Source: a virus (taxonomy: Duplodnaviria > Heunggongvirae > Uroviricota > Caudoviricetes). From it: DNA of 42,137 nt. The position numbers and the translations under genes are program-made. The notes beneath the pieces are model-generated. The model was not told where the DNA came from and made no database searches. It was given only the letters and a program-made list of their open reading frames with translations. The DNA lies in IMG/VR virus record IMGVR_UViG_3300022468_000500. One strand, 5' to 3'. Shown piece after piece: positions 1 through 42,137 of this stretch. Numbering within the stretch: the stretch's first letter is position 1; every line of letters starts with the position of its first letter.

Positions 1-792
1 GCTGCATGGTCAGAAGAAACTACTCACGCAACAGTAGTAGCTACTAACTCTCAGGCTCACCAACTTGTTAAGTTTGGTCTAATTATCGTTATTGACGGCG
101 TTTCATACGTTATCGATAACTGCGCTCTTGATACCGCAACAGTTGACTTCGGTCTAGATGCTATCTCTATGGTAGCCTGGGCTGGTAAGGGTAGTATTCT
201 ACGTCAGATCGCTGGTCTAACAGCTACGACAGGTGCTACAGTAACGTTCGGTGGTGGTACTCTGGTAGGTACAGCACTAGGCAAGAATACTCTAGCCGCT
301 TATATCGCTAACAAGCTAAGCACTTTAACGGTTAAGAAGGAAATTGATGGTACAGGTACTGAGTACACTGTAGCTATTACTGGTGGTAGCTTAACTATTG
401 CCAATAACATCACTTACCTAACACCTGCTAACCTAGGTGTTGTAAACCGTCCGATTACGTATTTCACAGGCGTACGTGCTGTAAGTGGTAGTATTAACGC
501 GTATCTACGTGCAGGTTCTACTAATACTGCTGGTCTACTAGCAGATATGTTAGCAGGTAGTACTTCAGACGTTGACCCTGCTTTCTACGTACAGCTAGAA
601 ATGGGTGGTCGTACAAATGCTACTCGTGTAGAATTTGAAATGCCAGCTACTGTGCTAACAATCCCTTCTGTAAGTACGGAACAGGTTGTATCTACAACTA
701 TTAACTTCACTGCCCAAGGTAGCGCTACTGGTGCTTTCGAAATTGGTTCAGCAAACGAAGTTGAAATTCGTTATTACACAACTAACGTTTAA
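1..792 (+). CDS. Major tail tube protein (T5 pb6-like), 5'-truncated by window edge
   Basis: Frame is open from position 1 (AAWSEETTH...), so the ORF-track start at 169 is internal. The tube-like C-terminus (VSGSINAYLR...VSTTINFTAQG) lies directly upstream of the chaperone pair and tape measure gene, as in T5. Confidence 0.85.
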   Translation, partial: AAWSEETTHATVVATNSQAHQLVKFGLIIVIDGVSYVIDNCALDTATVDFGLDAISMVAWAGKGSILRQIAGLTATTGATVTFGGGTLVGTALGKNTLAAYIANKLSTLTVKKEIDGTGTEYTVAITGGSLTIANNITYLTPANLGVVNRPITYFTGVRAVSGSINAYLRAGSTNTAGLLADMLAGSTSDVDPAFYVQLEMGGRTNATRVEFEMPATVLTIPSVSTEQVVSTTINFTAQGSATGAFEIGSANEVEIRYYTTNV

Positions 793-804
793 TTAACGTT
801 TTCC

Positions 805-833
805 GGACCGGGCTGATCACCGGTCCTCTTTTT
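805..833 (+). terminator. Rho-independent terminator after tail tube gene
   Basis: GGACCGG (805-811) pairs with CCGGTCC (820-826), followed by TCTTTTT. Confidence 0.75.
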
Positions 834-866
834 CTCCTTCCATCAAAATAATTAAAGGATTTTTCC

Positions 867-1277
867 ATGACTACTCTTTCACTAAAGTCACTACTTGTAC
901 CTTCTAAGGCTCTAGAAGTTGAATACCCAGGCATGCCTGATTTCAAGATTCAACTATCTTTCCTATCACGTGAAACGCTACAAAGCATTCGTAAGAAGGC
1001 TACGCGTACCACATTCAAGAATCGTCAACCAGTTGATGAACTAAATGACGAATTATTCCTAGAGCTATACGTTAAGGCGGCTGTGAAGGGATGGAGTGGT
1101 CTAAAGTTGTCTTATCTAGAACTACTAGCCCCAGTAGACCTTGGTGGCGCTAATCTAGATGCAGAACTAGAATACAGTGAAGAAAATGCACTGTACCTAA
1201 TGAAGAATTCTACTAATTTTGATTCGTTCGTAAGCGATCAAGTTACTGATCTAGCAAATTTTTCAACGAGCAAATAA
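867..1277 (+). CDS. Tail assembly chaperone (lambda gpG-equivalent)
   Basis: 136 aa, located between tube and tape measure genes, with SD AAGGA. Ends just after a slippery heptamer. Confidence 0.85.
   Translation: MTTLSLKSLLVPSKALEVEYPGMPDFKIQLSFLSRETLQSIRKKATRTTFKNRQPVDELNDELFLELYVKAAVKGWSGLKLSYLELLAPVDLGGANLDAELEYSEENALYLMKNSTNFDSFVSDQVTDLANFSTSK
1256..1262 (+). other. -1 programmed frameshift site A-AAT-TTT (tail chaperone G/GT type)
   Basis: X-XXY-YYZ heptamer in frame with 867..1277. The -1 frame is open from 1250 to 1645, predicting a ~259-aa fusion. Confidence 0.8.
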
Positions 1278-1294
1278 GTTTAGTTGAAAGTTCA

Positions 1295-1645
1295 TTGACC
1301 AGGTATTTTCAAAACTCAGACGTAAACATGACTAAAGATGCTTACTTTGAGATGTGCGAACAACTTGGTCAAGAACCGATAGAAGATGAGATACCTATGG
1401 ATATGGCGGACTTTGATGAGTTCGTACAATTGTGCTTTACAATTTATAGGTACTTGTCCGATATCTGGGATCCTATGGGAGGCTCCTACATGGGTAAGGA
1501 CTACTCGATAGTTTTTAATCTAATGGAGACTTATTACGTAGACCATCCTGGTGATAGAGTTCTTCTACTAGAAATTCTACACATGATGGATAGTATCCGA
1601 ACTAGAATTATTAGCGAGAAGCAAAAAGCAAATAAGCACAAATAA
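1295..1645 (+). CDS. Tail assembly chaperone C-terminal part (gpT-equivalent), probably made as a frameshift fusion
   Basis: Lies in the -1 frame of the upstream chaperone, has no clear SD of its own, and immediately precedes the tape measure gene. Confidence 0.8.
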   Translation: MTRYFQNSDVNMTKDAYFEMCEQLGQEPIEDEIPMDMADFDEFVQLCFTIYRYLSDIWDPMGGSYMGKDYSIVFNLMETYYVDHPGDRVLLLEILHMMDSIRTRIISEKQKANKHK

Positions 1646-1650
1646 AACAG

Positions 1651-1685
1651 AAAGCCTCGCTACGTAACAGTAGCGAGGCTTTTTT
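1651..1685 (+). terminator. Rho-independent terminator
   Basis: AAAGCCTCGCTAC-GTAACA-GTAGCGAGGCTTT stem followed by a T tract. Confidence 0.85.
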
Positions 1686-1704
1686 GTGCATGCAAATTTT
1701 ACAC

Positions 1705-1733
1705 TTTACACGTATACCCTATTGTGTTATAAT
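1705..1733 (+). promoter_or_regulatory. Sigma70-type promoter for tape measure/tail-tip operon
   Basis: TTTACA-17 nt-TATAAT with extended -10 TG and an A/T tract upstream. Confidence 0.75.
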
Positions 1734-1798
1734 CTTGTAAAGTGAATATACTACCGTTATTTTTAGGTAGTTACCGTGTATAGCTATTAGGAGAACAA

Positions 1799-4700
1799 AT
1801 GGCCACACAAAACGTAAAAGTAGTAGTTACGGTAACAGACAATAATTCCACGAAAGCGGTAATTAAAGACGTTAACCAACTAAACGCAACAATTAAAGCA
1901 GCAAAGGCTTCAGCAGCAGGTATTATGGCAGATACAGGCGGAACTAAAGGTTCTCGTAGTGTATCTAAGCAAGCGCAACCTACTGGCTCAGAAGCAGTTA
2001 GAGATTATGGAACTAGTCGTGGCGCAGCAGGATTAACAGGTGCTAGTTCAAGAGACTTCGCAAACCAAGCACAAGGTCTTGGTGGTTTAGTACGCCTATA
2101 CGCAACGTATGCGGCTAATATCTTCGCGGTTAGTGCGGCTTTCAGAGCATTAAGTAATGCTATGGATACTACTAACATGGTTAAAGGTCTAGACCAACTA
2201 GGTACAGCTAGTGGCATGGCTCTAGGTAGCTTATCAAAGCGACTGGTAGCAGCTACTGATGGGGCAATCTCATTAAGAGAAGCGATGGAGGCCACAGCTA
2301 AAGCTAGTTCTAGTGGTATGAACTCTGAACAGATTCTTAGAATGGGTAAGGCAGCTAAGCAAGCCTCCCAAGCTCTAGGTGTCGATATGTCTGATGCCGT
2401 AAGTCGTATCAGTCGTGGTATTACAAAGCTAGAACCAGAACTATTAGACGAACTTGGTATCTTCGTAAGAGTTGATACAGTAGTAAAAGATTACGCTAAG
2501 TCAGTAGGTAAATCTGCTTCTGCAATTACCGATTTTGAAAAGCGTATGGCTTTTGCTAATGCTACGTTAACACAAGCTGAAAAGAAATTCGGTGCTATTG
2601 ATATCGAAAGTAACCCTTACACTAAGCTTAGTGCTTCCGTAAAAGACTTAACGCAATCCGGCTTAGAACTAGTTAATAAAGTGCTTACACCAGTTGTAAG
2701 CCTATTAGCTAGTAGCCCAACCTCATTAGGATTGGTTATAGCAGGTTTAGGTACTATGCTACTTAAACAAGCAATTCCTGCATTTGGACAATATCGTGCG
2801 CATCTAGATTCTTTAGCTAAAGAATCTAGCAGCAAAGTAGGTGCTATATTTCTTGAACAAGAAGAAATTCTTGCACAAGGAGACTTACGTGCAGCACAGA
2901 GAGCAGAAGCAGCATATAGAGGTTCCAGAGCTGCTATGAATTCTGTTAAAACACTGCAAGCTAACGCAGCGCAGTTTACTGATACAGTATCTAAAAAATA
3001 CAGCCAAATTGCAGCTATAGACCCATATAAAATTTCTGATAAAGAAATCGCAGCATTAGAAATGCGTGCGAAACAAATTCAAAAGATTAACGCAAACGAA
3101 GCAGCAGCATTACGTGCCCACGTAGTAGAAATCCGTAGATTACGCGGCGAAGCAGAAGCAGCAGCCTTAGCAGGCCAAGCAGCCTACGAAAAGAAAACAT
3201 CCGGTAGTTTATCTACTCAGGGACAAAATCGTATCTTATTCGATAGAGCAGCACAGCAGGCATCAGCAGCCGAAGTACGTAGCTTAGTATCGCAAAGACA
3301 AGCATTATACGGTGCTGCAGACGCTTGGAGTACGCTAAATACTGAAATAGCTAAATCCAAAGCTGGTATGCGTACGATAGATGTTATTGATCACCTAGGT
3401 GAAACAGTACAAAAAACAGTGCCCAGAACCAATGCTTTACAGAACGGTATGATGCGCTTATCAGGTGCTTTCGGTATCGTTACAGGAGCAGTTAGTAAAG
3501 CAGTATCTGCATTCCAACCATGGATACTAGTAATCTTACTAGTAGTGGAAGGTTTTGCAATACTTAACAGTATGCTGTCGAAAAATAAAAAACAGCAGGA
3601 AGAATTCGCAGGAGCGATTGAAAGATCAGCTAGTGCTACCGATACCTTTATCAAGACTATTAAGCGTTTAAACGAGCAGCCTTTTGGGGAACAGTTTAAC
3701 ACAGCTGGAATGCTTGCAAGAGCTAACGCCATTGGCGAAGTAGCAGGAGCAGTACAAGACTTAGTAAACGGAATCATTGAATTAGATAAAACAGCAGGAA
3801 CTTGGGATCGCTTCATTGACGGTTTCAAAACTGTTTGGGGCGGAGATGCTCGTTCTAAGTTTGCCGAGTCAATGACCTCTACAATTGTAGGAGCCTTAAC
3901 CCAAATAGAAGGCAGCTCAGACGCTGTTAAAGCCCGTAAGAAACTATCTGAAATTCTAGATATTGACCCTAAATTCACAGCTAATAGTTTCAACAAAGCT
4001 ATTGCTGCTGCAGCAGGCAACGCTCCGAAACTAAAAGAAATTAATGAAGTTATGAAAGAACTTGGTATAAACCAAGGCATCACAGCTTCTAAGTCTAAAG
4101 AACTAGAAGATTCTTTCAAAACAGGTAAAGACGCGTATAAAGCAGTACTAGACACATTTAAGATTAAAGACCCTATTGCAGTACTCGGGGAAAGCATGCT
4201 AGTGTCTAGCGGTAAGCTAGTAAAAGCACTAGAAGAACCTACACGAGCAATCTCAGAACTTGCAAAAATATCTAAAGACACAGATGCAATGCAACTGTTA
4301 GACCCAGCCGATGCTGCTCTTTTAGGTAAGTATGGTCAAGAACTAAACACTATTAATGCTTCTTATGAAGAACAAGCTAGTAAAATCGCTGAAGCTGAAG
4401 CAGCACTGATTAAGTATCAGGAAGAGCTAAAAAACTTCAAGGCTAGCAGCGGATATAGACCAAATGCGAGCGACGAACAAGTATCTCGCAGCGCTAAGGG
4501 CAAAGAACTAGTAGAAGCAAAGAACAAAGCAGAAACAAATCTAGCAAAGAGACAAGAAAACCTAGCAAAAACTAATAAGAGTATTGCTGAAATGGTGGCT
4601 AAGTTCCCTAACGTAGCAACTAATCAGTTTATTCGTGGTGCAGGTTTAATGTCCGATAGCATTTCAGCAGCAATCAATAAAGCCAGCTATGGTTTTAAAG

Positions 4701-7700
4701 AAGCAGTTGCTGGTTCTTTTGGTGGCATCATGGGTGCTGCAGAAATTCAAAAGAAAGTAGCTATTGATAAAATCAATTCTGATAACGCAGTTATTAATAG
4801 TCAAGCAGCTTTAATTCGTGCTACTCAAGAGAATACAGCACAAATGGCCCTAGCAACAGCTAAAGCCGAATTATTAGCAGCTAAGGAAATGGATGAACGT
4901 AGAGTTGATCGTCCTCAAGCTATTGCTACTGCACAGAAGAAGGTAGATGCAGCGCAATTTACTTTAGACGTCGTACAAGATGACCCATCTAAAGTTATCG
5001 CTAACATCAAAAAGGTTTCTAAGGCTGTTACAGAAGCAAACACTGTAAGCGCCGAAGAAGGTACTGCACTAGTGCGTTACCTAACAACACTTGGTGGAAT
5101 TGCTGCTCAGAAAATATCTAATGCTAATGCTAAGGCTGTGGCGGAATTCACTGCTGAAATCAATAAAGTAGAAGAAAGACTAAACGAAGCTAAGAAACCA
5201 GTAGTTCAAAAGATTACTACTGATAAGGCCGAGTTACAGGCTTTAGATATTCAGAAAAGTATTAATAATAACCTATCAGTAGAAGAATTAACACGTAAAC
5301 GTGTACTAAGTCTTTCTATCGCTGAAGGTGAAGAATCAGTAAAAATCTTAGAAATTAATAGCAAACTAGAAGCACTATCTATCAAAGAAGCCAACGCTAG
5401 AAAAACTGGTCTTTTAACCGTTAAAGATAAGTTAGGCGTGACACTAGCTGATGGTATTGCTAGCGAAAGAGCAACATTAGCACAAGAGAAGAAAAATGCT
5501 GCCACTGATAAAGAATTAGCAGTTCGTAAGATATCACTTGATATCGCTAATGAAATCTATCAGAAGGAAGTAGATTCTCTAAACTTAGCTAACGATATTG
5601 CCACTAAGCGTTTAGAAGCTCGCAGGCTAGTAGAGGATACAACACTAGCAATTGCACAATCTAATCTAGAAACAGCAAAAACTACGGAATTATATTCTGA
5701 TGGTTATGTAGCCAGATTAGAAGCTGAGCAAAACACTATGAAGGCTTCTTTAGATATTAATCGTGCTATGGAAGATGAAAAAGCACGATACGCTTTAGAA
5801 GTACGTTTACAACTAGCTGAATACATGAAGGCAGTTGAAACGGGAGCTGATGAAAGAACTCTACAAGCAATTCGTGATCGTATTGATGCTAACGCCGTAT
5901 TCCATGCATCTGCACTATCTGGTATTCTACAACGTGGCGAAGCAGAGCTAGCCTCATTAGAAACTATCAGAGAGCACAATATTCTATTAGCCTCTCAAGC
6001 CGAAATGATGGAGTCAATGGTTAGTATTACTACTAGCTTAGGTTCTGCATTTGGTGAAGTTGGTGACGCTATTGGTAGAGCAGGTGAAGCAATTCTAAAG
6101 TTTGCGCAGAATGATGAGAAATACTTAGCTAAAAAGAAACAATTAACAAAAGAAATCGCTAAGGCTGAAGAAGGTTCCGATAAGCAAATGGAACTAAAGA
6201 AGCAAGATGCAAAATTAGATGCTAAATTCCAAACACAACAGTTAGACGGCATTTCTGAAATTGCTGGTGAAACTAAGAAAATGTTCAAGGAAAAAACTGC
6301 AGCGCATAAAGCGTTTGCCGCAGTTGAAAGAGTAACGGCAGCTATGAGCTTAGCGCTTAAAGTGCAAGCAGCCGCAGTTGATCTAGCTTTACTACCTGGT
6401 AAAATTGCTGGTGGTATTAGTATGATGTTCTCTCAAGGTGGTTTCGCAGGTTTCGCTGGAGCAGCAGCATTCTTAGCTATTATGGCAGGTTTCGGATTCG
6501 GAGGCGGTGGAAGCATTAGCTCCCCCGGTATGGATTCAGGCAGTATTCAAGAAGTGCAAGGTACAGGTAGAGAATACCAAGACGGCCAACTAACAGATAC
6601 GCAATGGGGTGTGTTAGGTGATTTAGACGCTAAAGCTGAAGATATTTCCAAGTCTTTAGACATGGTTAGAGAGTACACTTCTTTAACTTCAGTTTATGGT
6701 CGTTCAACTAAGAAGGCTTTAGAAGCCATCGAAACTAATACAAGAACTCTAGCTGCACAAGTAGTTAAAGGAACAAATATTTCAGGTAATACTAGTGGAT
6801 TCGGAACGCTTGAAAAGAGCTCACCAGGATTCTTAGGTTTATTTGCAAGTTCTACCTCTATCATTGATAAGGGTATTCAAGTAACAGGTAAGTTCAACGA
6901 TGTGTTAAGCGGATTAGCAAACTATAAAGAATACGAAACAGTACAAAAGACAAACAGTGGTTTCCTAGGTCTAGGTAAAAGTACTAAGACTTTCCAGAAC
7001 TTTAAGGATCTTCCTAAGGAAGCGGCGGAGTCAATCCAAAGCCTATTCCAGAACATGTACACAGCTATTGTGGACAGTTCTAAAAAGCTAATGGGTAAAG
7101 CTGCAGTTGACATCAATCAAATCGTAGCCGATATGATGGTTGATTTCAAAGTTTCAGGCGAAGGTCTAAGCGGAGAAGAATTAGCAAGTGCTATTCAAGC
7201 AGAAGCTAGTGTAACGATGAATAAAATCGTTGGCACAGCATACCCTTGGTTAGACGAGTTCAGACAGCTTGGTGAAGGCTTTACTACTACATTAATTCGC
7301 ATGGCTACGACCATGGATGTAGTGAATGAAAAGTTCCGTTTACAAGGCGTTGACTTTGCTAAGTTCCTACCTGAATTAGCTGAAGCCTCACAAGCAGCAG
7401 TAGACCAAGTTAATCAAGCAATCGCAGACGCTAGAAAAGCTCGTGATGCAGTAGAAAATACTGCTGGTCGTGGCACCGCTACTACCACAGCATACGCTGG
7501 CGAAGGTGAAAATAGAGAAGTAACTACAGTAGAAGTTCAAGTGCGTAAGCCTAGCGAAAGCGAAGTACAGGCACTACTAGACGCAGATAAGAAACTTGCG
7601 GAAGCCAGACTAGCGATGGCGCGTGAGTTAGGTGACGATGTTGTGGCAATTGCTGAAGAAGTAAATGCTGCGCAAGCTGCGTACACTGAAGCTCGTTTAG

Positions 7701-10700
7701 CTATTCTTGATAATGTAACAGCTGTAGAAGATCTAGCATTAGTTGAAAGACTAATGAAAGGTGAAATTGATAAAACAAGTCAAGCATATCAAAATGCTTC
7801 TGATGAAGTAAAAGACCTATATGAAGCCAACCTAGCATTAGCTGAATCTACAGCTAAGTTAGGAGATGCACAATACAACCAAGTAGCAAGCAATCTTCGT
7901 ATTTATAATGCTTTAGTAGAACAGATGGGTGGTTTAGATGCTTTCGTTGAGAAAACTGATTTCTTCTTCGAAAACTTCTTCTCTAAGGAAGAACAGTTAG
8001 CAGCTAAGCGTACCGAAGTTAGCACAGCCTTATGGGACCTAGCTAGCGATGACACTCTAAATATTACTAATGATCAAGTACGTGAGTTAATGGCAGCCGG
8101 TGGTGACGACGCAATACGTATGTACAAGGAACTAGCGCAAGCTCAAGACCTAAGTACAGAAAGCGGCAGAGCTACTTACGCAGCATTACTAACCCTAGCT
8201 CCAGCGTTCCACGAAAGTGCTACAGCAGCACAGGAAGCAGCAAACGCTATTGCTGAGGCAGCAGCCAGAATGCGCGATAGTGCTAACGCTCTATCAGATT
8301 CTGTAGCTAGTGCACTTGCAAAACTAAATAAGAAAACAAAAGATTACACAACAACGACTACAACTACCACAGATACTACTAGTGCGTACACGCAAGGTAT
8401 GATTTCTGCAGGTAAGTCTATTCTTGACTTTATTAAGAATATTCGTACAGAAGCTGCAAAAATGGCTGGTGTAGAAGAAGCTAAAGCAATTCTTGGCTCT
8501 GATTATCGTAAGGACTATGCATTAGCCATGGCAGGTGATCTAGAAGCAAGTAAGAGAATTCCTACAAGCTCTAAAGCATACCTAGAGTCTCAGACTAAGG
8601 GTGCATCTACTACTGCTGAAGCTCGTATTGCTATGCTAACCATGGCAAATCAACTAGCTAGACTACCTGCTGTAAAAACGTATGAGCAATCAATGTTAGA
8701 ATCAACAACTAATATTGATGATAATGTTAGTGATATTGAGGACAAGTTATCTGACTTAGAGTTAGAAGGTATTAAACTTGATATTAACGCTCTTTCTAAG
8801 ATCGAGAAGTTAATTCAGTTCACGGTAGATACCAAGAGATTATCTCCTGAACTAAAAGAAATACTACTATCCGAAACACTACCAGCTCTACAACGTAATA
8901 TCGATATTATCGAATCAGCAAACGCAACAGATGTATTAAAAAATATCGCTAGACTTGCTAATACCAAGTTAATTACTGAAGTAGAATTGATTCTAACGTC
9001 AAAAGCGTCTGACCTAGTTAAGAAATTAGGTATTGGATCAATGGACCAAGTAATTAAAAATATCGATATCATTATTAACTCTAATTTAACCGAAGAACAG
9101 AAAAAATTAGTATTCGCTATTAATGAAACCGTAGCTAAAACGATCACAATGATCGTATCTACTGACAAGTTAACAGAAGATCAAAAACGTCTAGGTCTAA
9201 TGGCCACTGATGAAATTAGTAAGTCAATCTCACTAATCACTAAGTCAGACTTATCTGAAGAAGATAAGCGTTTAGCCTTCATGAATACTGAAGAACGTAC
9301 TAAAACAGTAAAACTAATCATTGAAGGTAACTTCACTGAAGATCAGAAAACACTAGCATTACAATCTACTACTGAGACGGCCAAATACATTAACCTACTA
9401 GTTAATGATATTAGTCTAACAGCTGAACAACGTAGTATGGCCTTACAAAAAGCTTACGAAATTGATAAGACCATCAATTTAATTCTTAACGATGCGGCAA
9501 TGACTCCTGAAGAACGTACTCTAGCGTTACAAGGTACTAGCATGGCAACTCGTAAGATTAACGCAATTATGCAAGACGGCAGTTTAACTGCTGAGGAGCG
9601 CCTAATTGCACTAGATGGTGTATCACAACATATTCGTAACATTGATGCGATAATGCAGGATGATTCATTATCACCAGCAGAAAAGGAATTAGCATATGCT
9701 AAGGAACTAGACGCTATTAAACGTATCAAAGTAAGAACAGAAATCGATTCAGACTCATTAAAATCAGTAGATGATATTATAAAAGATACATTAGAAAGAT
9801 TCAGTTCTACTCTAGTAGCAGTAGCCGATCCTGCAGCTCTTAAAACAGCTAAGGAACAAATCGAAGCAGCTACTTCAGATGTGTTAGCAACTATTACTCC
9901 AGAAAGTTCACCTGAGGATGTAGCAGCTGCCCGCGCAACTCTAGAAAAGCAAATGGCTGACATTGTCGCCCCTATTCTAGCAGAGTTAGACCCTGAAACA
10001 GCTAAGAAAGTAAAAGATCAATTAAATTCAGGCTTAGACGAAGTATTCGCAAGAGTACAAGTTGATATTGATGAATCCTCTGCTGCTAAAGCTAAGGATA
10101 AGTTAAGAACAGCCGCAGAAGGTATTTTAGCAAGTATCGGTGTAGATGTAGATGATGCCACTGCTGACAAAGCTAGAGGTACTATTGAAGATGCACTAAG
10201 CAATATTCAAGCAGCAATTCAAACAGAAGTTGATACAGGAAGCACTGCAGAAACTCGCCAAGCTATTCAGGACGCAATCGGTTCTGTGGTAGCAGCAGTA
10301 GGCGTAGAGGCTGATGGCACAACCTCACAAGCTGCTAGACAAGCAATTACTGATGCCGTACAAGGAATTCGCGCTTCTATAACTACAACCAGCGATGGTA
10401 CAGATATAGCAGTAAGAGATTCTATCGAAAGCACAGTAAGTGATATTTTAGCAGAAGTTGGAGTAGATACTGGTGGCTCTGAAATTGACGCAGCTAACGC
10501 AATCCGTGACGCAGTGTCAAATATTACATCTACCATTACAATCAAAACAGACGGAAGCGAAGCCAATGTGGCTGCTTCTATAGCGGAAGCTGTAAGTAAT
10601 AATACTGCTACTATTAAGGTAGTAGAATCAGGACTAGATACCTTTAATGAACTAGTTGCTGAAGCAGTTGAACCGGCTGATAAGATACTTCAAGTTGTGG

Positions 10701-11305
10701 GTGCGGGTGGAGAAGAATATGCAAGTTATATTTCTGCACTAACCCAACCTGTAACGCAAGTTATAACTATTCAAACAATTAATACTGTTACGACAGTGTA
10801 TGAACCTAGTGCGCCACCTCCACAGACACAAACTGTGGTACCAAGCGCTTTAGGTAACATATTTGTACCAGGTACTGTTACCGCCTTCAAGTTAGGCGGA
10901 TTACCAAGTAATTCAGTACTAAACAAGCCAACGTTGTTTGACATGGGTTTAGCTGGTGAAGCAGGCCCAGAGGCAATCATGCCACTAAAGAGAGGTAAGG
11001 ACGGAAGTCTAGGGGTTAGGGCAATGTTAGGTACAGCACCAGGGGGTGGGTCTACAGAATCTATAACTTCAGAGTTACGTGCTATGCGTGCAACTCTTGT
11101 AGAAACCCATAATGCAGAAATGCAGAATAATGCAGGAAAGGAAATGGCAGAAGTAGTAGCCGAACTGAAGGCACTTCGTAAAGAAGTAGAAACGTTGAAG
11201 GTAGAAGCAAGGGCAACCGCAGCTCATACCAACAAGACGGCAAAACTTCTAGACAGAGCAATGCCAGGAGGTAATGCTATAGCTACTAAACCAGTACAAC
11301 AATGA
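1799..11305 (+). CDS. Tape measure protein, 3168 aa
   Basis: Position after the chaperones, SD AGGAG and Ala/Glu/Lys-rich helical composition. The N-terminus is T5 pb2-like (YAANIFAVSAAF...GVDMSDAVSRISRGITKLEPELLDELGI). The C-terminus has a lambda-type TMP motif (GLAGEAGPEAIMPLKRGKDGSLGV). Confidence 0.92.
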   Translation: MATQNVKVVVTVTDNNSTKAVIKDVNQLNATIKAAKASAAGIMADTGGTKGSRSVSKQAQPTGSEAVRDYGTSRGAAGLTGASSRDFANQAQGLGGLVRLYATYAANIFAVSAAFRALSNAMDTTNMVKGLDQLGTASGMALGSLSKRLVAATDGAISLREAMEATAKASSSGMNSEQILRMGKAAKQASQALGVDMSDAVSRISRGITKLEPELLDELGIFVRVDTVVKDYAKSVGKSASAITDFEKRMAFANATLTQAEKKFGAIDIESNPYTKLSASVKDLTQSGLELVNKVLTPVVSLLASSPTSLGLVIAGLGTMLLKQAIPAFGQYRAHLDSLAKESSSKVGAIFLEQEEILAQGDLRAAQRAEAAYRGSRAAMNSVKTLQANAAQFTDTVSKKYSQIAAIDPYKISDKEIAALEMRAKQIQKINANEAAALRAHVVEIRRLRGEAEAAALAGQAAYEKKTSGSLSTQGQNRILFDRAAQQASAAEVRSLVSQRQALYGAADAWSTLNTEIAKSKAGMRTIDVIDHLGETVQKTVPRTNALQNGMMRLSGAFGIVTGAVSKAVSAFQPWILVILLVVEGFAILNSMLSKNKKQQEEFAGAIERSASATDTFIKTIKRLNEQPFGEQFNTAGMLARANAIGEVAGAVQDLVNGIIELDKTAGTWDRFIDGFKTVWGGDARSKFAESMTSTIVGALTQIEGSSDAVKARKKLSEILDIDPKFTANSFNKAIAAAAGNAPKLKEINEVMKELGINQGITASKSKELEDSFKTGKDAYKAVLDTFKIKDPIAVLGESMLVSSGKLVKALEEPTRAISELAKISKDTDAMQLLDPADAALLGKYGQELNTINASYEEQASKIAEAEAALIKYQEELKNFKASSGYRPNASDEQVSRSAKGKELVEAKNKAETNLAKRQENLAKTNKSIAEMVAKFPNVATNQFIRGAGLMSDSISAAINKASYGFKEAVAGSFGGIMGAAEIQKKVAIDKINSDNAVINSQAALIRATQENTAQMALATAKAELLAAKEMDERRVDRPQAIATAQKKVDAAQFTLDVVQDDPSKVIANIKKVSKAVTEANTVSAEEGTALVRYLTTLGGIAAQKISNANAKAVAEFTAEINKVEERLNEAKKPVVQKITTDKAELQALDIQKSINNNLSVEELTRKRVLSLSIAEGEESVKILEINSKLEALSIKEANARKTGLLTVKDKLGVTLADGIASERATLAQEKKNAATDKELAVRKISLDIANEIYQKEVDSLNLANDIATKRLEARRLVEDTTLAIAQSNLETAKTTELYSDGYVARLEAEQNTMKASLDINRAMEDEKARYALEVRLQLAEYMKAVETGADERTLQAIRDRIDANAVFHASALSGILQRGEAELASLETIREHNILLASQAEMMESMVSITTSLGSAFGEVGDAIGRAGEAILKFAQNDEKYLAKKKQLTKEIAKAEEGSDKQMELKKQDAKLDAKFQTQQLDGISEIAGETKKMFKEKTAAHKAFAAVERVTAAMSLALKVQAAAVDLALLPGKIAGGISMMFSQGGFAGFAGAAAFLAIMAGFGFGGGGSISSPGMDSGSIQEVQGTGREYQDGQLTDTQWGVLGDLDAKAEDISKSLDMVREYTSLTSVYGRSTKKALEAIETNTRTLAAQVVKGTNISGNTSGFGTLEKSSPGFLGLFASSTSIIDKGIQVTGKFNDVLSGLANYKEYETVQKTNSGFLGLGKSTKTFQNFKDLPKEAAESIQSLFQNMYTAIVDSSKKLMGKAAVDINQIVADMMVDFKVSGEGLSGEELASAIQAEASVTMNKIVGTAYPWLDEFRQLGEGFTTTLIRMATTMDVVNEKFRLQGVDFAKFLPELAEASQAAVDQVNQAIADARKARDAVENTAGRGTATTTAYAGEGENREVTTVEVQVRKPSESEVQALLDADKKLAEARLAMARELGDDVVAIAEEVNAAQAAYTEARLAILDNVTAVEDLALVERLMKGEIDKTSQAYQNASDEVKDLYEANLALAESTAKLGDAQYNQVASNLRIYNALVEQMGGLDAFVEKTDFFFENFFSKEEQLAAKRTEVSTALWDLASDDTLNITNDQVRELMAAGGDDAIRMYKELAQAQDLSTESGRATYAALLTLAPAFHESATAAQEAANAIAEAAARMRDSANALSDSVASALAKLNKKTKDYTTTTTTTTDTTSAYTQGMISAGKSILDFIKNIRTEAAKMAGVEEAKAILGSDYRKDYALAMAGDLEASKRIPTSSKAYLESQTKGASTTAEARIAMLTMANQLARLPAVKTYEQSMLESTTNIDDNVSDIEDKLSDLELEGIKLDINALSKIEKLIQFTVDTKRLSPELKEILLSETLPALQRNIDIIESANATDVLKNIARLANTKLITEVELILTSKASDLVKKLGIGSMDQVIKNIDIIINSNLTEEQKKLVFAINETVAKTITMIVSTDKLTEDQKRLGLMATDEISKSISLITKSDLSEEDKRLAFMNTEERTKTVKLIIEGNFTEDQKTLALQSTTETAKYINLLVNDISLTAEQRSMALQKAYEIDKTINLILNDAAMTPEERTLALQGTSMATRKINAIMQDGSLTAEERLIALDGVSQHIRNIDAIMQDDSLSPAEKELAYAKELDAIKRIKVRTEIDSDSLKSVDDIIKDTLERFSSTLVAVADPAALKTAKEQIEAATSDVLATITPESSPEDVAAARATLEKQMADIVAPILAELDPETAKKVKDQLNSGLDEVFARVQVDIDESSAAKAKDKLRTAAEGILASIGVDVDDATADKARGTIEDALSNIQAAIQTEVDTGSTAETRQAIQDAIGSVVAAVGVEADGTTSQAARQAITDAVQGIRASITTTSDGTDIAVRDSIESTVSDILAEVGVDTGGSEIDAANAIRDAVSNITSTITIKTDGSEANVAASIAEAVSNNTATIKVVESGLDTFNELVAEAVEPADKILQVVGAGGEEYASYISALTQPVTQVITIQTINTVTTVYEPSAPPPQTQTVVPSALGNIFVPGTVTAFKLGGLPSNSVLNKPTLFDMGLAGEAGPEAIMPLKRGKDGSLGVRAMLGTAPGGGSTESITSELRAMRATLVETHNAEMQNNAGKEMAEVVAELKALRKEVETLKVEARATAAHTNKTAKLLDRAMPGGNAIATKPVQQ
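8840..9703 (+). repeat. Protein-level 27-28-aa repeat array in TMP (~10 units)
   Basis: Units such as LTEEQKKLVFAINETVAKTITMIVSTDK, LTEDQKRLGLMATDEISKSISLITKSD and LTAEERLIALDGVSQHIRNIDAIMQDDS. Confidence 0.85.
10040..10632 (+). repeat. Second protein-level 26-27-aa repeat array in TMP (~7 units)
   Basis: Units such as ILASIGVDVDDATADKARGTIEDALSN, VVAAVGVEADGTTSQAARQAITDAVQG and ITSTITIKTDGSEANVAASIAEAVSN. Confidence 0.85.
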
Positions 11306-12240
11306 AAGTAGTAAAACCGATTGTTATCACACGTAGCATGCTAGTAAGTACTAATGCTACGGATAGCGTACCGGTTTGGATTAGCGGAGCCACCTATAAC
11401 CCAGGTGACTCCGCTCGTCTTGACGGTGACGTTAATAGAATATATACATATGTAGGTGCAGCACCAGCTGTATCTACTATGTCTCCAGACGAAAACGTGC
11501 TAGAAGCCGAACCTGTCTGGGCAGATAGTGGCCCCACTAATGTGTGGGGGGCTTTCGATGAACAAGTTAATACCAAGACTAGGGTTATCAATATGGTTGC
11601 CCCTTCTGTATTAACCTTAAAACTTACGCCAGGTATTTGTAATACTGTAGTGCTCTTCGGTCTTAATGGAGCTAATAGCGTAAGATTACAGATGAAAGAA
11701 AATTCTTCATCTGTAGATTATATATACGACCAAACCTTAGTACAAGATGCGACTATTATTACTAATTGGTACGACTATTTCTTTGAACCGTTCGTACCAA
11801 AAAGTGACGCAATCTTTACAAATTTACCACCGTTTTATTCAGGTGAAATAACTATAACTATTACAGGGGCACAGGGCTCCTATGTTGAATGCGGTGTAAT
11901 AGTGATAGGTAATATTTACGATTTAGGGGCTACACAGTGGGGTATCTCCGTAAATAATATCGACTATAGTACTAAAGATACCGATGAATTCGGTACTACG
12001 ACGTTCGTACGTAGAAACAATAGTAAGCGCCTAAATGCTAACTTAATCTTTGAAAACGCCTTGCTAACCAAGGTTCATTACGTACTATCTGAATTAACTG
12101 CTACTCCGTGTGCTTGGATTGGTACTGATTCCGAAACACTATCCTTGTTCAATAACTACGGATACTGTAAGGATTTCAGTATAGACTCTAGACACCCACT
12201 GTACTCTTATTGTACTTTAGAAATTGAGGGATTAATATGA
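11302..12240 (+). CDS. Putative distal tail (Dit-like) protein with possible carbohydrate-binding insertion
   Basis: First gene after TMP (ATGA overlap), beta-rich. The segment WISGATYNPGD resembles CBM5/12 motifs. Confidence 0.6.
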   Translation: MKVVKPIVITRSMLVSTNATDSVPVWISGATYNPGDSARLDGDVNRIYTYVGAAPAVSTMSPDENVLEAEPVWADSGPTNVWGAFDEQVNTKTRVINMVAPSVLTLKLTPGICNTVVLFGLNGANSVRLQMKENSSSVDYIYDQTLVQDATIITNWYDYFFEPFVPKSDAIFTNLPPFYSGEITITITGAQGSYVECGVIVIGNIYDLGATQWGISVNNIDYSTKDTDEFGTTTFVRRNNSKRLNANLIFENALLTKVHYVLSELTATPCAWIGTDSETLSLFNNYGYCKDFSIDSRHPLYSYCTLEIEGLI

Positions 12241-13577
12241 CAATTGATGCATTACCGGTTGCACCAAATAGACTGGATCCGGCAACATTTGCAACACGCA
12301 GTGATGCATTCGTGTCCGCTCTGGTCGTTCTAGTCGCACAAATTAACGCCGAGAGCGAGTTAATGCTTAGCTACTCAAATAATGCAGATGAACAGAGTGC
12401 GTTAGCTACAGAACAAGCTACAAAATCAGAAAGATACGCAGGATTAACTGGTGAAACAGTAGAGCCTGGTACATACTCCGCAAAAGAGTTCGCTATTGGT
12501 GTACTAACAGCAACAGGTGGCTCAGCAAAAGCTTGGGCCACAAGTACTACAAGCCCTGATGGTACTACGTCTAAGAGTGCCAAAACGTTAGCTGCTGAAG
12601 CGCTAGCCTCGGCAGACGCCGCTGCTGATTCAGCTAGTGAAGCAGCCGCTTCACTAGAAGTGTTCGAAGATCAGTGGCTAGGACCTAAAGCAGTAGAACC
12701 TACTGTAGATAATGACGGCAACCCTCTTACTGAAGGTGTCATGTACTATAATACTAGTACTCATCTTCTACGTATTTTTAATGGGCTAATCTGGCAAAAT
12801 GCACTAGGTAGTCTAGAGGCTGAATTTAACATATTCAGACAAGTTATAACTGCTACGGCAGGACAAACAGTATTCCCACTATTTAACAGATATGAAGTAG
12901 GAACTAACTCCATTACTGTGTATAGAAACGGTATTAGACTATTGTTAACGTCTCAGTACGTAGAAACCAATGATAATACCATTACTGTGGTAACCCCTGC
13001 TACAGCAGGTGATAAGTACTTATTTGAAACAGGTGCAACGACCACAGGTTCAGCAGTAGCCGCGTCATTGGTAACACTAGTAGCTATCGTGGGCTTAGCA
13101 GCTACAAACGTGCAAGACGCACTTATTGAACTGAATACTGATAAAGCTGAAAAGGATGGTAGTAACGCTACAGGCAATTGGCCTATTAATTCACAGAACG
13201 TAACTGGAATAGTAGCCGTGGCTAATGGTGGCACAGGGAGTGATTCAGCGCTTGGGGCCTATAACAACAACAAAGCATCGCGCATGACTACATCCGTACC
13301 AGCAGATACTGGAGTAGTTTTAGAAGTAGGTAAAGAATATACTTTAGATACCCCAGGTACTGTGTATTCAAGGCCTCTACCTAATGCCACCATCATAGGT
13401 AGTACTATTACTTTTATAAATCATAAGAGTAATTGGAACACTAGTTCGTTTACACTAACTAGAACAAATAGCTCACACTCTATTAACGGATTAGTAGAAG
13501 ACGTACTGTTTGATACTAATACTAAATTTATGTTAACTGCTGTATATACTGCTGTTAACACATGGACATTATCTTAA
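12237..13577 (+). CDS. Tail fibre protein (proximal/adaptor part)
   Basis: Coiled-coil N-terminus, fibre motifs ATAGQTVF, ATNVQDALIEL and VAVANGGTG, and a beta-rich C-terminal domain. Confidence 0.75.
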   Translation: MTIDALPVAPNRLDPATFATRSDAFVSALVVLVAQINAESELMLSYSNNADEQSALATEQATKSERYAGLTGETVEPGTYSAKEFAIGVLTATGGSAKAWATSTTSPDGTTSKSAKTLAAEALASADAAADSASEAAASLEVFEDQWLGPKAVEPTVDNDGNPLTEGVMYYNTSTHLLRIFNGLIWQNALGSLEAEFNIFRQVITATAGQTVFPLFNRYEVGTNSITVYRNGIRLLLTSQYVETNDNTITVVTPATAGDKYLFETGATTTGSAVAASLVTLVAIVGLAATNVQDALIELNTDKAEKDGSNATGNWPINSQNVTGIVAVANGGTGSDSALGAYNNNKASRMTTSVPADTGVVLEVGKEYTLDTPGTVYSRPLPNATIIGSTITFINHKSNWNTSSFTLTRTNSSHSINGLVEDVLFDTNTKFMLTAVYTAVNTWTLS

Positions 13578-13587
13578 TAGGAGTAAT

Positions 13588-14829
13588 ATGTCAGCACTAT
13601 CACAATTTTTTAATACAGGTGCGGAGGTACCAGTAGGCGGACTAGTATCCGTAGCTCAGCCAGCTATATACACGTTAGGTAATAAGTATACACAAGGTAA
13701 CAAAGTATTTTTCAAGTCAGGATACTATGAGCCAGCCTGGACCAGCAGTATCCAAGGTCTTGGCTTCAGTATCGGCTCAGGTACAAGCAGAGAATCTCCC
13801 GTTACAAGTTTTTGTAGAATATTTGTTGGGAATACTTTATACATATTTCATTCCGGCTCTAGTACTACTTTTTATAAAACTACAGATTTTATAAGCTATA
13901 CTACTGGAACTTTGCCTAGTGCTCAGGTTATTACCGGAGCAGCATATGATCCAATAGGTAATAGACTTGTAGTATTGTCTACTACTGGAGCCATATTCTA
14001 TAGTTCAGATCAAGGGGCTACTTGGGGAACTTCGGCTACGTCCTATCCAGTAGGAAGTAGTTCACATAAGCTAGTTTGGACTGGATTATACTTCGTAATA
14101 CACTATTCTGGGACAAACATACAGAGGTCTACTGATGGTGTTGCTTGGGCTACAGTAGCACCTACTGGGGCAGCCGGAGGTGGCTCGTGGTTCATCATTA
14201 GCGACGGCAATGGTAGACTAATGATTTTAAATGCTGTATCCGGCAATAACCAGGCTATTTTGTATTTAAGCAATGATCATGGTTCCACTATATCTAGCAC
14301 TATAACAGGACTTAACGCCGCAGGAGGCACTAGTAGTGCCTATACTCTAAGGTATCATAAAGATTTTAATTACCTGTCGTATTCTGGGGTTGTAACAGTA
14401 TCCAGTACTAACTACATTACTACAGTAGTAGCCAAAGCAGGATCGAATCTAAAATTAGCAGTTAACATAACTACTGGGTCTCCTAGCAGCTATGCCGGGA
14501 TGGTCTATGGTGATCTTACTAAAAACTGGGGCGTAATTTACCCAGGGTATGGTAGTATGAAATTTAATACTGATCCAGACGTAATGGCCACACAAACCTC
14601 TGGCGTTGCAACTGTAGGAACCTCCGGTCTACTTTTCTCCAGTGGTTCAACATGGCATACTAGTCAAGATGGTAGCATTACTATTGTTGGTGTACCTAGT
14701 TCGTCTTCTTATTATATAGTGAAATCGTATAAAGATTTTGACTACTATCCGCAGGTTATAGTTGGCAGTGATAGTTCAGTCACTGATAGCAACGTACCTG
14801 GTGCCGTGGTTTACATAAGGGTAAAATAA
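13588..14829 (+). CDS. Putative receptor-binding/distal fibre protein with Asp-box (BNR)-like repeats
   Basis: Ser/Thr/Gly/Tyr-rich. Motifs YSSDQGATW, RSTDGVAW and LSNDHGSTIS suggest a beta-propeller. Follows the fibre gene. Confidence 0.6.
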   Translation: MSALSQFFNTGAEVPVGGLVSVAQPAIYTLGNKYTQGNKVFFKSGYYEPAWTSSIQGLGFSIGSGTSRESPVTSFCRIFVGNTLYIFHSGSSTTFYKTTDFISYTTGTLPSAQVITGAAYDPIGNRLVVLSTTGAIFYSSDQGATWGTSATSYPVGSSSHKLVWTGLYFVIHYSGTNIQRSTDGVAWATVAPTGAAGGGSWFIISDGNGRLMILNAVSGNNQAILYLSNDHGSTISSTITGLNAAGGTSSAYTLRYHKDFNYLSYSGVVTVSSTNYITTVVAKAGSNLKLAVNITTGSPSSYAGMVYGDLTKNWGVIYPGYGSMKFNTDPDVMATQTSGVATVGTSGLLFSSGSTWHTSQDGSITIVGVPSSSSYYIVKSYKDFDYYPQVIVGSDSSVTDSNVPGAVVYIRVK

Positions 14830-15278
14830 TGAGATACGCATTAATTAATTCAGGAACTGTTTTAGCTTTTATTGAGTGTACCTCTATACAGGCAGCAGCA
14901 CTACAGACTAGTTGGGATCATGTAGTAGAAGCACCAGCCCACGTAACTATATATGACAAATACGATAACGGAAACTTTAGTGTGGGTAACTTTGAACCAG
15001 TAGCAAAAGAAGTCAGGAAAGTAACTGTTTTAGGATTTCTAAGACGATTTACTGATGCTGAAGCTATAGCTATTGATTTAGGTAGCATCGGAGCGACCGT
15101 ACAAGCTGCCAGTCTACGCAGATACGTAGCAATGGTAAATGCGGCCAAGTTCGTTGATCTAGATAGACAAGATACTAGAAATGGTGTGCTGGCTTTAGTT
15201 GGGGCAGGTATCTTGACACAAGAACGTGCTGATGTAATTCTAGATGGGCCCATTCCTATAGAGGACCTAGCAGCATGA
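14829..15278 (+). CDS. Putative tail fibre assembly chaperone
   Basis: 149 aa, directly after the fibre genes. The C-terminal helical motif (FLRRFTDAE...VDLDRQDTRNGVLALVGAGILTQERAD) is typical of fibre-associated chaperones. Confidence 0.55.
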   Translation: MRYALINSGTVLAFIECTSIQAAALQTSWDHVVEAPAHVTIYDKYDNGNFSVGNFEPVAKEVRKVTVLGFLRRFTDAEAIAIDLGSIGATVQAASLRRYVAMVNAAKFVDLDRQDTRNGVLALVGAGILTQERADVILDGPIPIEDLAA

Positions 15279-15799
15279 AACTAGCCTCCTATGTGGGCAC
15301 TAGAAAAGGTTTCATAGGGATAGGTAACATTCTGATCCGCTTAAGACTAGGCGGATCAGAAAGCCATACTGAAGTCATGTTCGAACCTGGTGACGGTGTA
15401 GATGAATACATGCCCGACCTAACCTGCCAACCAGATGAGAATGGTGCCTATTGGCACTTTTCATCAGTAGGGCTCGAACGTATGCCACCGTGGTCCCGCA
15501 GAGCTGGAAAGCTCGGTGGAGCACGTTTTAAAAGAATCGTGCCTGAAGACAAATGGGCTTACGATGTAATGGATACCGACCCTACACGAGCAGCCATGCT
15601 AGCTAAGGAACTAGATGGCTCTTTATACGACTGGCAAGCAATTGTCAGATTTATCTTCTGGGTACTACCAGCCAAGCTATCAAGAGGTATGTGCAGCGAA
15701 ATTTGTGCACGCCTAGCTGGTATAGCTAAAGAGGAAGCACATTTATTCTGTCCTCGTACTATTCGTGCGATGGTAAAAGGATTTAAATGCAAGCACTAA
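15275..15799 (+). CDS. Permuted papain-like/NlpC-P60 (YiiX-like) enzyme
   Basis: His-first, Cys-last order: SHTE near the N-terminus, then YDW and MCSEICA near the C-terminus. Confidence 0.6.
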   Translation: MKLASYVGTRKGFIGIGNILIRLRLGGSESHTEVMFEPGDGVDEYMPDLTCQPDENGAYWHFSSVGLERMPPWSRRAGKLGGARFKRIVPEDKWAYDVMDTDPTRAAMLAKELDGSLYDWQAIVRFIFWVLPAKLSRGMCSEICARLAGIAKEEAHLFCPRTIRAMVKGFKCKH

Positions 15800-16143
15800 T
15801 ATTAAAATTCTGGAGAGAAATTGCACTAGCAGTAGCACTTTTAGGTTTAGGATATATGGTGTACAACCATATCTATGAACGAGGTGCCCAAGCTGCTACG
15901 GAACAATATCAAAAGGAATGGAAAGATTATCAGCAAACAATAACTGATAAGATTGATACTATTGAGAGAAACTCTAATGAACTAGTCGCAAGACGTGTAG
16001 CTAAAGATGGAGTAACCAAGAAAGAAATCGAACAGGTTATTGCCAAGAGTTTAAAAGCTCCCGTGGTTGATCCAGTAGCATGCAGATTAACTCCTAATTT
16101 CGCAGAAAGCTACAATGAAATTATTGATAGGGCAAATAAATGA
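15787..16143 (+). CDS. Inner-membrane spanin (Rz-like)
   Basis: Single N-terminal TM (IALAVALLGLGYMVY) followed by a coiled coil. Immediately precedes a lipoprotein gene. Confidence 0.75.
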   Translation: MQALILKFWREIALAVALLGLGYMVYNHIYERGAQAATEQYQKEWKDYQQTITDKIDTIERNSNELVARRVAKDGVTKKEIEQVIAKSLKAPVVDPVACRLTPNFAESYNEIIDRANK

Positions 16144-16460
16144 AAGCACTATTAGTAGGATTATTATTAGCTATAAGCTTAACGGCTTGTGGTCATACTG
16201 AAAAAATCATAGTACCTCCTGAATCTAAAGTAAATGTTAATCAGGAAGCTTTACAGCCGTGTGCGCCACTGGAAAAACTTCCAGAATTAACTTATACTGA
16301 TTTAGAACGAGATATGCAACTAGTCCTAGGGACCTCTGCAGTCAACGCTATAATCTATTCAACATGTAAAAATAAGCAAAATGATAGTATTAAGTTACTA
16401 AAAGAATTTGCTAATATAAAGGATGAAGCAGATGCTAAAAGACCTATTCAGACCCCGTAA
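16140..16460 (+). CDS. Outer-membrane spanin lipoprotein (Rz1-like)
   Basis: Signal peptide with lipobox LTA-C, a Pro-containing mature part and an ATGA overlap with the i-spanin stop. Confidence 0.8.
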   Translation: MKALLVGLLLAISLTACGHTEKIIVPPESKVNVNQEALQPCAPLEKLPELTYTDLERDMQLVLGTSAVNAIIYSTCKNKQNDSIKLLKEFANIKDEADAKRPIQTP

Positions 16461-16854
16461 CTACTTACTAGTAATTGGGTCATTACTAGTGCTACTATAC
16501 ACTTATTTTGCAGATCCAGAAGGTGGGCCCATGCTAATGGGCCTACTAGATAAACTGACTGTTCCAATTATTGCTGTATGGTTCGCACACCTATCCAGAA
16601 AAGCTCTATTTGATTATTTAGATATGGGCGAATTATGGAGAAAAGCAAAGGAGAGCTCAATTGGCGCAGCAATTACGTTTTTGGCTATATGTTTGGTGCT
16701 GTTCGGTTTGCTTGGTCTATTTGGAAATCAGGTACGCGCTGAAAATGTTAAGACTTATGTACCTGAAAATGCACAAACATATTTACCCGAGCTCAAATTC
16801 CAGCAATTAGCTCTGTGGACTGAACACCCAAAAGCTGGTACCTTGCAAGTTTAA
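16423..16854 (+). CDS. Three-TM holin-like membrane protein; N-terminal part of a frameshift fusion with the endolysin
   Basis: Three hydrophobic segments (about residues 13-30, 37-57 and 79-101) within a lysis block. SD AAGGA sits 8 nt before Met4 (16432). Confidence 0.7.
   Translation: MKQMLKDLFRPRNYLLVIGSLLVLLYTYFADPEGGPMLMGLLDKLTVPIIAVWFAHLSRKALFDYLDMGELWRKAKESSIGAAITFLAICLVLFGLLGLFGNQVRAENVKTYVPENAQTYLPELKFQQLALWTEHPKAGTLQV
16827..16833 (+). other. Candidate -1 slippery site C-CCA-AAA joining the holin-like ORF to the transglycosylase
   Basis: X-XXY-YYZ heptamer in frame 0, inside the 28-nt window (16824-16851) where both frames are open. Confidence 0.55.
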
Positions 16855-17396
16855 TAGAACACGAGTCTTGTATAGGTTTAAAACATTCTAGGTGCTGGAA
16901 TCCTTCTTCTAGACTAAAAACTAGTAGAGAAGAAGGGGCCGGCCTAGGACAAATTACTCGTGCGTATAGTACGGATGGCAGCATAAGATTCGATGCTTTA
17001 GCTGAGTTAAAAGCTAAGCACCCTAGTATACTAAGAGAATGGTCTTGGGATAATGTATATAAAAGACCAGATCTACAATTGGCAGGTATCGTGTTAAAAA
17101 TGCGAGATAACTTCACATACTACGACGGTAAAGCCAGTGAGTTTGAAGAACAGTACGCTTTTGCTGATGCTTCTTATAACGGTGGTATTGGTGGTCTCGA
17201 CAGAGAGCGCAGAATATGTAATCTTACAAAAGGTTGTGACCCTAAAAAATGGTTTGGACATGTAGAAAACTACTGTTTGAAATCAAAAACTGCGTTATAC
17301 GGACAACGCTCAGCTTGTCAGATAAATAGAGAACACGTAATAGATGTAATGAAAGTAAGAGCTCCTAAGTACAAAAAATTTATGACGTCAAACTGA
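16833..17396 (+). CDS. Lytic transglycosylase (SLT-type endolysin) domain, in -1 frame relative to 16423..16854
   Basis: The -1 frame reads SWYLASLIEHESCIGLKHSRCWNPSSRLKTSREEGAGLGQIT...ASYNGGIG, containing SLT motifs (catalytic ES, GLGQ, AxYNGG). The ORF track shows only the last 105 aa (17079..17396). Confidence 0.85.
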   Translation, partial: SWYLASLIEHESCIGLKHSRCWNPSSRLKTSREEGAGLGQITRAYSTDGSIRFDALAELKAKHPSILREWSWDNVYKRPDLQLAGIVLKMRDNFTYYDGKASEFEEQYAFADASYNGGIGGLDRERRICNLTKGCDPKKWFGHVENYCLKSKTALYGQRSACQINREHVIDVMKVRAPKYKKFMTSN

Positions 17397-17408
17397 ATAA
17401 ATTTAAAC

Positions 17409-17437
17409 TTGACGTAATTTCCCATTAGTGATAAAAT
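17409..17437 (+). promoter_or_regulatory. Sigma70-type promoter for GIY-YIG endonuclease
   Basis: TTGACG-17 nt-TAAAAT with extended -10 TG. Confidence 0.8.
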
Positions 17438-17460
17438 ATAAATTCACTAATGGAGAAACT

Positions 17461-18150
17461 ATGACTTGTGGCGTATATTTACTAAAATTTACAGGCACTG
17501 ATCTAGTCTATATAGGTCAAAGCATCAATATAGAGGACAGATACTCAACTCATTTGTATAATCTGTCAACAGGAGTAAAAGCCAATAAAAAATTGCACGC
17601 CGCTTATACTTTATACGGTGCACCTAAACTAGAGATATTAGAAGAATGCACAATAGATAAATTATCCGAGCTAGAGTCTTATTATATAAAAGATTTCGAT
17701 ACTATAGATAATGGTCTTAATATATTAAGTAACACTGATATTAAAGGCTATTCGTTACCTGGTGTTACGAATCCTAATTCTAAATACTCAATGGAGGTGT
17801 GTGAAGCTGTATTCAATGAAATTGTAGCAGGTACCATAAGTTTACTAGAAATTAGTAAGACACTAAATGTACATAAGTCTTTGGTATATGGTATAGCCGA
17901 AGGATTAGCACACAGGAGTTGGCTGGAGGAGAAGTACCCAGAAAAATACGCTATATTGCTATCTAAACAAGGTAAATGGAAACATAAAGGCGTTACTAAT
18001 GAATTGTTTATAAAAGACCCTTTAGGCAATGTGCACAAGATTAGCACTAGTTTAAAGGAATTCGCCCTACAGTACGATCTCAATAGTGGACACATAAGTA
18101 GCGTACTATCGGGTAAACGAGTTCAACATAAAGGATGGACTCTGCCATAA
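17461..18150 (+). mobile_element. Free-standing GIY-YIG homing endonuclease gene
   Basis: GVYLLKF...VYIGQS motif, conserved Arg (IEDRY) and Glu (LESYYI), and HTH/NUMOD-like C-terminal modules. The start is probably ATG 17461 (SD GGAG) rather than GTG 17428, which falls inside the promoter. Confidence 0.85.
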
Positions 18151-18159
18151 GGAATAATT

Positions 18160-18891
18160 ATGGATTATGTAAAACTACTAACAATAGCCGGAGTATCTGC
18201 TGATCTCCATGACTCAGCAATCTCTAGTTTAATGAAAGCTGAACAACGCGCCAAAGGCTTAACACTAGCCAAGTGGAAAGTTCGGTTATTTAAAGCTAAA
18301 AAGATTTCCGAACTACTATCTTGGGAAGACGAACGTTTAATCGACAAGCACCCAGAACTCGCAGCATGGGATATTGCACCAATGCTTAACATTACTGCTC
18401 ACGGTGATAACGTGCCATGGGTACGTACTAGGGCTGGTGACTTACCTATGGCTGGTCGCTGGCTTAACCCCGACCCTACATCAGCAGAGTATCATTTCGC
18501 TGTAAGTGAGAACTATTGGAAGAAAGGTACTCATCCACGTTCTAAAGAATCTCGATTTGCTTGGTATCGCCGTAACGCTGGTGAGTACAATGCGTGGGAG
18601 CGCGGAGAACCTGTATCTAAAGACATGCCACAACAAAAATGGGCTGGCAGTGACAAAGATACTAATGTTAAGGTACAGCGCTGCGGTAATGTGTGGTTCC
18701 TGAATGTTAACTACAAATTACTAAAAGTCATCCCAATAAAAACTAGAATTGGTTTTGAAATCGACAATGTATTCAAGGTTAAAAAGAACGAAGTTACTGG
18801 ACAAGAAGAAGTTGTACAGTTATGGTATCCTATTTTAAATCATGAGTTACGCGCACCTGTTACTTGGTCAACACTGCCAGGTAAAGACTAA
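18160..18891 (+). CDS. Hypothetical protein (243 aa, Trp-rich)
   Basis: Long ORF with SD AAGGA and phage-like codon usage. No motif recognised. Confidence 0.75.
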   Translation: MDYVKLLTIAGVSADLHDSAISSLMKAEQRAKGLTLAKWKVRLFKAKKISELLSWEDERLIDKHPELAAWDIAPMLNITAHGDNVPWVRTRAGDLPMAGRWLNPDPTSAEYHFAVSENYWKKGTHPRSKESRFAWYRRNAGEYNAWERGEPVSKDMPQQKWAGSDKDTNVKVQRCGNVWFLNVNYKLLKVIPIKTRIGFEIDNVFKVKKNEVTGQEEVVQLWYPILNHELRAPVTWSTLPGKD

Positions 18892-18917
18892 TGCAGCAAT
18901 GCTAGGTAAAAATAATC

Positions 18918-18946
18918 TTGACTTTTTATAGGTAACAAGATATAAT
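18918..18946 (+). promoter_or_regulatory. Near-consensus sigma70 promoter for phoH
   Basis: TTGACT-17 nt-TATAAT. Confidence 0.85.
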
Positions 18947-18976
18947 AGTGTTAGGTTCAAATTAATCAGGAGACCT

Positions 18977-19684
18977 ATGGCAACAAATACTGGTAAGAAG
19001 GCTCGTCGCGCACAACGCAACAATGAACATATTGTTCAGCCTGAGCACATGAGTGGTTTTAAAGAAATTCGTTGCAAAAATTTTGCACAAGAAGATTATC
19101 TACAAGCTATTCGTGAGGCACCGATAGTATTTGGACTCGGCCCAGCTGGTACTGGCAAGACGTATCTCGCCACTGCATTTGCTGCTGAGCAACTATACTA
19201 TCGTAAAATTAAAAAACTAATCATTACCAGACCAGCTGTGGAGGCAGCTGGAGAAAACCTAGGCTTCTTGCCAGGTGAATTAGAAGATAAATTCCGACCC
19301 TATCTGATCCCATTTTTAGATACGTTATATGAAAAGCTTGGTAAAAGCTACACAGAGTATCTTATTAAGGAAGGCACTATCGAGGCAGTACCTTTAGGCT
19401 TTATGCGCGGCAGAAGCTTTAAAGATGCCCTGATTATTCTAGATGAAGCTGAAAATACGAATGAAGCGCAAATGCGTCTAATTCTTACTCGTCTAGGTGA
19501 AAACTGCCGTATTCTTATTAATGGAGATGAGGCCCAAAAAGATATTGAAGGCCCTAGTGGTTTAAGTGATGCAGTAAAGAAGCTAAGTCATTTAAATGAA
19601 GTTGCCGTCAAACATTTTATTAACCAAGATATTGTACGTTCAGCTCTTTGCAGAAAGATTGATAAAGCGTACAGCGATTACTAA
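18977..19684 (+). CDS. phoH: PhoH-like ATPase
   Basis: Walker A GPAGTGKT and family motifs RPAVEAAGENLGFLPG, FMRGRSF, ILDEAEN and GDEAQKD. Confidence 0.95.
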   Translation: MATNTGKKARRAQRNNEHIVQPEHMSGFKEIRCKNFAQEDYLQAIREAPIVFGLGPAGTGKTYLATAFAAEQLYYRKIKKLIITRPAVEAAGENLGFLPGELEDKFRPYLIPFLDTLYEKLGKSYTEYLIKEGTIEAVPLGFMRGRSFKDALIILDEAENTNEAQMRLILTRLGENCRILINGDEAQKDIEGPSGLSDAVKKLSHLNEVAVKHFINQDIVRSALCRKIDKAYSDY

Positions 19685-19692
19685 GGATACCT

Positions 19693-19935
19693 ATGAAGTA
19701 TACACCCCTAGACTTCTACCCACCAACCGGCTCTAAAGGTGCGCGTTACATCATTGAAGACAAGCTGCAAGAATTCAATGGAGTTGCGTGGGAAGTAGTA
19801 GCTGATGAGGCTGAACAAGCTTCCGCACTAGCTAACTTAGCCGCAGACAGCCCAGATGCTCCCAGCGAAGAACCAGCACAACCCGTTACCGTTGTACCAC
19901 CTGTACCGCCAGCTGTAACAAAACCGACCAAGTAA
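19693..19935 (+). CDS. Hypothetical protein (80 aa, Pro/Ala-rich acidic tail)
   Basis: SD AAGGA, and fills the gap between phoH and the terminator. Confidence 0.65.
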   Translation: MKYTPLDFYPPTGSKGARYIIEDKLQEFNGVAWEVVADEAEQASALANLAADSPDAPSEEPAQPVTVVPPVPPAVTKPTK

Positions 19936-19937
19936 AC

Positions 19938-19974
19938 AAAAAGCCCCTACATCGTAAGACGTAGGGGCTTTTTT
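19938..19974. terminator. Bidirectional terminator at the convergence of the two arms
   Basis: AAAAAGCCCCTAC...GTAGGGGCTTTTTT, with an A tract on the left and a T tract on the right. Confidence 0.9.
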
Positions 19975-19979
19975 ATTTA

Positions 19980-21983
19980 TTAAACAACTTCACAGCCATT
20001 AGGGCCGGAACATGCAAGCTCACTAGCTAGGTTAACAGCATTTCCGTTATCTTCGTACACCATGTTGATGTTGATGCCTTCTAGATAAGGAATTAGTTCG
20101 TTGTAACGTTCCTCGGTAATATCCTCGAAAGGCATTTGAGGATATGCAGTAGCACCGAAAAATGGTAGCACAGAGATACCATTGTAGTAATTGCGGTTAT
20201 CCCACATCCAGCGCTCTAGTAGCTTCCACTGACCATCCTTTACGGAGATAGTGCAAGATACATTGTGTTGATTAATGCCATTACGGTGACCTGGTGTAAC
20301 CCAACGCTTAGACACATCCTTAACACGTTCTAGTAGTTCTAACATGTGTTCATCACGCATCTTAGCGCCCTTGGGAGCACGTTGTGGGAAACTTAGCACT
20401 ACTTGATGTGGTACGTTTACGTCCTGTTCAACTAACTCTGGAGCTGCAGTCATCATGTATTGTGCTAGTGCTTCGTCTTTACCAGCACGCATACGACGAA
20501 TGTAGAATGGAGCGTGCCATGCGTGAATACCGCTAGAAGTACCTAGTACTAGACTGGTTGTACCTGCGGGCTTAACGCAAGTAATACGTGCAGCCTTATT
20601 GATACCGATCTGCCTTGCAGTGATTTCATTCTGCATCGCCGCGTGCTTAGCCGCCTCTTCCATATCTAGTAGTTCTACTGTACCACTAGCGATACCAGTC
20701 ATAGATACACCTAGTAAAGCGTCTTTTTCGCAAGCGATACGCCACTTAGGATTTAGGTAATGGAAGTCGGTATACCCTGCCTGTAACGTACCTAAGAATG
20801 CTGCTGCCTTAGAGGCCTCGTTATAGTCTTCCTGAGTCTGAATAGCTCCAGCGTTAATCTCAGTAAGGTTGCACATCTGATAAGGACGTAACGCGATTTC
20901 GCAACATGGGTTAGTACCCCAGTCCTTATTATTAGTCCAGTAAACTCCAGGCTCGCCACAACCAGAATCTTCAATACGCTTGATTAGCGCTTCAAATTCT
21001 TTTTGTGTTACTTCATTACGAGGCAGTACAGCGGAGTTGTTAGCACGAGCACGAGCTGGATATGCGATAAACCAAGGTACATCATTAGTCGCTACAGCAG
21101 AGTCTACTTGAGATGTGTGCAACGCACCTTTTAGTACTTGACCATATAGGTTAACTACTTCTACAGGCACCATGCCATTAGTGTCAGCCGTACCGATCAC
21201 CTTAACACTAGATACAGCGCAGTAATTAGCCTTTGATGTTAGCATCGGTTCGTCGCTACGATCAAAAAGGCTAATCATAGCAGCACGACGAATACCACCC
21301 GCTAGAACTGCATCAGCGATAATACATGCCATGTCGTGTACCTCTAGCGGTGTTAGACGACGACCAATCGCACCACGTAGTACACTAGTTAGCTGCTCGA
21401 TACAAATACGTAAAGGTTCTGGGCCTGGAGCCTGTCCGCCTGTAGTAATTAATTCTGCGCCTTTTTCACGAATATCACGATAGTCAAATACTGGCAGCGT
21501 TCCAGCATTGAAGAAGGCCTTACATACTACCTTAACAGCATCAGCCCAGCCTACGATACTGTCTTGAATTTGATACTTGTATTCTCCGTCAGATTCAGGA
21601 GTTTTAATCTTAGGTAGCTTATCTGTGTGACGACGCTGTACAGAGTAACCCATACCCGTACCACCTAATAGCAAGAACATTAGTTCACTGAAGAACTTCG
21701 TAGATTCGGCAGGTGCGTATGCACAGTTGAAAATACGATTCTCTGCCATCAGAATAGGACGACCGCCGAACTGTAGAGAACGCATAGAAGGCAGAACCTT
21801 CTTAGTAACTACGGACTTAGCGTACGTTTCATCAATTAAATCTGTCATGTGCGGATACTTGGTCTTGTGCATCTCTGCATTACGCTGAACAATTTCAGCC
21901 CAAGACTCACGACGATTAAGTGCAGGATTGAATCGTGCGTACTTGTTGAAAACGGTAATGTCTGATAGTGCTTGCTTATCCAT
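19980..21983 (-). CDS. nrdJ: Class II (adenosylcobalamin-dependent, monomeric RTPR-type) ribonucleotide reductase
   Basis: Motifs LPSMRSLQFGG, FNCAY, GGIRRAAMISL, RANNS, GEPG, TNPCCEI (thiyl Cys), CNLTEIN, TCVKPAGTTS and a C-terminal Cys pair. No R2 subunit gene in the window. Confidence 0.9.
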   Translation of the reverse strand: MDKQALSDITVFNKYARFNPALNRRESWAEIVQRNAEMHKTKYPHMTDLIDETYAKSVVTKKVLPSMRSLQFGGRPILMAENRIFNCAYAPAESTKFFSELMFLLLGGTGMGYSVQRRHTDKLPKIKTPESDGEYKYQIQDSIVGWADAVKVVCKAFFNAGTLPVFDYRDIREKGAELITTGGQAPGPEPLRICIEQLTSVLRGAIGRRLTPLEVHDMACIIADAVLAGGIRRAAMISLFDRSDEPMLTSKANYCAVSSVKVIGTADTNGMVPVEVVNLYGQVLKGALHTSQVDSAVATNDVPWFIAYPARARANNSAVLPRNEVTQKEFEALIKRIEDSGCGEPGVYWTNNKDWGTNPCCEIALRPYQMCNLTEINAGAIQTQEDYNEASKAAAFLGTLQAGYTDFHYLNPKWRIACEKDALLGVSMTGIASGTVELLDMEEAAKHAAMQNEITARQIGINKAARITCVKPAGTTSLVLGTSSGIHAWHAPFYIRRMRAGKDEALAQYMMTAAPELVEQDVNVPHQVVLSFPQRAPKGAKMRDEHMLELLERVKDVSKRWVTPGHRNGINQHNVSCTISVKDGQWKLLERWMWDNRNYYNGISVLPFFGATAYPQMPFEDITEERYNELIPYLEGININMVYEDNGNAVNLASELACSGPNGCEVV

Positions 21984-22566
21984 TTAATTCCTTTAGTTCA
22001 ATATAACTGCCCCACTGCTCGGCCATTGCATCCGCAATGCCTTGGTAGGTTCTACTTCTTTCTTTCCAGCGATCAGGACTTGGAGACATAGCTAGAATTT
22101 TAGCTTCTCTACCTTCTACAATATTTGTAGGCTTTAACGCTGGCAAATTCTTTAACCAGAGACCGGTTTTCTTAGTTTCGCCATGGCCAAATTCCCATGG
22201 CTGAATGTACTGCGTTGGTTTCTTAATTTCAGTACTGATAATAGATACTGGGTTTTCCAACGCAATGTATTTGATTGGAGCATCAAGCAGCATTCTGACA
22301 AAATCTAGAGCTGCTTGTTGGACTCCTGAAGCTCTCTTTTCCGCAAAGTATCTTGCACCTGATACTGCTAAGTGTGTGCATGGCGGATGACACACCATTA
22401 AATCGAAGTCATCACAGATAATATCTTCTACATTTCCCTGATAGTGGTTACCTTCGGTTTCAGATGGAAGCAGGTCACACGACCAAGCATTCCATCCTCT
22501 AGCAGCAAAAGCGTTCCTGACCCTACCTGAGTACTCACAGGCCACTAAAACACTTAGCTGCTTCAT
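21976..22566 (-). CDS. Short DNA cytosine-C5 methyltransferase-like protein
   Basis: Motif I-like VLVACEYSG, catalytic HPPC, ENP (motif VI) and C-terminal RSRTYQGIADAMA. Only 196 aa. Confidence 0.75.
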   Translation of the reverse strand: MKQLSVLVACEYSGRVRNAFAARGWNAWSCDLLPSETEGNHYQGNVEDIICDDFDLMVCHPPCTHLAVSGARYFAEKRASGVQQAALDFVRMLLDAPIKYIALENPVSIISTEIKKPTQYIQPWEFGHGETKKTGLWLKNLPALKPTNIVEGREAKILAMSPSPDRWKERSRTYQGIADAMAEQWGSYIELKELNG

Positions 22567-22985
22567 TTGCCTGTGCTACCAAAACCACCAGTACCGCGTG
22601 GACTATAGTCAAATTCGAATACTTCTTCAAATTCAGGTAAATATACAGGTACTACCATTAGCTGAGCAATTCGTTCGCCAGCTGATGCTTGATAATCAGT
22701 CATACCTCTATTGGACAACATGGCTATAACTTCACCCTGATATCCGTGGTCAATGACCCCAACAGAGTTAGCAAGCGTTACTTGTAGTTTAGCTTGACCA
22801 CTTCTAGAGCACAGTAATCCTACGTAACCACGAGGAATATCTACTGCAATACCAGTATGTACTTTTACTACTTCTCCAGGCCTAATGACAATATCTTGCA
22901 TCGTACATAGATCAGCTCCAGCATCCCCGTCATGTGCACGTGTAATAGATGCAGCTGAGTTTAGCTTTTTAAAAGCAATTTTCAT
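22563..22985 (-). CDS. dut: Trimeric dUTPase
   Basis: Motifs AGADL, RSG, GVIDHGYQGE, RIAQL and RGTGGFGSTG. Confidence 0.97.
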   Translation of the reverse strand: MKIAFKKLNSAASITRAHDGDAGADLCTMQDIVIRPGEVVKVHTGIAVDIPRGYVGLLCSRSGQAKLQVTLANSVGVIDHGYQGEVIAMLSNRGMTDYQASAGERIAQLMVVPVYLPEFEEVFEFDYSPRGTGGFGSTGK

Positions 22986-23827
22986 CCGTAATACTCCTGA
23001 AATTTAGCGTGAATATCTTCACAGTTTTCTTTACCAATAGCCTCAGCACAATAAGACACTAAGTCCATCAGTTGATAATTTAACATTAGCTTGTCAGCAC
23101 CAAAAGCATTCAGTGATTGAATATACTTTAGTTTACCTGGCAGCGGCATACTTGCAATAATATCGAATGTAGTACCGTACTTAGCAACTAGCTCTTGAGC
23201 ACGCTTAGGGCCAATGCCCTCTACTCCGGGAATACTATCACCACTATCGCCCATTAAGCATTTGATAGAAATATGATCTTCTATATTGTAGTCGTAATGC
23301 TCAAGCCAGTTATCGTACGTAATTTCTTTACGCGTAACATAGCTAAATCTAGAAACCTGCTCATTGATTAACAAGTCCCAGTCACGGTCACTAGAGATTA
23401 GCCAAATACGTTCTAATCCAAACTTTTTCTTATTTACAGTTATGTAAGCAGCTAAGTCGTCAGCTTCCACTCCCTTGTACTGTAACGTAAGGAAATTTTC
23501 TTTAAGCACGTCTAGTGTTTTGAGATAGTCTGCGAAGAACAGCTCAAAATCTTCTGCTTCTTGCTCGGTTTGTTCATCACGCTTTTCCTTGCGGCCAATC
23601 TTATATTCAGGGTATAAGTCTTTACGATAACTGCTGCTACCAGAATCCGCAGTGATAATAATCTTTCCAGTATGATAGCTAGTAGCTAGACTACGAACTG
23701 TTTTTAGATAGTCATCTGCAAAGTTACGCTGTTTTTTATGTTTGTATCGAAACGCTAAGTTTAACGCATCTACTACTAGAGCGTCCTCGTCATTATGAAC
23801 TATTTGAGATGCGAATGATTTACTCAT
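22982..23827 (-). CDS. D15: Flap endonuclease / 5'-3' exonuclease (T5 D15)
   Basis: Motifs DALNLAFR, YRKDLYPEYK, EADD, SSDRDW and GDSGDSIPGVEGIGPKRA, with T5 synteny. Confidence 0.93.
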   Translation of the reverse strand: MSKSFASQIVHNDEDALVVDALNLAFRYKHKKQRNFADDYLKTVRSLATSYHTGKIIITADSGSSSYRKDLYPEYKIGRKEKRDEQTEQEAEDFELFFADYLKTLDVLKENFLTLQYKGVEADDLAAYITVNKKKFGLERIWLISSDRDWDLLINEQVSRFSYVTRKEITYDNWLEHYDYNIEDHISIKCLMGDSGDSIPGVEGIGPKRAQELVAKYGTTFDIIASMPLPGKLKYIQSLNAFGADKLMLNYQLMDLVSYCAEAIGKENCEDIHAKFQEYYG

Positions 23828-24282
23828 TTAATAAATTTAGGTTTTTCCAAAGTTAACCAATCTTCTAGCAAGCTTACAAAGAATGAATAGGTTTTAACTT
23901 CTATGTAAGCGTACTCTACACCATTTTCGGGCATATCGGTATACGCTACGAATACTTTGGAACGGTCATGTTTAAAAATTAATAAAGGTTTTCTACTTAC
24001 TTGATCACCTTGTCTAACTGCCTGCTCCCACCACTGCAGTAGTTGCGGGTTTTTACTGGTAAACAGTGTAGAATTAAAATGATCGTCAGCGTAGTGCTTT
24101 ACTTCTATACAAAACAGATTACCTTCATCCGGAATGTATAGATCGCCCTTTAGTTTATGTTTTTCGTCTAGAGCTCCTGAACCCGGAGTGCGTTCAAACT
24201 TTAAGCCTGTGTGTTTTCTTAAAAGGTCACGCACGACCGTTTCAGCGCGCGTGCCTTTATCTTTACTCGGATTACTAGCCAT
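23824..24282 (-). CDS. D14: PD-(D/E)XK Holliday junction resolvase-like nuclease (T5 D14)
   Basis: Motifs SKDKGTRAE, PGSGA, KGDL and IEVK, with T5 synteny. Confidence 0.85.
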   Translation of the reverse strand: MASNPSKDKGTRAETVVRDLLRKHTGLKFERTPGSGALDEKHKLKGDLYIPDEGNLFCIEVKHYADDHFNSTLFTSKNPQLLQWWEQAVRQGDQVSRKPLLIFKHDRSKVFVAYTDMPENGVEYAYIEVKTYSFFVSLLEDWLTLEKPKFIK

Positions 24283-26072
24283 TACTCAATCCTAGATATA
24301 TTGTTTTCTTTTACAACAAATACCTTCTCTAGAAGCGCATGCTGGTAACCATGTGAAACAAGAACAGTATTCAACTCTTTTTCATTTAGTAGGATTTCTA
24401 CTAGCTTTTCTTTACCTTCAGCGTCTAAAGATTCAACCGTTTCGTCTAGGAACAGTAAATTGATTCTACTGTTAGATAACGACTGCATCAACGCACGAAT
24501 AGCTAATAACGTAGCCATATTAACTCTAGCGCGTTCACCACCGGATAGTGCTAGAATTTCAATATCTACACCATTATCTGTAATTACAACATTAAGCTTA
24601 TCACTAGAGCTAATCTGGAAGCTAATGTTGAAACGTCCATCAGATAAATCTGCAAGATAGTCATTTGTGAGATCCTCTAAATCCTTTACTAGGCCTTCAA
24701 TCTTATAGGCTACTAATCCTGTAGTACTGAAGGTTTTAACTAAAATTTGTAAAGTAGAAAGACGCTTTTCAGCTGCTTTAAGTTTTTCTGATTCAACTTC
24801 TAAAGTTTTGCGCATTTCATCACGCTGTGACAGAATAACATCAATTTTAGCATTAGCCGCGTAGATATTCTTATTCTGCTTTTCAATAGCAGATATATTT
24901 AATACTTCAGCGTCTAACTTTACTTGAAGCTTAGATAGCTGCTTTACCAAAGTATCTCTATCAAGTACTTCCGACCCTACACTAGCATCCACTAAAGCAT
25001 GGTACTTTTCCCACTCTTGTTGAGAGGTAACACTTGCTTGCCATAATTTTAGTGCTGCTTCGTAGTCGCTAATCTGTTTATTATAATTGATTAAGCTTTC
25101 TTCCGCAAGATCAATTGTTTCCTGCTTATCTTTGACCATAAACGCAATCTTTTCTTCATTGACTGCTTGTAGACAAGTAGGGCAATCGCCATGCACTTTT
25201 GAGAATTTAGCAATAAAAGCTTTGCGTTCAGTAATCGTATTAAGAGCTACAGCTTTGTCAGCACGTAACTTATTAATATCAGCAATTGGCTTTTCTGCTG
25301 TAGTTACTTTAATACCAGCAAGTATTTCTTTATATTTATTGTTCTGAATAATACGACGATTAATCTGCTCAATATCCGCAATCTGCTTCTCTAGTACCCC
25401 GATTTCTTTTTGTAAATCGTCTGGGTATGTTGGCACATCCAACATTTCTTTTTTAGTGAAGTCGTACGTTTTATACTGAGTGAGCCACTGTTCTGCGATA
25501 CTTATAGCCCCTTGAAGCCTTGACACACTGTCTCCGGCGTCTTTCGCTAAAGCCTTGAATAGTTCGCCTGCTTTCGTATATTTTTCTAAACTCAGAAGGT
25601 CGATCAAAAACTTTTTTCGCACAGAATCTGTAGCCGTTAGGAACTCCAGACTGGATGCGCTAGACTGATAAACAATCTGGCAAAATGCTTTATGATCCAT
25701 ACCTAAAATATCTTCGATTAATTTATAGGTATTTGTAGCCGTGTGAGCTGAGATATCTTCACCATTTTTATACAGCTTTATAGTTGCTGTAGCGCCACGA
25801 ACAGTATCAATGAAGTAAGCATCGTTATCTTTTGTGAATGCTAACTTAATCCAATACTTATTAACGTCTACATAGCGATTAATAATATTGGCTTTCTTAA
25901 TACCTTTAGAGTTCTTATTGTATAAACACTCTTCTAGAATTAAGGCGATGCTGGTTTTTCCGTGTCCGTTTTTAGCAACTAACTGTACTAGAGGGCATTC
26001 TGAAAAGTCGATACTATTATTATCGCCATAAGAGAATGCGTAACCCCATGAAAGTTTGCCTAATTTAATCAT
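24282..26072 (-). CDS. D13: SbcC/Rad50-like recombination ATPase (T5 D13)
   Basis: Walker A AKNGHGKTS, zinc hook CPTC, signature LSGGE and Walker B LFLDE. Confidence 0.93.
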   Translation of the reverse strand: MIKLGKLSWGYAFSYGDNNSIDFSECPLVQLVAKNGHGKTSIALILEECLYNKNSKGIKKANIINRYVDVNKYWIKLAFTKDNDAYFIDTVRGATATIKLYKNGEDISAHTATNTYKLIEDILGMDHKAFCQIVYQSSASSLEFLTATDSVRKKFLIDLLSLEKYTKAGELFKALAKDAGDSVSRLQGAISIAEQWLTQYKTYDFTKKEMLDVPTYPDDLQKEIGVLEKQIADIEQINRRIIQNNKYKEILAGIKVTTAEKPIADINKLRADKAVALNTITERKAFIAKFSKVHGDCPTCLQAVNEEKIAFMVKDKQETIDLAEESLINYNKQISDYEAALKLWQASVTSQQEWEKYHALVDASVGSEVLDRDTLVKQLSKLQVKLDAEVLNISAIEKQNKNIYAANAKIDVILSQRDEMRKTLEVESEKLKAAEKRLSTLQILVKTFSTTGLVAYKIEGLVKDLEDLTNDYLADLSDGRFNISFQISSSDKLNVVITDNGVDIEILALSGGERARVNMATLLAIRALMQSLSNSRINLLFLDETVESLDAEGKEKLVEILLNEKELNTVLVSHGYQHALLEKVFVVKENNISRIE

Positions 26073-26283
26073 TATCTAATTCTATCCTTACGCGAGTAAC
26101 TTTATACCCTTCGGCTATCATTTTTTCGTAATGTTCTGTTCCAAAATGCAAAACCATACGGGCTTCACATTCGCGTTTGCTATGACTAATGCCTAGTACA
26201 CAAATAGATTGAGACCCGTACGTATATGGGTCTCCTTCTTTAGCAAAGGCATAAGCCTGTGTTGCTGATTTCCATTTAGTCAT
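26065..26283 (-). CDS. Hypothetical protein (72 aa)
   Basis: Overlaps both neighbouring genes by a few nt within a tightly packed operon. Confidence 0.7.
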   Translation of the reverse strand: MTKWKSATQAYAFAKEGDPYTYGSQSICVLGISHSKRECEARMVLHFGTEHYEKMIAEGYKVTRVRIELDND

Positions 26284-26513
26284 GCTGCTAAAGTGGCCTT
26301 TAATTCTGGATAATTATATACTTCGTTCATAAATTCGATCATAGGTACAGAACGAACACCAGGAAACTTCGAAAAGTACTCTTCCTTAGTCAGGTCTTTG
26401 CCCACAGTCAGATATTTAACAGTATAGCCATTAGCTTCTAGTAGTTGAACTGCTGCTTTGCAGAACTGACAGTTAGGTTGTCCATAAACTACTGGGTTAA
26501 GTGTTTCATTCAT
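26280..26513 (-). CDS. Glutaredoxin-like protein
   Basis: YGQPNCQFC (CxxC) and RSVPMI cis-Pro motif, 77 aa. Confidence 0.9.
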   Translation of the reverse strand: MNETLNPVVYGQPNCQFCKAAVQLLEANGYTVKYLTVGKDLTKEEYFSKFPGVRSVPMIEFMNEVYNYPELKATLAA

Positions 26514-27462
26514 TTTCTAGTTTTCCTGCATGGTTGGCAAATTCTAACATGACGTCTTCAACGGCGTCTTCTTGTAGTTGAAGGATGAATTGTACATACT
26601 CTCTGACTTCGTCAGATAGAGTCATTTCTTTGCCTAGGATTAATGATATTTCTGTTTCTCTTGTGGAGATTTTAGTAGCAATAAGATCATTAGATTCTAA
26701 TGCTTGTAGTTCATCTAAAGTACCTTCTACTTCGTAGATAGTATGATGAAAATCTGTTGCGGGTGTAGGCTCACCGGCTTTAATGGTCTTACGAATAAGT
26801 TGAGGTAAATCAAACTTTAGCCATTTATGCTCTAAAGTACCTGTATCTAAAATAATTGCCCCGGTATCCACTTCATTACGATGGAAGCTGGTAGTCATTG
26901 GGCTACCGGGATACAGAATGTTCTCTTGACAGTTTTCATAACTGTGAAGATCGCCGGCTAGTACTACGTCCCAACGTTTAAAGATATCTAGGTTTACTTC
27001 TGGCTTCACGTGAGGTGGAATAGCACCACGTACATGCGTACAGAGAATTCTATTGTGAAAATCGATATCCTTAGGGTTATATTCTTTTAGCTTATTGTAA
27101 GGTAAAATATCAATTACGCCATCGGAATAGTAGTCATCAATAATTTCTACATTCCGATTAATTTTGTTCGTAACTGCCTTTAAATGTGTTAAGAAAGTAG
27201 TATCTTTCTTAAGTGCTTCGTGATTACCAGGGTAGATTAAGCACTTAGTAGGTATGCTAGCAACTAAATCAAAGTACAGCTCTAGCTCTTCAGTTTTAGG
27301 AATGGAATCGAAGACGTCCCCACCTATAACTATTAGATCAGCATTCGCTGACATATCTGTAAGCTGGTTAATAAATTCATAAAACCTATTTTTAGCCCAC
27401 GATACAGGAACGTTCTTTTGACCTAGCTTGATGTGAATATCTGCAGTGAATAAAATCTTCAT
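26506..27462 (-). CDS. D12: SbcD/Mre11-like metallophosphoesterase nuclease (T5 D12)
   Basis: Motifs ADIH, GGDVFD, GNHE, THVRG and GDLH. Confidence 0.93.
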   Translation of the reverse strand: MKILFTADIHIKLGQKNVPVSWAKNRFYEFINQLTDMSANADLIVIGGDVFDSIPKTEELELYFDLVASIPTKCLIYPGNHEALKKDTTFLTHLKAVTNKINRNVEIIDDYYSDGVIDILPYNKLKEYNPKDIDFHNRILCTHVRGAIPPHVKPEVNLDIFKRWDVVLAGDLHSYENCQENILYPGSPMTTSFHRNEVDTGAIILDTGTLEHKWLKFDLPQLIRKTIKAGEPTPATDFHHTIYEVEGTLDELQALESNDLIATKISTRETEISLILGKEMTLSDEVREYVQFILQLQEDAVEDVMLEFANHAGKLENE

Positions 27463-27719
27463 TACTTTTTACCTAGTGCTTGTCTATACCAGTATGTACG
27501 TTGATCATCAGATAGATTGTACCAATTATCCCATAGTTGAGCAAAACTGGTTAGACCTTTTACTTCGATGGTTACATCGGTCTCAATGTAACCTGTCATA
27601 CCTTCATGTGTATGACCAGGGCTACTAACCTTTATACTTGCAACACAAGAACTAAACCGTTCACCTTGCGCCATAATGTACAGTATGTGGCTATAACAGG
27701 TTTTATGTTGAATAATCAT
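27462..27719 (-). CDS. Hypothetical protein (85 aa)
   Basis: Its stop overlaps the D12 start (TAATG), and it fills the gap after the terminator. Confidence 0.65.
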   Translation of the reverse strand: MIIQHKTCYSHILYIMAQGERFSSCVASIKVSSPGHTHEGMTGYIETDVTIEVKGLTSFAQLWDNWYNLSDDQRTYWYRQALGKK

Positions 27720-27734
27720 TTTGTTTCAGAGGTG

Positions 27735-27771
27735 AAAAAAGCCCCTAAGACTTGCGGGACTTAGGGGCTTT
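27735..27771 (-). terminator. Terminator after D11
   Basis: On the - strand: GCCCCTAAG...GCAA...CTTAGGGGC followed by TTTTTT. Confidence 0.8.
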
Positions 27772-27777
27772 ATTTAA

Positions 27778-28413
27778 TTACAGGTCAGCTGCGGCTTCTG
27801 CCTCTGCTGCATCCTGAGCTTCATCAGAATTACCGTTCTTGATCTTGTTTAGAAGTGCAAGTACTTCGTCAGGAGTAGGACGTGGGTACTTGGCGTCGAT
27901 AGTTTGCATTTCAGCAACTAGAGCCTTTTCTTCGTCCGTTAATGCTGACTTCTTGCAACGTAGTACTTGTAGTGTGTACTCTACGTTAAAAGCTAGAGGG
28001 CCGGTCTTAACACGCTTGAAGTTGATAGCCCAGCCAGTTTCAGGATCGGTTGGATCGCCTAGGTCTTCAGCGGCCGTCATGATTTGTTCGAATAGCTTCT
28101 TCTTTAGGTTAATAACCTTAATGCGACCATCCTTAGGGTCGATACAGTTAATAACGTAACTCCATTGGCAACGTAGGTCAGGGTAAAAAGAATTAACGTG
28201 ATCTACTTCAAGGTTATTGAACTTTTCTTGTTCACGATCAAACGCTAAGCATTCAACAGGAATATCCTTGTTATTAGTGCCTTTTAGCCAGTAAACGTAA
28301 CGAGGTAGTACACCACCCACTAGACGGACGATGTTTTCACCATCTTTGTATTCGTACGCTTCGACCTTCTTTGATTGTGCCTTGCCTTTGGTTGAGCTGA
28401 ATGCGATTGCCAT
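27778..28413 (-). CDS. D11: T5 D11-like single-stranded DNA-binding protein
   Basis: RLVGGVLPRYVYW, LKKKLFEQI and GDPTDPETGW, with an acidic C-terminal tail and T5 synteny. Confidence 0.88.
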   Translation of the reverse strand: MAIAFSSTKGKAQSKKVEAYEYKDGENIVRLVGGVLPRYVYWLKGTNNKDIPVECLAFDREQEKFNNLEVDHVNSFYPDLRCQWSYVINCIDPKDGRIKVINLKKKLFEQIMTAAEDLGDPTDPETGWAINFKRVKTGPLAFNVEYTLQVLRCKKSALTDEEKALVAEMQTIDAKYPRPTPDEVLALLNKIKNGNSDEAQDAAEAEAAADL

Positions 28414-28793
28414 ATTTTTTCTTCCTCGTATTTGAAAATAATTTCAGTTTGTGTTATTTGTAATAACGGATTGTGTTTTATGTTATCTAAGATAAGATCG
28501 GGGAAAAATGATCTATCTAAGCTTTTAGTCCCGGTAAACGCATAGTCAGCATAATTTCTTTTTGCTGCTAACCTAATGTACTGTACTTTATGAACGATAC
28601 TAACTGATTTATCTAATAGTAGAGGTATCGGATTAAGTAAGTAGCTATCGCCACTTAAATTCAAAGCTAGGTCACGAACAGTCTTGCTCTTACCTGTTGT
28701 AGTTTTATTGAGATGTACCTCAAAAAGTTCCATGAAAAGATATGGTTTACATTCTGATAGTTCCTCTAATTTTACTATGTTGAAAAAGATCAT
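28320..28793 (-). CDS. Conserved T5-like hypothetical protein between D10 and D11
   Basis: Own promoter and SD GGAG, plus a RNYADY motif. The C-terminal ~30 codons overlap D11. Confidence 0.75.
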   Translation of the reverse strand: MIFFNIVKLEELSECKPYLFMELFEVHLNKTTTGKSKTVRDLALNLSGDSYLLNPIPLLLDKSVSIVHKVQYIRLAAKRNYADYAFTGTKSLDRSFFPDLILDNIKHNPLLQITQTEIIFKYEEEKIWQSHSAQPKARHNQRRSKRTNTKMVKTSSV

Positions 28794-28814
28794 TAAATCT
28801 CCAAATCAGCATAT

Positions 28815-28843
28815 ATTATATCATTTTGACAAGTATTTGGCAA
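28815..28843 (-). promoter_or_regulatory. Sigma70-type promoter
   Basis: TTGCCA-17 nt-TATAAT with extended -10 TG. Confidence 0.8.
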
Positions 28844-28853
28844 GTCAAAATTT

Positions 28854-30155
28854 TCAAAGGCCCTCAACTTCCCAGCCCTTACTGATATAAAAGCCTAGCC
28901 TAGCTTTATTCTGCGTTCTGTCGGCGAAACCGGCAAATTGTAGATCAAGAATACACGGCTGTAACAGCTTATCTGGGTGCATACGCATAATACGCCCGGC
29001 TAATTGTTCTAGTAAACTTCCATCGCCCGCCATAGGTTCTGCTAGAATTAAGCAGCTAAGGATGTTAATAGAAATGCCTTCTGAGAAGATTTGCCTACTA
29101 CCTGCGATTGCGTCGATTTGGCCTTTGTCGATTGCGTTTGAGTAGAACTCTCGCTCTTCGAGGAGGGTTTCGCCAGTAATGCACACACAGTTTTCACCTA
29201 GTAACTCCTTGATATTTTTTAAGAACTCAATTCTACTTGCAACTATTAAAACTTTGTGACCTTTTAGAATCTGTACTTTAGCTAATGCTGCAACAAATCT
29301 TTGGTAATCTGGATCATATAGAAGGTTGTTAATCTTCTTAGCCCATATTTCACCAGGTGTAAGGGTAACACCCGTTTTTATTAACTTTACAATTGGTTCT
29401 TTAGTATCACTGGCTGGAGGCCTGTGTACTGTTTCTCCGAACCAATCACTGAAAAGAATATGCTTACCATCTTTTCTTAATAAAGTACCACTAAGGCCAA
29501 TTTTGAACCTAGCGTAGCTAGATTCTAAAATTGAAGTGAATGTACTAGCACTAATATGATGACACTCGTCAATAATGATAGTACCGAATTCCTTTGCTAG
29601 TTTTTCGGTCATTTTGGTAATACTTTGAACATTACCTACCACGATTGCGTGATCTTCAATGTCGAATACACCACTACCAATTTTACCTACTTTCATGCCG
29701 TATAGATTTTCAGCTTCGGTTATCCACTGATCTCTTAGCATGGTAGTATGCGTAACTACCAGAGTTTTCTGCCCTAGCTTTCTAGCTATATGTAAAGCTG
29801 TTCTGGTCTTACCCCAGCCAGGCAATGCATTAATAATACACGAATCATCGACAGCGTTAAATACAGGTATCTGCGCTTCGCGTAATCCACTCCTAGGATT
29901 AGGAAATGGCACCGGCATATTTACTCGTTTGTCGATAATTTCATAACCATCAGGAATAAGATCAGCTCTACCAATAGGTATAGAAATAATATCTCTAGGC
30001 AATAATTTATACTGCTTAACTGTCTCTATCGGGGCAGGTCTACCTTTACTAGCGGCCTTGCTTTTGATCTTATAAGTTAATTCCTTAACTATCGCATCAA
30101 AACCTTCTGGTGGTTTATTTAAGTAAATTCTATTAGATATTACTGCTTTAGGCAT
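28854..30155 (-). CDS. D10: SF2 (UvsW-like) helicase (T5 D10)
   Basis: Walker A PGWGKT, DECHH, GLSGT, FSEGI and QLAGRIMR. Confidence 0.92.
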   Translation of the reverse strand: MPKAVISNRIYLNKPPEGFDAIVKELTYKIKSKAASKGRPAPIETVKQYKLLPRDIISIPIGRADLIPDGYEIIDKRVNMPVPFPNPRSGLREAQIPVFNAVDDSCIINALPGWGKTRTALHIARKLGQKTLVVTHTTMLRDQWITEAENLYGMKVGKIGSGVFDIEDHAIVVGNVQSITKMTEKLAKEFGTIIIDECHHISASTFTSILESSYARFKIGLSGTLLRKDGKHILFSDWFGETVHRPPASDTKEPIVKLIKTGVTLTPGEIWAKKINNLLYDPDYQRFVAALAKVQILKGHKVLIVASRIEFLKNIKELLGENCVCITGETLLEEREFYSNAIDKGQIDAIAGSRQIFSEGISINILSCLILAEPMAGDGSLLEQLAGRIMRMHPDKLLQPCILDLQFAGFADRTQNKARLGFYISKGWEVEGL

Positions 30156-30680
30156 TTATATTTTTCGAATCGTATTGTCATATTGTTGATCGTACACTCC
30201 ATATAGTATATACTTCTTTCCTAGCTTTAATACACCTGCCCATGTTTCGGAGTCGTTTGGCGCATAAAGAGTTTTAAAACGTGAAGGTATTCCTTCTACT
30301 TCTAGAATAGCTCCACCACTAGTAATAGGTAAAACCTTGGTTATACGTTTAAATATTAATTTGGCAAACTGTTGTTTCTTATATTGAAAATACCTACCAG
30401 AGTTATCAATGAACCATGACCCTGCATTAGCAAACTTTATTAGGTCTCCTAAAAAGAATACTGCGTGTTTAATATTAAACAGTCTAGCACCGTTTTTAAA
30501 TAGTACTAGACGTCTTTCTGCTAAGGTGGGTTTGTCAATGTTTCTATCGTCGATGATGTGGAAAGTGTGAAACATCTTTCCATCATCATCGTAACTCATT
30601 GCCTCGTAATATAATACATTACCAGACATAGTAGGAACTTCATCATCCCGCAGCTTGAATACGGGATAACTTATATCCAT
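30156..30680 (-). CDS. Conserved T5-like hypothetical protein between pol and D10
   Basis: T5 synteny. The start is uncertain (ATG 30680 or 30710), and both options overlap the pol 3' end. Confidence 0.7.
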   Translation of the reverse strand: MDISYPVFKLRDDEVPTMSGNVLYYEAMSYDDDGKMFHTFHIIDDRNIDKPTLAERRLVLFKNGARLFNIKHAVFFLGDLIKFANAGSWFIDNSGRYFQYKKQQFAKLIFKRITKVLPITSGGAILEVEGIPSRFKTLYAPNDSETWAGVLKLGKKYILYGVYDQQYDNTIRKI

Positions 30681-32940
30681 CAGTGCTATAGACTTCTTCG
30701 AAGTGTCCAAAGCTATAGTCCTTTCCTACATCTTGATCTACTCCAATCGGCTTACCTGGAATAGAACAACCGCGATCCTTTTGCGTATTACGGCGAAGGA
30801 TTTCGCAGTATTTATCTACGTGTTCGTCTTTGACAATAGCTACAATAGAGTCATGAACTAACATGAAGATTTTGGCATCGAGTCCTAGTGCTTTGATTTC
30901 CTCGGCCGTATCCATTGCACCGAATAGATTCATGTCCGAACAAACAGACTGAATAAGCGAATTGATTCCTGAGCGTACTTCGTGCGCAGCAATACCTTTG
31001 TCGGGAGAGAATACGTTTACTAGACGACGCTTACGTCCAAAGAAAGAATAGACATAACCCTGTGTACGAATAATATCCTCTTGCTCCTTTAACCAAGCCT
31101 TAAGTCTGTGGAACTTGGTGAAGTACGCTTTAATATCTTCACGAGCTTGTTCAATTGGGTAGTACTCACCAGTAGCTTTTGTAACGGACTCTGAAACCTT
31201 TGCTGGTCCAGAACCATAAAGAATACCGAAAGTAATAGCTTTAGCACTCTGACGCATACCAGGATATAACTTCTTCACATCTGCTACATCACAAGGTAAA
31301 TTAAATACCATGTGTGCAATAGTGCTATGGAAGTCACCGCCTGTTAAGAATACAGATTGCAATGCTTTATCGCCACTAAGAACAGCAGCGTAGTAAACTT
31401 CACCAGTACCTAAGTCTTGAGAGACTATTGAGTAACCTTCTGGTGCTTGAATACAACCTTTAATGATTGGGTCATCTCGAACGATCTGCTGAGCATTAAA
31501 TTTGCCTGAGCTTGAAAGACGACCGCTAGTTGTAAAAATGAGATTAAAGTTTGTTCTAATTCTGCCATCATTATCTAGCTCCGGTAAAATCTTAGTAACA
31601 TATGTACTGCGCATTTTACTTAGTTGTCTAACGCGTAGTAAGCTTTTTGGCAGATCATGCTGGTCACTAAGTTCCTTAAGAACTTCTGCATCAGTAGAAA
31701 TAGCACCAGTACCAGTAAGTTTACCAGTAGGTTCTAACCCAACATAATCAAATAGCAGCTTACGTAGCTGCATAACGGAGCCTGGATTAAAGATTTTACC
31801 TTCGTCATGTTCAAATTGATGAACTTCCTTAAAAGTATAAATCTTTTTCTTAGCTTCTTCAATAGCCTCTTCTAGATATACATCAGCAGCAGCCATTCTA
31901 GACTTAGAAATAGGGATACCTACTTCTTCCATGTCCATTAGGAATAGTGTACCTTTAATTAAGATATCACGATATACCTTCATTAGACGAGGATTACTGT
32001 TAAGTACTGGTAAGAACTTATTATATAGTACACGGGTTACCGCTGTATCAATAGCGGCATACTTACTGATAATGTCGTACGGAATTAAATCGTAGGTGAA
32101 CTCTTCCTGCAGAATACCATGTGTAGCACAATACTTCTTCTTGAAATCGTCTAGTTCTGAATCGTAATCTCCGAAGTCAGTATACTTAAGCGCCAGAACT
32201 TTTAGACCATGAGGATTTACTTCGTCCAGCACATAGTGCATGCACATAGTATCCTCGACCCTATCTCGTCTAAACCGGATACCAAAATGATACTCGATCA
32301 TCTTAATATCGAACTTCATATTGTGAAACACTGCAATGAACTTATCTGCAATTTGTTGCAGTTTAGCTTCTACTCTTGGAGTGATTGCATCACAAGTAAT
32401 ATAACGTCCGTGGTTATCTTTATGCGATAAAGAAATACCTAACACATAACCATCTCGAACGTATAAAGCTGTAGTTTCCGTGTCCCACTGTACATGCCCT
32501 ACAGCTTCATCTAGAACTAAATCTAAATAAGCTAAAGCATCATCTTCATTATCAATGCCTGCAAAGTCGCCAGTCAGTGCCGCGTTGTTACGCGTACCTT
32601 CCACGTACTCATGAATCTTTTTAACAGCCTTTTCAAAGTCTACTTTGCCTTCTGGTTTGAAAATAAAGATAGAAGGATTGCTGATACATACGAACTTTTC
32701 ATCTACTAGAATACCTGCCATGTTAGTTACTGATGTAACTTTAGCGTACTCTTTTGCTGCCTCTGACCCTACTAAAATAACCAGATCATACAAGTCTGGT
32801 TCAAAATCTAAATCAACGTCTTTCTTTAGTAATTTTGTAATTGGCACTGAGCTCATATGAAAAAGCTCAAACGGAAAATTAAAGTAGTTTTCATACTTAT
32901 TTCTGCTAGGAGCTTTATCAATAATAGCGATTCTCTTCAT
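30643..32940 (-). CDS. pol: Family A DNA polymerase (T5-type)
   Basis: 3'-5' exonuclease motifs (WDTET, FHNMKFD, YAAID), TSGRLSS, motif A QDLGTGE, motif B RQSAKAITFGILYG and motif C VHDS. Confidence 0.97.
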   Translation of the reverse strand: MKRIAIIDKAPSRNKYENYFNFPFELFHMSSVPITKLLKKDVDLDFEPDLYDLVILVGSEAAKEYAKVTSVTNMAGILVDEKFVCISNPSIFIFKPEGKVDFEKAVKKIHEYVEGTRNNAALTGDFAGIDNEDDALAYLDLVLDEAVGHVQWDTETTALYVRDGYVLGISLSHKDNHGRYITCDAITPRVEAKLQQIADKFIAVFHNMKFDIKMIEYHFGIRFRRDRVEDTMCMHYVLDEVNPHGLKVLALKYTDFGDYDSELDDFKKKYCATHGILQEEFTYDLIPYDIISKYAAIDTAVTRVLYNKFLPVLNSNPRLMKVYRDILIKGTLFLMDMEEVGIPISKSRMAAADVYLEEAIEEAKKKIYTFKEVHQFEHDEGKIFNPGSVMQLRKLLFDYVGLEPTGKLTGTGAISTDAEVLKELSDQHDLPKSLLRVRQLSKMRSTYVTKILPELDNDGRIRTNFNLIFTTSGRLSSSGKFNAQQIVRDDPIIKGCIQAPEGYSIVSQDLGTGEVYYAAVLSGDKALQSVFLTGGDFHSTIAHMVFNLPCDVADVKKLYPGMRQSAKAITFGILYGSGPAKVSESVTKATGEYYPIEQAREDIKAYFTKFHRLKAWLKEQEDIIRTQGYVYSFFGRKRRLVNVFSPDKGIAAHEVRSGINSLIQSVCSDMNLFGAMDTAEEIKALGLDAKIFMLVHDSIVAIVKDEHVDKYCEILRRNTQKDRGCSIPGKPIGVDQDVGKDYSFGHFEEVYSTDGYKLSRIQAAG

Positions 32941-33788
32941 TGTTGCATTTCTTTCTTTAATCTATCAATCTCCAACGAGGTTAACGCGCCTGGGTCCTCG
33001 CCATCATTTAGATCTAGTATTTTAACAGCTAGATTATGTTCTGCAATTAGTGGAGCTAATTCTTTTGCTGCGTTACGTCCAGCAGTGTCTCCATCAAATA
33101 AAATATAAACTTTTGTAACACCTTGAGCTTTAAAAGGCAGTAGCTTTTGACCAATATCAGACTTCAATGTATTAGTACCAAAACAACACACTACATTACG
33201 AATACCTTTATCGTATAGATTTAACATATCAAATATGCCTTCTACAAGAATAATACTATCATTTAACTCTGCTAGCTTAGGAGGAAACACGCCCATTTTT
33301 ACACCAGCAGGTTTATTGATATACCTAGGGTACGCATCAGATAGTGTATGTCTACCTACTAAAGCAATTACTCTGTCTCTTACATCTGTAACAGGTATAA
33401 TCATTCTATCCATAAACTCTTCATCTAAGGTAGAATAGCAAATACCAAAATGCTTGAAAGTAGAACCTTTAATACCACGGAAGTTCTGATTAAAAGGCTT
33501 GGAGCCTACAGGTAGCTCCACATCTTTATGAACCATGCTGATTAAACGAAGCTTCTCTTTTAACTTCGCTGATTTAACGGAGCTTGGTACGGTTAAGATT
33601 CCGTAGTACTTAAAGATATTAGTTTTAAATCCACAGCTAAAGCAGTGGGATGCACCGCTTAGCTGGTCTACTCTAAAAGAAGGGTTACTATCTTGATGTT
33701 CTGGGTTCAAACACTTAATTAAGTAATCACGGCCAGACACTTGTGGGTACTGGCCGTTTTTTACTAACAAATCATAAATTGGATTCAT
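32937..33788 (-). CDS. DNA primase (zinc-binding + TOPRIM)
   Basis: CLNPEHQD...CFSCG zinc motif, LVEGIFD and FDGDTAG. Confidence 0.93.
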   Translation of the reverse strand: MNPIYDLLVKNGQYPQVSGRDYLIKCLNPEHQDSNPSFRVDQLSGASHCFSCGFKTNIFKYYGILTVPSSVKSAKLKEKLRLISMVHKDVELPVGSKPFNQNFRGIKGSTFKHFGICYSTLDEEFMDRMIIPVTDVRDRVIALVGRHTLSDAYPRYINKPAGVKMGVFPPKLAELNDSIILVEGIFDMLNLYDKGIRNVVCCFGTNTLKSDIGQKLLPFKAQGVTKVYILFDGDTAGRNAAKELAPLIAEHNLAVKILDLNDGEDPGALTSLEIDRLKKEMQQ

Positions 33789-35173
33789 TAGAAGTCCCTT
33801 GATTCTTGTGCTGCTTCGCCGTTTACTTCGTGCGCACGTTTAATAGTTTTTTCTTTTTTGTCTTTTGTCTCTTTTGCAGGCGGAGTAACCTCATGCGGAC
33901 TGATCCTTAGTGTATCCCAATTAATGCCACTAGTTACTTTCATTTCTCTAGAGCCACGAATTTTTGTTGTTTCAAAACCAATAGCACCCGTTTCTTTATC
34001 AAACGCTTCCATAAGGATAGCAATGTCTGCTGCATCGAGAATACCCTTTGCAAAACGAGCTTCGCCTTTTTCGTCAATCTGGTAAGGACTAACTACTAAA
34101 AGATCGTACTTACGCGCTAATTCTTTTAGTTTCTTACTTACAGCTACTTGAGGTTGCCAATCAAATTGACTGCTTGCACCTTCTAGTACAATCTGGTTCA
34201 AGTAGTCAACTACTGCTGTAGTTAGTTTATCACCAAATTTAGCTTTTAATTTGCCTAAGTGTAGGTCAATTGAAGTTAATGTTAGAGCACGATCATCAAT
34301 AATGATGATTTGATTATCAGCTTTAAGCGTTTTAGTTCTAACTAGTTCCGCTTCAAACTTAAATCTATCTCTATCTACTAGGAACTTATCTACTAAGTCA
34401 TCCGCACTTTCGAACATTGCTGCACGAGTACGGACAAGTTTTAACACTTGCTCAGGTGTTAAGGTATTCTTCTTAATAGCTTGATGATCTACATCAGCTA
34501 GGATCGACATAATACGCTGGAAGGTTTCCAGGTATGTCATTTCGATCGTAAAGAATACGCTAGTATTACCTGATTCGTACTGATTTACGCAAATATTAGC
34601 AGCACAAATGGATTTACCAGAACCACGACGGCCACCAATAAGAATCAGTTCTTCACGTGCTGGCATTACTGCCGCATCAAACGTATTATTAACACCCATC
34701 GGCACTTTATTAGCCGATACATCATCTTCAGTTTGGAAAAGCAAAACTTCGGACATGTTATACACGCCCTCAGTAGTAAGTGTCTTTTCGTCTAGTGTTA
34801 GAACAATACTTGCTAAATTATCTTTTATTTCTTGAGAGTCGTAGACAGGTAATTTGTCTACAAACTTATCCAGTAAGTCCACAGCAACATTCTGTGTATA
34901 CTGATCTAGTAAAGCCTCGAAAGCAACTTCAATAGATACATCTGGAACATCGATCAGCTTAATGGTAGCTAGAATCTTCTCAGTAGGGGAATCCCTAGTA
35001 GATACCTCTAACTCGTCGAATGACGGAATGACACTATGCTTCGAATAATGTCTATTAATTGCGGTATAAACAGAAGTGTACGCAGCATCCAAAAAAGCCA
35101 GCTTCAGCTTTGCCCAGATTTCTAAATTTCTTTCCTGAAGCAGCTTATTAAGAATTAACGCACTAGTATCCAT
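33788..35173 (-). CDS. D6: DnaB-like replicative helicase (T5 D6)
   Basis: Walker A GGRRGSGKS, FTIEM, VVDYLNQ and SPYQ. Confidence 0.9.
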   Translation of the reverse strand: MDTSALILNKLLQERNLEIWAKLKLAFLDAAYTSVYTAINRHYSKHSVIPSFDELEVSTRDSPTEKILATIKLIDVPDVSIEVAFEALLDQYTQNVAVDLLDKFVDKLPVYDSQEIKDNLASIVLTLDEKTLTTEGVYNMSEVLLFQTEDDVSANKVPMGVNNTFDAAVMPAREELILIGGRRGSGKSICAANICVNQYESGNTSVFFTIEMTYLETFQRIMSILADVDHQAIKKNTLTPEQVLKLVRTRAAMFESADDLVDKFLVDRDRFKFEAELVRTKTLKADNQIIIIDDRALTLTSIDLHLGKLKAKFGDKLTTAVVDYLNQIVLEGASSQFDWQPQVAVSKKLKELARKYDLLVVSPYQIDEKGEARFAKGILDAADIAILMEAFDKETGAIGFETTKIRGSREMKVTSGINWDTLRISPHEVTPPAKETKDKKEKTIKRAHEVNGEAAQESRDF

Positions 35174-35472
35174 TATCCTACCTTAGATTCATTGTCGATT
35201 ATGACTTGATCAATTATCTCCTCGACTTTTAGTAGTACGTTTTGTCGCAACTTCTTTAAGTCATGTTGATAAGTCCCACCTTTATCAAATAAAAGGCTAA
35301 TTTGCTCATGCGTTATTAGTTGATTTAATCCAAAATAGATTAAGTCGTATGGTAGAGTAGAGTCAGGCATTATACTTACCTGAACATTCTTGCCATACGT
35401 TGAGTGTGCCAGTTTAACAACTTCTTCAACTGTTAAACTGGTATTGTCCGTGTATTTAACTGTTACATCCAT
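35173..35472 (-). CDS. Conserved T5-like hypothetical protein between D5 and helicase
   Basis: Likely start is ATG 35472 (MDVTVKY), because the ORF-track start at 35523 reads through a terminator hairpin. Confidence 0.7.
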   Translation of the reverse strand: MDVTVKYTDNTSLTVEEVVKLAHSTYGKNVQVSIMPDSTLPYDLIYFGLNQLITHEQISLLFDKGGTYQHDLKKLRQNVLLKVEEIIDQVIIDNESKVG

Positions 35473-35486
35473 GCGTTTTACAAACG

Positions 35487-35521
35487 AAAAAAGCGCGGAG
35501 ACTCCATCGAAATCTCCGCGC
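35487..35521 (-). terminator. Terminator after D5
   Basis: On the - strand: GCGCGGAGA-loop-TCTCCGCGC followed by TTTTTT. Confidence 0.8.
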
Positions 35522-35539
35522 ATATTCTTATTATTTTAA

Positions 35540-36295
35540 TTAAGCGGTAGCAGCAGTCTTAGCAGCGGCCTTATCATGCTTGGTCTTACCATCATAATCG
35601 GCAACCTTAATGCCACGACGCGTTAGCAACGTACGAATACCACGCTCTGTCTTGTCTACGGCAGTAGCAATTTCTGCAACCGTCATAGTAACTAGCTTAT
35701 CGCCTAGAGCCTCTACTGGGTCCACATCAGTCTTAGCATAGCTTTGACGTTGTGTAGGGATACCAGAAATCTGACCACTACGGCTTAGACTTAGAGCCTT
35801 GCCACGTACGGAAGCGATAGGCTTACCTAGAGCTTCTGCAATGTCTTCGATAAATGCCTTGTTATTTACAAGTTCTACGAACTTAGCTTCTTCAGCCGGA
35901 GTATACGTGCGAGCTACTTCTAGCTTTTCGGTTGGCTTAACTGAGCCAGTTAGTTCTAGAGCTAATAGCTTGCCTTGAATTTGTTTAGCAGTAAACTTAC
36001 CACCGTTAAATTGTTCAGCGATTTCTTTATAAGTGTATTGGCCAGCATTTGAAGATACGAATGCGCTTAGTGCAGCACCTTCGTCAGCCGTAAACGCGCT
36101 AACCTTTTCCTTAGCCATTGAAGCAACTTCGCGGCCTAGTTGACGTAGCTTACTGGCCACTGATCGGGCAGTAACGTTTAGTTGTGTGGCTACCGCTTCA
36201 ACGGTTGCAGCGCTAACAATGGATTCGCTAGCAGTCATGCTGTTTAGAGTAGCTACGGCTTCGTCAGACCACTTCTTGTTGTTCTTTTCTGTCAT
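35540..36295 (-). CDS. D5: T5 D5-like DNA-binding protein
   Basis: Repeated HTH-like units (TARSVASKLR, YTYKEIAE, IRGKALSL-like VRGKALSL, ERGIRTLLTRRG), with T5 synteny. Confidence 0.88.
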   Translation of the reverse strand: MTEKNNKKWSDEAVATLNSMTASESIVSAATVEAVATQLNVTARSVASKLRQLGREVASMAKEKVSAFTADEGAALSAFVSSNAGQYTYKEIAEQFNGGKFTAKQIQGKLLALELTGSVKPTEKLEVARTYTPAEEAKFVELVNNKAFIEDIAEALGKPIASVRGKALSLSRSGQISGIPTQRQSYAKTDVDPVEALGDKLVTMTVAEIATAVDKTERGIRTLLTRRGIKVADYDGKTKHDKAAAKTAATA

Positions 36296-36296
36296 G

Positions 36297-37064
36297 TTAT
36301 TGTTTTCCTAAAAAATCTAATAGATTGGTGATGATTGGGATTCCTAGCTCTTCGGCCTTTTGCCGTTTTGAGCTACCTTTATTACCTTCGTCTAACAAGT
36401 AGTCGGTTTTGGAACTTATTGTATCGACTACCCTGTAACCATGAGCCGTCAACTGTGCCGTTGCTTCAGCCTTGGTACTACAAGTAACCAACTTACCAGT
36501 AATACAGATAGTTTTACCTGTAGCAGCTGATTCATTGGATTTTTTACTTTCAAAAGAAAAGGGCCAGAAGTCCCTAGTCTCTTTAAATTCTGTGTCTAGC
36601 CAAGTTAAAAGGTTATTAGTTACCTTTTCACCTAAACCTGCTAATTTACAAGTTTCTGCGTTAATTTCATCAATATGTGAAACTACACTAGAAATCTTTG
36701 TTGATGCCGTCATTCCAACTAGAGGGATGGACATTGCAGCTAATACCTGAGCTAAAGGAGCTTGTTTAGAGTTTTCAATCTCGGCAAATAGCTTTTCTGC
36801 TGTTTTTGTTGAACCAATCAAACTAGCGATTTCGGATTGATCCAAGTAGTAAAGTTCCGTTAAATCAGTAAGGTTTAACGCTTCAATAGTTTTAGGGCCT
36901 AAACCCTTGATACCGATTACTTTTACAAATTGTTCAGCCTTCTTCTGAATCTGTGCATCACATGCAGTGTTACGACAGAATAGTTGTTGATTAACAAACT
37001 CTAATTTGTAGTTACATGCTGGACAGCATGTTGGAATCTCGATTCGAGTGTTTTCTGAATTCAT
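36297..37064 (-). CDS. ligB: NAD-dependent DNA ligase, subunit B (Zn finger, HhH, BRCT)
   Basis: CPACN...CRNTAC, GIKGLGPKT and ICITGKL BRCT, matching the split ligase of T5. Confidence 0.9.
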   Translation of the reverse strand: MNSENTRIEIPTCCPACNYKLEFVNQQLFCRNTACDAQIQKKAEQFVKVIGIKGLGPKTIEALNLTDLTELYYLDQSEIASLIGSTKTAEKLFAEIENSKQAPLAQVLAAMSIPLVGMTASTKISSVVSHIDEINAETCKLAGLGEKVTNNLLTWLDTEFKETRDFWPFSFESKKSNESAATGKTICITGKLVTCSTKAEATAQLTAHGYRVVDTISSKTDYLLDEGNKGSSKRQKAEELGIPIITNLLDFLGKQ

Positions 37065-37070
37065 GCCATA

Positions 37071-37099
37071 ATTATACCGCGTTTTGCTAATAGGGTCAA
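37071..37099 (-). promoter_or_regulatory. Promoter for ligB, predicted leaderless
   Basis: TTGACC-17 nt-TATAAT, then 6 nt, then ATG. Confidence 0.8.
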
Positions 37100-37118
37100 G
37101 TGTAAATTTTCGATGCTA

Positions 37119-38087
37119 TCAAGCGTCTACTTTATACAAAATTCTAGGGATGATCTCTCCAGCTCTCTCAATTGCTACTGTGTCTCCGACACGAAGATCG
37201 AGTGCCTCAATAAAGCCGGGATTGTTCAAAGTAGCACGAGATACTAAAGCATCGCCAACCAGCACAGGTTCTAGTATAGCGACTGGTGTCACTTTACCGG
37301 AACGGCCTACATTCCATTCAACACGAAGTAGCTTAGTTTCAATAGCTTCGCCACGCTCTTTAATAGCCACAGCACCTTTTGGATGCTTTGACGTAAAGCC
37401 CATTTCTAAAAATTCTTTATTACTATTGACGCGGTCTACGAAGCCATCACAAGGGTAAATCGTATCCAATTTAGTATTAAGAATTGTCTGGAAACCCAGA
37501 GACTCTAGGAATTGCATGTCTTCCAGATAAGTACTAAAATAACCTATCTGATCTGGAATAGTTTGCACGCTATACGCAAAGAATGCTAGCGTACGTTCTT
37601 TGAACTCTCCCACACTCTTTAGATTGAGTGCACCGGCAGCATAATTACGAGAATTCTCGATATTCTTAGGAGCTACAATTTCTCCAGTAATTTGTAGAAT
37701 ATCCGGGCCATTACGGCCAATGCTAGTAGGAATGATAACGCCGTCTTGGAACTTGTCAGTGATAACAGTACCTTCGATACCGTCACCGCGTGTCATAACA
37801 CGAGCAAGTTCACCTTTGATATACAATACGCTGATAGCTGCACCATCTAATTTTAGACTGCGTACTTTTTTCTTATCAGCGATAGGATTCTTTGTCTCAC
37901 CCTCATAATGCTTTTGAAGTGAGTACATTCTGAAGTAGTGCTTCTCGATATGGCCATGCTGTTTAGCACCTACGGCATTGTAGCCAATGGACTCAGCAAG
38001 TCGATCGAATGCTTCATCAGACAGAAAAGGTTCACCGTTGTAATAGGCTTTAGAGGCTTCGTCAAGATATAGTTTAATTCTGTTCAT
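37119..38087 (-). CDS. ligA: NAD-dependent DNA ligase, subunit A (adenylation + OB)
   Basis: YYNGEPFLSDEAFD, KLDG motif I, TRGDGIEG, NYAAGAL, CDGFV and GRSGKVTPVA. Confidence 0.93.
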   Translation of the reverse strand: MNRIKLYLDEASKAYYNGEPFLSDEAFDRLAESIGYNAVGAKQHGHIEKHYFRMYSLQKHYEGETKNPIADKKKVRSLKLDGAAISVLYIKGELARVMTRGDGIEGTVITDKFQDGVIIPTSIGRNGPDILQITGEIVAPKNIENSRNYAAGALNLKSVGEFKERTLAFFAYSVQTIPDQIGYFSTYLEDMQFLESLGFQTILNTKLDTIYPCDGFVDRVNSNKEFLEMGFTSKHPKGAVAIKERGEAIETKLLRVEWNVGRSGKVTPVAILEPVLVGDALVSRATLNNPGFIEALDLRVGDTVAIERAGEIIPRILYKVDA

Positions 38088-38093
38088 GACTAT

Positions 38094-38122
38094 ATTATAC
38101 TACTTTAACTTGGCTCTGGCAA
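38094..38122 (-). promoter_or_regulatory. Promoter for ligA, predicted leaderless
   Basis: TTGCCA-17 nt-TATAAT, then 6 nt, then ATG. Confidence 0.8.
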
Positions 38123-38413
38123 GTTTAATTTTTTCTCGGTAAAATGCTTCATGATAGCAGCACGATCTTCTTCATTGGACAATACATCCATCACACCATC
38201 TAACAAAGTTAAAGCACTTTGTAAAGTGTATTCCATACTAACACCTTCTCTAGAGGCAATGTATTCACCTTCGTAGGATAGGAAATACTTACGAAGCTGT
38301 AAGTACTGTACTCCTCGGAATACAGAAACAACTAATTTTAGTTGGAAGCCTTTAGCTTCATTTGTAGAGATAATTTTTTCGTATAAAATCTCATCTTCTA
38401 AGTCTAATACCAT
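38105..38413 (-). CDS. PC4-like ssDNA-binding protein (T5 PC4 homolog)
   Basis: VFRGVQYLQLRKYF...GVSM motif, upstream of the ligase as in T5. Probable start is ATG 38413 (SD GGAG), with 38470 as an alternative. The ORF-track start at 38575 is unlikely. Confidence 0.75.
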   Translation of the reverse strand: MVLDLEDEILYEKIISTNEAKGFQLKLVVSVFRGVQYLQLRKYFLSYEGEYIASREGVSMEYTLQSALTLLDGVMDVLSNEEDRAAIMKHFTEKKLNLPEPS

Positions 38414-38510
38414 TCTGGGCATACTCCATAGGTTTAGAGGCCCAAAATGTATGTCAGGCCACGTAATCATTTGAACATTGGGAATTGTTGTGGTTTGGCG
38501 CGGGTTAAAT

Positions 38511-38669
38511 TTAATCGTAGTGAATACCAAATGCAGTGTAAACTTTAAACTGCTTGAGTCGAGGATTAAGTGCAATATACTCGCTATAACGAATTCTAGG
38601 AACTAGTGCCCATCGCTCCCACTGCCAGAAAAATGTCCCAAATTGAACATTGAACCATAGGTTGCTCAT
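38511..38669 (-). CDS. Small hypothetical protein (52 aa), below the ORF-track cutoff
   Basis: MSNLWFNVQFGTFFWQWERWALVPRIRYSEYIALNPRLKQFKVYTAFGIHYD. Its ATG overlaps the upstream TGA (ATGA coupling). Confidence 0.6.
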   Translation of the reverse strand: MSNLWFNVQFGTFFWQWERWALVPRIRYSEYIALNPRLKQFKVYTAFGIHYD

Positions 38670-39274
38670 ACTTTAACTCCCAGCTTACGTAAGTGATCAA
38701 GACTGGCTAATTCGTAAGCTTCTTGCCAGGCATATTGTAATTGCTTTTCTGATAGCAACCACACTCGGTAGATAAAGCAGCCACGCTTAGGGTCATGTTG
38801 CTCTTTCTCAATTTTAGCCATTGAGTCATACCTAGCTGAGTATACTTGCTCACCTACACTAAATCTATCCCGTTGAGCTTCTTCAGGAATTAGTTCAGGA
38901 CTGAAGTATGTGTGTCCAGGTACGCGTACTGGAACACCGTATTCTTCTAAAATTTGTTTAACAAAAGCAGTACCGCGATATGTAGCTTTTGTAATAGCAT
39001 CTACTGTTTGGCCTTCCATGTACTCCGAAATGATATAAGTAATTTCATCTGGAGTAGCAGGCTTGCCACGCAATGCAGCTCGTCTAGCGGCATTGCGTGC
39101 CTTAGCTTCTTTGAACTTTTCAATAATACTACCTAGACGAGTAGTATTATAAGCGATGTTGAGTAAACTACATGCTTCCTTTTTTGTAATAGGCTTCTCG
39201 GCTTCTAGTAGCGCAATTACTTTTTCAATGTTAGCGTCTTCTAGACGTTCGTGCTCTTGCTTGCGTGTTGCCAT
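38666..39274 (-). CDS. T5 D2-like DNA-binding protein
   Basis: HTH-like TKKEACSLLNI and C-terminal YRVWLLSE...YELASLDHLRKLGV, which resemble T5 D2 as remembered. Confidence 0.65.
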   Translation of the reverse strand: MATRKQEHERLEDANIEKVIALLEAEKPITKKEACSLLNIAYNTTRLGSIIEKFKEAKARNAARRAALRGKPATPDEITYIISEYMEGQTVDAITKATYRGTAFVKQILEEYGVPVRVPGHTYFSPELIPEEAQRDRFSVGEQVYSARYDSMAKIEKEQHDPKRGCFIYRVWLLSEKQLQYAWQEAYELASLDHLRKLGVKV

Positions 39275-39289
39275 ACTATACCTTAAACG

Positions 39290-39316
39290 AAAAAAGCAGC
39301 CACTAGGGCTGCTTTT
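39290..39316 (-). terminator. Terminator after D3
   Basis: On the - strand: GCAGCC-CTAGT-GGCTGC followed by TTTTTT. Confidence 0.75.
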
Positions 39317-39319
39317 AAA

Positions 39320-39688
39320 TTACGCGCTTAGGACGCCAGTAAAATATTCAGCGGCCTTACCAGTCAGCTTACCGATAATATCCATATCGGCCGCTGCACC
39401 CTTAGCTTCAATTGCTTGAACAAGAGCAGCATGCAGTTCTTCCTTACTAGCCTTCTTAGTACCAGTGCCAGTAGCCTTCTTAGTTCCACTAGAAGTTGTT
39501 GAGGAAGCTGCTTCGTCCTTCTTAATGTAGACGCCTGCCTGAATAAGTACCATACGGACTGCATTGGGGCTTAGCTCCATGTCTTCCGCGATTTGCTTTA
39601 CGATTTCCGTTGAATTTGCCGCAGTAGGTCCTGCGTCTTTGTATGATTGTACGGCCTTAGCCTTGCTTTCGTCTGTCCATGTCGTCAT
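39320..39688 (-). CDS. D3: T5 D3-like DNA-binding protein
   Basis: MTTWTDE...SPNAVRMVLIQAGVYIKK and IIGKLTGKAA. Confidence 0.85.
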   Translation of the reverse strand: MTTWTDESKAKAVQSYKDAGPTAANSTEIVKQIAEDMELSPNAVRMVLIQAGVYIKKDEAASSTTSSGTKKATGTGTKKASKEELHAALVQAIEAKGAAADMDIIGKLTGKAAEYFTGVLSA

Positions 39689-39739
39689 GTATTGTATCCT
39701 GTTAAGTGCTAATGTTACCCGTTAGGGTTTTGAGAAATC

Positions 39740-39823
39740 TGGTGCCCTCTGTCTGAATCGAACAGACCTTGACTTTCATCGACGGCTTACAAAGCCGTTG
39801 CAATCCCACTATGCGAAAAGGGC
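39740..39823 (-). tRNA. tRNA-Thr(UGU) with long variable arm, 84 nt, CCA encoded
   Basis: Acceptor GCCCTTT/AGAGGGC, anticodon arm ACGGC-TTTGTAA-GCCGT, T arm GTCTG-TTCGATT-CAGAC and ACCA end. Confidence 0.85.
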
Positions 39824-40039
39824 TTATAATTTAACTAAACGTCCATCACATAAAATGTTAAGATAAGGATCGTTATTGTTATCTAAAAATGCATAAGACT
39901 TCATATGATCGTAATACTCTAGACCACATGATTGACATATTGAACCGCCACCGACTCTAAGTATTTCATTAGGATTATTGTTAGAGATTGTTAAATCTAA
40001 ACAAACCTGGGTCAGTTCATTTAATTGTCGTATACGCAT
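39824..40039 (-). CDS. Hypothetical protein (71 aa) with Cys/His cluster, between tRNAs
   Basis: ICQSCG...H...LCDGRLVKL. The start is ATG 40039, because the longer ORF-track version runs through tRNA-Asp. Confidence 0.65.
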   Translation of the reverse strand: MRIRQLNELTQVCLDLTISNNNPNEILRVGGGSICQSCGLEYYDHMKSYAFLDNNNDPYLNILCDGRLVKL

Positions 40040-40045
40040 GTTAAA

Positions 40046-40125
40046 TGGCGGATGTGAAGGGGATCGAACCCTCCTGAATATCTGCAGTGACAGTGCAGCG
40101 ACCACACCAAGCAGTCCCCACATCC
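40046..40125 (-). tRNA. tRNA-Asp(GUC), 80 nt, CCA encoded
   Basis: Acceptor GGATGTG/CACATCC, anticodon arm CTGCA-CTGTCAC-TGCAG, T arm GAGGG-TTCGATC-CCCTT and G73. Confidence 0.9.
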
Positions 40126-40132
40126 TTATTAT

Positions 40133-40522
40133 TTAATCACCATCTGCATAAAGATGGTCTTCAATATGACTTAGTACTCCTGTACCAAACGTGTAAATTG
40201 GGTATGCGGAAGCACGCACACGATTAATGATTCCGAGTGACGCCATGAATACTTCTGCTGCTTCCAGTGAAATTTCACTAATAGTAGTATTAGCTAATAC
40301 GTCAGAGCCATATAGAAACTCGTTAGTACCAAAGTACATTTCTACGTCTCGTTCAGAAGGCTGATACCTTGAGTTATCTCCTTCGTCGATATATTCCTCA
40401 AAAGAACACATGCGTTTCAGTGCATTCTGTACTTGTTCTATCGAGGCACTGAAAATAATAGCGAACTCTTCGCAGTTAAATTCATCAGCGTAGTTAGCAT
40501 TCAGCTTAAGGAGAATAGGCAT
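40133..40522 (-). CDS. Hypothetical acidic protein (129 aa) between tRNAs
   Basis: The ORF fills the gap between tRNA-Trp and tRNA-Asp. Confidence 0.65.
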   Translation of the reverse strand: MPILLKLNANYADEFNCEEFAIIFSASIEQVQNALKRMCSFEEYIDEGDNSRYQPSERDVEMYFGTNEFLYGSDVLANTTISEISLEAAEVFMASLGIINRVRASAYPIYTFGTGVLSHIEDHLYADGD

Positions 40523-40539
40523 TTGTTAATTTTGTAAAG

Positions 40540-40615
40540 TGGCAACCCAACTAGGACTCGAACCTAGACCGCACGGATTTGGAGGCCGGCATCCTGCCAA
40601 TTGGACTATTGAGTT
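40540..40615 (-). tRNA. tRNA-Trp(CCA), 76 nt, CCA encoded
   Basis: Acceptor AACTCAA/TTGGGTT, loop CT-CCA-AA, T arm CTAGG-TTCGAGT-CCTAG and G73. The anticodon stem has two mismatches. Confidence 0.85.
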
Positions 40616-40874
40616 ATACGTTCTGTACGTTTGACATACCAGACGGTTTGAATTGACGATAATTATGTTCAATATCAAACTTGCGCATAGCAACATTAAC
40701 ACGAGCTTTAAACTCGTTTACTAGCTCAGTGTATTCCATCTCGAATAGCCTTGCTAGTGTAGGGTCCATACCCGTTACGTCGATACCACATTGGTTAGCT
40801 TCCGGCCCTGTAGTCTTTACGATTACACGAGAAGACACGGAACCATCGGCTTTTGTATAGTCAAACTTAATCAT
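40614..40874 (-). CDS. Hypothetical protein (86 aa; WYL/SH3-like N-terminus)
   Basis: The pattern FDYTKADGSVSSR, and it lies directly downstream of a promoter. Confidence 0.7.
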   Translation of the reverse strand: MIKFDYTKADGSVSSRVIVKTTGPEANQCGIDVTGMDPTLARLFEMEYTELVNEFKARVNVAMRKFDIEHNYRQFKPSGMSNVQNV

Positions 40875-40900
40875 TTTGTTTTATTTCCGAAGAAGTATAT

Positions 40901-40929
40901 ATTATACTTGCTTTGGCATACTAATACAA
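40901..40929 (-). promoter_or_regulatory. Promoter driving the tRNA/D3 block
   Basis: TTGTAT-17 nt-TATAAT with an upstream A/T tract. Confidence 0.75.
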
Positions 40930-40939
40930 GTCTAAATTT

Positions 40940-41197
40940 TTAATCGTTTTTAAAGGATTTATAGAGACTGAGTTCAAACGTATCTGCTGTTCCTGGATTA
41001 AACAATACATACGCCATAAAAGGGGCTATTAATAGGTAAATACTAAATAGCGTTATATAACTCAAAATCTTAAAATCAAGCATTAGATTACCGTCTTTTG
41101 CCAATTTTCTAAAGACGGGCACCGTAATGAATAGGTGAGCTACTGAAGCCGTAGCCACACCAAATATTAGGTACGCTACAATGGGGATTAACCCCAT
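40940..41197 (-). CDS. Hypothetical membrane protein (85 aa, two TM)
   Basis: Two hydrophobic segments. Confidence 0.7.
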   Translation of the reverse strand: MGLIPIVAYLIFGVATASVAHLFITVPVFRKLAKDGNLMLDFKILSYITLFSIYLLIAPFMAYVLFNPGTADTFELSLYKSFKND

Positions 41198-41607
41198 ACT
41201 AGCTGACCTCGACCGTTATGAGCGATAGCACCTAGAGCGAAGATGTTATCCTTCTTTAGGCCTGGAATGCTCTTGAATTCCAGCTTAGGGCCTAGCTGCT
41301 TTTTGCCTACTGCACGAAGTGCAGGACCAGATACCTTCTCGTTAGGGTTGAAGATGGCACGGTCCACAGTACCAGTGAACTCCTTAAATAGCTTTGCTAC
41401 TCGAATTTGAGAAGCAGACCACATTTGTGTATTGGGGGTCTTACGACGGTACACAATATTCTTTAGAGCAATCTTAATTTGCTCGTTATTAGGCTGTGCC
41501 TTTAGTGCACGCTCTAGCTTAGCCTTACGATTCTTGGCATACTTGCCGGTAGACTTGTAAGTAGCGTAGTAGCCTGCTTGTCCAGTGCTAGTCTTTTTAC
41601 CTGCCAT
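41188..41607 (-). CDS. Basic hypothetical protein, T5-like
   Basis: Lys-rich, with KYAKNRKAKLER resembling a conserved T5-like early ORF. Confidence 0.75.
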   Translation of the reverse strand: MAGKKTSTGQAGYYATYKSTGKYAKNRKAKLERALKAQPNNEQIKIALKNIVYRRKTPNTQMWSASQIRVAKLFKEFTGTVDRAIFNPNEKVSGPALRAVGKKQLGPKLEFKSIPGLKKDNIFALGAIAHNGRGQLVWG

Positions 41608-41845
41608 TATAAATATTCCTAATTAAGTATTTGCCGTCAGGCTGTTCAATAATTTCTAGTACTGACTTCATTTCCATCAAGAAGTCAAATACGTGTGTTA
41701 GCTTACTAGTTTCTAATGGAGTACCTTTCAGTAGCTCCATTACTTCTTCCATGTCTGATACTGCTAATTCTACTGGTTCGTTACCCCACAAAGCTAAAAT
41801 GTGAGGTAATGGATTCTCACTCCATGAGTCCATCAGAAATACCAA
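41597..41845 (-). CDS. Hypothetical protein (~82 aa, start uncertain)
   Basis: Overlaps both neighbours in a packed operon. Confidence 0.55.
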   Translation of the reverse strand: MVFLMDSWSENPLPHILALWGNEPVELAVSDMEEVMELLKGTPLETSKLTHVFDFLMEMKSVLEIIEQPDGKYLIRNIYNGR

Positions 41846-42137
41846 TACCGAATACGTATTTTAGATGAGCACCAGCATGATCTGCAGATACAGTACCTAG
41901 ATTATAGTTTGTGTATCGTCCTTCGTCGAAGGCACGTAGTGCCATTAGATTACCGATCTTCTTGCTGAATACGTCGTCTTTGCTGCAGTACACCGCAGCG
42001 ACCTGATAATTGCGACAGTTTTTCATGTCTGGACGCAAAGGAAGATACGCAATGGTTAGTCCACCTTTAGGTGTACCTGAACGTCGGTTAAATACGTGTG
42101 CAAGACGTACTCCTTGACCACGTACTAGGTTTTCTAG
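41817..42137 (-). CDS. Hypothetical protein, 5'-truncated by window edge
   Basis: The frame is open from 42137 (LENLVRGQG...GGLTIAY...YCSKDDVFSKKIG), so the ORF-track start at 42038 is internal. Confidence 0.7.
   Translation of the reverse strand, partial: LENLVRGQGVRLAHVFNRRSGTPKGGLTIAYLPLRPDMKNCRNYQVAAVYCSKDDVFSKKIGNLMALRAFDEGRYTNYNLGTVSADHAGAHLKYVFGIGISDGLME

Follow-up and report, generated by a model that had tools for sequence, protein, structure and literature searches.

The lysis cassette and the frame break

The window is the whole stretch of phage DNA that was analysed, 42,137 nucleotides long. Its lysis cassette is on the plus strand, and the gene order is a spanin pair, then an ORF with three transmembrane (TM) segments, then an enzyme. 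The first gene (15787..16143) encodes an i-spanin-like protein of 118 aa with an N-terminal TM segment and a coiled region. It matches the PHROG Rz-like spanin families weakly, and its position equals that of the spanins of phages Sonora and YuA. The second gene (16140..16460) encodes an o-spanin-like lipoprotein of 106 aa with the lipobox LTAC, and its matches to Pfam LysC/Rz1-like and phrog_456 are weak too. Its overlaps are 4 nt with the i-spanin gene and 38 nt with the 3-TM ORF.

The 3-TM ORF is the holin-family part. It runs in frame 0 from 16423 to 16854, for a product of 143 aa, and its stop is TAA 16852..16854. About 6-7 codons before this stop is the heptamer C_CCA_AAA (16827..16833), the proposed site of a -1 shift. 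The heptamer is in register with frame 0, where it is read as CAC CCA AAA (His-Pro-Lys). The remainder of a GH23-like lytic transglycosylase is encoded in the -1 frame (16833..17396, 187 codons and a stop), which is closed just 5' of the slip site by TGA 16821..16823. The motif IEHESC is at 16854-16871 (EHES at 16857-16868), and the first ATG, GTG or TTG of the open -1 frame is TTG 17079, 3' of both IEHESC and GLGQ. There is a GTG at 16815, but the TGA lies between it and the heptamer and blocks independent initiation there. A -1 slip would give ...TEHPK-SWYLASLIEHES..., a product of 137 + 187 = 324 aa.

A preliminary description of this DNA had placed the transglycosylase in a -1 frame that opens after TGA 16821 and has no start until 17079, and had proposed that an in-frame X_XXY_YYZ heptamer joins it to the 3-TM ORF. 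We recomputed the ORF coordinates, re-read the frame, and checked the register of the heptamer and the lengths of the two products (324 versus 143 aa), and all of them agree. A megablast search of 15200-18200 found no match among cultured phages. The window belongs to an uncultivated T5-like siphophage, and we argue that its 3-TM and transglycosylase ORFs are very probably one recoded gene of the lysis cassette.

The membrane protein and the enzyme

Hydrophobic stretches can be read from the window's 3-TM ORF at about residues 14-30, 37-57 and 80-101. In the corresponding ORFs of the related loci that are split in the same way, 2-3 TM segments are predicted from hydropathy. The protein is predicted to be N-in, C-out, with an AxA-like site (VRA-EN) after TM3, and its C-terminus is the first ~35 residues of the mature enzyme. 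Stand-alone 3-TM homologues of 98-124 aa finish right after TM3, and the N-termini of proteins fused in a single ORF are also homologous. The window protein matches the holin family phrog_8226 at E 3e-4, and five members of its clade have no match to that family at 0.01. A comparison by hhalign with the Sonora, ST4 and ECML holins gives a probability of 73% (E 3e-5). The Sonora and ST4 holins give no significant BLASTP match to the 3-TM ORF, and the signal comes from profile comparison only. The holin-like identity put forward in the preliminary description is supported by the gene's place between the spanins and the endolysin, which YuA and Sonora share, and by the stand-alone homologues. The part of it that stands less well is the sequence link to the phrog_8226 holins, which is weak.

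The enzyme belongs to sequence family phrog_669, and the search for homologues gave 2,165. Neither ORF matches Pfam at E <= 0.1, the SLT model PF01464 included, and a sequence-profile search of the PDB with our enzyme alignment (A2) found no match. Structural comparison used AF2 models of the enzyme with pLDDT 83 and 87. Foldseek against the PDB has MltF as its top match, a weak one (E 0.04). VIA-align gives Z scores of 17.9 for MltF (175 residues, rmsd 3.2), 14.6 for MltC, 14.2 for MltE and 13.4 for Slt70. The residues E12, E14, S15, G40-G42-Q43 and Y118-N119-G120-G121 are invariant in the alignment. The catalytic Glu-Ser is at a helix end in the AF2 model, where helix 4-15 ends at EHES. The modelled enzyme is thus a GH23/family-1 lytic transglycosylase in fold, yet a distinct sequence family. 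The slip site maps within the modelled transglycosylase fold, where a confidently predicted linker helix precedes it and the catalytic helix follows. The spacing from a conserved Trp to EHES is 13 residues in the trans-frame product, equal to that in the fused proteins. Searches of three complete 99-kb relatives with five common endolysin Pfam families found nothing, and the predicted transglycosylase is the only recognisable endolysin of the phage. Its membrane anchor is not arranged as in a SAR endolysin. The Gly/Ala/Ser-containing TM3 is internal, and comes after two TM helices and a cytoplasmic loop.

Conservation of the frame break and the slippery site

The frame break is common to 51 loci. 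In each the 3-TM ORF occupies frame 0, while the catalytic domain is read in frame -1. A further split locus is found in a MAG contig beyond the 51. There are 39 non-redundant split loci at 95%, with a median nucleotide identity of 57%. In a maximum likelihood tree the split loci make up one deep starred clade (98/87), with one fused member, L106.

We counted in-frame X_XXY_YYZ heptamers within the homologous 16 codons of the non-redundant relatives. A heptamer is in register at the homologous position in 38 of the 39 split loci, and in only 3 of the 84 relatives whose ORF is continuous (Fisher p 5e-27). On these counts chance is no explanation for the heptamer. The sequence itself varies across the 51 loci: CCCAAAG (36), CCCAAAA (9), CCCTTTT (2), CCCTTTC (1), CCCAAAC (1) and AAAAAAG (1). 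All six are in register, and slipperiness is retained though the encoded residues change. The closest relative of the window, L081 (72% identity), has its frame break at CCCTTTT. The sole non-redundant split locus without a heptamer, L133, has a U_UUU tetramer and TTG instead. The close continuous relatives L167 and L170 write the same His-Pro-Lys as CAC-CCT-AAG, which is non-slippery. The preliminary description had proposed to check whether the frame break and the heptamer are conserved in related contigs, and the 38 slippery loci with their six variants show that they are.

The frame-0 stop is at most 10 codons from the site in 38/39 relatives, and is 2-9 codons past it across the split loci. 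Upstream of the site amino-acid identity among the split loci is 0.47 in frame 0 versus 0.26 in frame -1, and the upstream -1 frame is interrupted by stops in 25/39 loci. Downstream it is 0.60 in frame -1 versus 0.33 in frame 0. By these identities the coding frame changes over at the heptamer site in the split loci. The catalytic part has dN/dS values of 0.08-0.16 and the TM part values of 0.06-0.23, which indicates that purifying selection acts on both ORFs.

Alternatives to the proposed ribosomal slip

One can imagine two overlapping genes that need no frameshift, with the transglycosylase started from an xTG codon at -42, which is GTG 16815 in the window, or by ribosomes that terminate at the frame-0 stop and reinitiate. 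Holin and endolysin are distinct genes in the relatives YuA, Sonora and ST4. A TTG, GTG or ATG is present at -42 in 25/39 relatives, and gene callers predict proteins of 189-193 aa there. However, the codon at -42 overlaps a frame-0 Trp codon. It is TTG in 23 of the 51 loci, CTG in 16, GTG in 10 and ATG in just 2, a mix that resembles the free wobble base of frame 0. The -1 frame has no conserved start. A canonical start upstream of the site is absent in 14 of the 39 non-redundant split loci. A stop closes the -1 frame upstream of the slip site in four loci: the window, L001, L029 and L081. The window's TGA is one codon past GTG 16815, and the next start is beyond the catalytic motif; in L081 a TAG is immediately 5' of CCC. 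L028 and L029 are near-identical, and a frame-0-synonymous CCC/CCT difference between them creates a TGA in frame -1. A product started at -42 would be without an export signal and without the first helix of the fold. Separate genes also leave unexplained why slipperiness is retained through changes from Pro-Lys to Pro-Phe or Lys-Lys. We consider two independent genes quite improbable, though independent or coupled initiation may add enzyme in the 25/39 relatives that have a start at -42. Read-through of TGA 16821 from GTG 16815 was rejected too, since it leaves L081 and the CTG-bearing loci unexplained.

RNA polymerase slippage would add a transcript base at the A or T run and restore a single ORF. 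Productive slippage takes run lengths of about 7-9, and the runs at the site are just A3, A4 or T4 in most loci. A few relatives do have longer runs (A7 in L159, A6 in L094 and L096), and long A runs are an established route for polymerase slippage (PMC5009743). What is conserved, however, is the register of the heptamer with frame 0, which is relevant to ribosomes only, and we regard polymerase slippage as highly improbable. Another line of reasoning is that the break is an artefact or decay. It is equivalent to one base lost beside a short A run, either because sequencing or assembly misread A5 as A4 or because a deletion has recently inactivated the gene. It is scarcely credible that such a loss would give the identical break in 39 non-redundant loci, sequenced in many studies and put together by many assemblers, with differing heptamers that include the CCCTTTT of the closest relative. 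Selection on the downstream frame is strongly purifying, and the complete relatives have no other recognisable endolysin. The preliminary description had preferred a frameshift to a lost base. We agree, because the break and a varying heptamer are kept across a deep clade under purifying selection and many of the loci are startless. From the sequences we infer that the slip is ribosomal.

Proposed mechanism and slip efficiency

In the proposed ribosomal slip the majority of ribosomes would stay in frame 0 and stop at 16852. They would make the 143-aa holin-family protein with a short periplasmic tail. Some ribosomes would slip -1 on C_CCA_AAA and then read to 17396. In the P site tRNA-Pro would exchange CCA for CCC, and in the A site tRNA-Lys would move from one AAA to another AAA. 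Their product of 324 aa would have the identical three TM helices, here bearing a periplasmic GH23-like lytic transglycosylase. The enzyme could stay tethered until the membrane protein triggers, or it could be freed by signal peptidase at the conserved AxA after TM3.

The preliminary description had also drawn a stem (16840-16849/16867-16877) and a pseudoknot (16855-16859/16886-16890) downstream of the heptamer. We rejected these as a conserved element because they pair in 56% of cells versus 55% in shuffles. RNAalifold on the 110 nt 3' of the heptamer in 24 loci found a 6-bp helix only, without compensatory change or covariation. In the window alone these 110 nt have a somewhat more stable fold than shuffled sequences (z -2.7), which is no evidence of a stimulator. 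No conserved SD-like element was apparent on reading the junction sequences. There is an AAGG upstream of the site in many loci, the window not among them, and it stems from Lys-Val codons. A ribosome collision at the frame-0 stop was rejected by reasoning only, as the stop comes just 7 codons past the A-site codon, too near for a ribosome queued behind it to be on the heptamer. Since no stimulator was found the slip rate is probably low to moderate. C_CCA_AAG had the top shift efficiency of 64 heptamers tested in E. coli (PMC4066793; PMC5009743). The best heptamers without a stimulator shift at ~0.3-3.7% in E. coli (PMC4066793), so the yield of the sole endolysin could be very low.

The slip would determine how much membrane protein is enzyme-free relative to enzyme-bearing, and through this ratio may have a role in lysis timing. 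We suggest, tentatively, that the -1 slip is a lysis dosage device. A fused holin-endolysin would have been split again, and the slip rate would set the enzyme load and the timing or sharpness of lysis. If this is true one mRNA gives many free holin-family subunits and few enzyme carriers. It would then be the slip rate, rather than separate promoters or start sites, that governs how much wall-degrading activity is loaded in the membrane.

The proposed slip also matters for annotation. Gene callers misplace the enzyme start at a fortuitous TTG or GTG, at 'MIEHESC', or at residue 86. The sole endolysin of an uncultivated group of ~99-kb T5-like phages is therefore truncated in the databases. 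For enzybiotic work this means that the annotated ORFs, if expressed, would yield inactive or incomplete proteins.

Comparison with known systems

Programmed frameshifting in phages is textbook material for tail chaperones and some capsid proteins. No timing device in phage biology has been studied better than the holin-endolysin system, and to our knowledge programmed frameshifting is not textbook knowledge there. A lysis enzyme that is reachable only by a ribosomal -1 slip does not seem to have been described as a mode of phage lysis-enzyme expression.

The closest parallel in recoding is the tail chaperone pair G/GT (G_GGA_AAG in lambda). There, as proposed here, a -1 slip at X_XXY_YYZ near the end of a short ORF extends a minor share of the product, and most of it stays short. 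In both the position of the site is kept while its sequence varies, and a strong RNA stimulator is apparently unnecessary. The difference is that G/GT serves tail assembly, whereas the gene here is one of lysis, with a polytopic membrane protein as its short product and an enzyme as the extension. The window's own chaperone gene has a slippery A_AAT_TTT at 1256-1262. The heptamer CCCAAAA is reportedly found in Lactobacillus phage A2. The dnaX gene of E. coli (A_AAA_AAG) has the same class of heptamer, but relies in addition on an SD-like element 5' of the site and a hairpin 3' of it. In dnaX the shift gives the shorter product; here neither element was found, and the shifted product would be the longer one. 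The lambda S105/S107 holin and antiholin are alike in that one lysis gene gives two membrane proteins at a fixed ratio, which tunes timing in lambda. They are made from two starts two codons apart without recoding, and neither carries an enzyme.

Other reports involve both frameshifting and lysis proteins. Genes 39/40 of Alteromonas phage H4/4 have an annotation-level claim of a frameshift between an endolysin domain and an internal virion protein (PMC5658483). That product serves entry, not lysis, and no holin-family protein is joined to an endolysin. At the coat/lysis overlap of the RNA phage MS2 the reported process is reinitiation after frameshift errors (Kastelein 1982), and again a holin-family protein is not joined to an endolysin.

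The cassettes of Pseudomonas YuA (gp60-62), Bordetella FP1, Stenotrophomonas Sonora and Aeromonas ST4 have a homologous transglycosylase with 47-51% identity. They share the order of spanin(s), 3-TM holin and endolysin, and their exported enzyme starts with an (A/V)xA-QDV.TYIP linker as it does here. However, their holin and endolysin are separate genes with their own starts, and the endolysin gene encodes a signal or SAR helix of its own. The homologous enzyme of Sonora is annotated as 'SAR endolysin transglycosylase'. In the window the enzyme has no start or signal of its own, and recoding would join it to the holin-like protein. Burkholderiales prophages and IMG/VR contigs encode 3-TM and transglycosylase parts in a single ORF, and these proteins of 313-327 aa are collinear with the 324-aa product and align without gaps. 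The prophages among these relatives point to freshwater Burkholderiales. In the single-ORF genes the frame is continuous and the junction is without a slippery heptamer (e.g. CACCCGCGA), so they would be unable to make an enzyme-free membrane protein by termination. The homologous module exists in three states, as separate genes, as a fused gene and as a gene split by a frameshift. This is a natural series, and it makes the need for an enzyme-free plus an enzyme-bearing membrane protein testable.

The split lysis gene and its neighbours

The window comes from an uncultivated T5-like siphophage. Its structural genes include a major tail protein, a tail chaperone and a 3168-aa tape measure protein, and it also encodes a split NAD-ligase, SbcCD, a D5-like regulator, DNA polymerase, primase, helicase, RNR and PhoH. 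Three tRNA genes (Thr-TGT, Asp-GTC, Trp-CCA) lie on the minus strand at 39740-40615; no tRNA-Lys or tRNA-Pro able to bear on slipping is found within the window. The tail assembly chaperone gene (867-1645) has the classical -1 frameshift layout, as expected. Frame 0 stops at TAA 1275-1277, frame -1 is open from 1250, after TGA 1247, to 1645, and A_AAT_TTT is in register at 1256-1262.

The 3-TM ORF (16423-16854, plus strand) encodes 143 aa with three hydrophobic helices, weakly matches phrog_8226 'holin' and stops at TAA 16852-16854. Frame -1 of the same strand is closed by TGA 16821-16823 and open afterwards up to 17396. It encodes TPKSWYLASLIEHESC...GLGQ...YNGG, which matches phrog_669 'endolysin'. 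The earliest ATG, GTG or TTG of this open frame is TTG 17079, far 3' of the catalytic EHES motif (16857-16868). The heptamer CCCAAAA (16827-16833, plus strand) is in register with frame 0 (CAC CCA AAA), and a -1 slip there is predicted to give a trans-frame product of 137 + 187 = 324 aa. The preliminary description had all of these ORFs, stops, first start, heptamer and product right.

The 3-TM ORF begins M-K-Q-M (16423-16434), with AAGG adjoining the first ATG and 9 nt before the second. This resembles a dual-start motif and is not kept in relatives (MKEHL...). On the 5' side of the ORF, a gene for a TM and coiled-coil protein is overlapped by a lipoprotein gene; each matches spanins weakly. 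The cassette is headed by a 174-aa ORF (15275-15799) that matches phrog_1128 ('enoyl-CoA hydratase-like') and has no match in a Pfam search; a language model points weakly to Peptidase_C92, a permuted papain-like amidase. Its product may be another enzyme acting on the wall, or be unrelated. The transglycosylase gene is followed directly by a gene for a GIY-YIG homing endonuclease (17428-18150). Bacillus phage AgentSmith (L162) has two copies of the homologous transglycosylase gene, one a truncated duplicate and one full, with an endonuclease gene between them.

Conservation of the split and the proposed slip site

We compared 80 IMG/VR, 80 metagenome and 33 genome loci, picked by conserved enzyme motifs and independently of the junction. 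Positions are numbered from the first Glu codon of EHES. The gene is split in 51 loci including the window, with a frame-0 ORF of ~131-143 aa that ends 2-9 codons 3' of the slip site and the enzyme in frame -1. An in-register X_XXY_YYZ heptamer is present in 50 of these 51, at -30 except for one at -27 (CCCAAAG 36, CCCAAAA 9, CCCTTTT 2, CCCTTTC 1, CCCAAAC 1, AAAAAAG 1). After removal of near-duplicates 39 split loci remain, with a median nucleotide identity of 57% and a minimum of 42%. A heptamer is found in 38/39 of them versus 3/84 continuous loci, where every in-frame heptamer within the corresponding 16 codons was counted (Fisher p 5e-27). Slipperiness is kept although the encoded residues vary (Pro-Lys, Pro-Phe, Pro-Asn, Lys-Lys). 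In L167 and L170, two close T5-like relatives whose signal-peptide enzyme is continuous, the same His-Pro-Lys is spelled CAC-CCT-AAG, which is unable to slip.

Among the split loci, only L133 (metagenome contig JACCDQ010037580.1, junction near 2470) lacks a heptamer. Its site reads CCT_TTT_C, a U_UUU tetramer, and its codon at -42 is TTG. Slipping at this weaker tetramer, or separate initiation of the enzyme, may operate there. An extra split gene beyond the 51, with CTG at -42 and CCCAAAG, occurs on a 13-kb MAG contig binned as 'uncultured Pirellulales' (L172, CAYGVZ010000051.1), which is probably a mis-binned phage contig.

Start codons in the downstream frame

It is worth considering whether the enzyme is instead started separately in frame -1. 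It has more than 2,000 homologues, which group by length at about 176-193, about 230 and about 313-327 aa. In the 189-193-aa class the annotated start coincides exactly with GTG 16815 in frame -1 of the window. These proteins begin M-(GNN)-x-(NCA)-P-K, the obligatory frame -1 reading of frame-0 Trp-x-x-His-Pro-Lys. Because their N-termini mirror the upstream frame, we suggest that these 'starts' are its by-products. The 176-183-aa proteins have their starts at 'MIEHESC' or 'MLASL', obvious makeshifts of the gene callers. The codon at -42 in the 51 split loci is TTG in 23, CTG in 16, GTG in 10 and ATG in 2. Its TG comes from the conserved frame-0 Trp codon and its first base is the wobble position of the codon before, and this spectrum fits a free wobble base, not a start codon.

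No ATG, GTG or TTG exists 5' of the heptamer in frame -1 in 14/39 non-redundant split loci. A stop falls between the xTG and the heptamer in the window and in three relatives (L001, L029, L081). The closest relative of the window, L081 (72% identity), has TAG directly 5' of CCC, and the nearly identical L028 and L029 differ by a CCC/CCT change that is synonymous in frame 0 and makes TGA in frame -1. Within 15 codons 5' of the site, stops occur in frame -1 in 25/39 loci and in frame 0 in 0/39. Amino-acid identity across the 39 is higher in frame 0 on the 5' side (0.47 > 0.26) and in frame -1 on the 3' side (0.60 > 0.33). Where dS is unsaturated, dN/dS is 0.08-0.16 in the enzyme part and 0.06-0.23 in the 3-TM part; judged from the sequences, both parts are functional. 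The -1 frameshift interpretation is supported. The preliminary description had proposed it, and the conserved split and heptamer, the lack in many loci of a start codon for frame -1 and selection on both parts speak for it.

Protein identities and evolution of the module

AF2 models of the enzyme (pLDDT 83 and 87) align to the lytic transglycosylases MltF (Z 17.9), MltC, Slt, MltE, Slt70 and MltD. A Pfam search does not match SLT, so the enzyme is a distinct sequence family with a GH23-like fold. The MltF alignment begins at model residue 19 and the linker helix 5' of the slip site has pLDDT ~95, so the slip site lies inside the fold, between the first and the catalytic helix.

The module has three architectures. 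In the first a holin-like gene accompanies a separately exported enzyme. Proteins of the 230-aa class consist of a signal peptide, the linker and the enzyme. Metagenomic relatives with a signal-peptide enzyme have a separate upstream 3-TM gene of 98-124 aa, ending right after TM3. These stand-alone genes share the RKALFDY motif with residues 1-100 of the window ORF and are clearly homologous to that part. In L167 (logan SRR33038206 contig) the signal-peptide enzyme is directly 3' of a 677-aa fibre-like gene with no holin-like or spanin gene adjoining; PhoH and RNR come next, as in the window. In the second architecture, which is frequent among Burkholderiales prophages, both parts are fused in one ORF; the 313-327-aa class is a single ORF that runs collinear, through 3 TM, linker and enzyme, with the predicted trans-frame product. 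The third is the fused arrangement with a slip site splitting the frame. An AxA-like site after TM3 is kept in all three (VRA-EN in the window, VYA-Q or ARA-QD in relatives), so the enzyme may be freed by signal peptidase rather than tethered.

A maximum likelihood tree of 120 enzyme domains places the split loci in a single clade of good support (98/87), whose internal branches are long. This implies a single ancient one-base loss, retained through extensive divergence. It must be noted that L106 (Ga0116183_1074872), a continuous 3-TM and enzyme ORF (HPRPWYLAAL), falls inside this clade near its base at an unresolved position. Either it preserves the ancestral fusion or it has reverted to it. 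Three complete 99-kb genomes of the split clade have no match to Peptidase_M15_4, Phage_lysozyme, Amidase_2, VanY or SLT, so the split gene appears to be their sole recognisable endolysin.

Comparison with known systems

Cultured homologues annotated as endolysins (47-54% identity) occur in YuA-like Pseudomonas phages, Bordetella FP1 and Aeromonas ST4, and the homologue in Stenotrophomonas phage Sonora is annotated 'SAR endolysin transglycosylase'. Their cassettes consist of spanin(s), a 106-111-aa 3-TM holin (phrog_8226, E 1e-26 to 1e-31) and the endolysin, in the same order as in the window. Profile comparison of the 3-TM part with the Sonora, ST4 and ECML holins (probability 73%, E 3e-5) is suggestive of a relationship, not proof.

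In full-text literature searches, no published case of a holin-type protein joined to an endolysin by frameshifting was found. The nearest literature includes a remark in the annotation of Alteromonas phage H4/4, where an endolysin is joined to an internal virion protein (PMC5658483), and the frameshift-reinitiation story of MS2 coat/lysis. The mechanism is already known; the biological setting is new.

In E. coli none of the 64 heptamers shifts more readily than C_CCA_AAG, at 54% with a strong pseudoknot, ~0.3% without a stimulator and up to ~3.7% in a favourable 3' context (PMC4066793; PMC5009743). RNAalifold found no structure with covariation, a stem/pseudoknot suggested in a separate preliminary note did no better than shuffles, and the upstream AAGG is not conserved. 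Since no conserved stimulator was found, the slip product is likely a minority. The slip product of lambda G/GT is in the minority too, and we expect the same of the split lysis gene.

Follow-up and report, generated by a model that had tools for sequence, protein, structure and literature searches.

The locus studied here lies on a 42,137-nt viral DNA record assigned to the Caudoviricetes (IMG/VR record IMGVR_UViG_3300022468_000500), the whole of which is called the window. Next to two candidate spanin genes, a zero-frame ORF encodes a predicted three-transmembrane (3-TM) protein, and the remainder of a predicted transglycosylase endolysin follows in the -1 frame (Table 1). In the zero-frame ORF, a 3-TM holin-like domain is followed by an AxA-type motif, then by the first endolysin-domain helix, and finally by a non-conserved tail of six residues. 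The ATG at 16432 (M4) is probably its true start: AAGGA lies 8 nt upstream, the alignment of relatives begins there, and gene callers give 140 aa. With this start, the products would therefore be 140 and 321 aa instead of the 143 and 324 aa counted from 16423. The -1 frame is shut by a TGA at 16821-16823 and open from 16824 to 17396; its earliest ATG, GTG, or TTG is the TTG at 17079, downstream of both IEHES and EEGAGLGQ. The zero-frame TAA at 16852 sits within the -1 codons TTA-ATA, which encode the L-I of SLIEHES. A -1 slip at CCCAAAA would yield ...TEHPK-SWYLASLIEHESC..., a 324-aa fusion (137 plus 187 residues). An earlier note on this DNA had listed the ORF ends, the TGA and TAA, the overlap, the heptamer, the motifs, the first start codon, and the 324-aa fusion, and every detail was correct on re-reading. 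The order of spanins, holin-endolysin gene, and PhoH is conserved in relatives, and the o-spanin candidate matches both the Pfam LysC/Rz1-like family (E 4e-4, below the cutoff) and a PHROG Rz-like spanin.

Table 1. Features of the candidate lysis locus, with positions in the window
Feature	Position	Strand	Basis or remark
i-spanin candidate, 118 aa, N-terminal TM	15787..16143	+	weak PHROG Rz-like spanin matches, E 6e-4
o-spanin candidate, 106 aa, lipobox L-T-A-C	16140..16460	+	sequence MKALLVGLLLAISLTACGH; overlaps start of holin/endolysin gene
Zero-frame ORF	16423..16854	+	143 aa; stop TAA 16852-16854
Predicted TM1 (Y14-F29)	16462..16509	+	hydrophobicity, alignment, AF2 model of fused relative
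Predicted TM2 (M37-L57)	16531..16593	+	hydrophobicity, alignment, AF2 model of fused relative
Predicted TM3 (I80-G101), Gly/Ala-rich	16660..16725	+	alignment with endolysin signal regions and holin TM3; AF2 helix 74-99
V-R-A, AxA-type (-3/-1 small-residue) motif	16732..16740	+	3-5 residues after TM3
Frame overlap	16824..16851	+	28 nt
Slippery heptamer C-CCA-AAA	16827..16833	+	zero-frame codons CCA 16828-30, AAA 16831-33
-1 frame segment	16833..17396	+	187 codons plus stop; A16833 read twice; rest of transglycosylase domain
Catalytic E-S codons of IEHES	16863-16868	+	-1 frame
EEGAGLGQ	16929-16952	+	-1 frame

The 3-TM domain is probably a holin, an assignment that draws on weak profile matches and synteny. 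The zero-frame protein matched the PHROG 8226 holin profile weakly (E 3e-4, residues 2-96), and hhalign of the 3-TM domain against the holins of phages YuA, Sonora, and ECML-606-1 gave a probability of 60% (E 9e-5), a weak match to proteins that are themselves annotated as holins. Like a holin, the protein is small, has three hydrophobic helices, is joined to an endolysin, and has spanin candidates upstream. Neither the zero-frame nor the -1 half matched a Pfam family at E <= 1. TM3, with 6 Gly among its roughly 22 residues, is the third TM and thus internal; it precedes the enzyme and takes the position of the endolysin's own signal or SAR sequence. In SAR endolysins, a weakly hydrophobic N-terminal TM rich in Gly, Ala, and Ser stays uncleaved and tethers the enzyme until the membrane is depolarised; the Sonora homologue of the enzyme is annotated as a SAR endolysin. 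The V-R-A motif after TM3 is a possible signal peptidase I site, with cleavage before E107. An AxA-type motif is kept in the aligned fused relatives, continuous and frameshifted (VYA/Q, VRA/Q, ARA/Q, AHA/A, and VFG/Q, the slash marking the cut point), with at most one or two uncertain cases. The separate holins of YuA, Sonora, and ECML-606-1 terminate in ...WAKA at the point equivalent to this motif, and residues 107-137 of the zero-frame ORF give a gapless alignment with the N-terminal part of homologous endolysins in their mature form.

The -1 part matched the PHROG 669 endolysin family (E 3e-13) and is 48-54% identical to annotated phage endolysins; its E-S pair is invariant in 33 fused relatives. 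An AF2 model of L031, a relative with a continuous ORF that was folded in place of the window's trans-frame protein, reached a pLDDT of 86.5 and displayed three TM helices followed by a lytic-transglycosylase fold; the shift site falls within the loop that precedes the catalytic helix. The top Foldseek matches of this model were all MltE, MltC, MltF, or Slt, with a probability of 1.0, an E value of only 3e-3, and TM-scores of 0.3-0.5. A PDB sequence search with both halves returned no match at E <= 1. The enzyme is a predicted lytic transglycosylase of the family-1-like (Slt/MltE-like) type that forms a divergent family of its own, and its chemistry may be that of a transglycosylase or of a lysozyme.

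Homologues of the two halves are annotated holin and endolysin pairs that adjoin spanins. In YuA-like Pseudomonas phages, Stenotrophomonas phage Sonora, and Escherichia phage ECML-606-1, the homologous enzyme is 48-51% identical over 97% of the -1 part, the 3-TM protein is probably homologous, and the cassette has the same gene order beside the spanins. There, however, the holin and a signal or SAR endolysin are encoded by separate overlapping genes with no frameshift, whereas the endolysin examined here lacks a signal segment of its own and has holin TM3 and the AxA motif in its place. The nearest sister lineages carry continuous 3-TM::transglycosylase fusions of about 310-325 aa (class B) with the same domain order and junction length. 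These differ in being single ORFs with no slippery heptamer, variable residues at the site, and higher-GC genomes; no description of them was found in the literature. The locus is best read as a fused holin::endolysin gene in whose enzyme domain a frameshift site has arisen. The frame layout given in the earlier note, a holin-like ORF with the endolysin in the -1 frame, stands, but its picture of a holin with a separate downstream enzyme ORF gives way to one fusion gene that is continuous in sister lineages.

The frame is broken at the same place in 49 loci from many metagenomes, representing 39 distinct junctions. Close relatives from three independent assemblies, with zero-frame proteins 88-91% identical to that of the window, have identical CACCCAAAAGC (A4) / CACCCAAAAGCTGG and the same frame break and stop. 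The 38 distinct junctions other than the window's include cases at about 60-70% amino-acid identity to its endolysin. All broken-frame loci form one clade (support 99/88; SH-aLRT 97 in a second tree of 37 distinct rows), nested among relatives in which the 3-TM::transglycosylase is one continuous ORF, and about 0.9-1.1 substitutions per site separate the window from its closest clade members along the tree. In the continuous-ORF relatives the junction is equally long and lacks a heptamer, and the residues there vary (HPR, VPL, HPM, and MVN); H-P-K is therefore conserved in the frameshifted clade as RNA rather than as a motif of the protein.

An X XXY YYZ heptamer was found in register within the short overlap at 38 of the 39 distinct junctions: CCCAAAG at 28, CCCAAAA at 4, CCCTTTT at 3 (one of them displaced by two codons), and CCCTTTC, CCCAAAC, and AAAAAAG at 1 each. 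The exception, L150, has only A-CCT-TTT. Six heptamer types thus occur at the same position, and the flanking codons vary among junctions. In 33 of the 39 the zero-frame stop lies at +28 nt (mostly TAA, five times TGA), whereas the remaining six have it at +19 or +55; the -1 frame opens 0-177 nt upstream of the slippery site, depending on the member. All types except CCCAAAC belong to the V_VV.A_AA.R or H_HH.U_UU.Y classes. These are the most efficient classes measured in E. coli, where C_CC.A_AA.G reached 54% with a pseudoknot (PMC4066793), and C_CCA_AAG has been called highly shift-prone (PMC5009743). CCCAAAC, used by one member, is a poor motif in bacteria. Within the window, 27 long ORFs with 11,024 codon positions between them contain 29 in-register XXXYYYZ sequences and 4 efficient-class motifs, including the one at 16827-16833; at this frequency, the chance of an efficient motif falling in a 9-codon overlap is about 0.3%. 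The earlier note had proposed searching relatives for a conserved break and heptamer in varied codon context, and the 39 broken junctions, 38 with an in-register heptamer amid varied flanking codons, bear it out.

The same sites speak to whether RNA polymerase, slipping on a short homopolymer, might change the frame instead of the ribosome. Every junction includes a short A or T run of 3-6 nt, and some bacterial and phage genes do use transcriptional slippage (PMC5009743). Such slippage, however, generally needs about 7 or more identical bases (PMC5009743), whereas most members have just A3 followed by G. The clade also keeps the full zero-register X XXY YYZ, down to CCC and the wobble-position C of the His codon before it, a pattern relevant to tRNA re-pairing only. 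We therefore hold slippage during transcription to be very unlikely and infer that the slip is ribosomal.

The zero-frame part had a median dN/dS of 0.074 and the -1 part one of 0.114, with synonymous sites saturated (pS of the window versus others, 0.7-0.83). Both halves are under purifying selection. Single-codon columns made up 8 of the 117 degenerate columns with an invariant residue, and the heptamer's CAC and CCA were among those 8. Before the heptamer, conservation is higher in the zero frame, and in 31 of 32 sequences the -1 frame is interrupted by stops; past it, conservation is higher in the -1 frame, beginning exactly at the heptamer. The alignments thus show the selected frame switching at the heptamer.

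These results also bear on the fallback offered in the earlier note, loss of one A from an A5 run, whether by sequencing or assembly error or by a recent inactivating 1-nt deletion in a continuous holin::endolysin ORF. Continuous fused ORFs of the same length do occur in sister lineages, and restoring one A gives the same protein as a -1 slip. However, the A4 run and the break recur in the three independent assemblies, and most heptamers at the 39 broken junctions are not A-runs (CCCAAAG, CCCTTTT, and CCCTTTC). The -1 part has a dN/dS of 0.11 over saturated synonymous divergence while the heptamer codons are invariant, and the distances to the nearest members show that the clade is not one recent clone. 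Because CCCAAAG, CCCTTTT, and AAAAAAG cannot arise by loss of an A and the -1 part is under purifying selection, we exclude error or mutation for practical purposes, leaving it a negligible probability.

A further alternative is that two ordinary genes are present, a complete 143-aa holin and a signal-less cytoplasmic endolysin translated from a non-canonical -1 start or by termination-reinitiation. The most common lysis design does pair a canonical holin with a cytoplasmic endolysin, and in some relatives a TTG lies three codons upstream of the site. Frameshifting at a heptamer alone is, moreover, inefficient in E. coli (PMC4066793). Against this, the window and many relatives have no ATG, GTG, or TTG in the -1 frame before the catalytic Glu, and the stop lies just before the catalytic E-S codons, such that reinitiation after it would drop conserved N-terminal residues. 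Two genes would not account for -1 conservation that starts exactly at the heptamer, and would leave unexplained both six canonical in-register heptamers at one spot and the presence in the zero-frame ORF of the enzyme's first helix, which is homologous to mature endolysin N-termini. We consider two ordinary genes improbable, if the least improbable of the three alternatives to ribosomal frameshifting.

The conserved break, heptamer turnover, and selection strongly support the earlier note's preferred reading, programmed -1 frameshifting. We assign a probability of roughly 85% to a single fusion gene (16423/16432-17396), 3-TM holin-type plus transglycosylase endolysin, decoded in two ways via a ribosomal -1 slip. 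In the window phage and dozens of relatives, the lysis enzyme is probably made only via this slip, which would give an abundant membrane protein and a rarer fusion. Standard decoding would stop at the TAA at 16852 and yield a 140-143-aa membrane protein without catalytic residues, comprising three TM helices (predicted N-in, C-out), the AxA motif, the enzyme's first helix, and a six-residue junk tail; this short product would act as the holin. A fraction of ribosomes would slip in tandem at C-CCA-AAA, from CCA to CCC in the P site and from AAA to AAA in the A site, and read on to 17396 to produce the 321-324-aa protein. TM3 would then serve as signal or anchor for the fusion's transglycosylase domain, bringing it to the periplasmic side. 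TM3 might either be cut by signal peptidase at VRA/E, which would release the enzyme and leave a holin resembling the separate ...WAKA holins, or serve as a tether or SAR-like anchor. With one mRNA and one start codon, the ratio of enzyme to membrane protein would therefore be set by slip frequency. That the slip could fix this ratio, as the earlier note suggested, gains plausibility from the upstream ORF, a probable holin homologue that already carries the N-terminal helix of the mature endolysin.

Known stimulators of heptamer-type -1 frameshifting are a hairpin or pseudoknot 5-9 nt downstream or an SD-like sequence upstream. In this clade, RNA downstream of the site folded no better than shuffled sequences (z-scores about 0; z = +0.4 for the window), and RNAalifold on several spans detected only weak or long-range pairs, with no conserved hairpin or pseudoknot. 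The only conserved stem is long-range (+35..46 / +109..120); it begins 28 nt after the site, has 8 of 12 positions paired in the window, and showed no compensatory changes. Three candidates were rejected as general stimulators: the window's own hairpin 6 nt downstream, no better than shuffles and not conserved; CCTTG 7 nt downstream, invariant in the first 21 sequences and absent from other clade members; and an SD-like AAGG about 11 nt before the site, present in only part of the clade. The best heptamers without stimulators gave only about 0.3% in E. coli (PMC4066793), and the shift efficiency here may therefore be very low.

The distance from the end of TM3 to the A-site codon of the heptamer is 31-45 residues, and 36 in 29 of the 39 junctions. 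We estimate that a spacing of about this size would let a TM helix, as it emerges from the ribosome and enters the membrane, pull on the peptidyl-tRNA. Nascent-chain-enhanced -1 frameshifting has been reported in other systems (PMC12776465). A nascent chain, rather than an RNA element, may stimulate the frameshift here, an idea we regard as unlikely on balance. If true, it would couple endolysin dose to the Sec/YidC machinery and the state of the membrane, and a single gene, possibly processed by signal peptidase at the AxA motif, would constitute a self-contained lysis module and timer.

Among known systems, the phage tail assembly chaperone gene G/GT slips at G GGA AAG in lambda and E. coli dnaX (tau/gamma) at A AAA AAG. 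Like these (PMC5009743, PMC4066793), the clade would use heptamer-type -1 frameshifting to make, in a fixed ratio, two proteins that share an N-terminus, at a site conserved across divergent sequences. As with G/GT, the long fusion is probably a minor product of a phage late gene. Unlike in G/GT and dnaX, which yield chaperones and a clamp-loader subunit, the products would be lysis proteins, a membrane protein and a murein hydrolase, and no SD-like or hairpin stimulator was found in the clade. The heptamer of E. coli copA is C CCA AAG; that of the head and tail genes of Lactobacillus phage A2, which are structural genes with a downstream stem-loop, is C CCA AAA. The first is the heptamer of the clade majority (CCCAAAG) and the second that of the window (CCCAAAA). 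E. coli copA (CopA(Z)) uses a frameshift (PMC5009743), giving a short truncated product, and the A2 shift gives structural proteins; neither is lysis-related.

Natural translational fusion of a holin to an endolysin has a parallel in the TpeE-family protein of Clostridium sporogenes, for which one enzyme per holin and possible later cleavage have been discussed (PMC9527704). That fusion differs in its single-TM holin, Gram-positive host, unrelated enzyme, and continuous ORF without recoding. In Alteromonas phage vB_AspP-H4/4, a -1 frameshift at a slippery sequence is annotated after an 'endolysin' gene (gp39/gp40; PMC5658483). This case also differs: the product, 1,956 aa long, is an internal virion (ejection) protein that carries a lysozyme domain at its N-terminus and is encoded in a structural module with the holin elsewhere, and sequence searches of phage records revealed no match between this phage and the frameshifted clade.

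Lysis timing and the holin:endolysin ratio are classic problems, and known solutions include separate genes, dual starts (holin/antiholin), SAR anchors, and signal peptides. Lambda S105/S107, for instance, uses two start codons. Expression of the lysis protein L of MS2 reportedly needs rare frameshifts in the coat gene (Kastelein 1982, cited in PMC10885494 and PMC5009743). Like both, the locus studied here would set lysis dose or timing at the translation of one mRNA region. In MS2, by contrast, L has an ORF of its own, at which ribosomes that have shifted frame restart after terminating; neither a heptamer nor a trans-frame fusion is involved. The earlier note knew of no characterised lysis cassette controlled in this way; we found no report in the literature of a holin–endolysin pair joined by frameshifting, but MS2 L is a loose precedent for a link between frameshifting and lysis. 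The present family would add a natural and widespread type of fusion that joins a holin-type protein with several TMs to its endolysin, presumably in Gram-negative hosts, and programmed -1 frameshifting within a fusion gene that makes the enzyme the minor product; we found neither described. The continuous and frameshifted lineages would offer a natural matched pair for studying lysis stoichiometry and the effects of an upstream membrane domain on frameshifting.

In public data, the zero-frame protein family comprises 173 clusters of 128-149 aa. Gene callers split the gene into a 'hypothetical' protein of 130-149 aa and a 5'-truncated enzyme without the catalytic Glu, and at least 173 public protein clusters would therefore be mis-annotated. 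An exact look-up of the window's zero-frame protein returned no record. A tblastn search with this protein of 50,697 phage records yielded no real relative and no cultured member, and a DNA search of cultured phages gave nothing beyond a 15% match to Bacillus phage AgentSmith; from these searches, the frameshifted family appears to be known only from metagenomes. Its contigs look environmental, with freshwater or sediment as possible sources. A scan of about 186,000 species genomes with a single class B N-terminus produced one match, on a Rubrivivax MAG contig. Elsewhere in the window, a 3,168-aa ORF was considered as an N4-like virion RNA polymerase and rejected; its N-terminus matches a tape-measure PHROG.

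The window sequence bore out the description in the earlier note in every detail. The zero-frame ORF encodes 143 aa with three hydrophobic helices; the −1 frame, closed by a TGA just before the slippery site, is open from there through the enzyme (see the table); and its first ATG, GTG, or TTG lies far beyond the IEHES and EEGAGLGQ motifs. The CCCAAAA heptamer stands in X XXY YYZ register, and a tandem −1 slip there would give the proposed junction ...LWTEHPK-SWYLASLIEHESC.... For the zero-frame ORF, the internal ATG is the likelier start codon given AAGGA 8 nt upstream, relatives that align from this point, and 140-aa gene calls. The 27 long ORFs of the window span 11,024 codon positions, and heptamers of the classes efficient in bacteria occur in register at only 4 of them, CCCAAAA being one. 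The A-AAA-AAG in the SbcC-like nuclease gene (codon offset 456) and two A-AAT-TTY heptamers, one in PhoH and one in another ORF, probably reflect chance.

Coordinates of features in the window and in two related sequences
Feature	Coordinates	Strand	Remark
3,168-aa ORF	1799-11305	+	tape-measure match
174-aa ORF	15275-15799	+	directly upstream of spanin candidates
Zero-frame 3-TM ORF	16423-16854		stop TAA at 16852
ATG, likelier start	16432
AxA-type motif (VRA)	16732-16740		after TM3
TGA closing −1 frame	16821-16823
Open −1 frame	16824-17396		enzyme
Heptamer CCCAAAA	16827-16833		CCA 16828-30, AAA 16831-33
CCTTG	16841-16845		7 nt after heptamer
Long-range stem	~16862-16873 / 16936-16947		+35..46 with +109..120 nt from heptamer
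Catalytic E-S codons	16863-16868	+	within IEHES, −1 frame
First −1 start codon (TTG)	17079
GIY-YIG homing endonuclease gene	17428-18150	+
ORF	18160-18891		between GIY-YIG gene and PhoH
ORF with A-AAT-TTY	22982-23827
SbcC-like nuclease gene	24282-26072	−	A-AAA-AAG
L167, related locus	2124-2510		"hypothetical" gene call
Bacillus phage AgentSmith (L003, MW749006)	699-2780		two enzyme copies

The −1 part matched PHROG 669 "endolysin" (E 3e-13). Over ~97% of its length, it shared 48 to 54% identity with annotated endolysins from YuA-like Pseudomonas phages, Bordetella phages, Stenotrophomonas phage Sonora (annotated "SAR endolysin transglycosylase"), and others; neither half gave a match in Pfam or in PDB sequence searches. 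The enzyme of those genomes (237 to 243 aa) carries an N-terminal signal or SAR segment of its own; before it, in a distinct but overlapping gene, comes a 107- to 111-aa 3-TM holin that ends ...WAKA, with spanins upstream. Zero-frame residues 1 to ~103 probably correspond to this holin (a weak PHROG 8226 holin match, E 3e-4; hhalign to YuA-type holins, probability 60%, E 9e-5), and residues 107 to 137 (ENVKTYVPENAQTYLPELKFQQLALWTEHPK) align without gaps to the mature N terminus of the homologous enzymes (QDARTFVPSGAKVYAPVLVEKQKAVWPQAPEP/WTLAGLVEQESC in YuA). Based on these two correspondences, the window gene is best read as a holin::endolysin fusion. By the same alignments, holin TM3 and the AxA-type motif (VRA/E) stand in place of the enzyme's own signal segment, and the reading frame breaks within the enzyme domain. 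In an AlphaFold model of L031, a relative with a continuous ORF (33-sequence alignment, pLDDT 86.5), TM helices lie at 4-23, 29-55, and 74-99, followed by a low-confidence linker, a helix at 110-126, and the catalytic helix at 134-144, with the shift site in the loop between the latter two. Top Foldseek matches were all family-1 lytic transglycosylases (MltE, MltC, MltF, and Slt), with probability 1.0 but E values of only 3e-3 and modest TM-scores.

Scans of IMG/VR and metagenome contigs with the −1 part yielded 160 loci, which we sorted into three classes: an enzyme encoded on its own with a signal (class A, 51 loci), a single continuous 3-TM::enzyme ORF of ~310 to 325 aa (class B, 52 loci), and a 3-TM ORF that ends soon after the site while the enzyme carries on in the −1 frame (class C, 49 loci including the window, 39 distinct junction sequences). 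The break is thus conserved among relatives. Class C forms a single clade (support 99/88 in the careful tree; SH-aLRT 97 for 37 distinct rows). Moderate support places this clade within the class B lineages, and one of its deepest branches is the window. The gene order i-spanin, o-spanin, holin-endolysin gene, PhoH is common to the window and relatives.

The earlier note had set against recoding the loss of one A, by sequencing error or inactivation. Comparative evidence excludes an error or a pseudogene: three close relatives (from SRR25419747, SRR19631088, and ERZ25038569; zero-frame proteins 88 to 91% identical) match the window exactly in CACCCAAAAGCTGG and in the stop but carry substitutions on either side. 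Within the class C clade, median dN/dS was 0.074 upstream and 0.114 downstream of the site, indicating purifying selection on both parts, with synonymous sites saturated between the window and other clade members (pS 0.7 to 0.83). Before the heptamer, it is the zero frame that is conserved, with stops in the −1 frame in 31/32 sequences; after it, the −1 frame is conserved and the 6-residue zero-frame tail varies. By its sequence, a 5′-truncated remnant of the enzyme gene in three other loci (L063, L065, and L153) is a genuine dead copy, unlike the frameshifted clade: it starts at about residue 22 without the catalytic E-S, has stops in all frames upstream, and neighbors unrelated genes.

An in-register X XXY YYZ heptamer lies within the short overlap in 38 of the 39 distinct junctions (CCCAAAG, 28; CCCAAAA, 4; CCCTTTT, 3, one displaced two codons downstream; CCCTTTC, CCCAAAC, and AAAAAAG, 1 each); the remaining junction has A-CCT-TTT. 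An invariant degenerate residue occurs in 117 alignment columns, of which only 8 use a single codon; the heptamer's CAC and CCA are both among these 8, and other invariant Pro or His columns use 2 to 4 codons. At the equivalent class B site, the heptamer is absent and residues vary (HPR, VPL, HPM, and MVN), which argues that H-P-K in class C is conserved because of the RNA. The slippery site therefore behaves, in these alignments, as a functional element. All class C heptamers except CCCAAAC fall in V_VV.A_AA.R or H_HH.U_UU.Y, the most efficient classes in a systematic Escherichia coli study (PMC4066793; also PMC5009743), where C_CC.A_AA.G performed best, at 54% with the IS3 pseudoknot and ~0.3% without a stimulator (PMC4066793).

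The enzyme is unlikely to be initiated independently: no start is conserved, the point at which the −1 frame opens differs among members, the zero-frame stop sits directly against the catalytic codons, and the heptamers would go unexplained. Transcriptional slippage as the source of the frame change is also unlikely: the runs are only A3/T4, and the conserved CCC and preceding wobble C would have no explanation. Together, the conserved break, heptamers, and selection give strong comparative support to the programmed −1 frameshift proposed earlier, which would put a G/GT- or dnaX-type shift to use in a fused holin-endolysin gene.

We found no conserved stimulator among downstream RNA folding, a long-range stem, and an upstream AAGG. 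RNA downstream of the site folds no better than shuffles, and AAGG ~11 nt upstream of the heptamer occurs in part of the clade only. The putative 12-bp long-range stem would pair codons for H-E-S-C-I and G-A-G-L-G-Q (relatives L006-L032), with 12/12 pairs in the main subclade and 8/12 in the window and L005; it varies only by G-C/G-U changes. Either frameshifting is inefficient, and a low yield could be enough for an enzyme, or a stimulator of another kind operates. The site lies 31 to 45 residues (mode 36) after TM3, making stimulation by cotranslational membrane insertion a testable speculation. CCTTG is invariant in 21 sequences (equivalents in L005-L032) and absent from several other clade members. 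Its Leu codon is always CTT, which together with the heptamer's Pro forms the only single-codon columns among 67 with an at least 4-fold-degenerate residue; it may represent double coding (zero-frame T/P-L) or a lineage-specific RNA element.

We infer the decoding products, topology, processing, and holin activity itself as follows. Standard decoding would produce an abundant 3-TM protein, predicted by the positive-inside rule to be N-in, C-out (basic N terminus MKQMLKDLFRPRN, acidic loop ADPEGGP, basic loop before TM3). Rare −1 decoding would produce the same membrane domain bearing a transglycosylase that faces the periplasm. The AxA-type motif, 3 to 5 residues after TM3, is kept in class B and C members of the fused-relative alignment (at most 1 to 2 uncertain cases), and separate holins (YuA, Sonora, and ECML-606-1) end in AKA at the equivalent point, making it plausible that signal peptidase processes the fusion into holin and free enzyme; alternatively, the enzyme may be tethered or SAR-like. 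The earlier note knew of no characterized lysis cassette controlled in this way, and full-text literature searches likewise turned up no case of frameshifting that joins a holin to an endolysin. The one natural fusion of the two found discussed, a TpeE-type protein of Clostridium sporogenes, is single-TM (PMC9527704), and in Alteromonas phage H4/4 the product of the annotated "endolysin" frameshift is an internal virion protein. Expression of the MS2 L gene is a loose precedent for frameshift-dependent lysis.

In public data, the zero-frame protein has 173 relatives (90% clusters) of 128 to 149 aa, all unnamed or "hypothetical." Gene calls at L167 and similar loci comprise a "hypothetical" 130- to 149-aa protein and a 5′-truncated enzyme (128 aa in L167, beginning after the catalytic Glu). 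The family is systematically misannotated in public gene calls.

A GIY-YIG gene (Pfam E 4e-7; PHROG homing endonuclease) and a further ORF separate the endolysin from PhoH in the window; in most relatives PhoH follows directly. A GIY-YIG gene occupies this position in one relative (L150), and another (L086) has a weak reverse-strand match (26% identity) downstream of PhoH. Otherwise typical of phages that infect Gram-negative bacteria, the endolysin has its closest cultured-phage homologue (54% identity) in Bacillus phage vB_BspM_AgentSmith. There, a 111-aa N-terminal copy, which has the signal, ES, and GAGLG before it diverges, is followed by an "endonuclease" gene and then by a complete 308-aa copy that bears a signal peptide of its own, an arrangement that looks like partial duplication around a homing endonuclease. 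For the 174-aa ORF, Pfam gave no match and PHROG only a weak one (PHROG 1128, "enoyl-CoA hydratase/carnithine racemase-like," E 3e-8). Pfam found nothing in the first 1,067 residues of the 3,168-aa ORF, of which the first ~520 match a tape-measure PHROG (E 3e-46). With related contigs extending to 96 to 114 kb, this is a large tailed phage of 40% GC.
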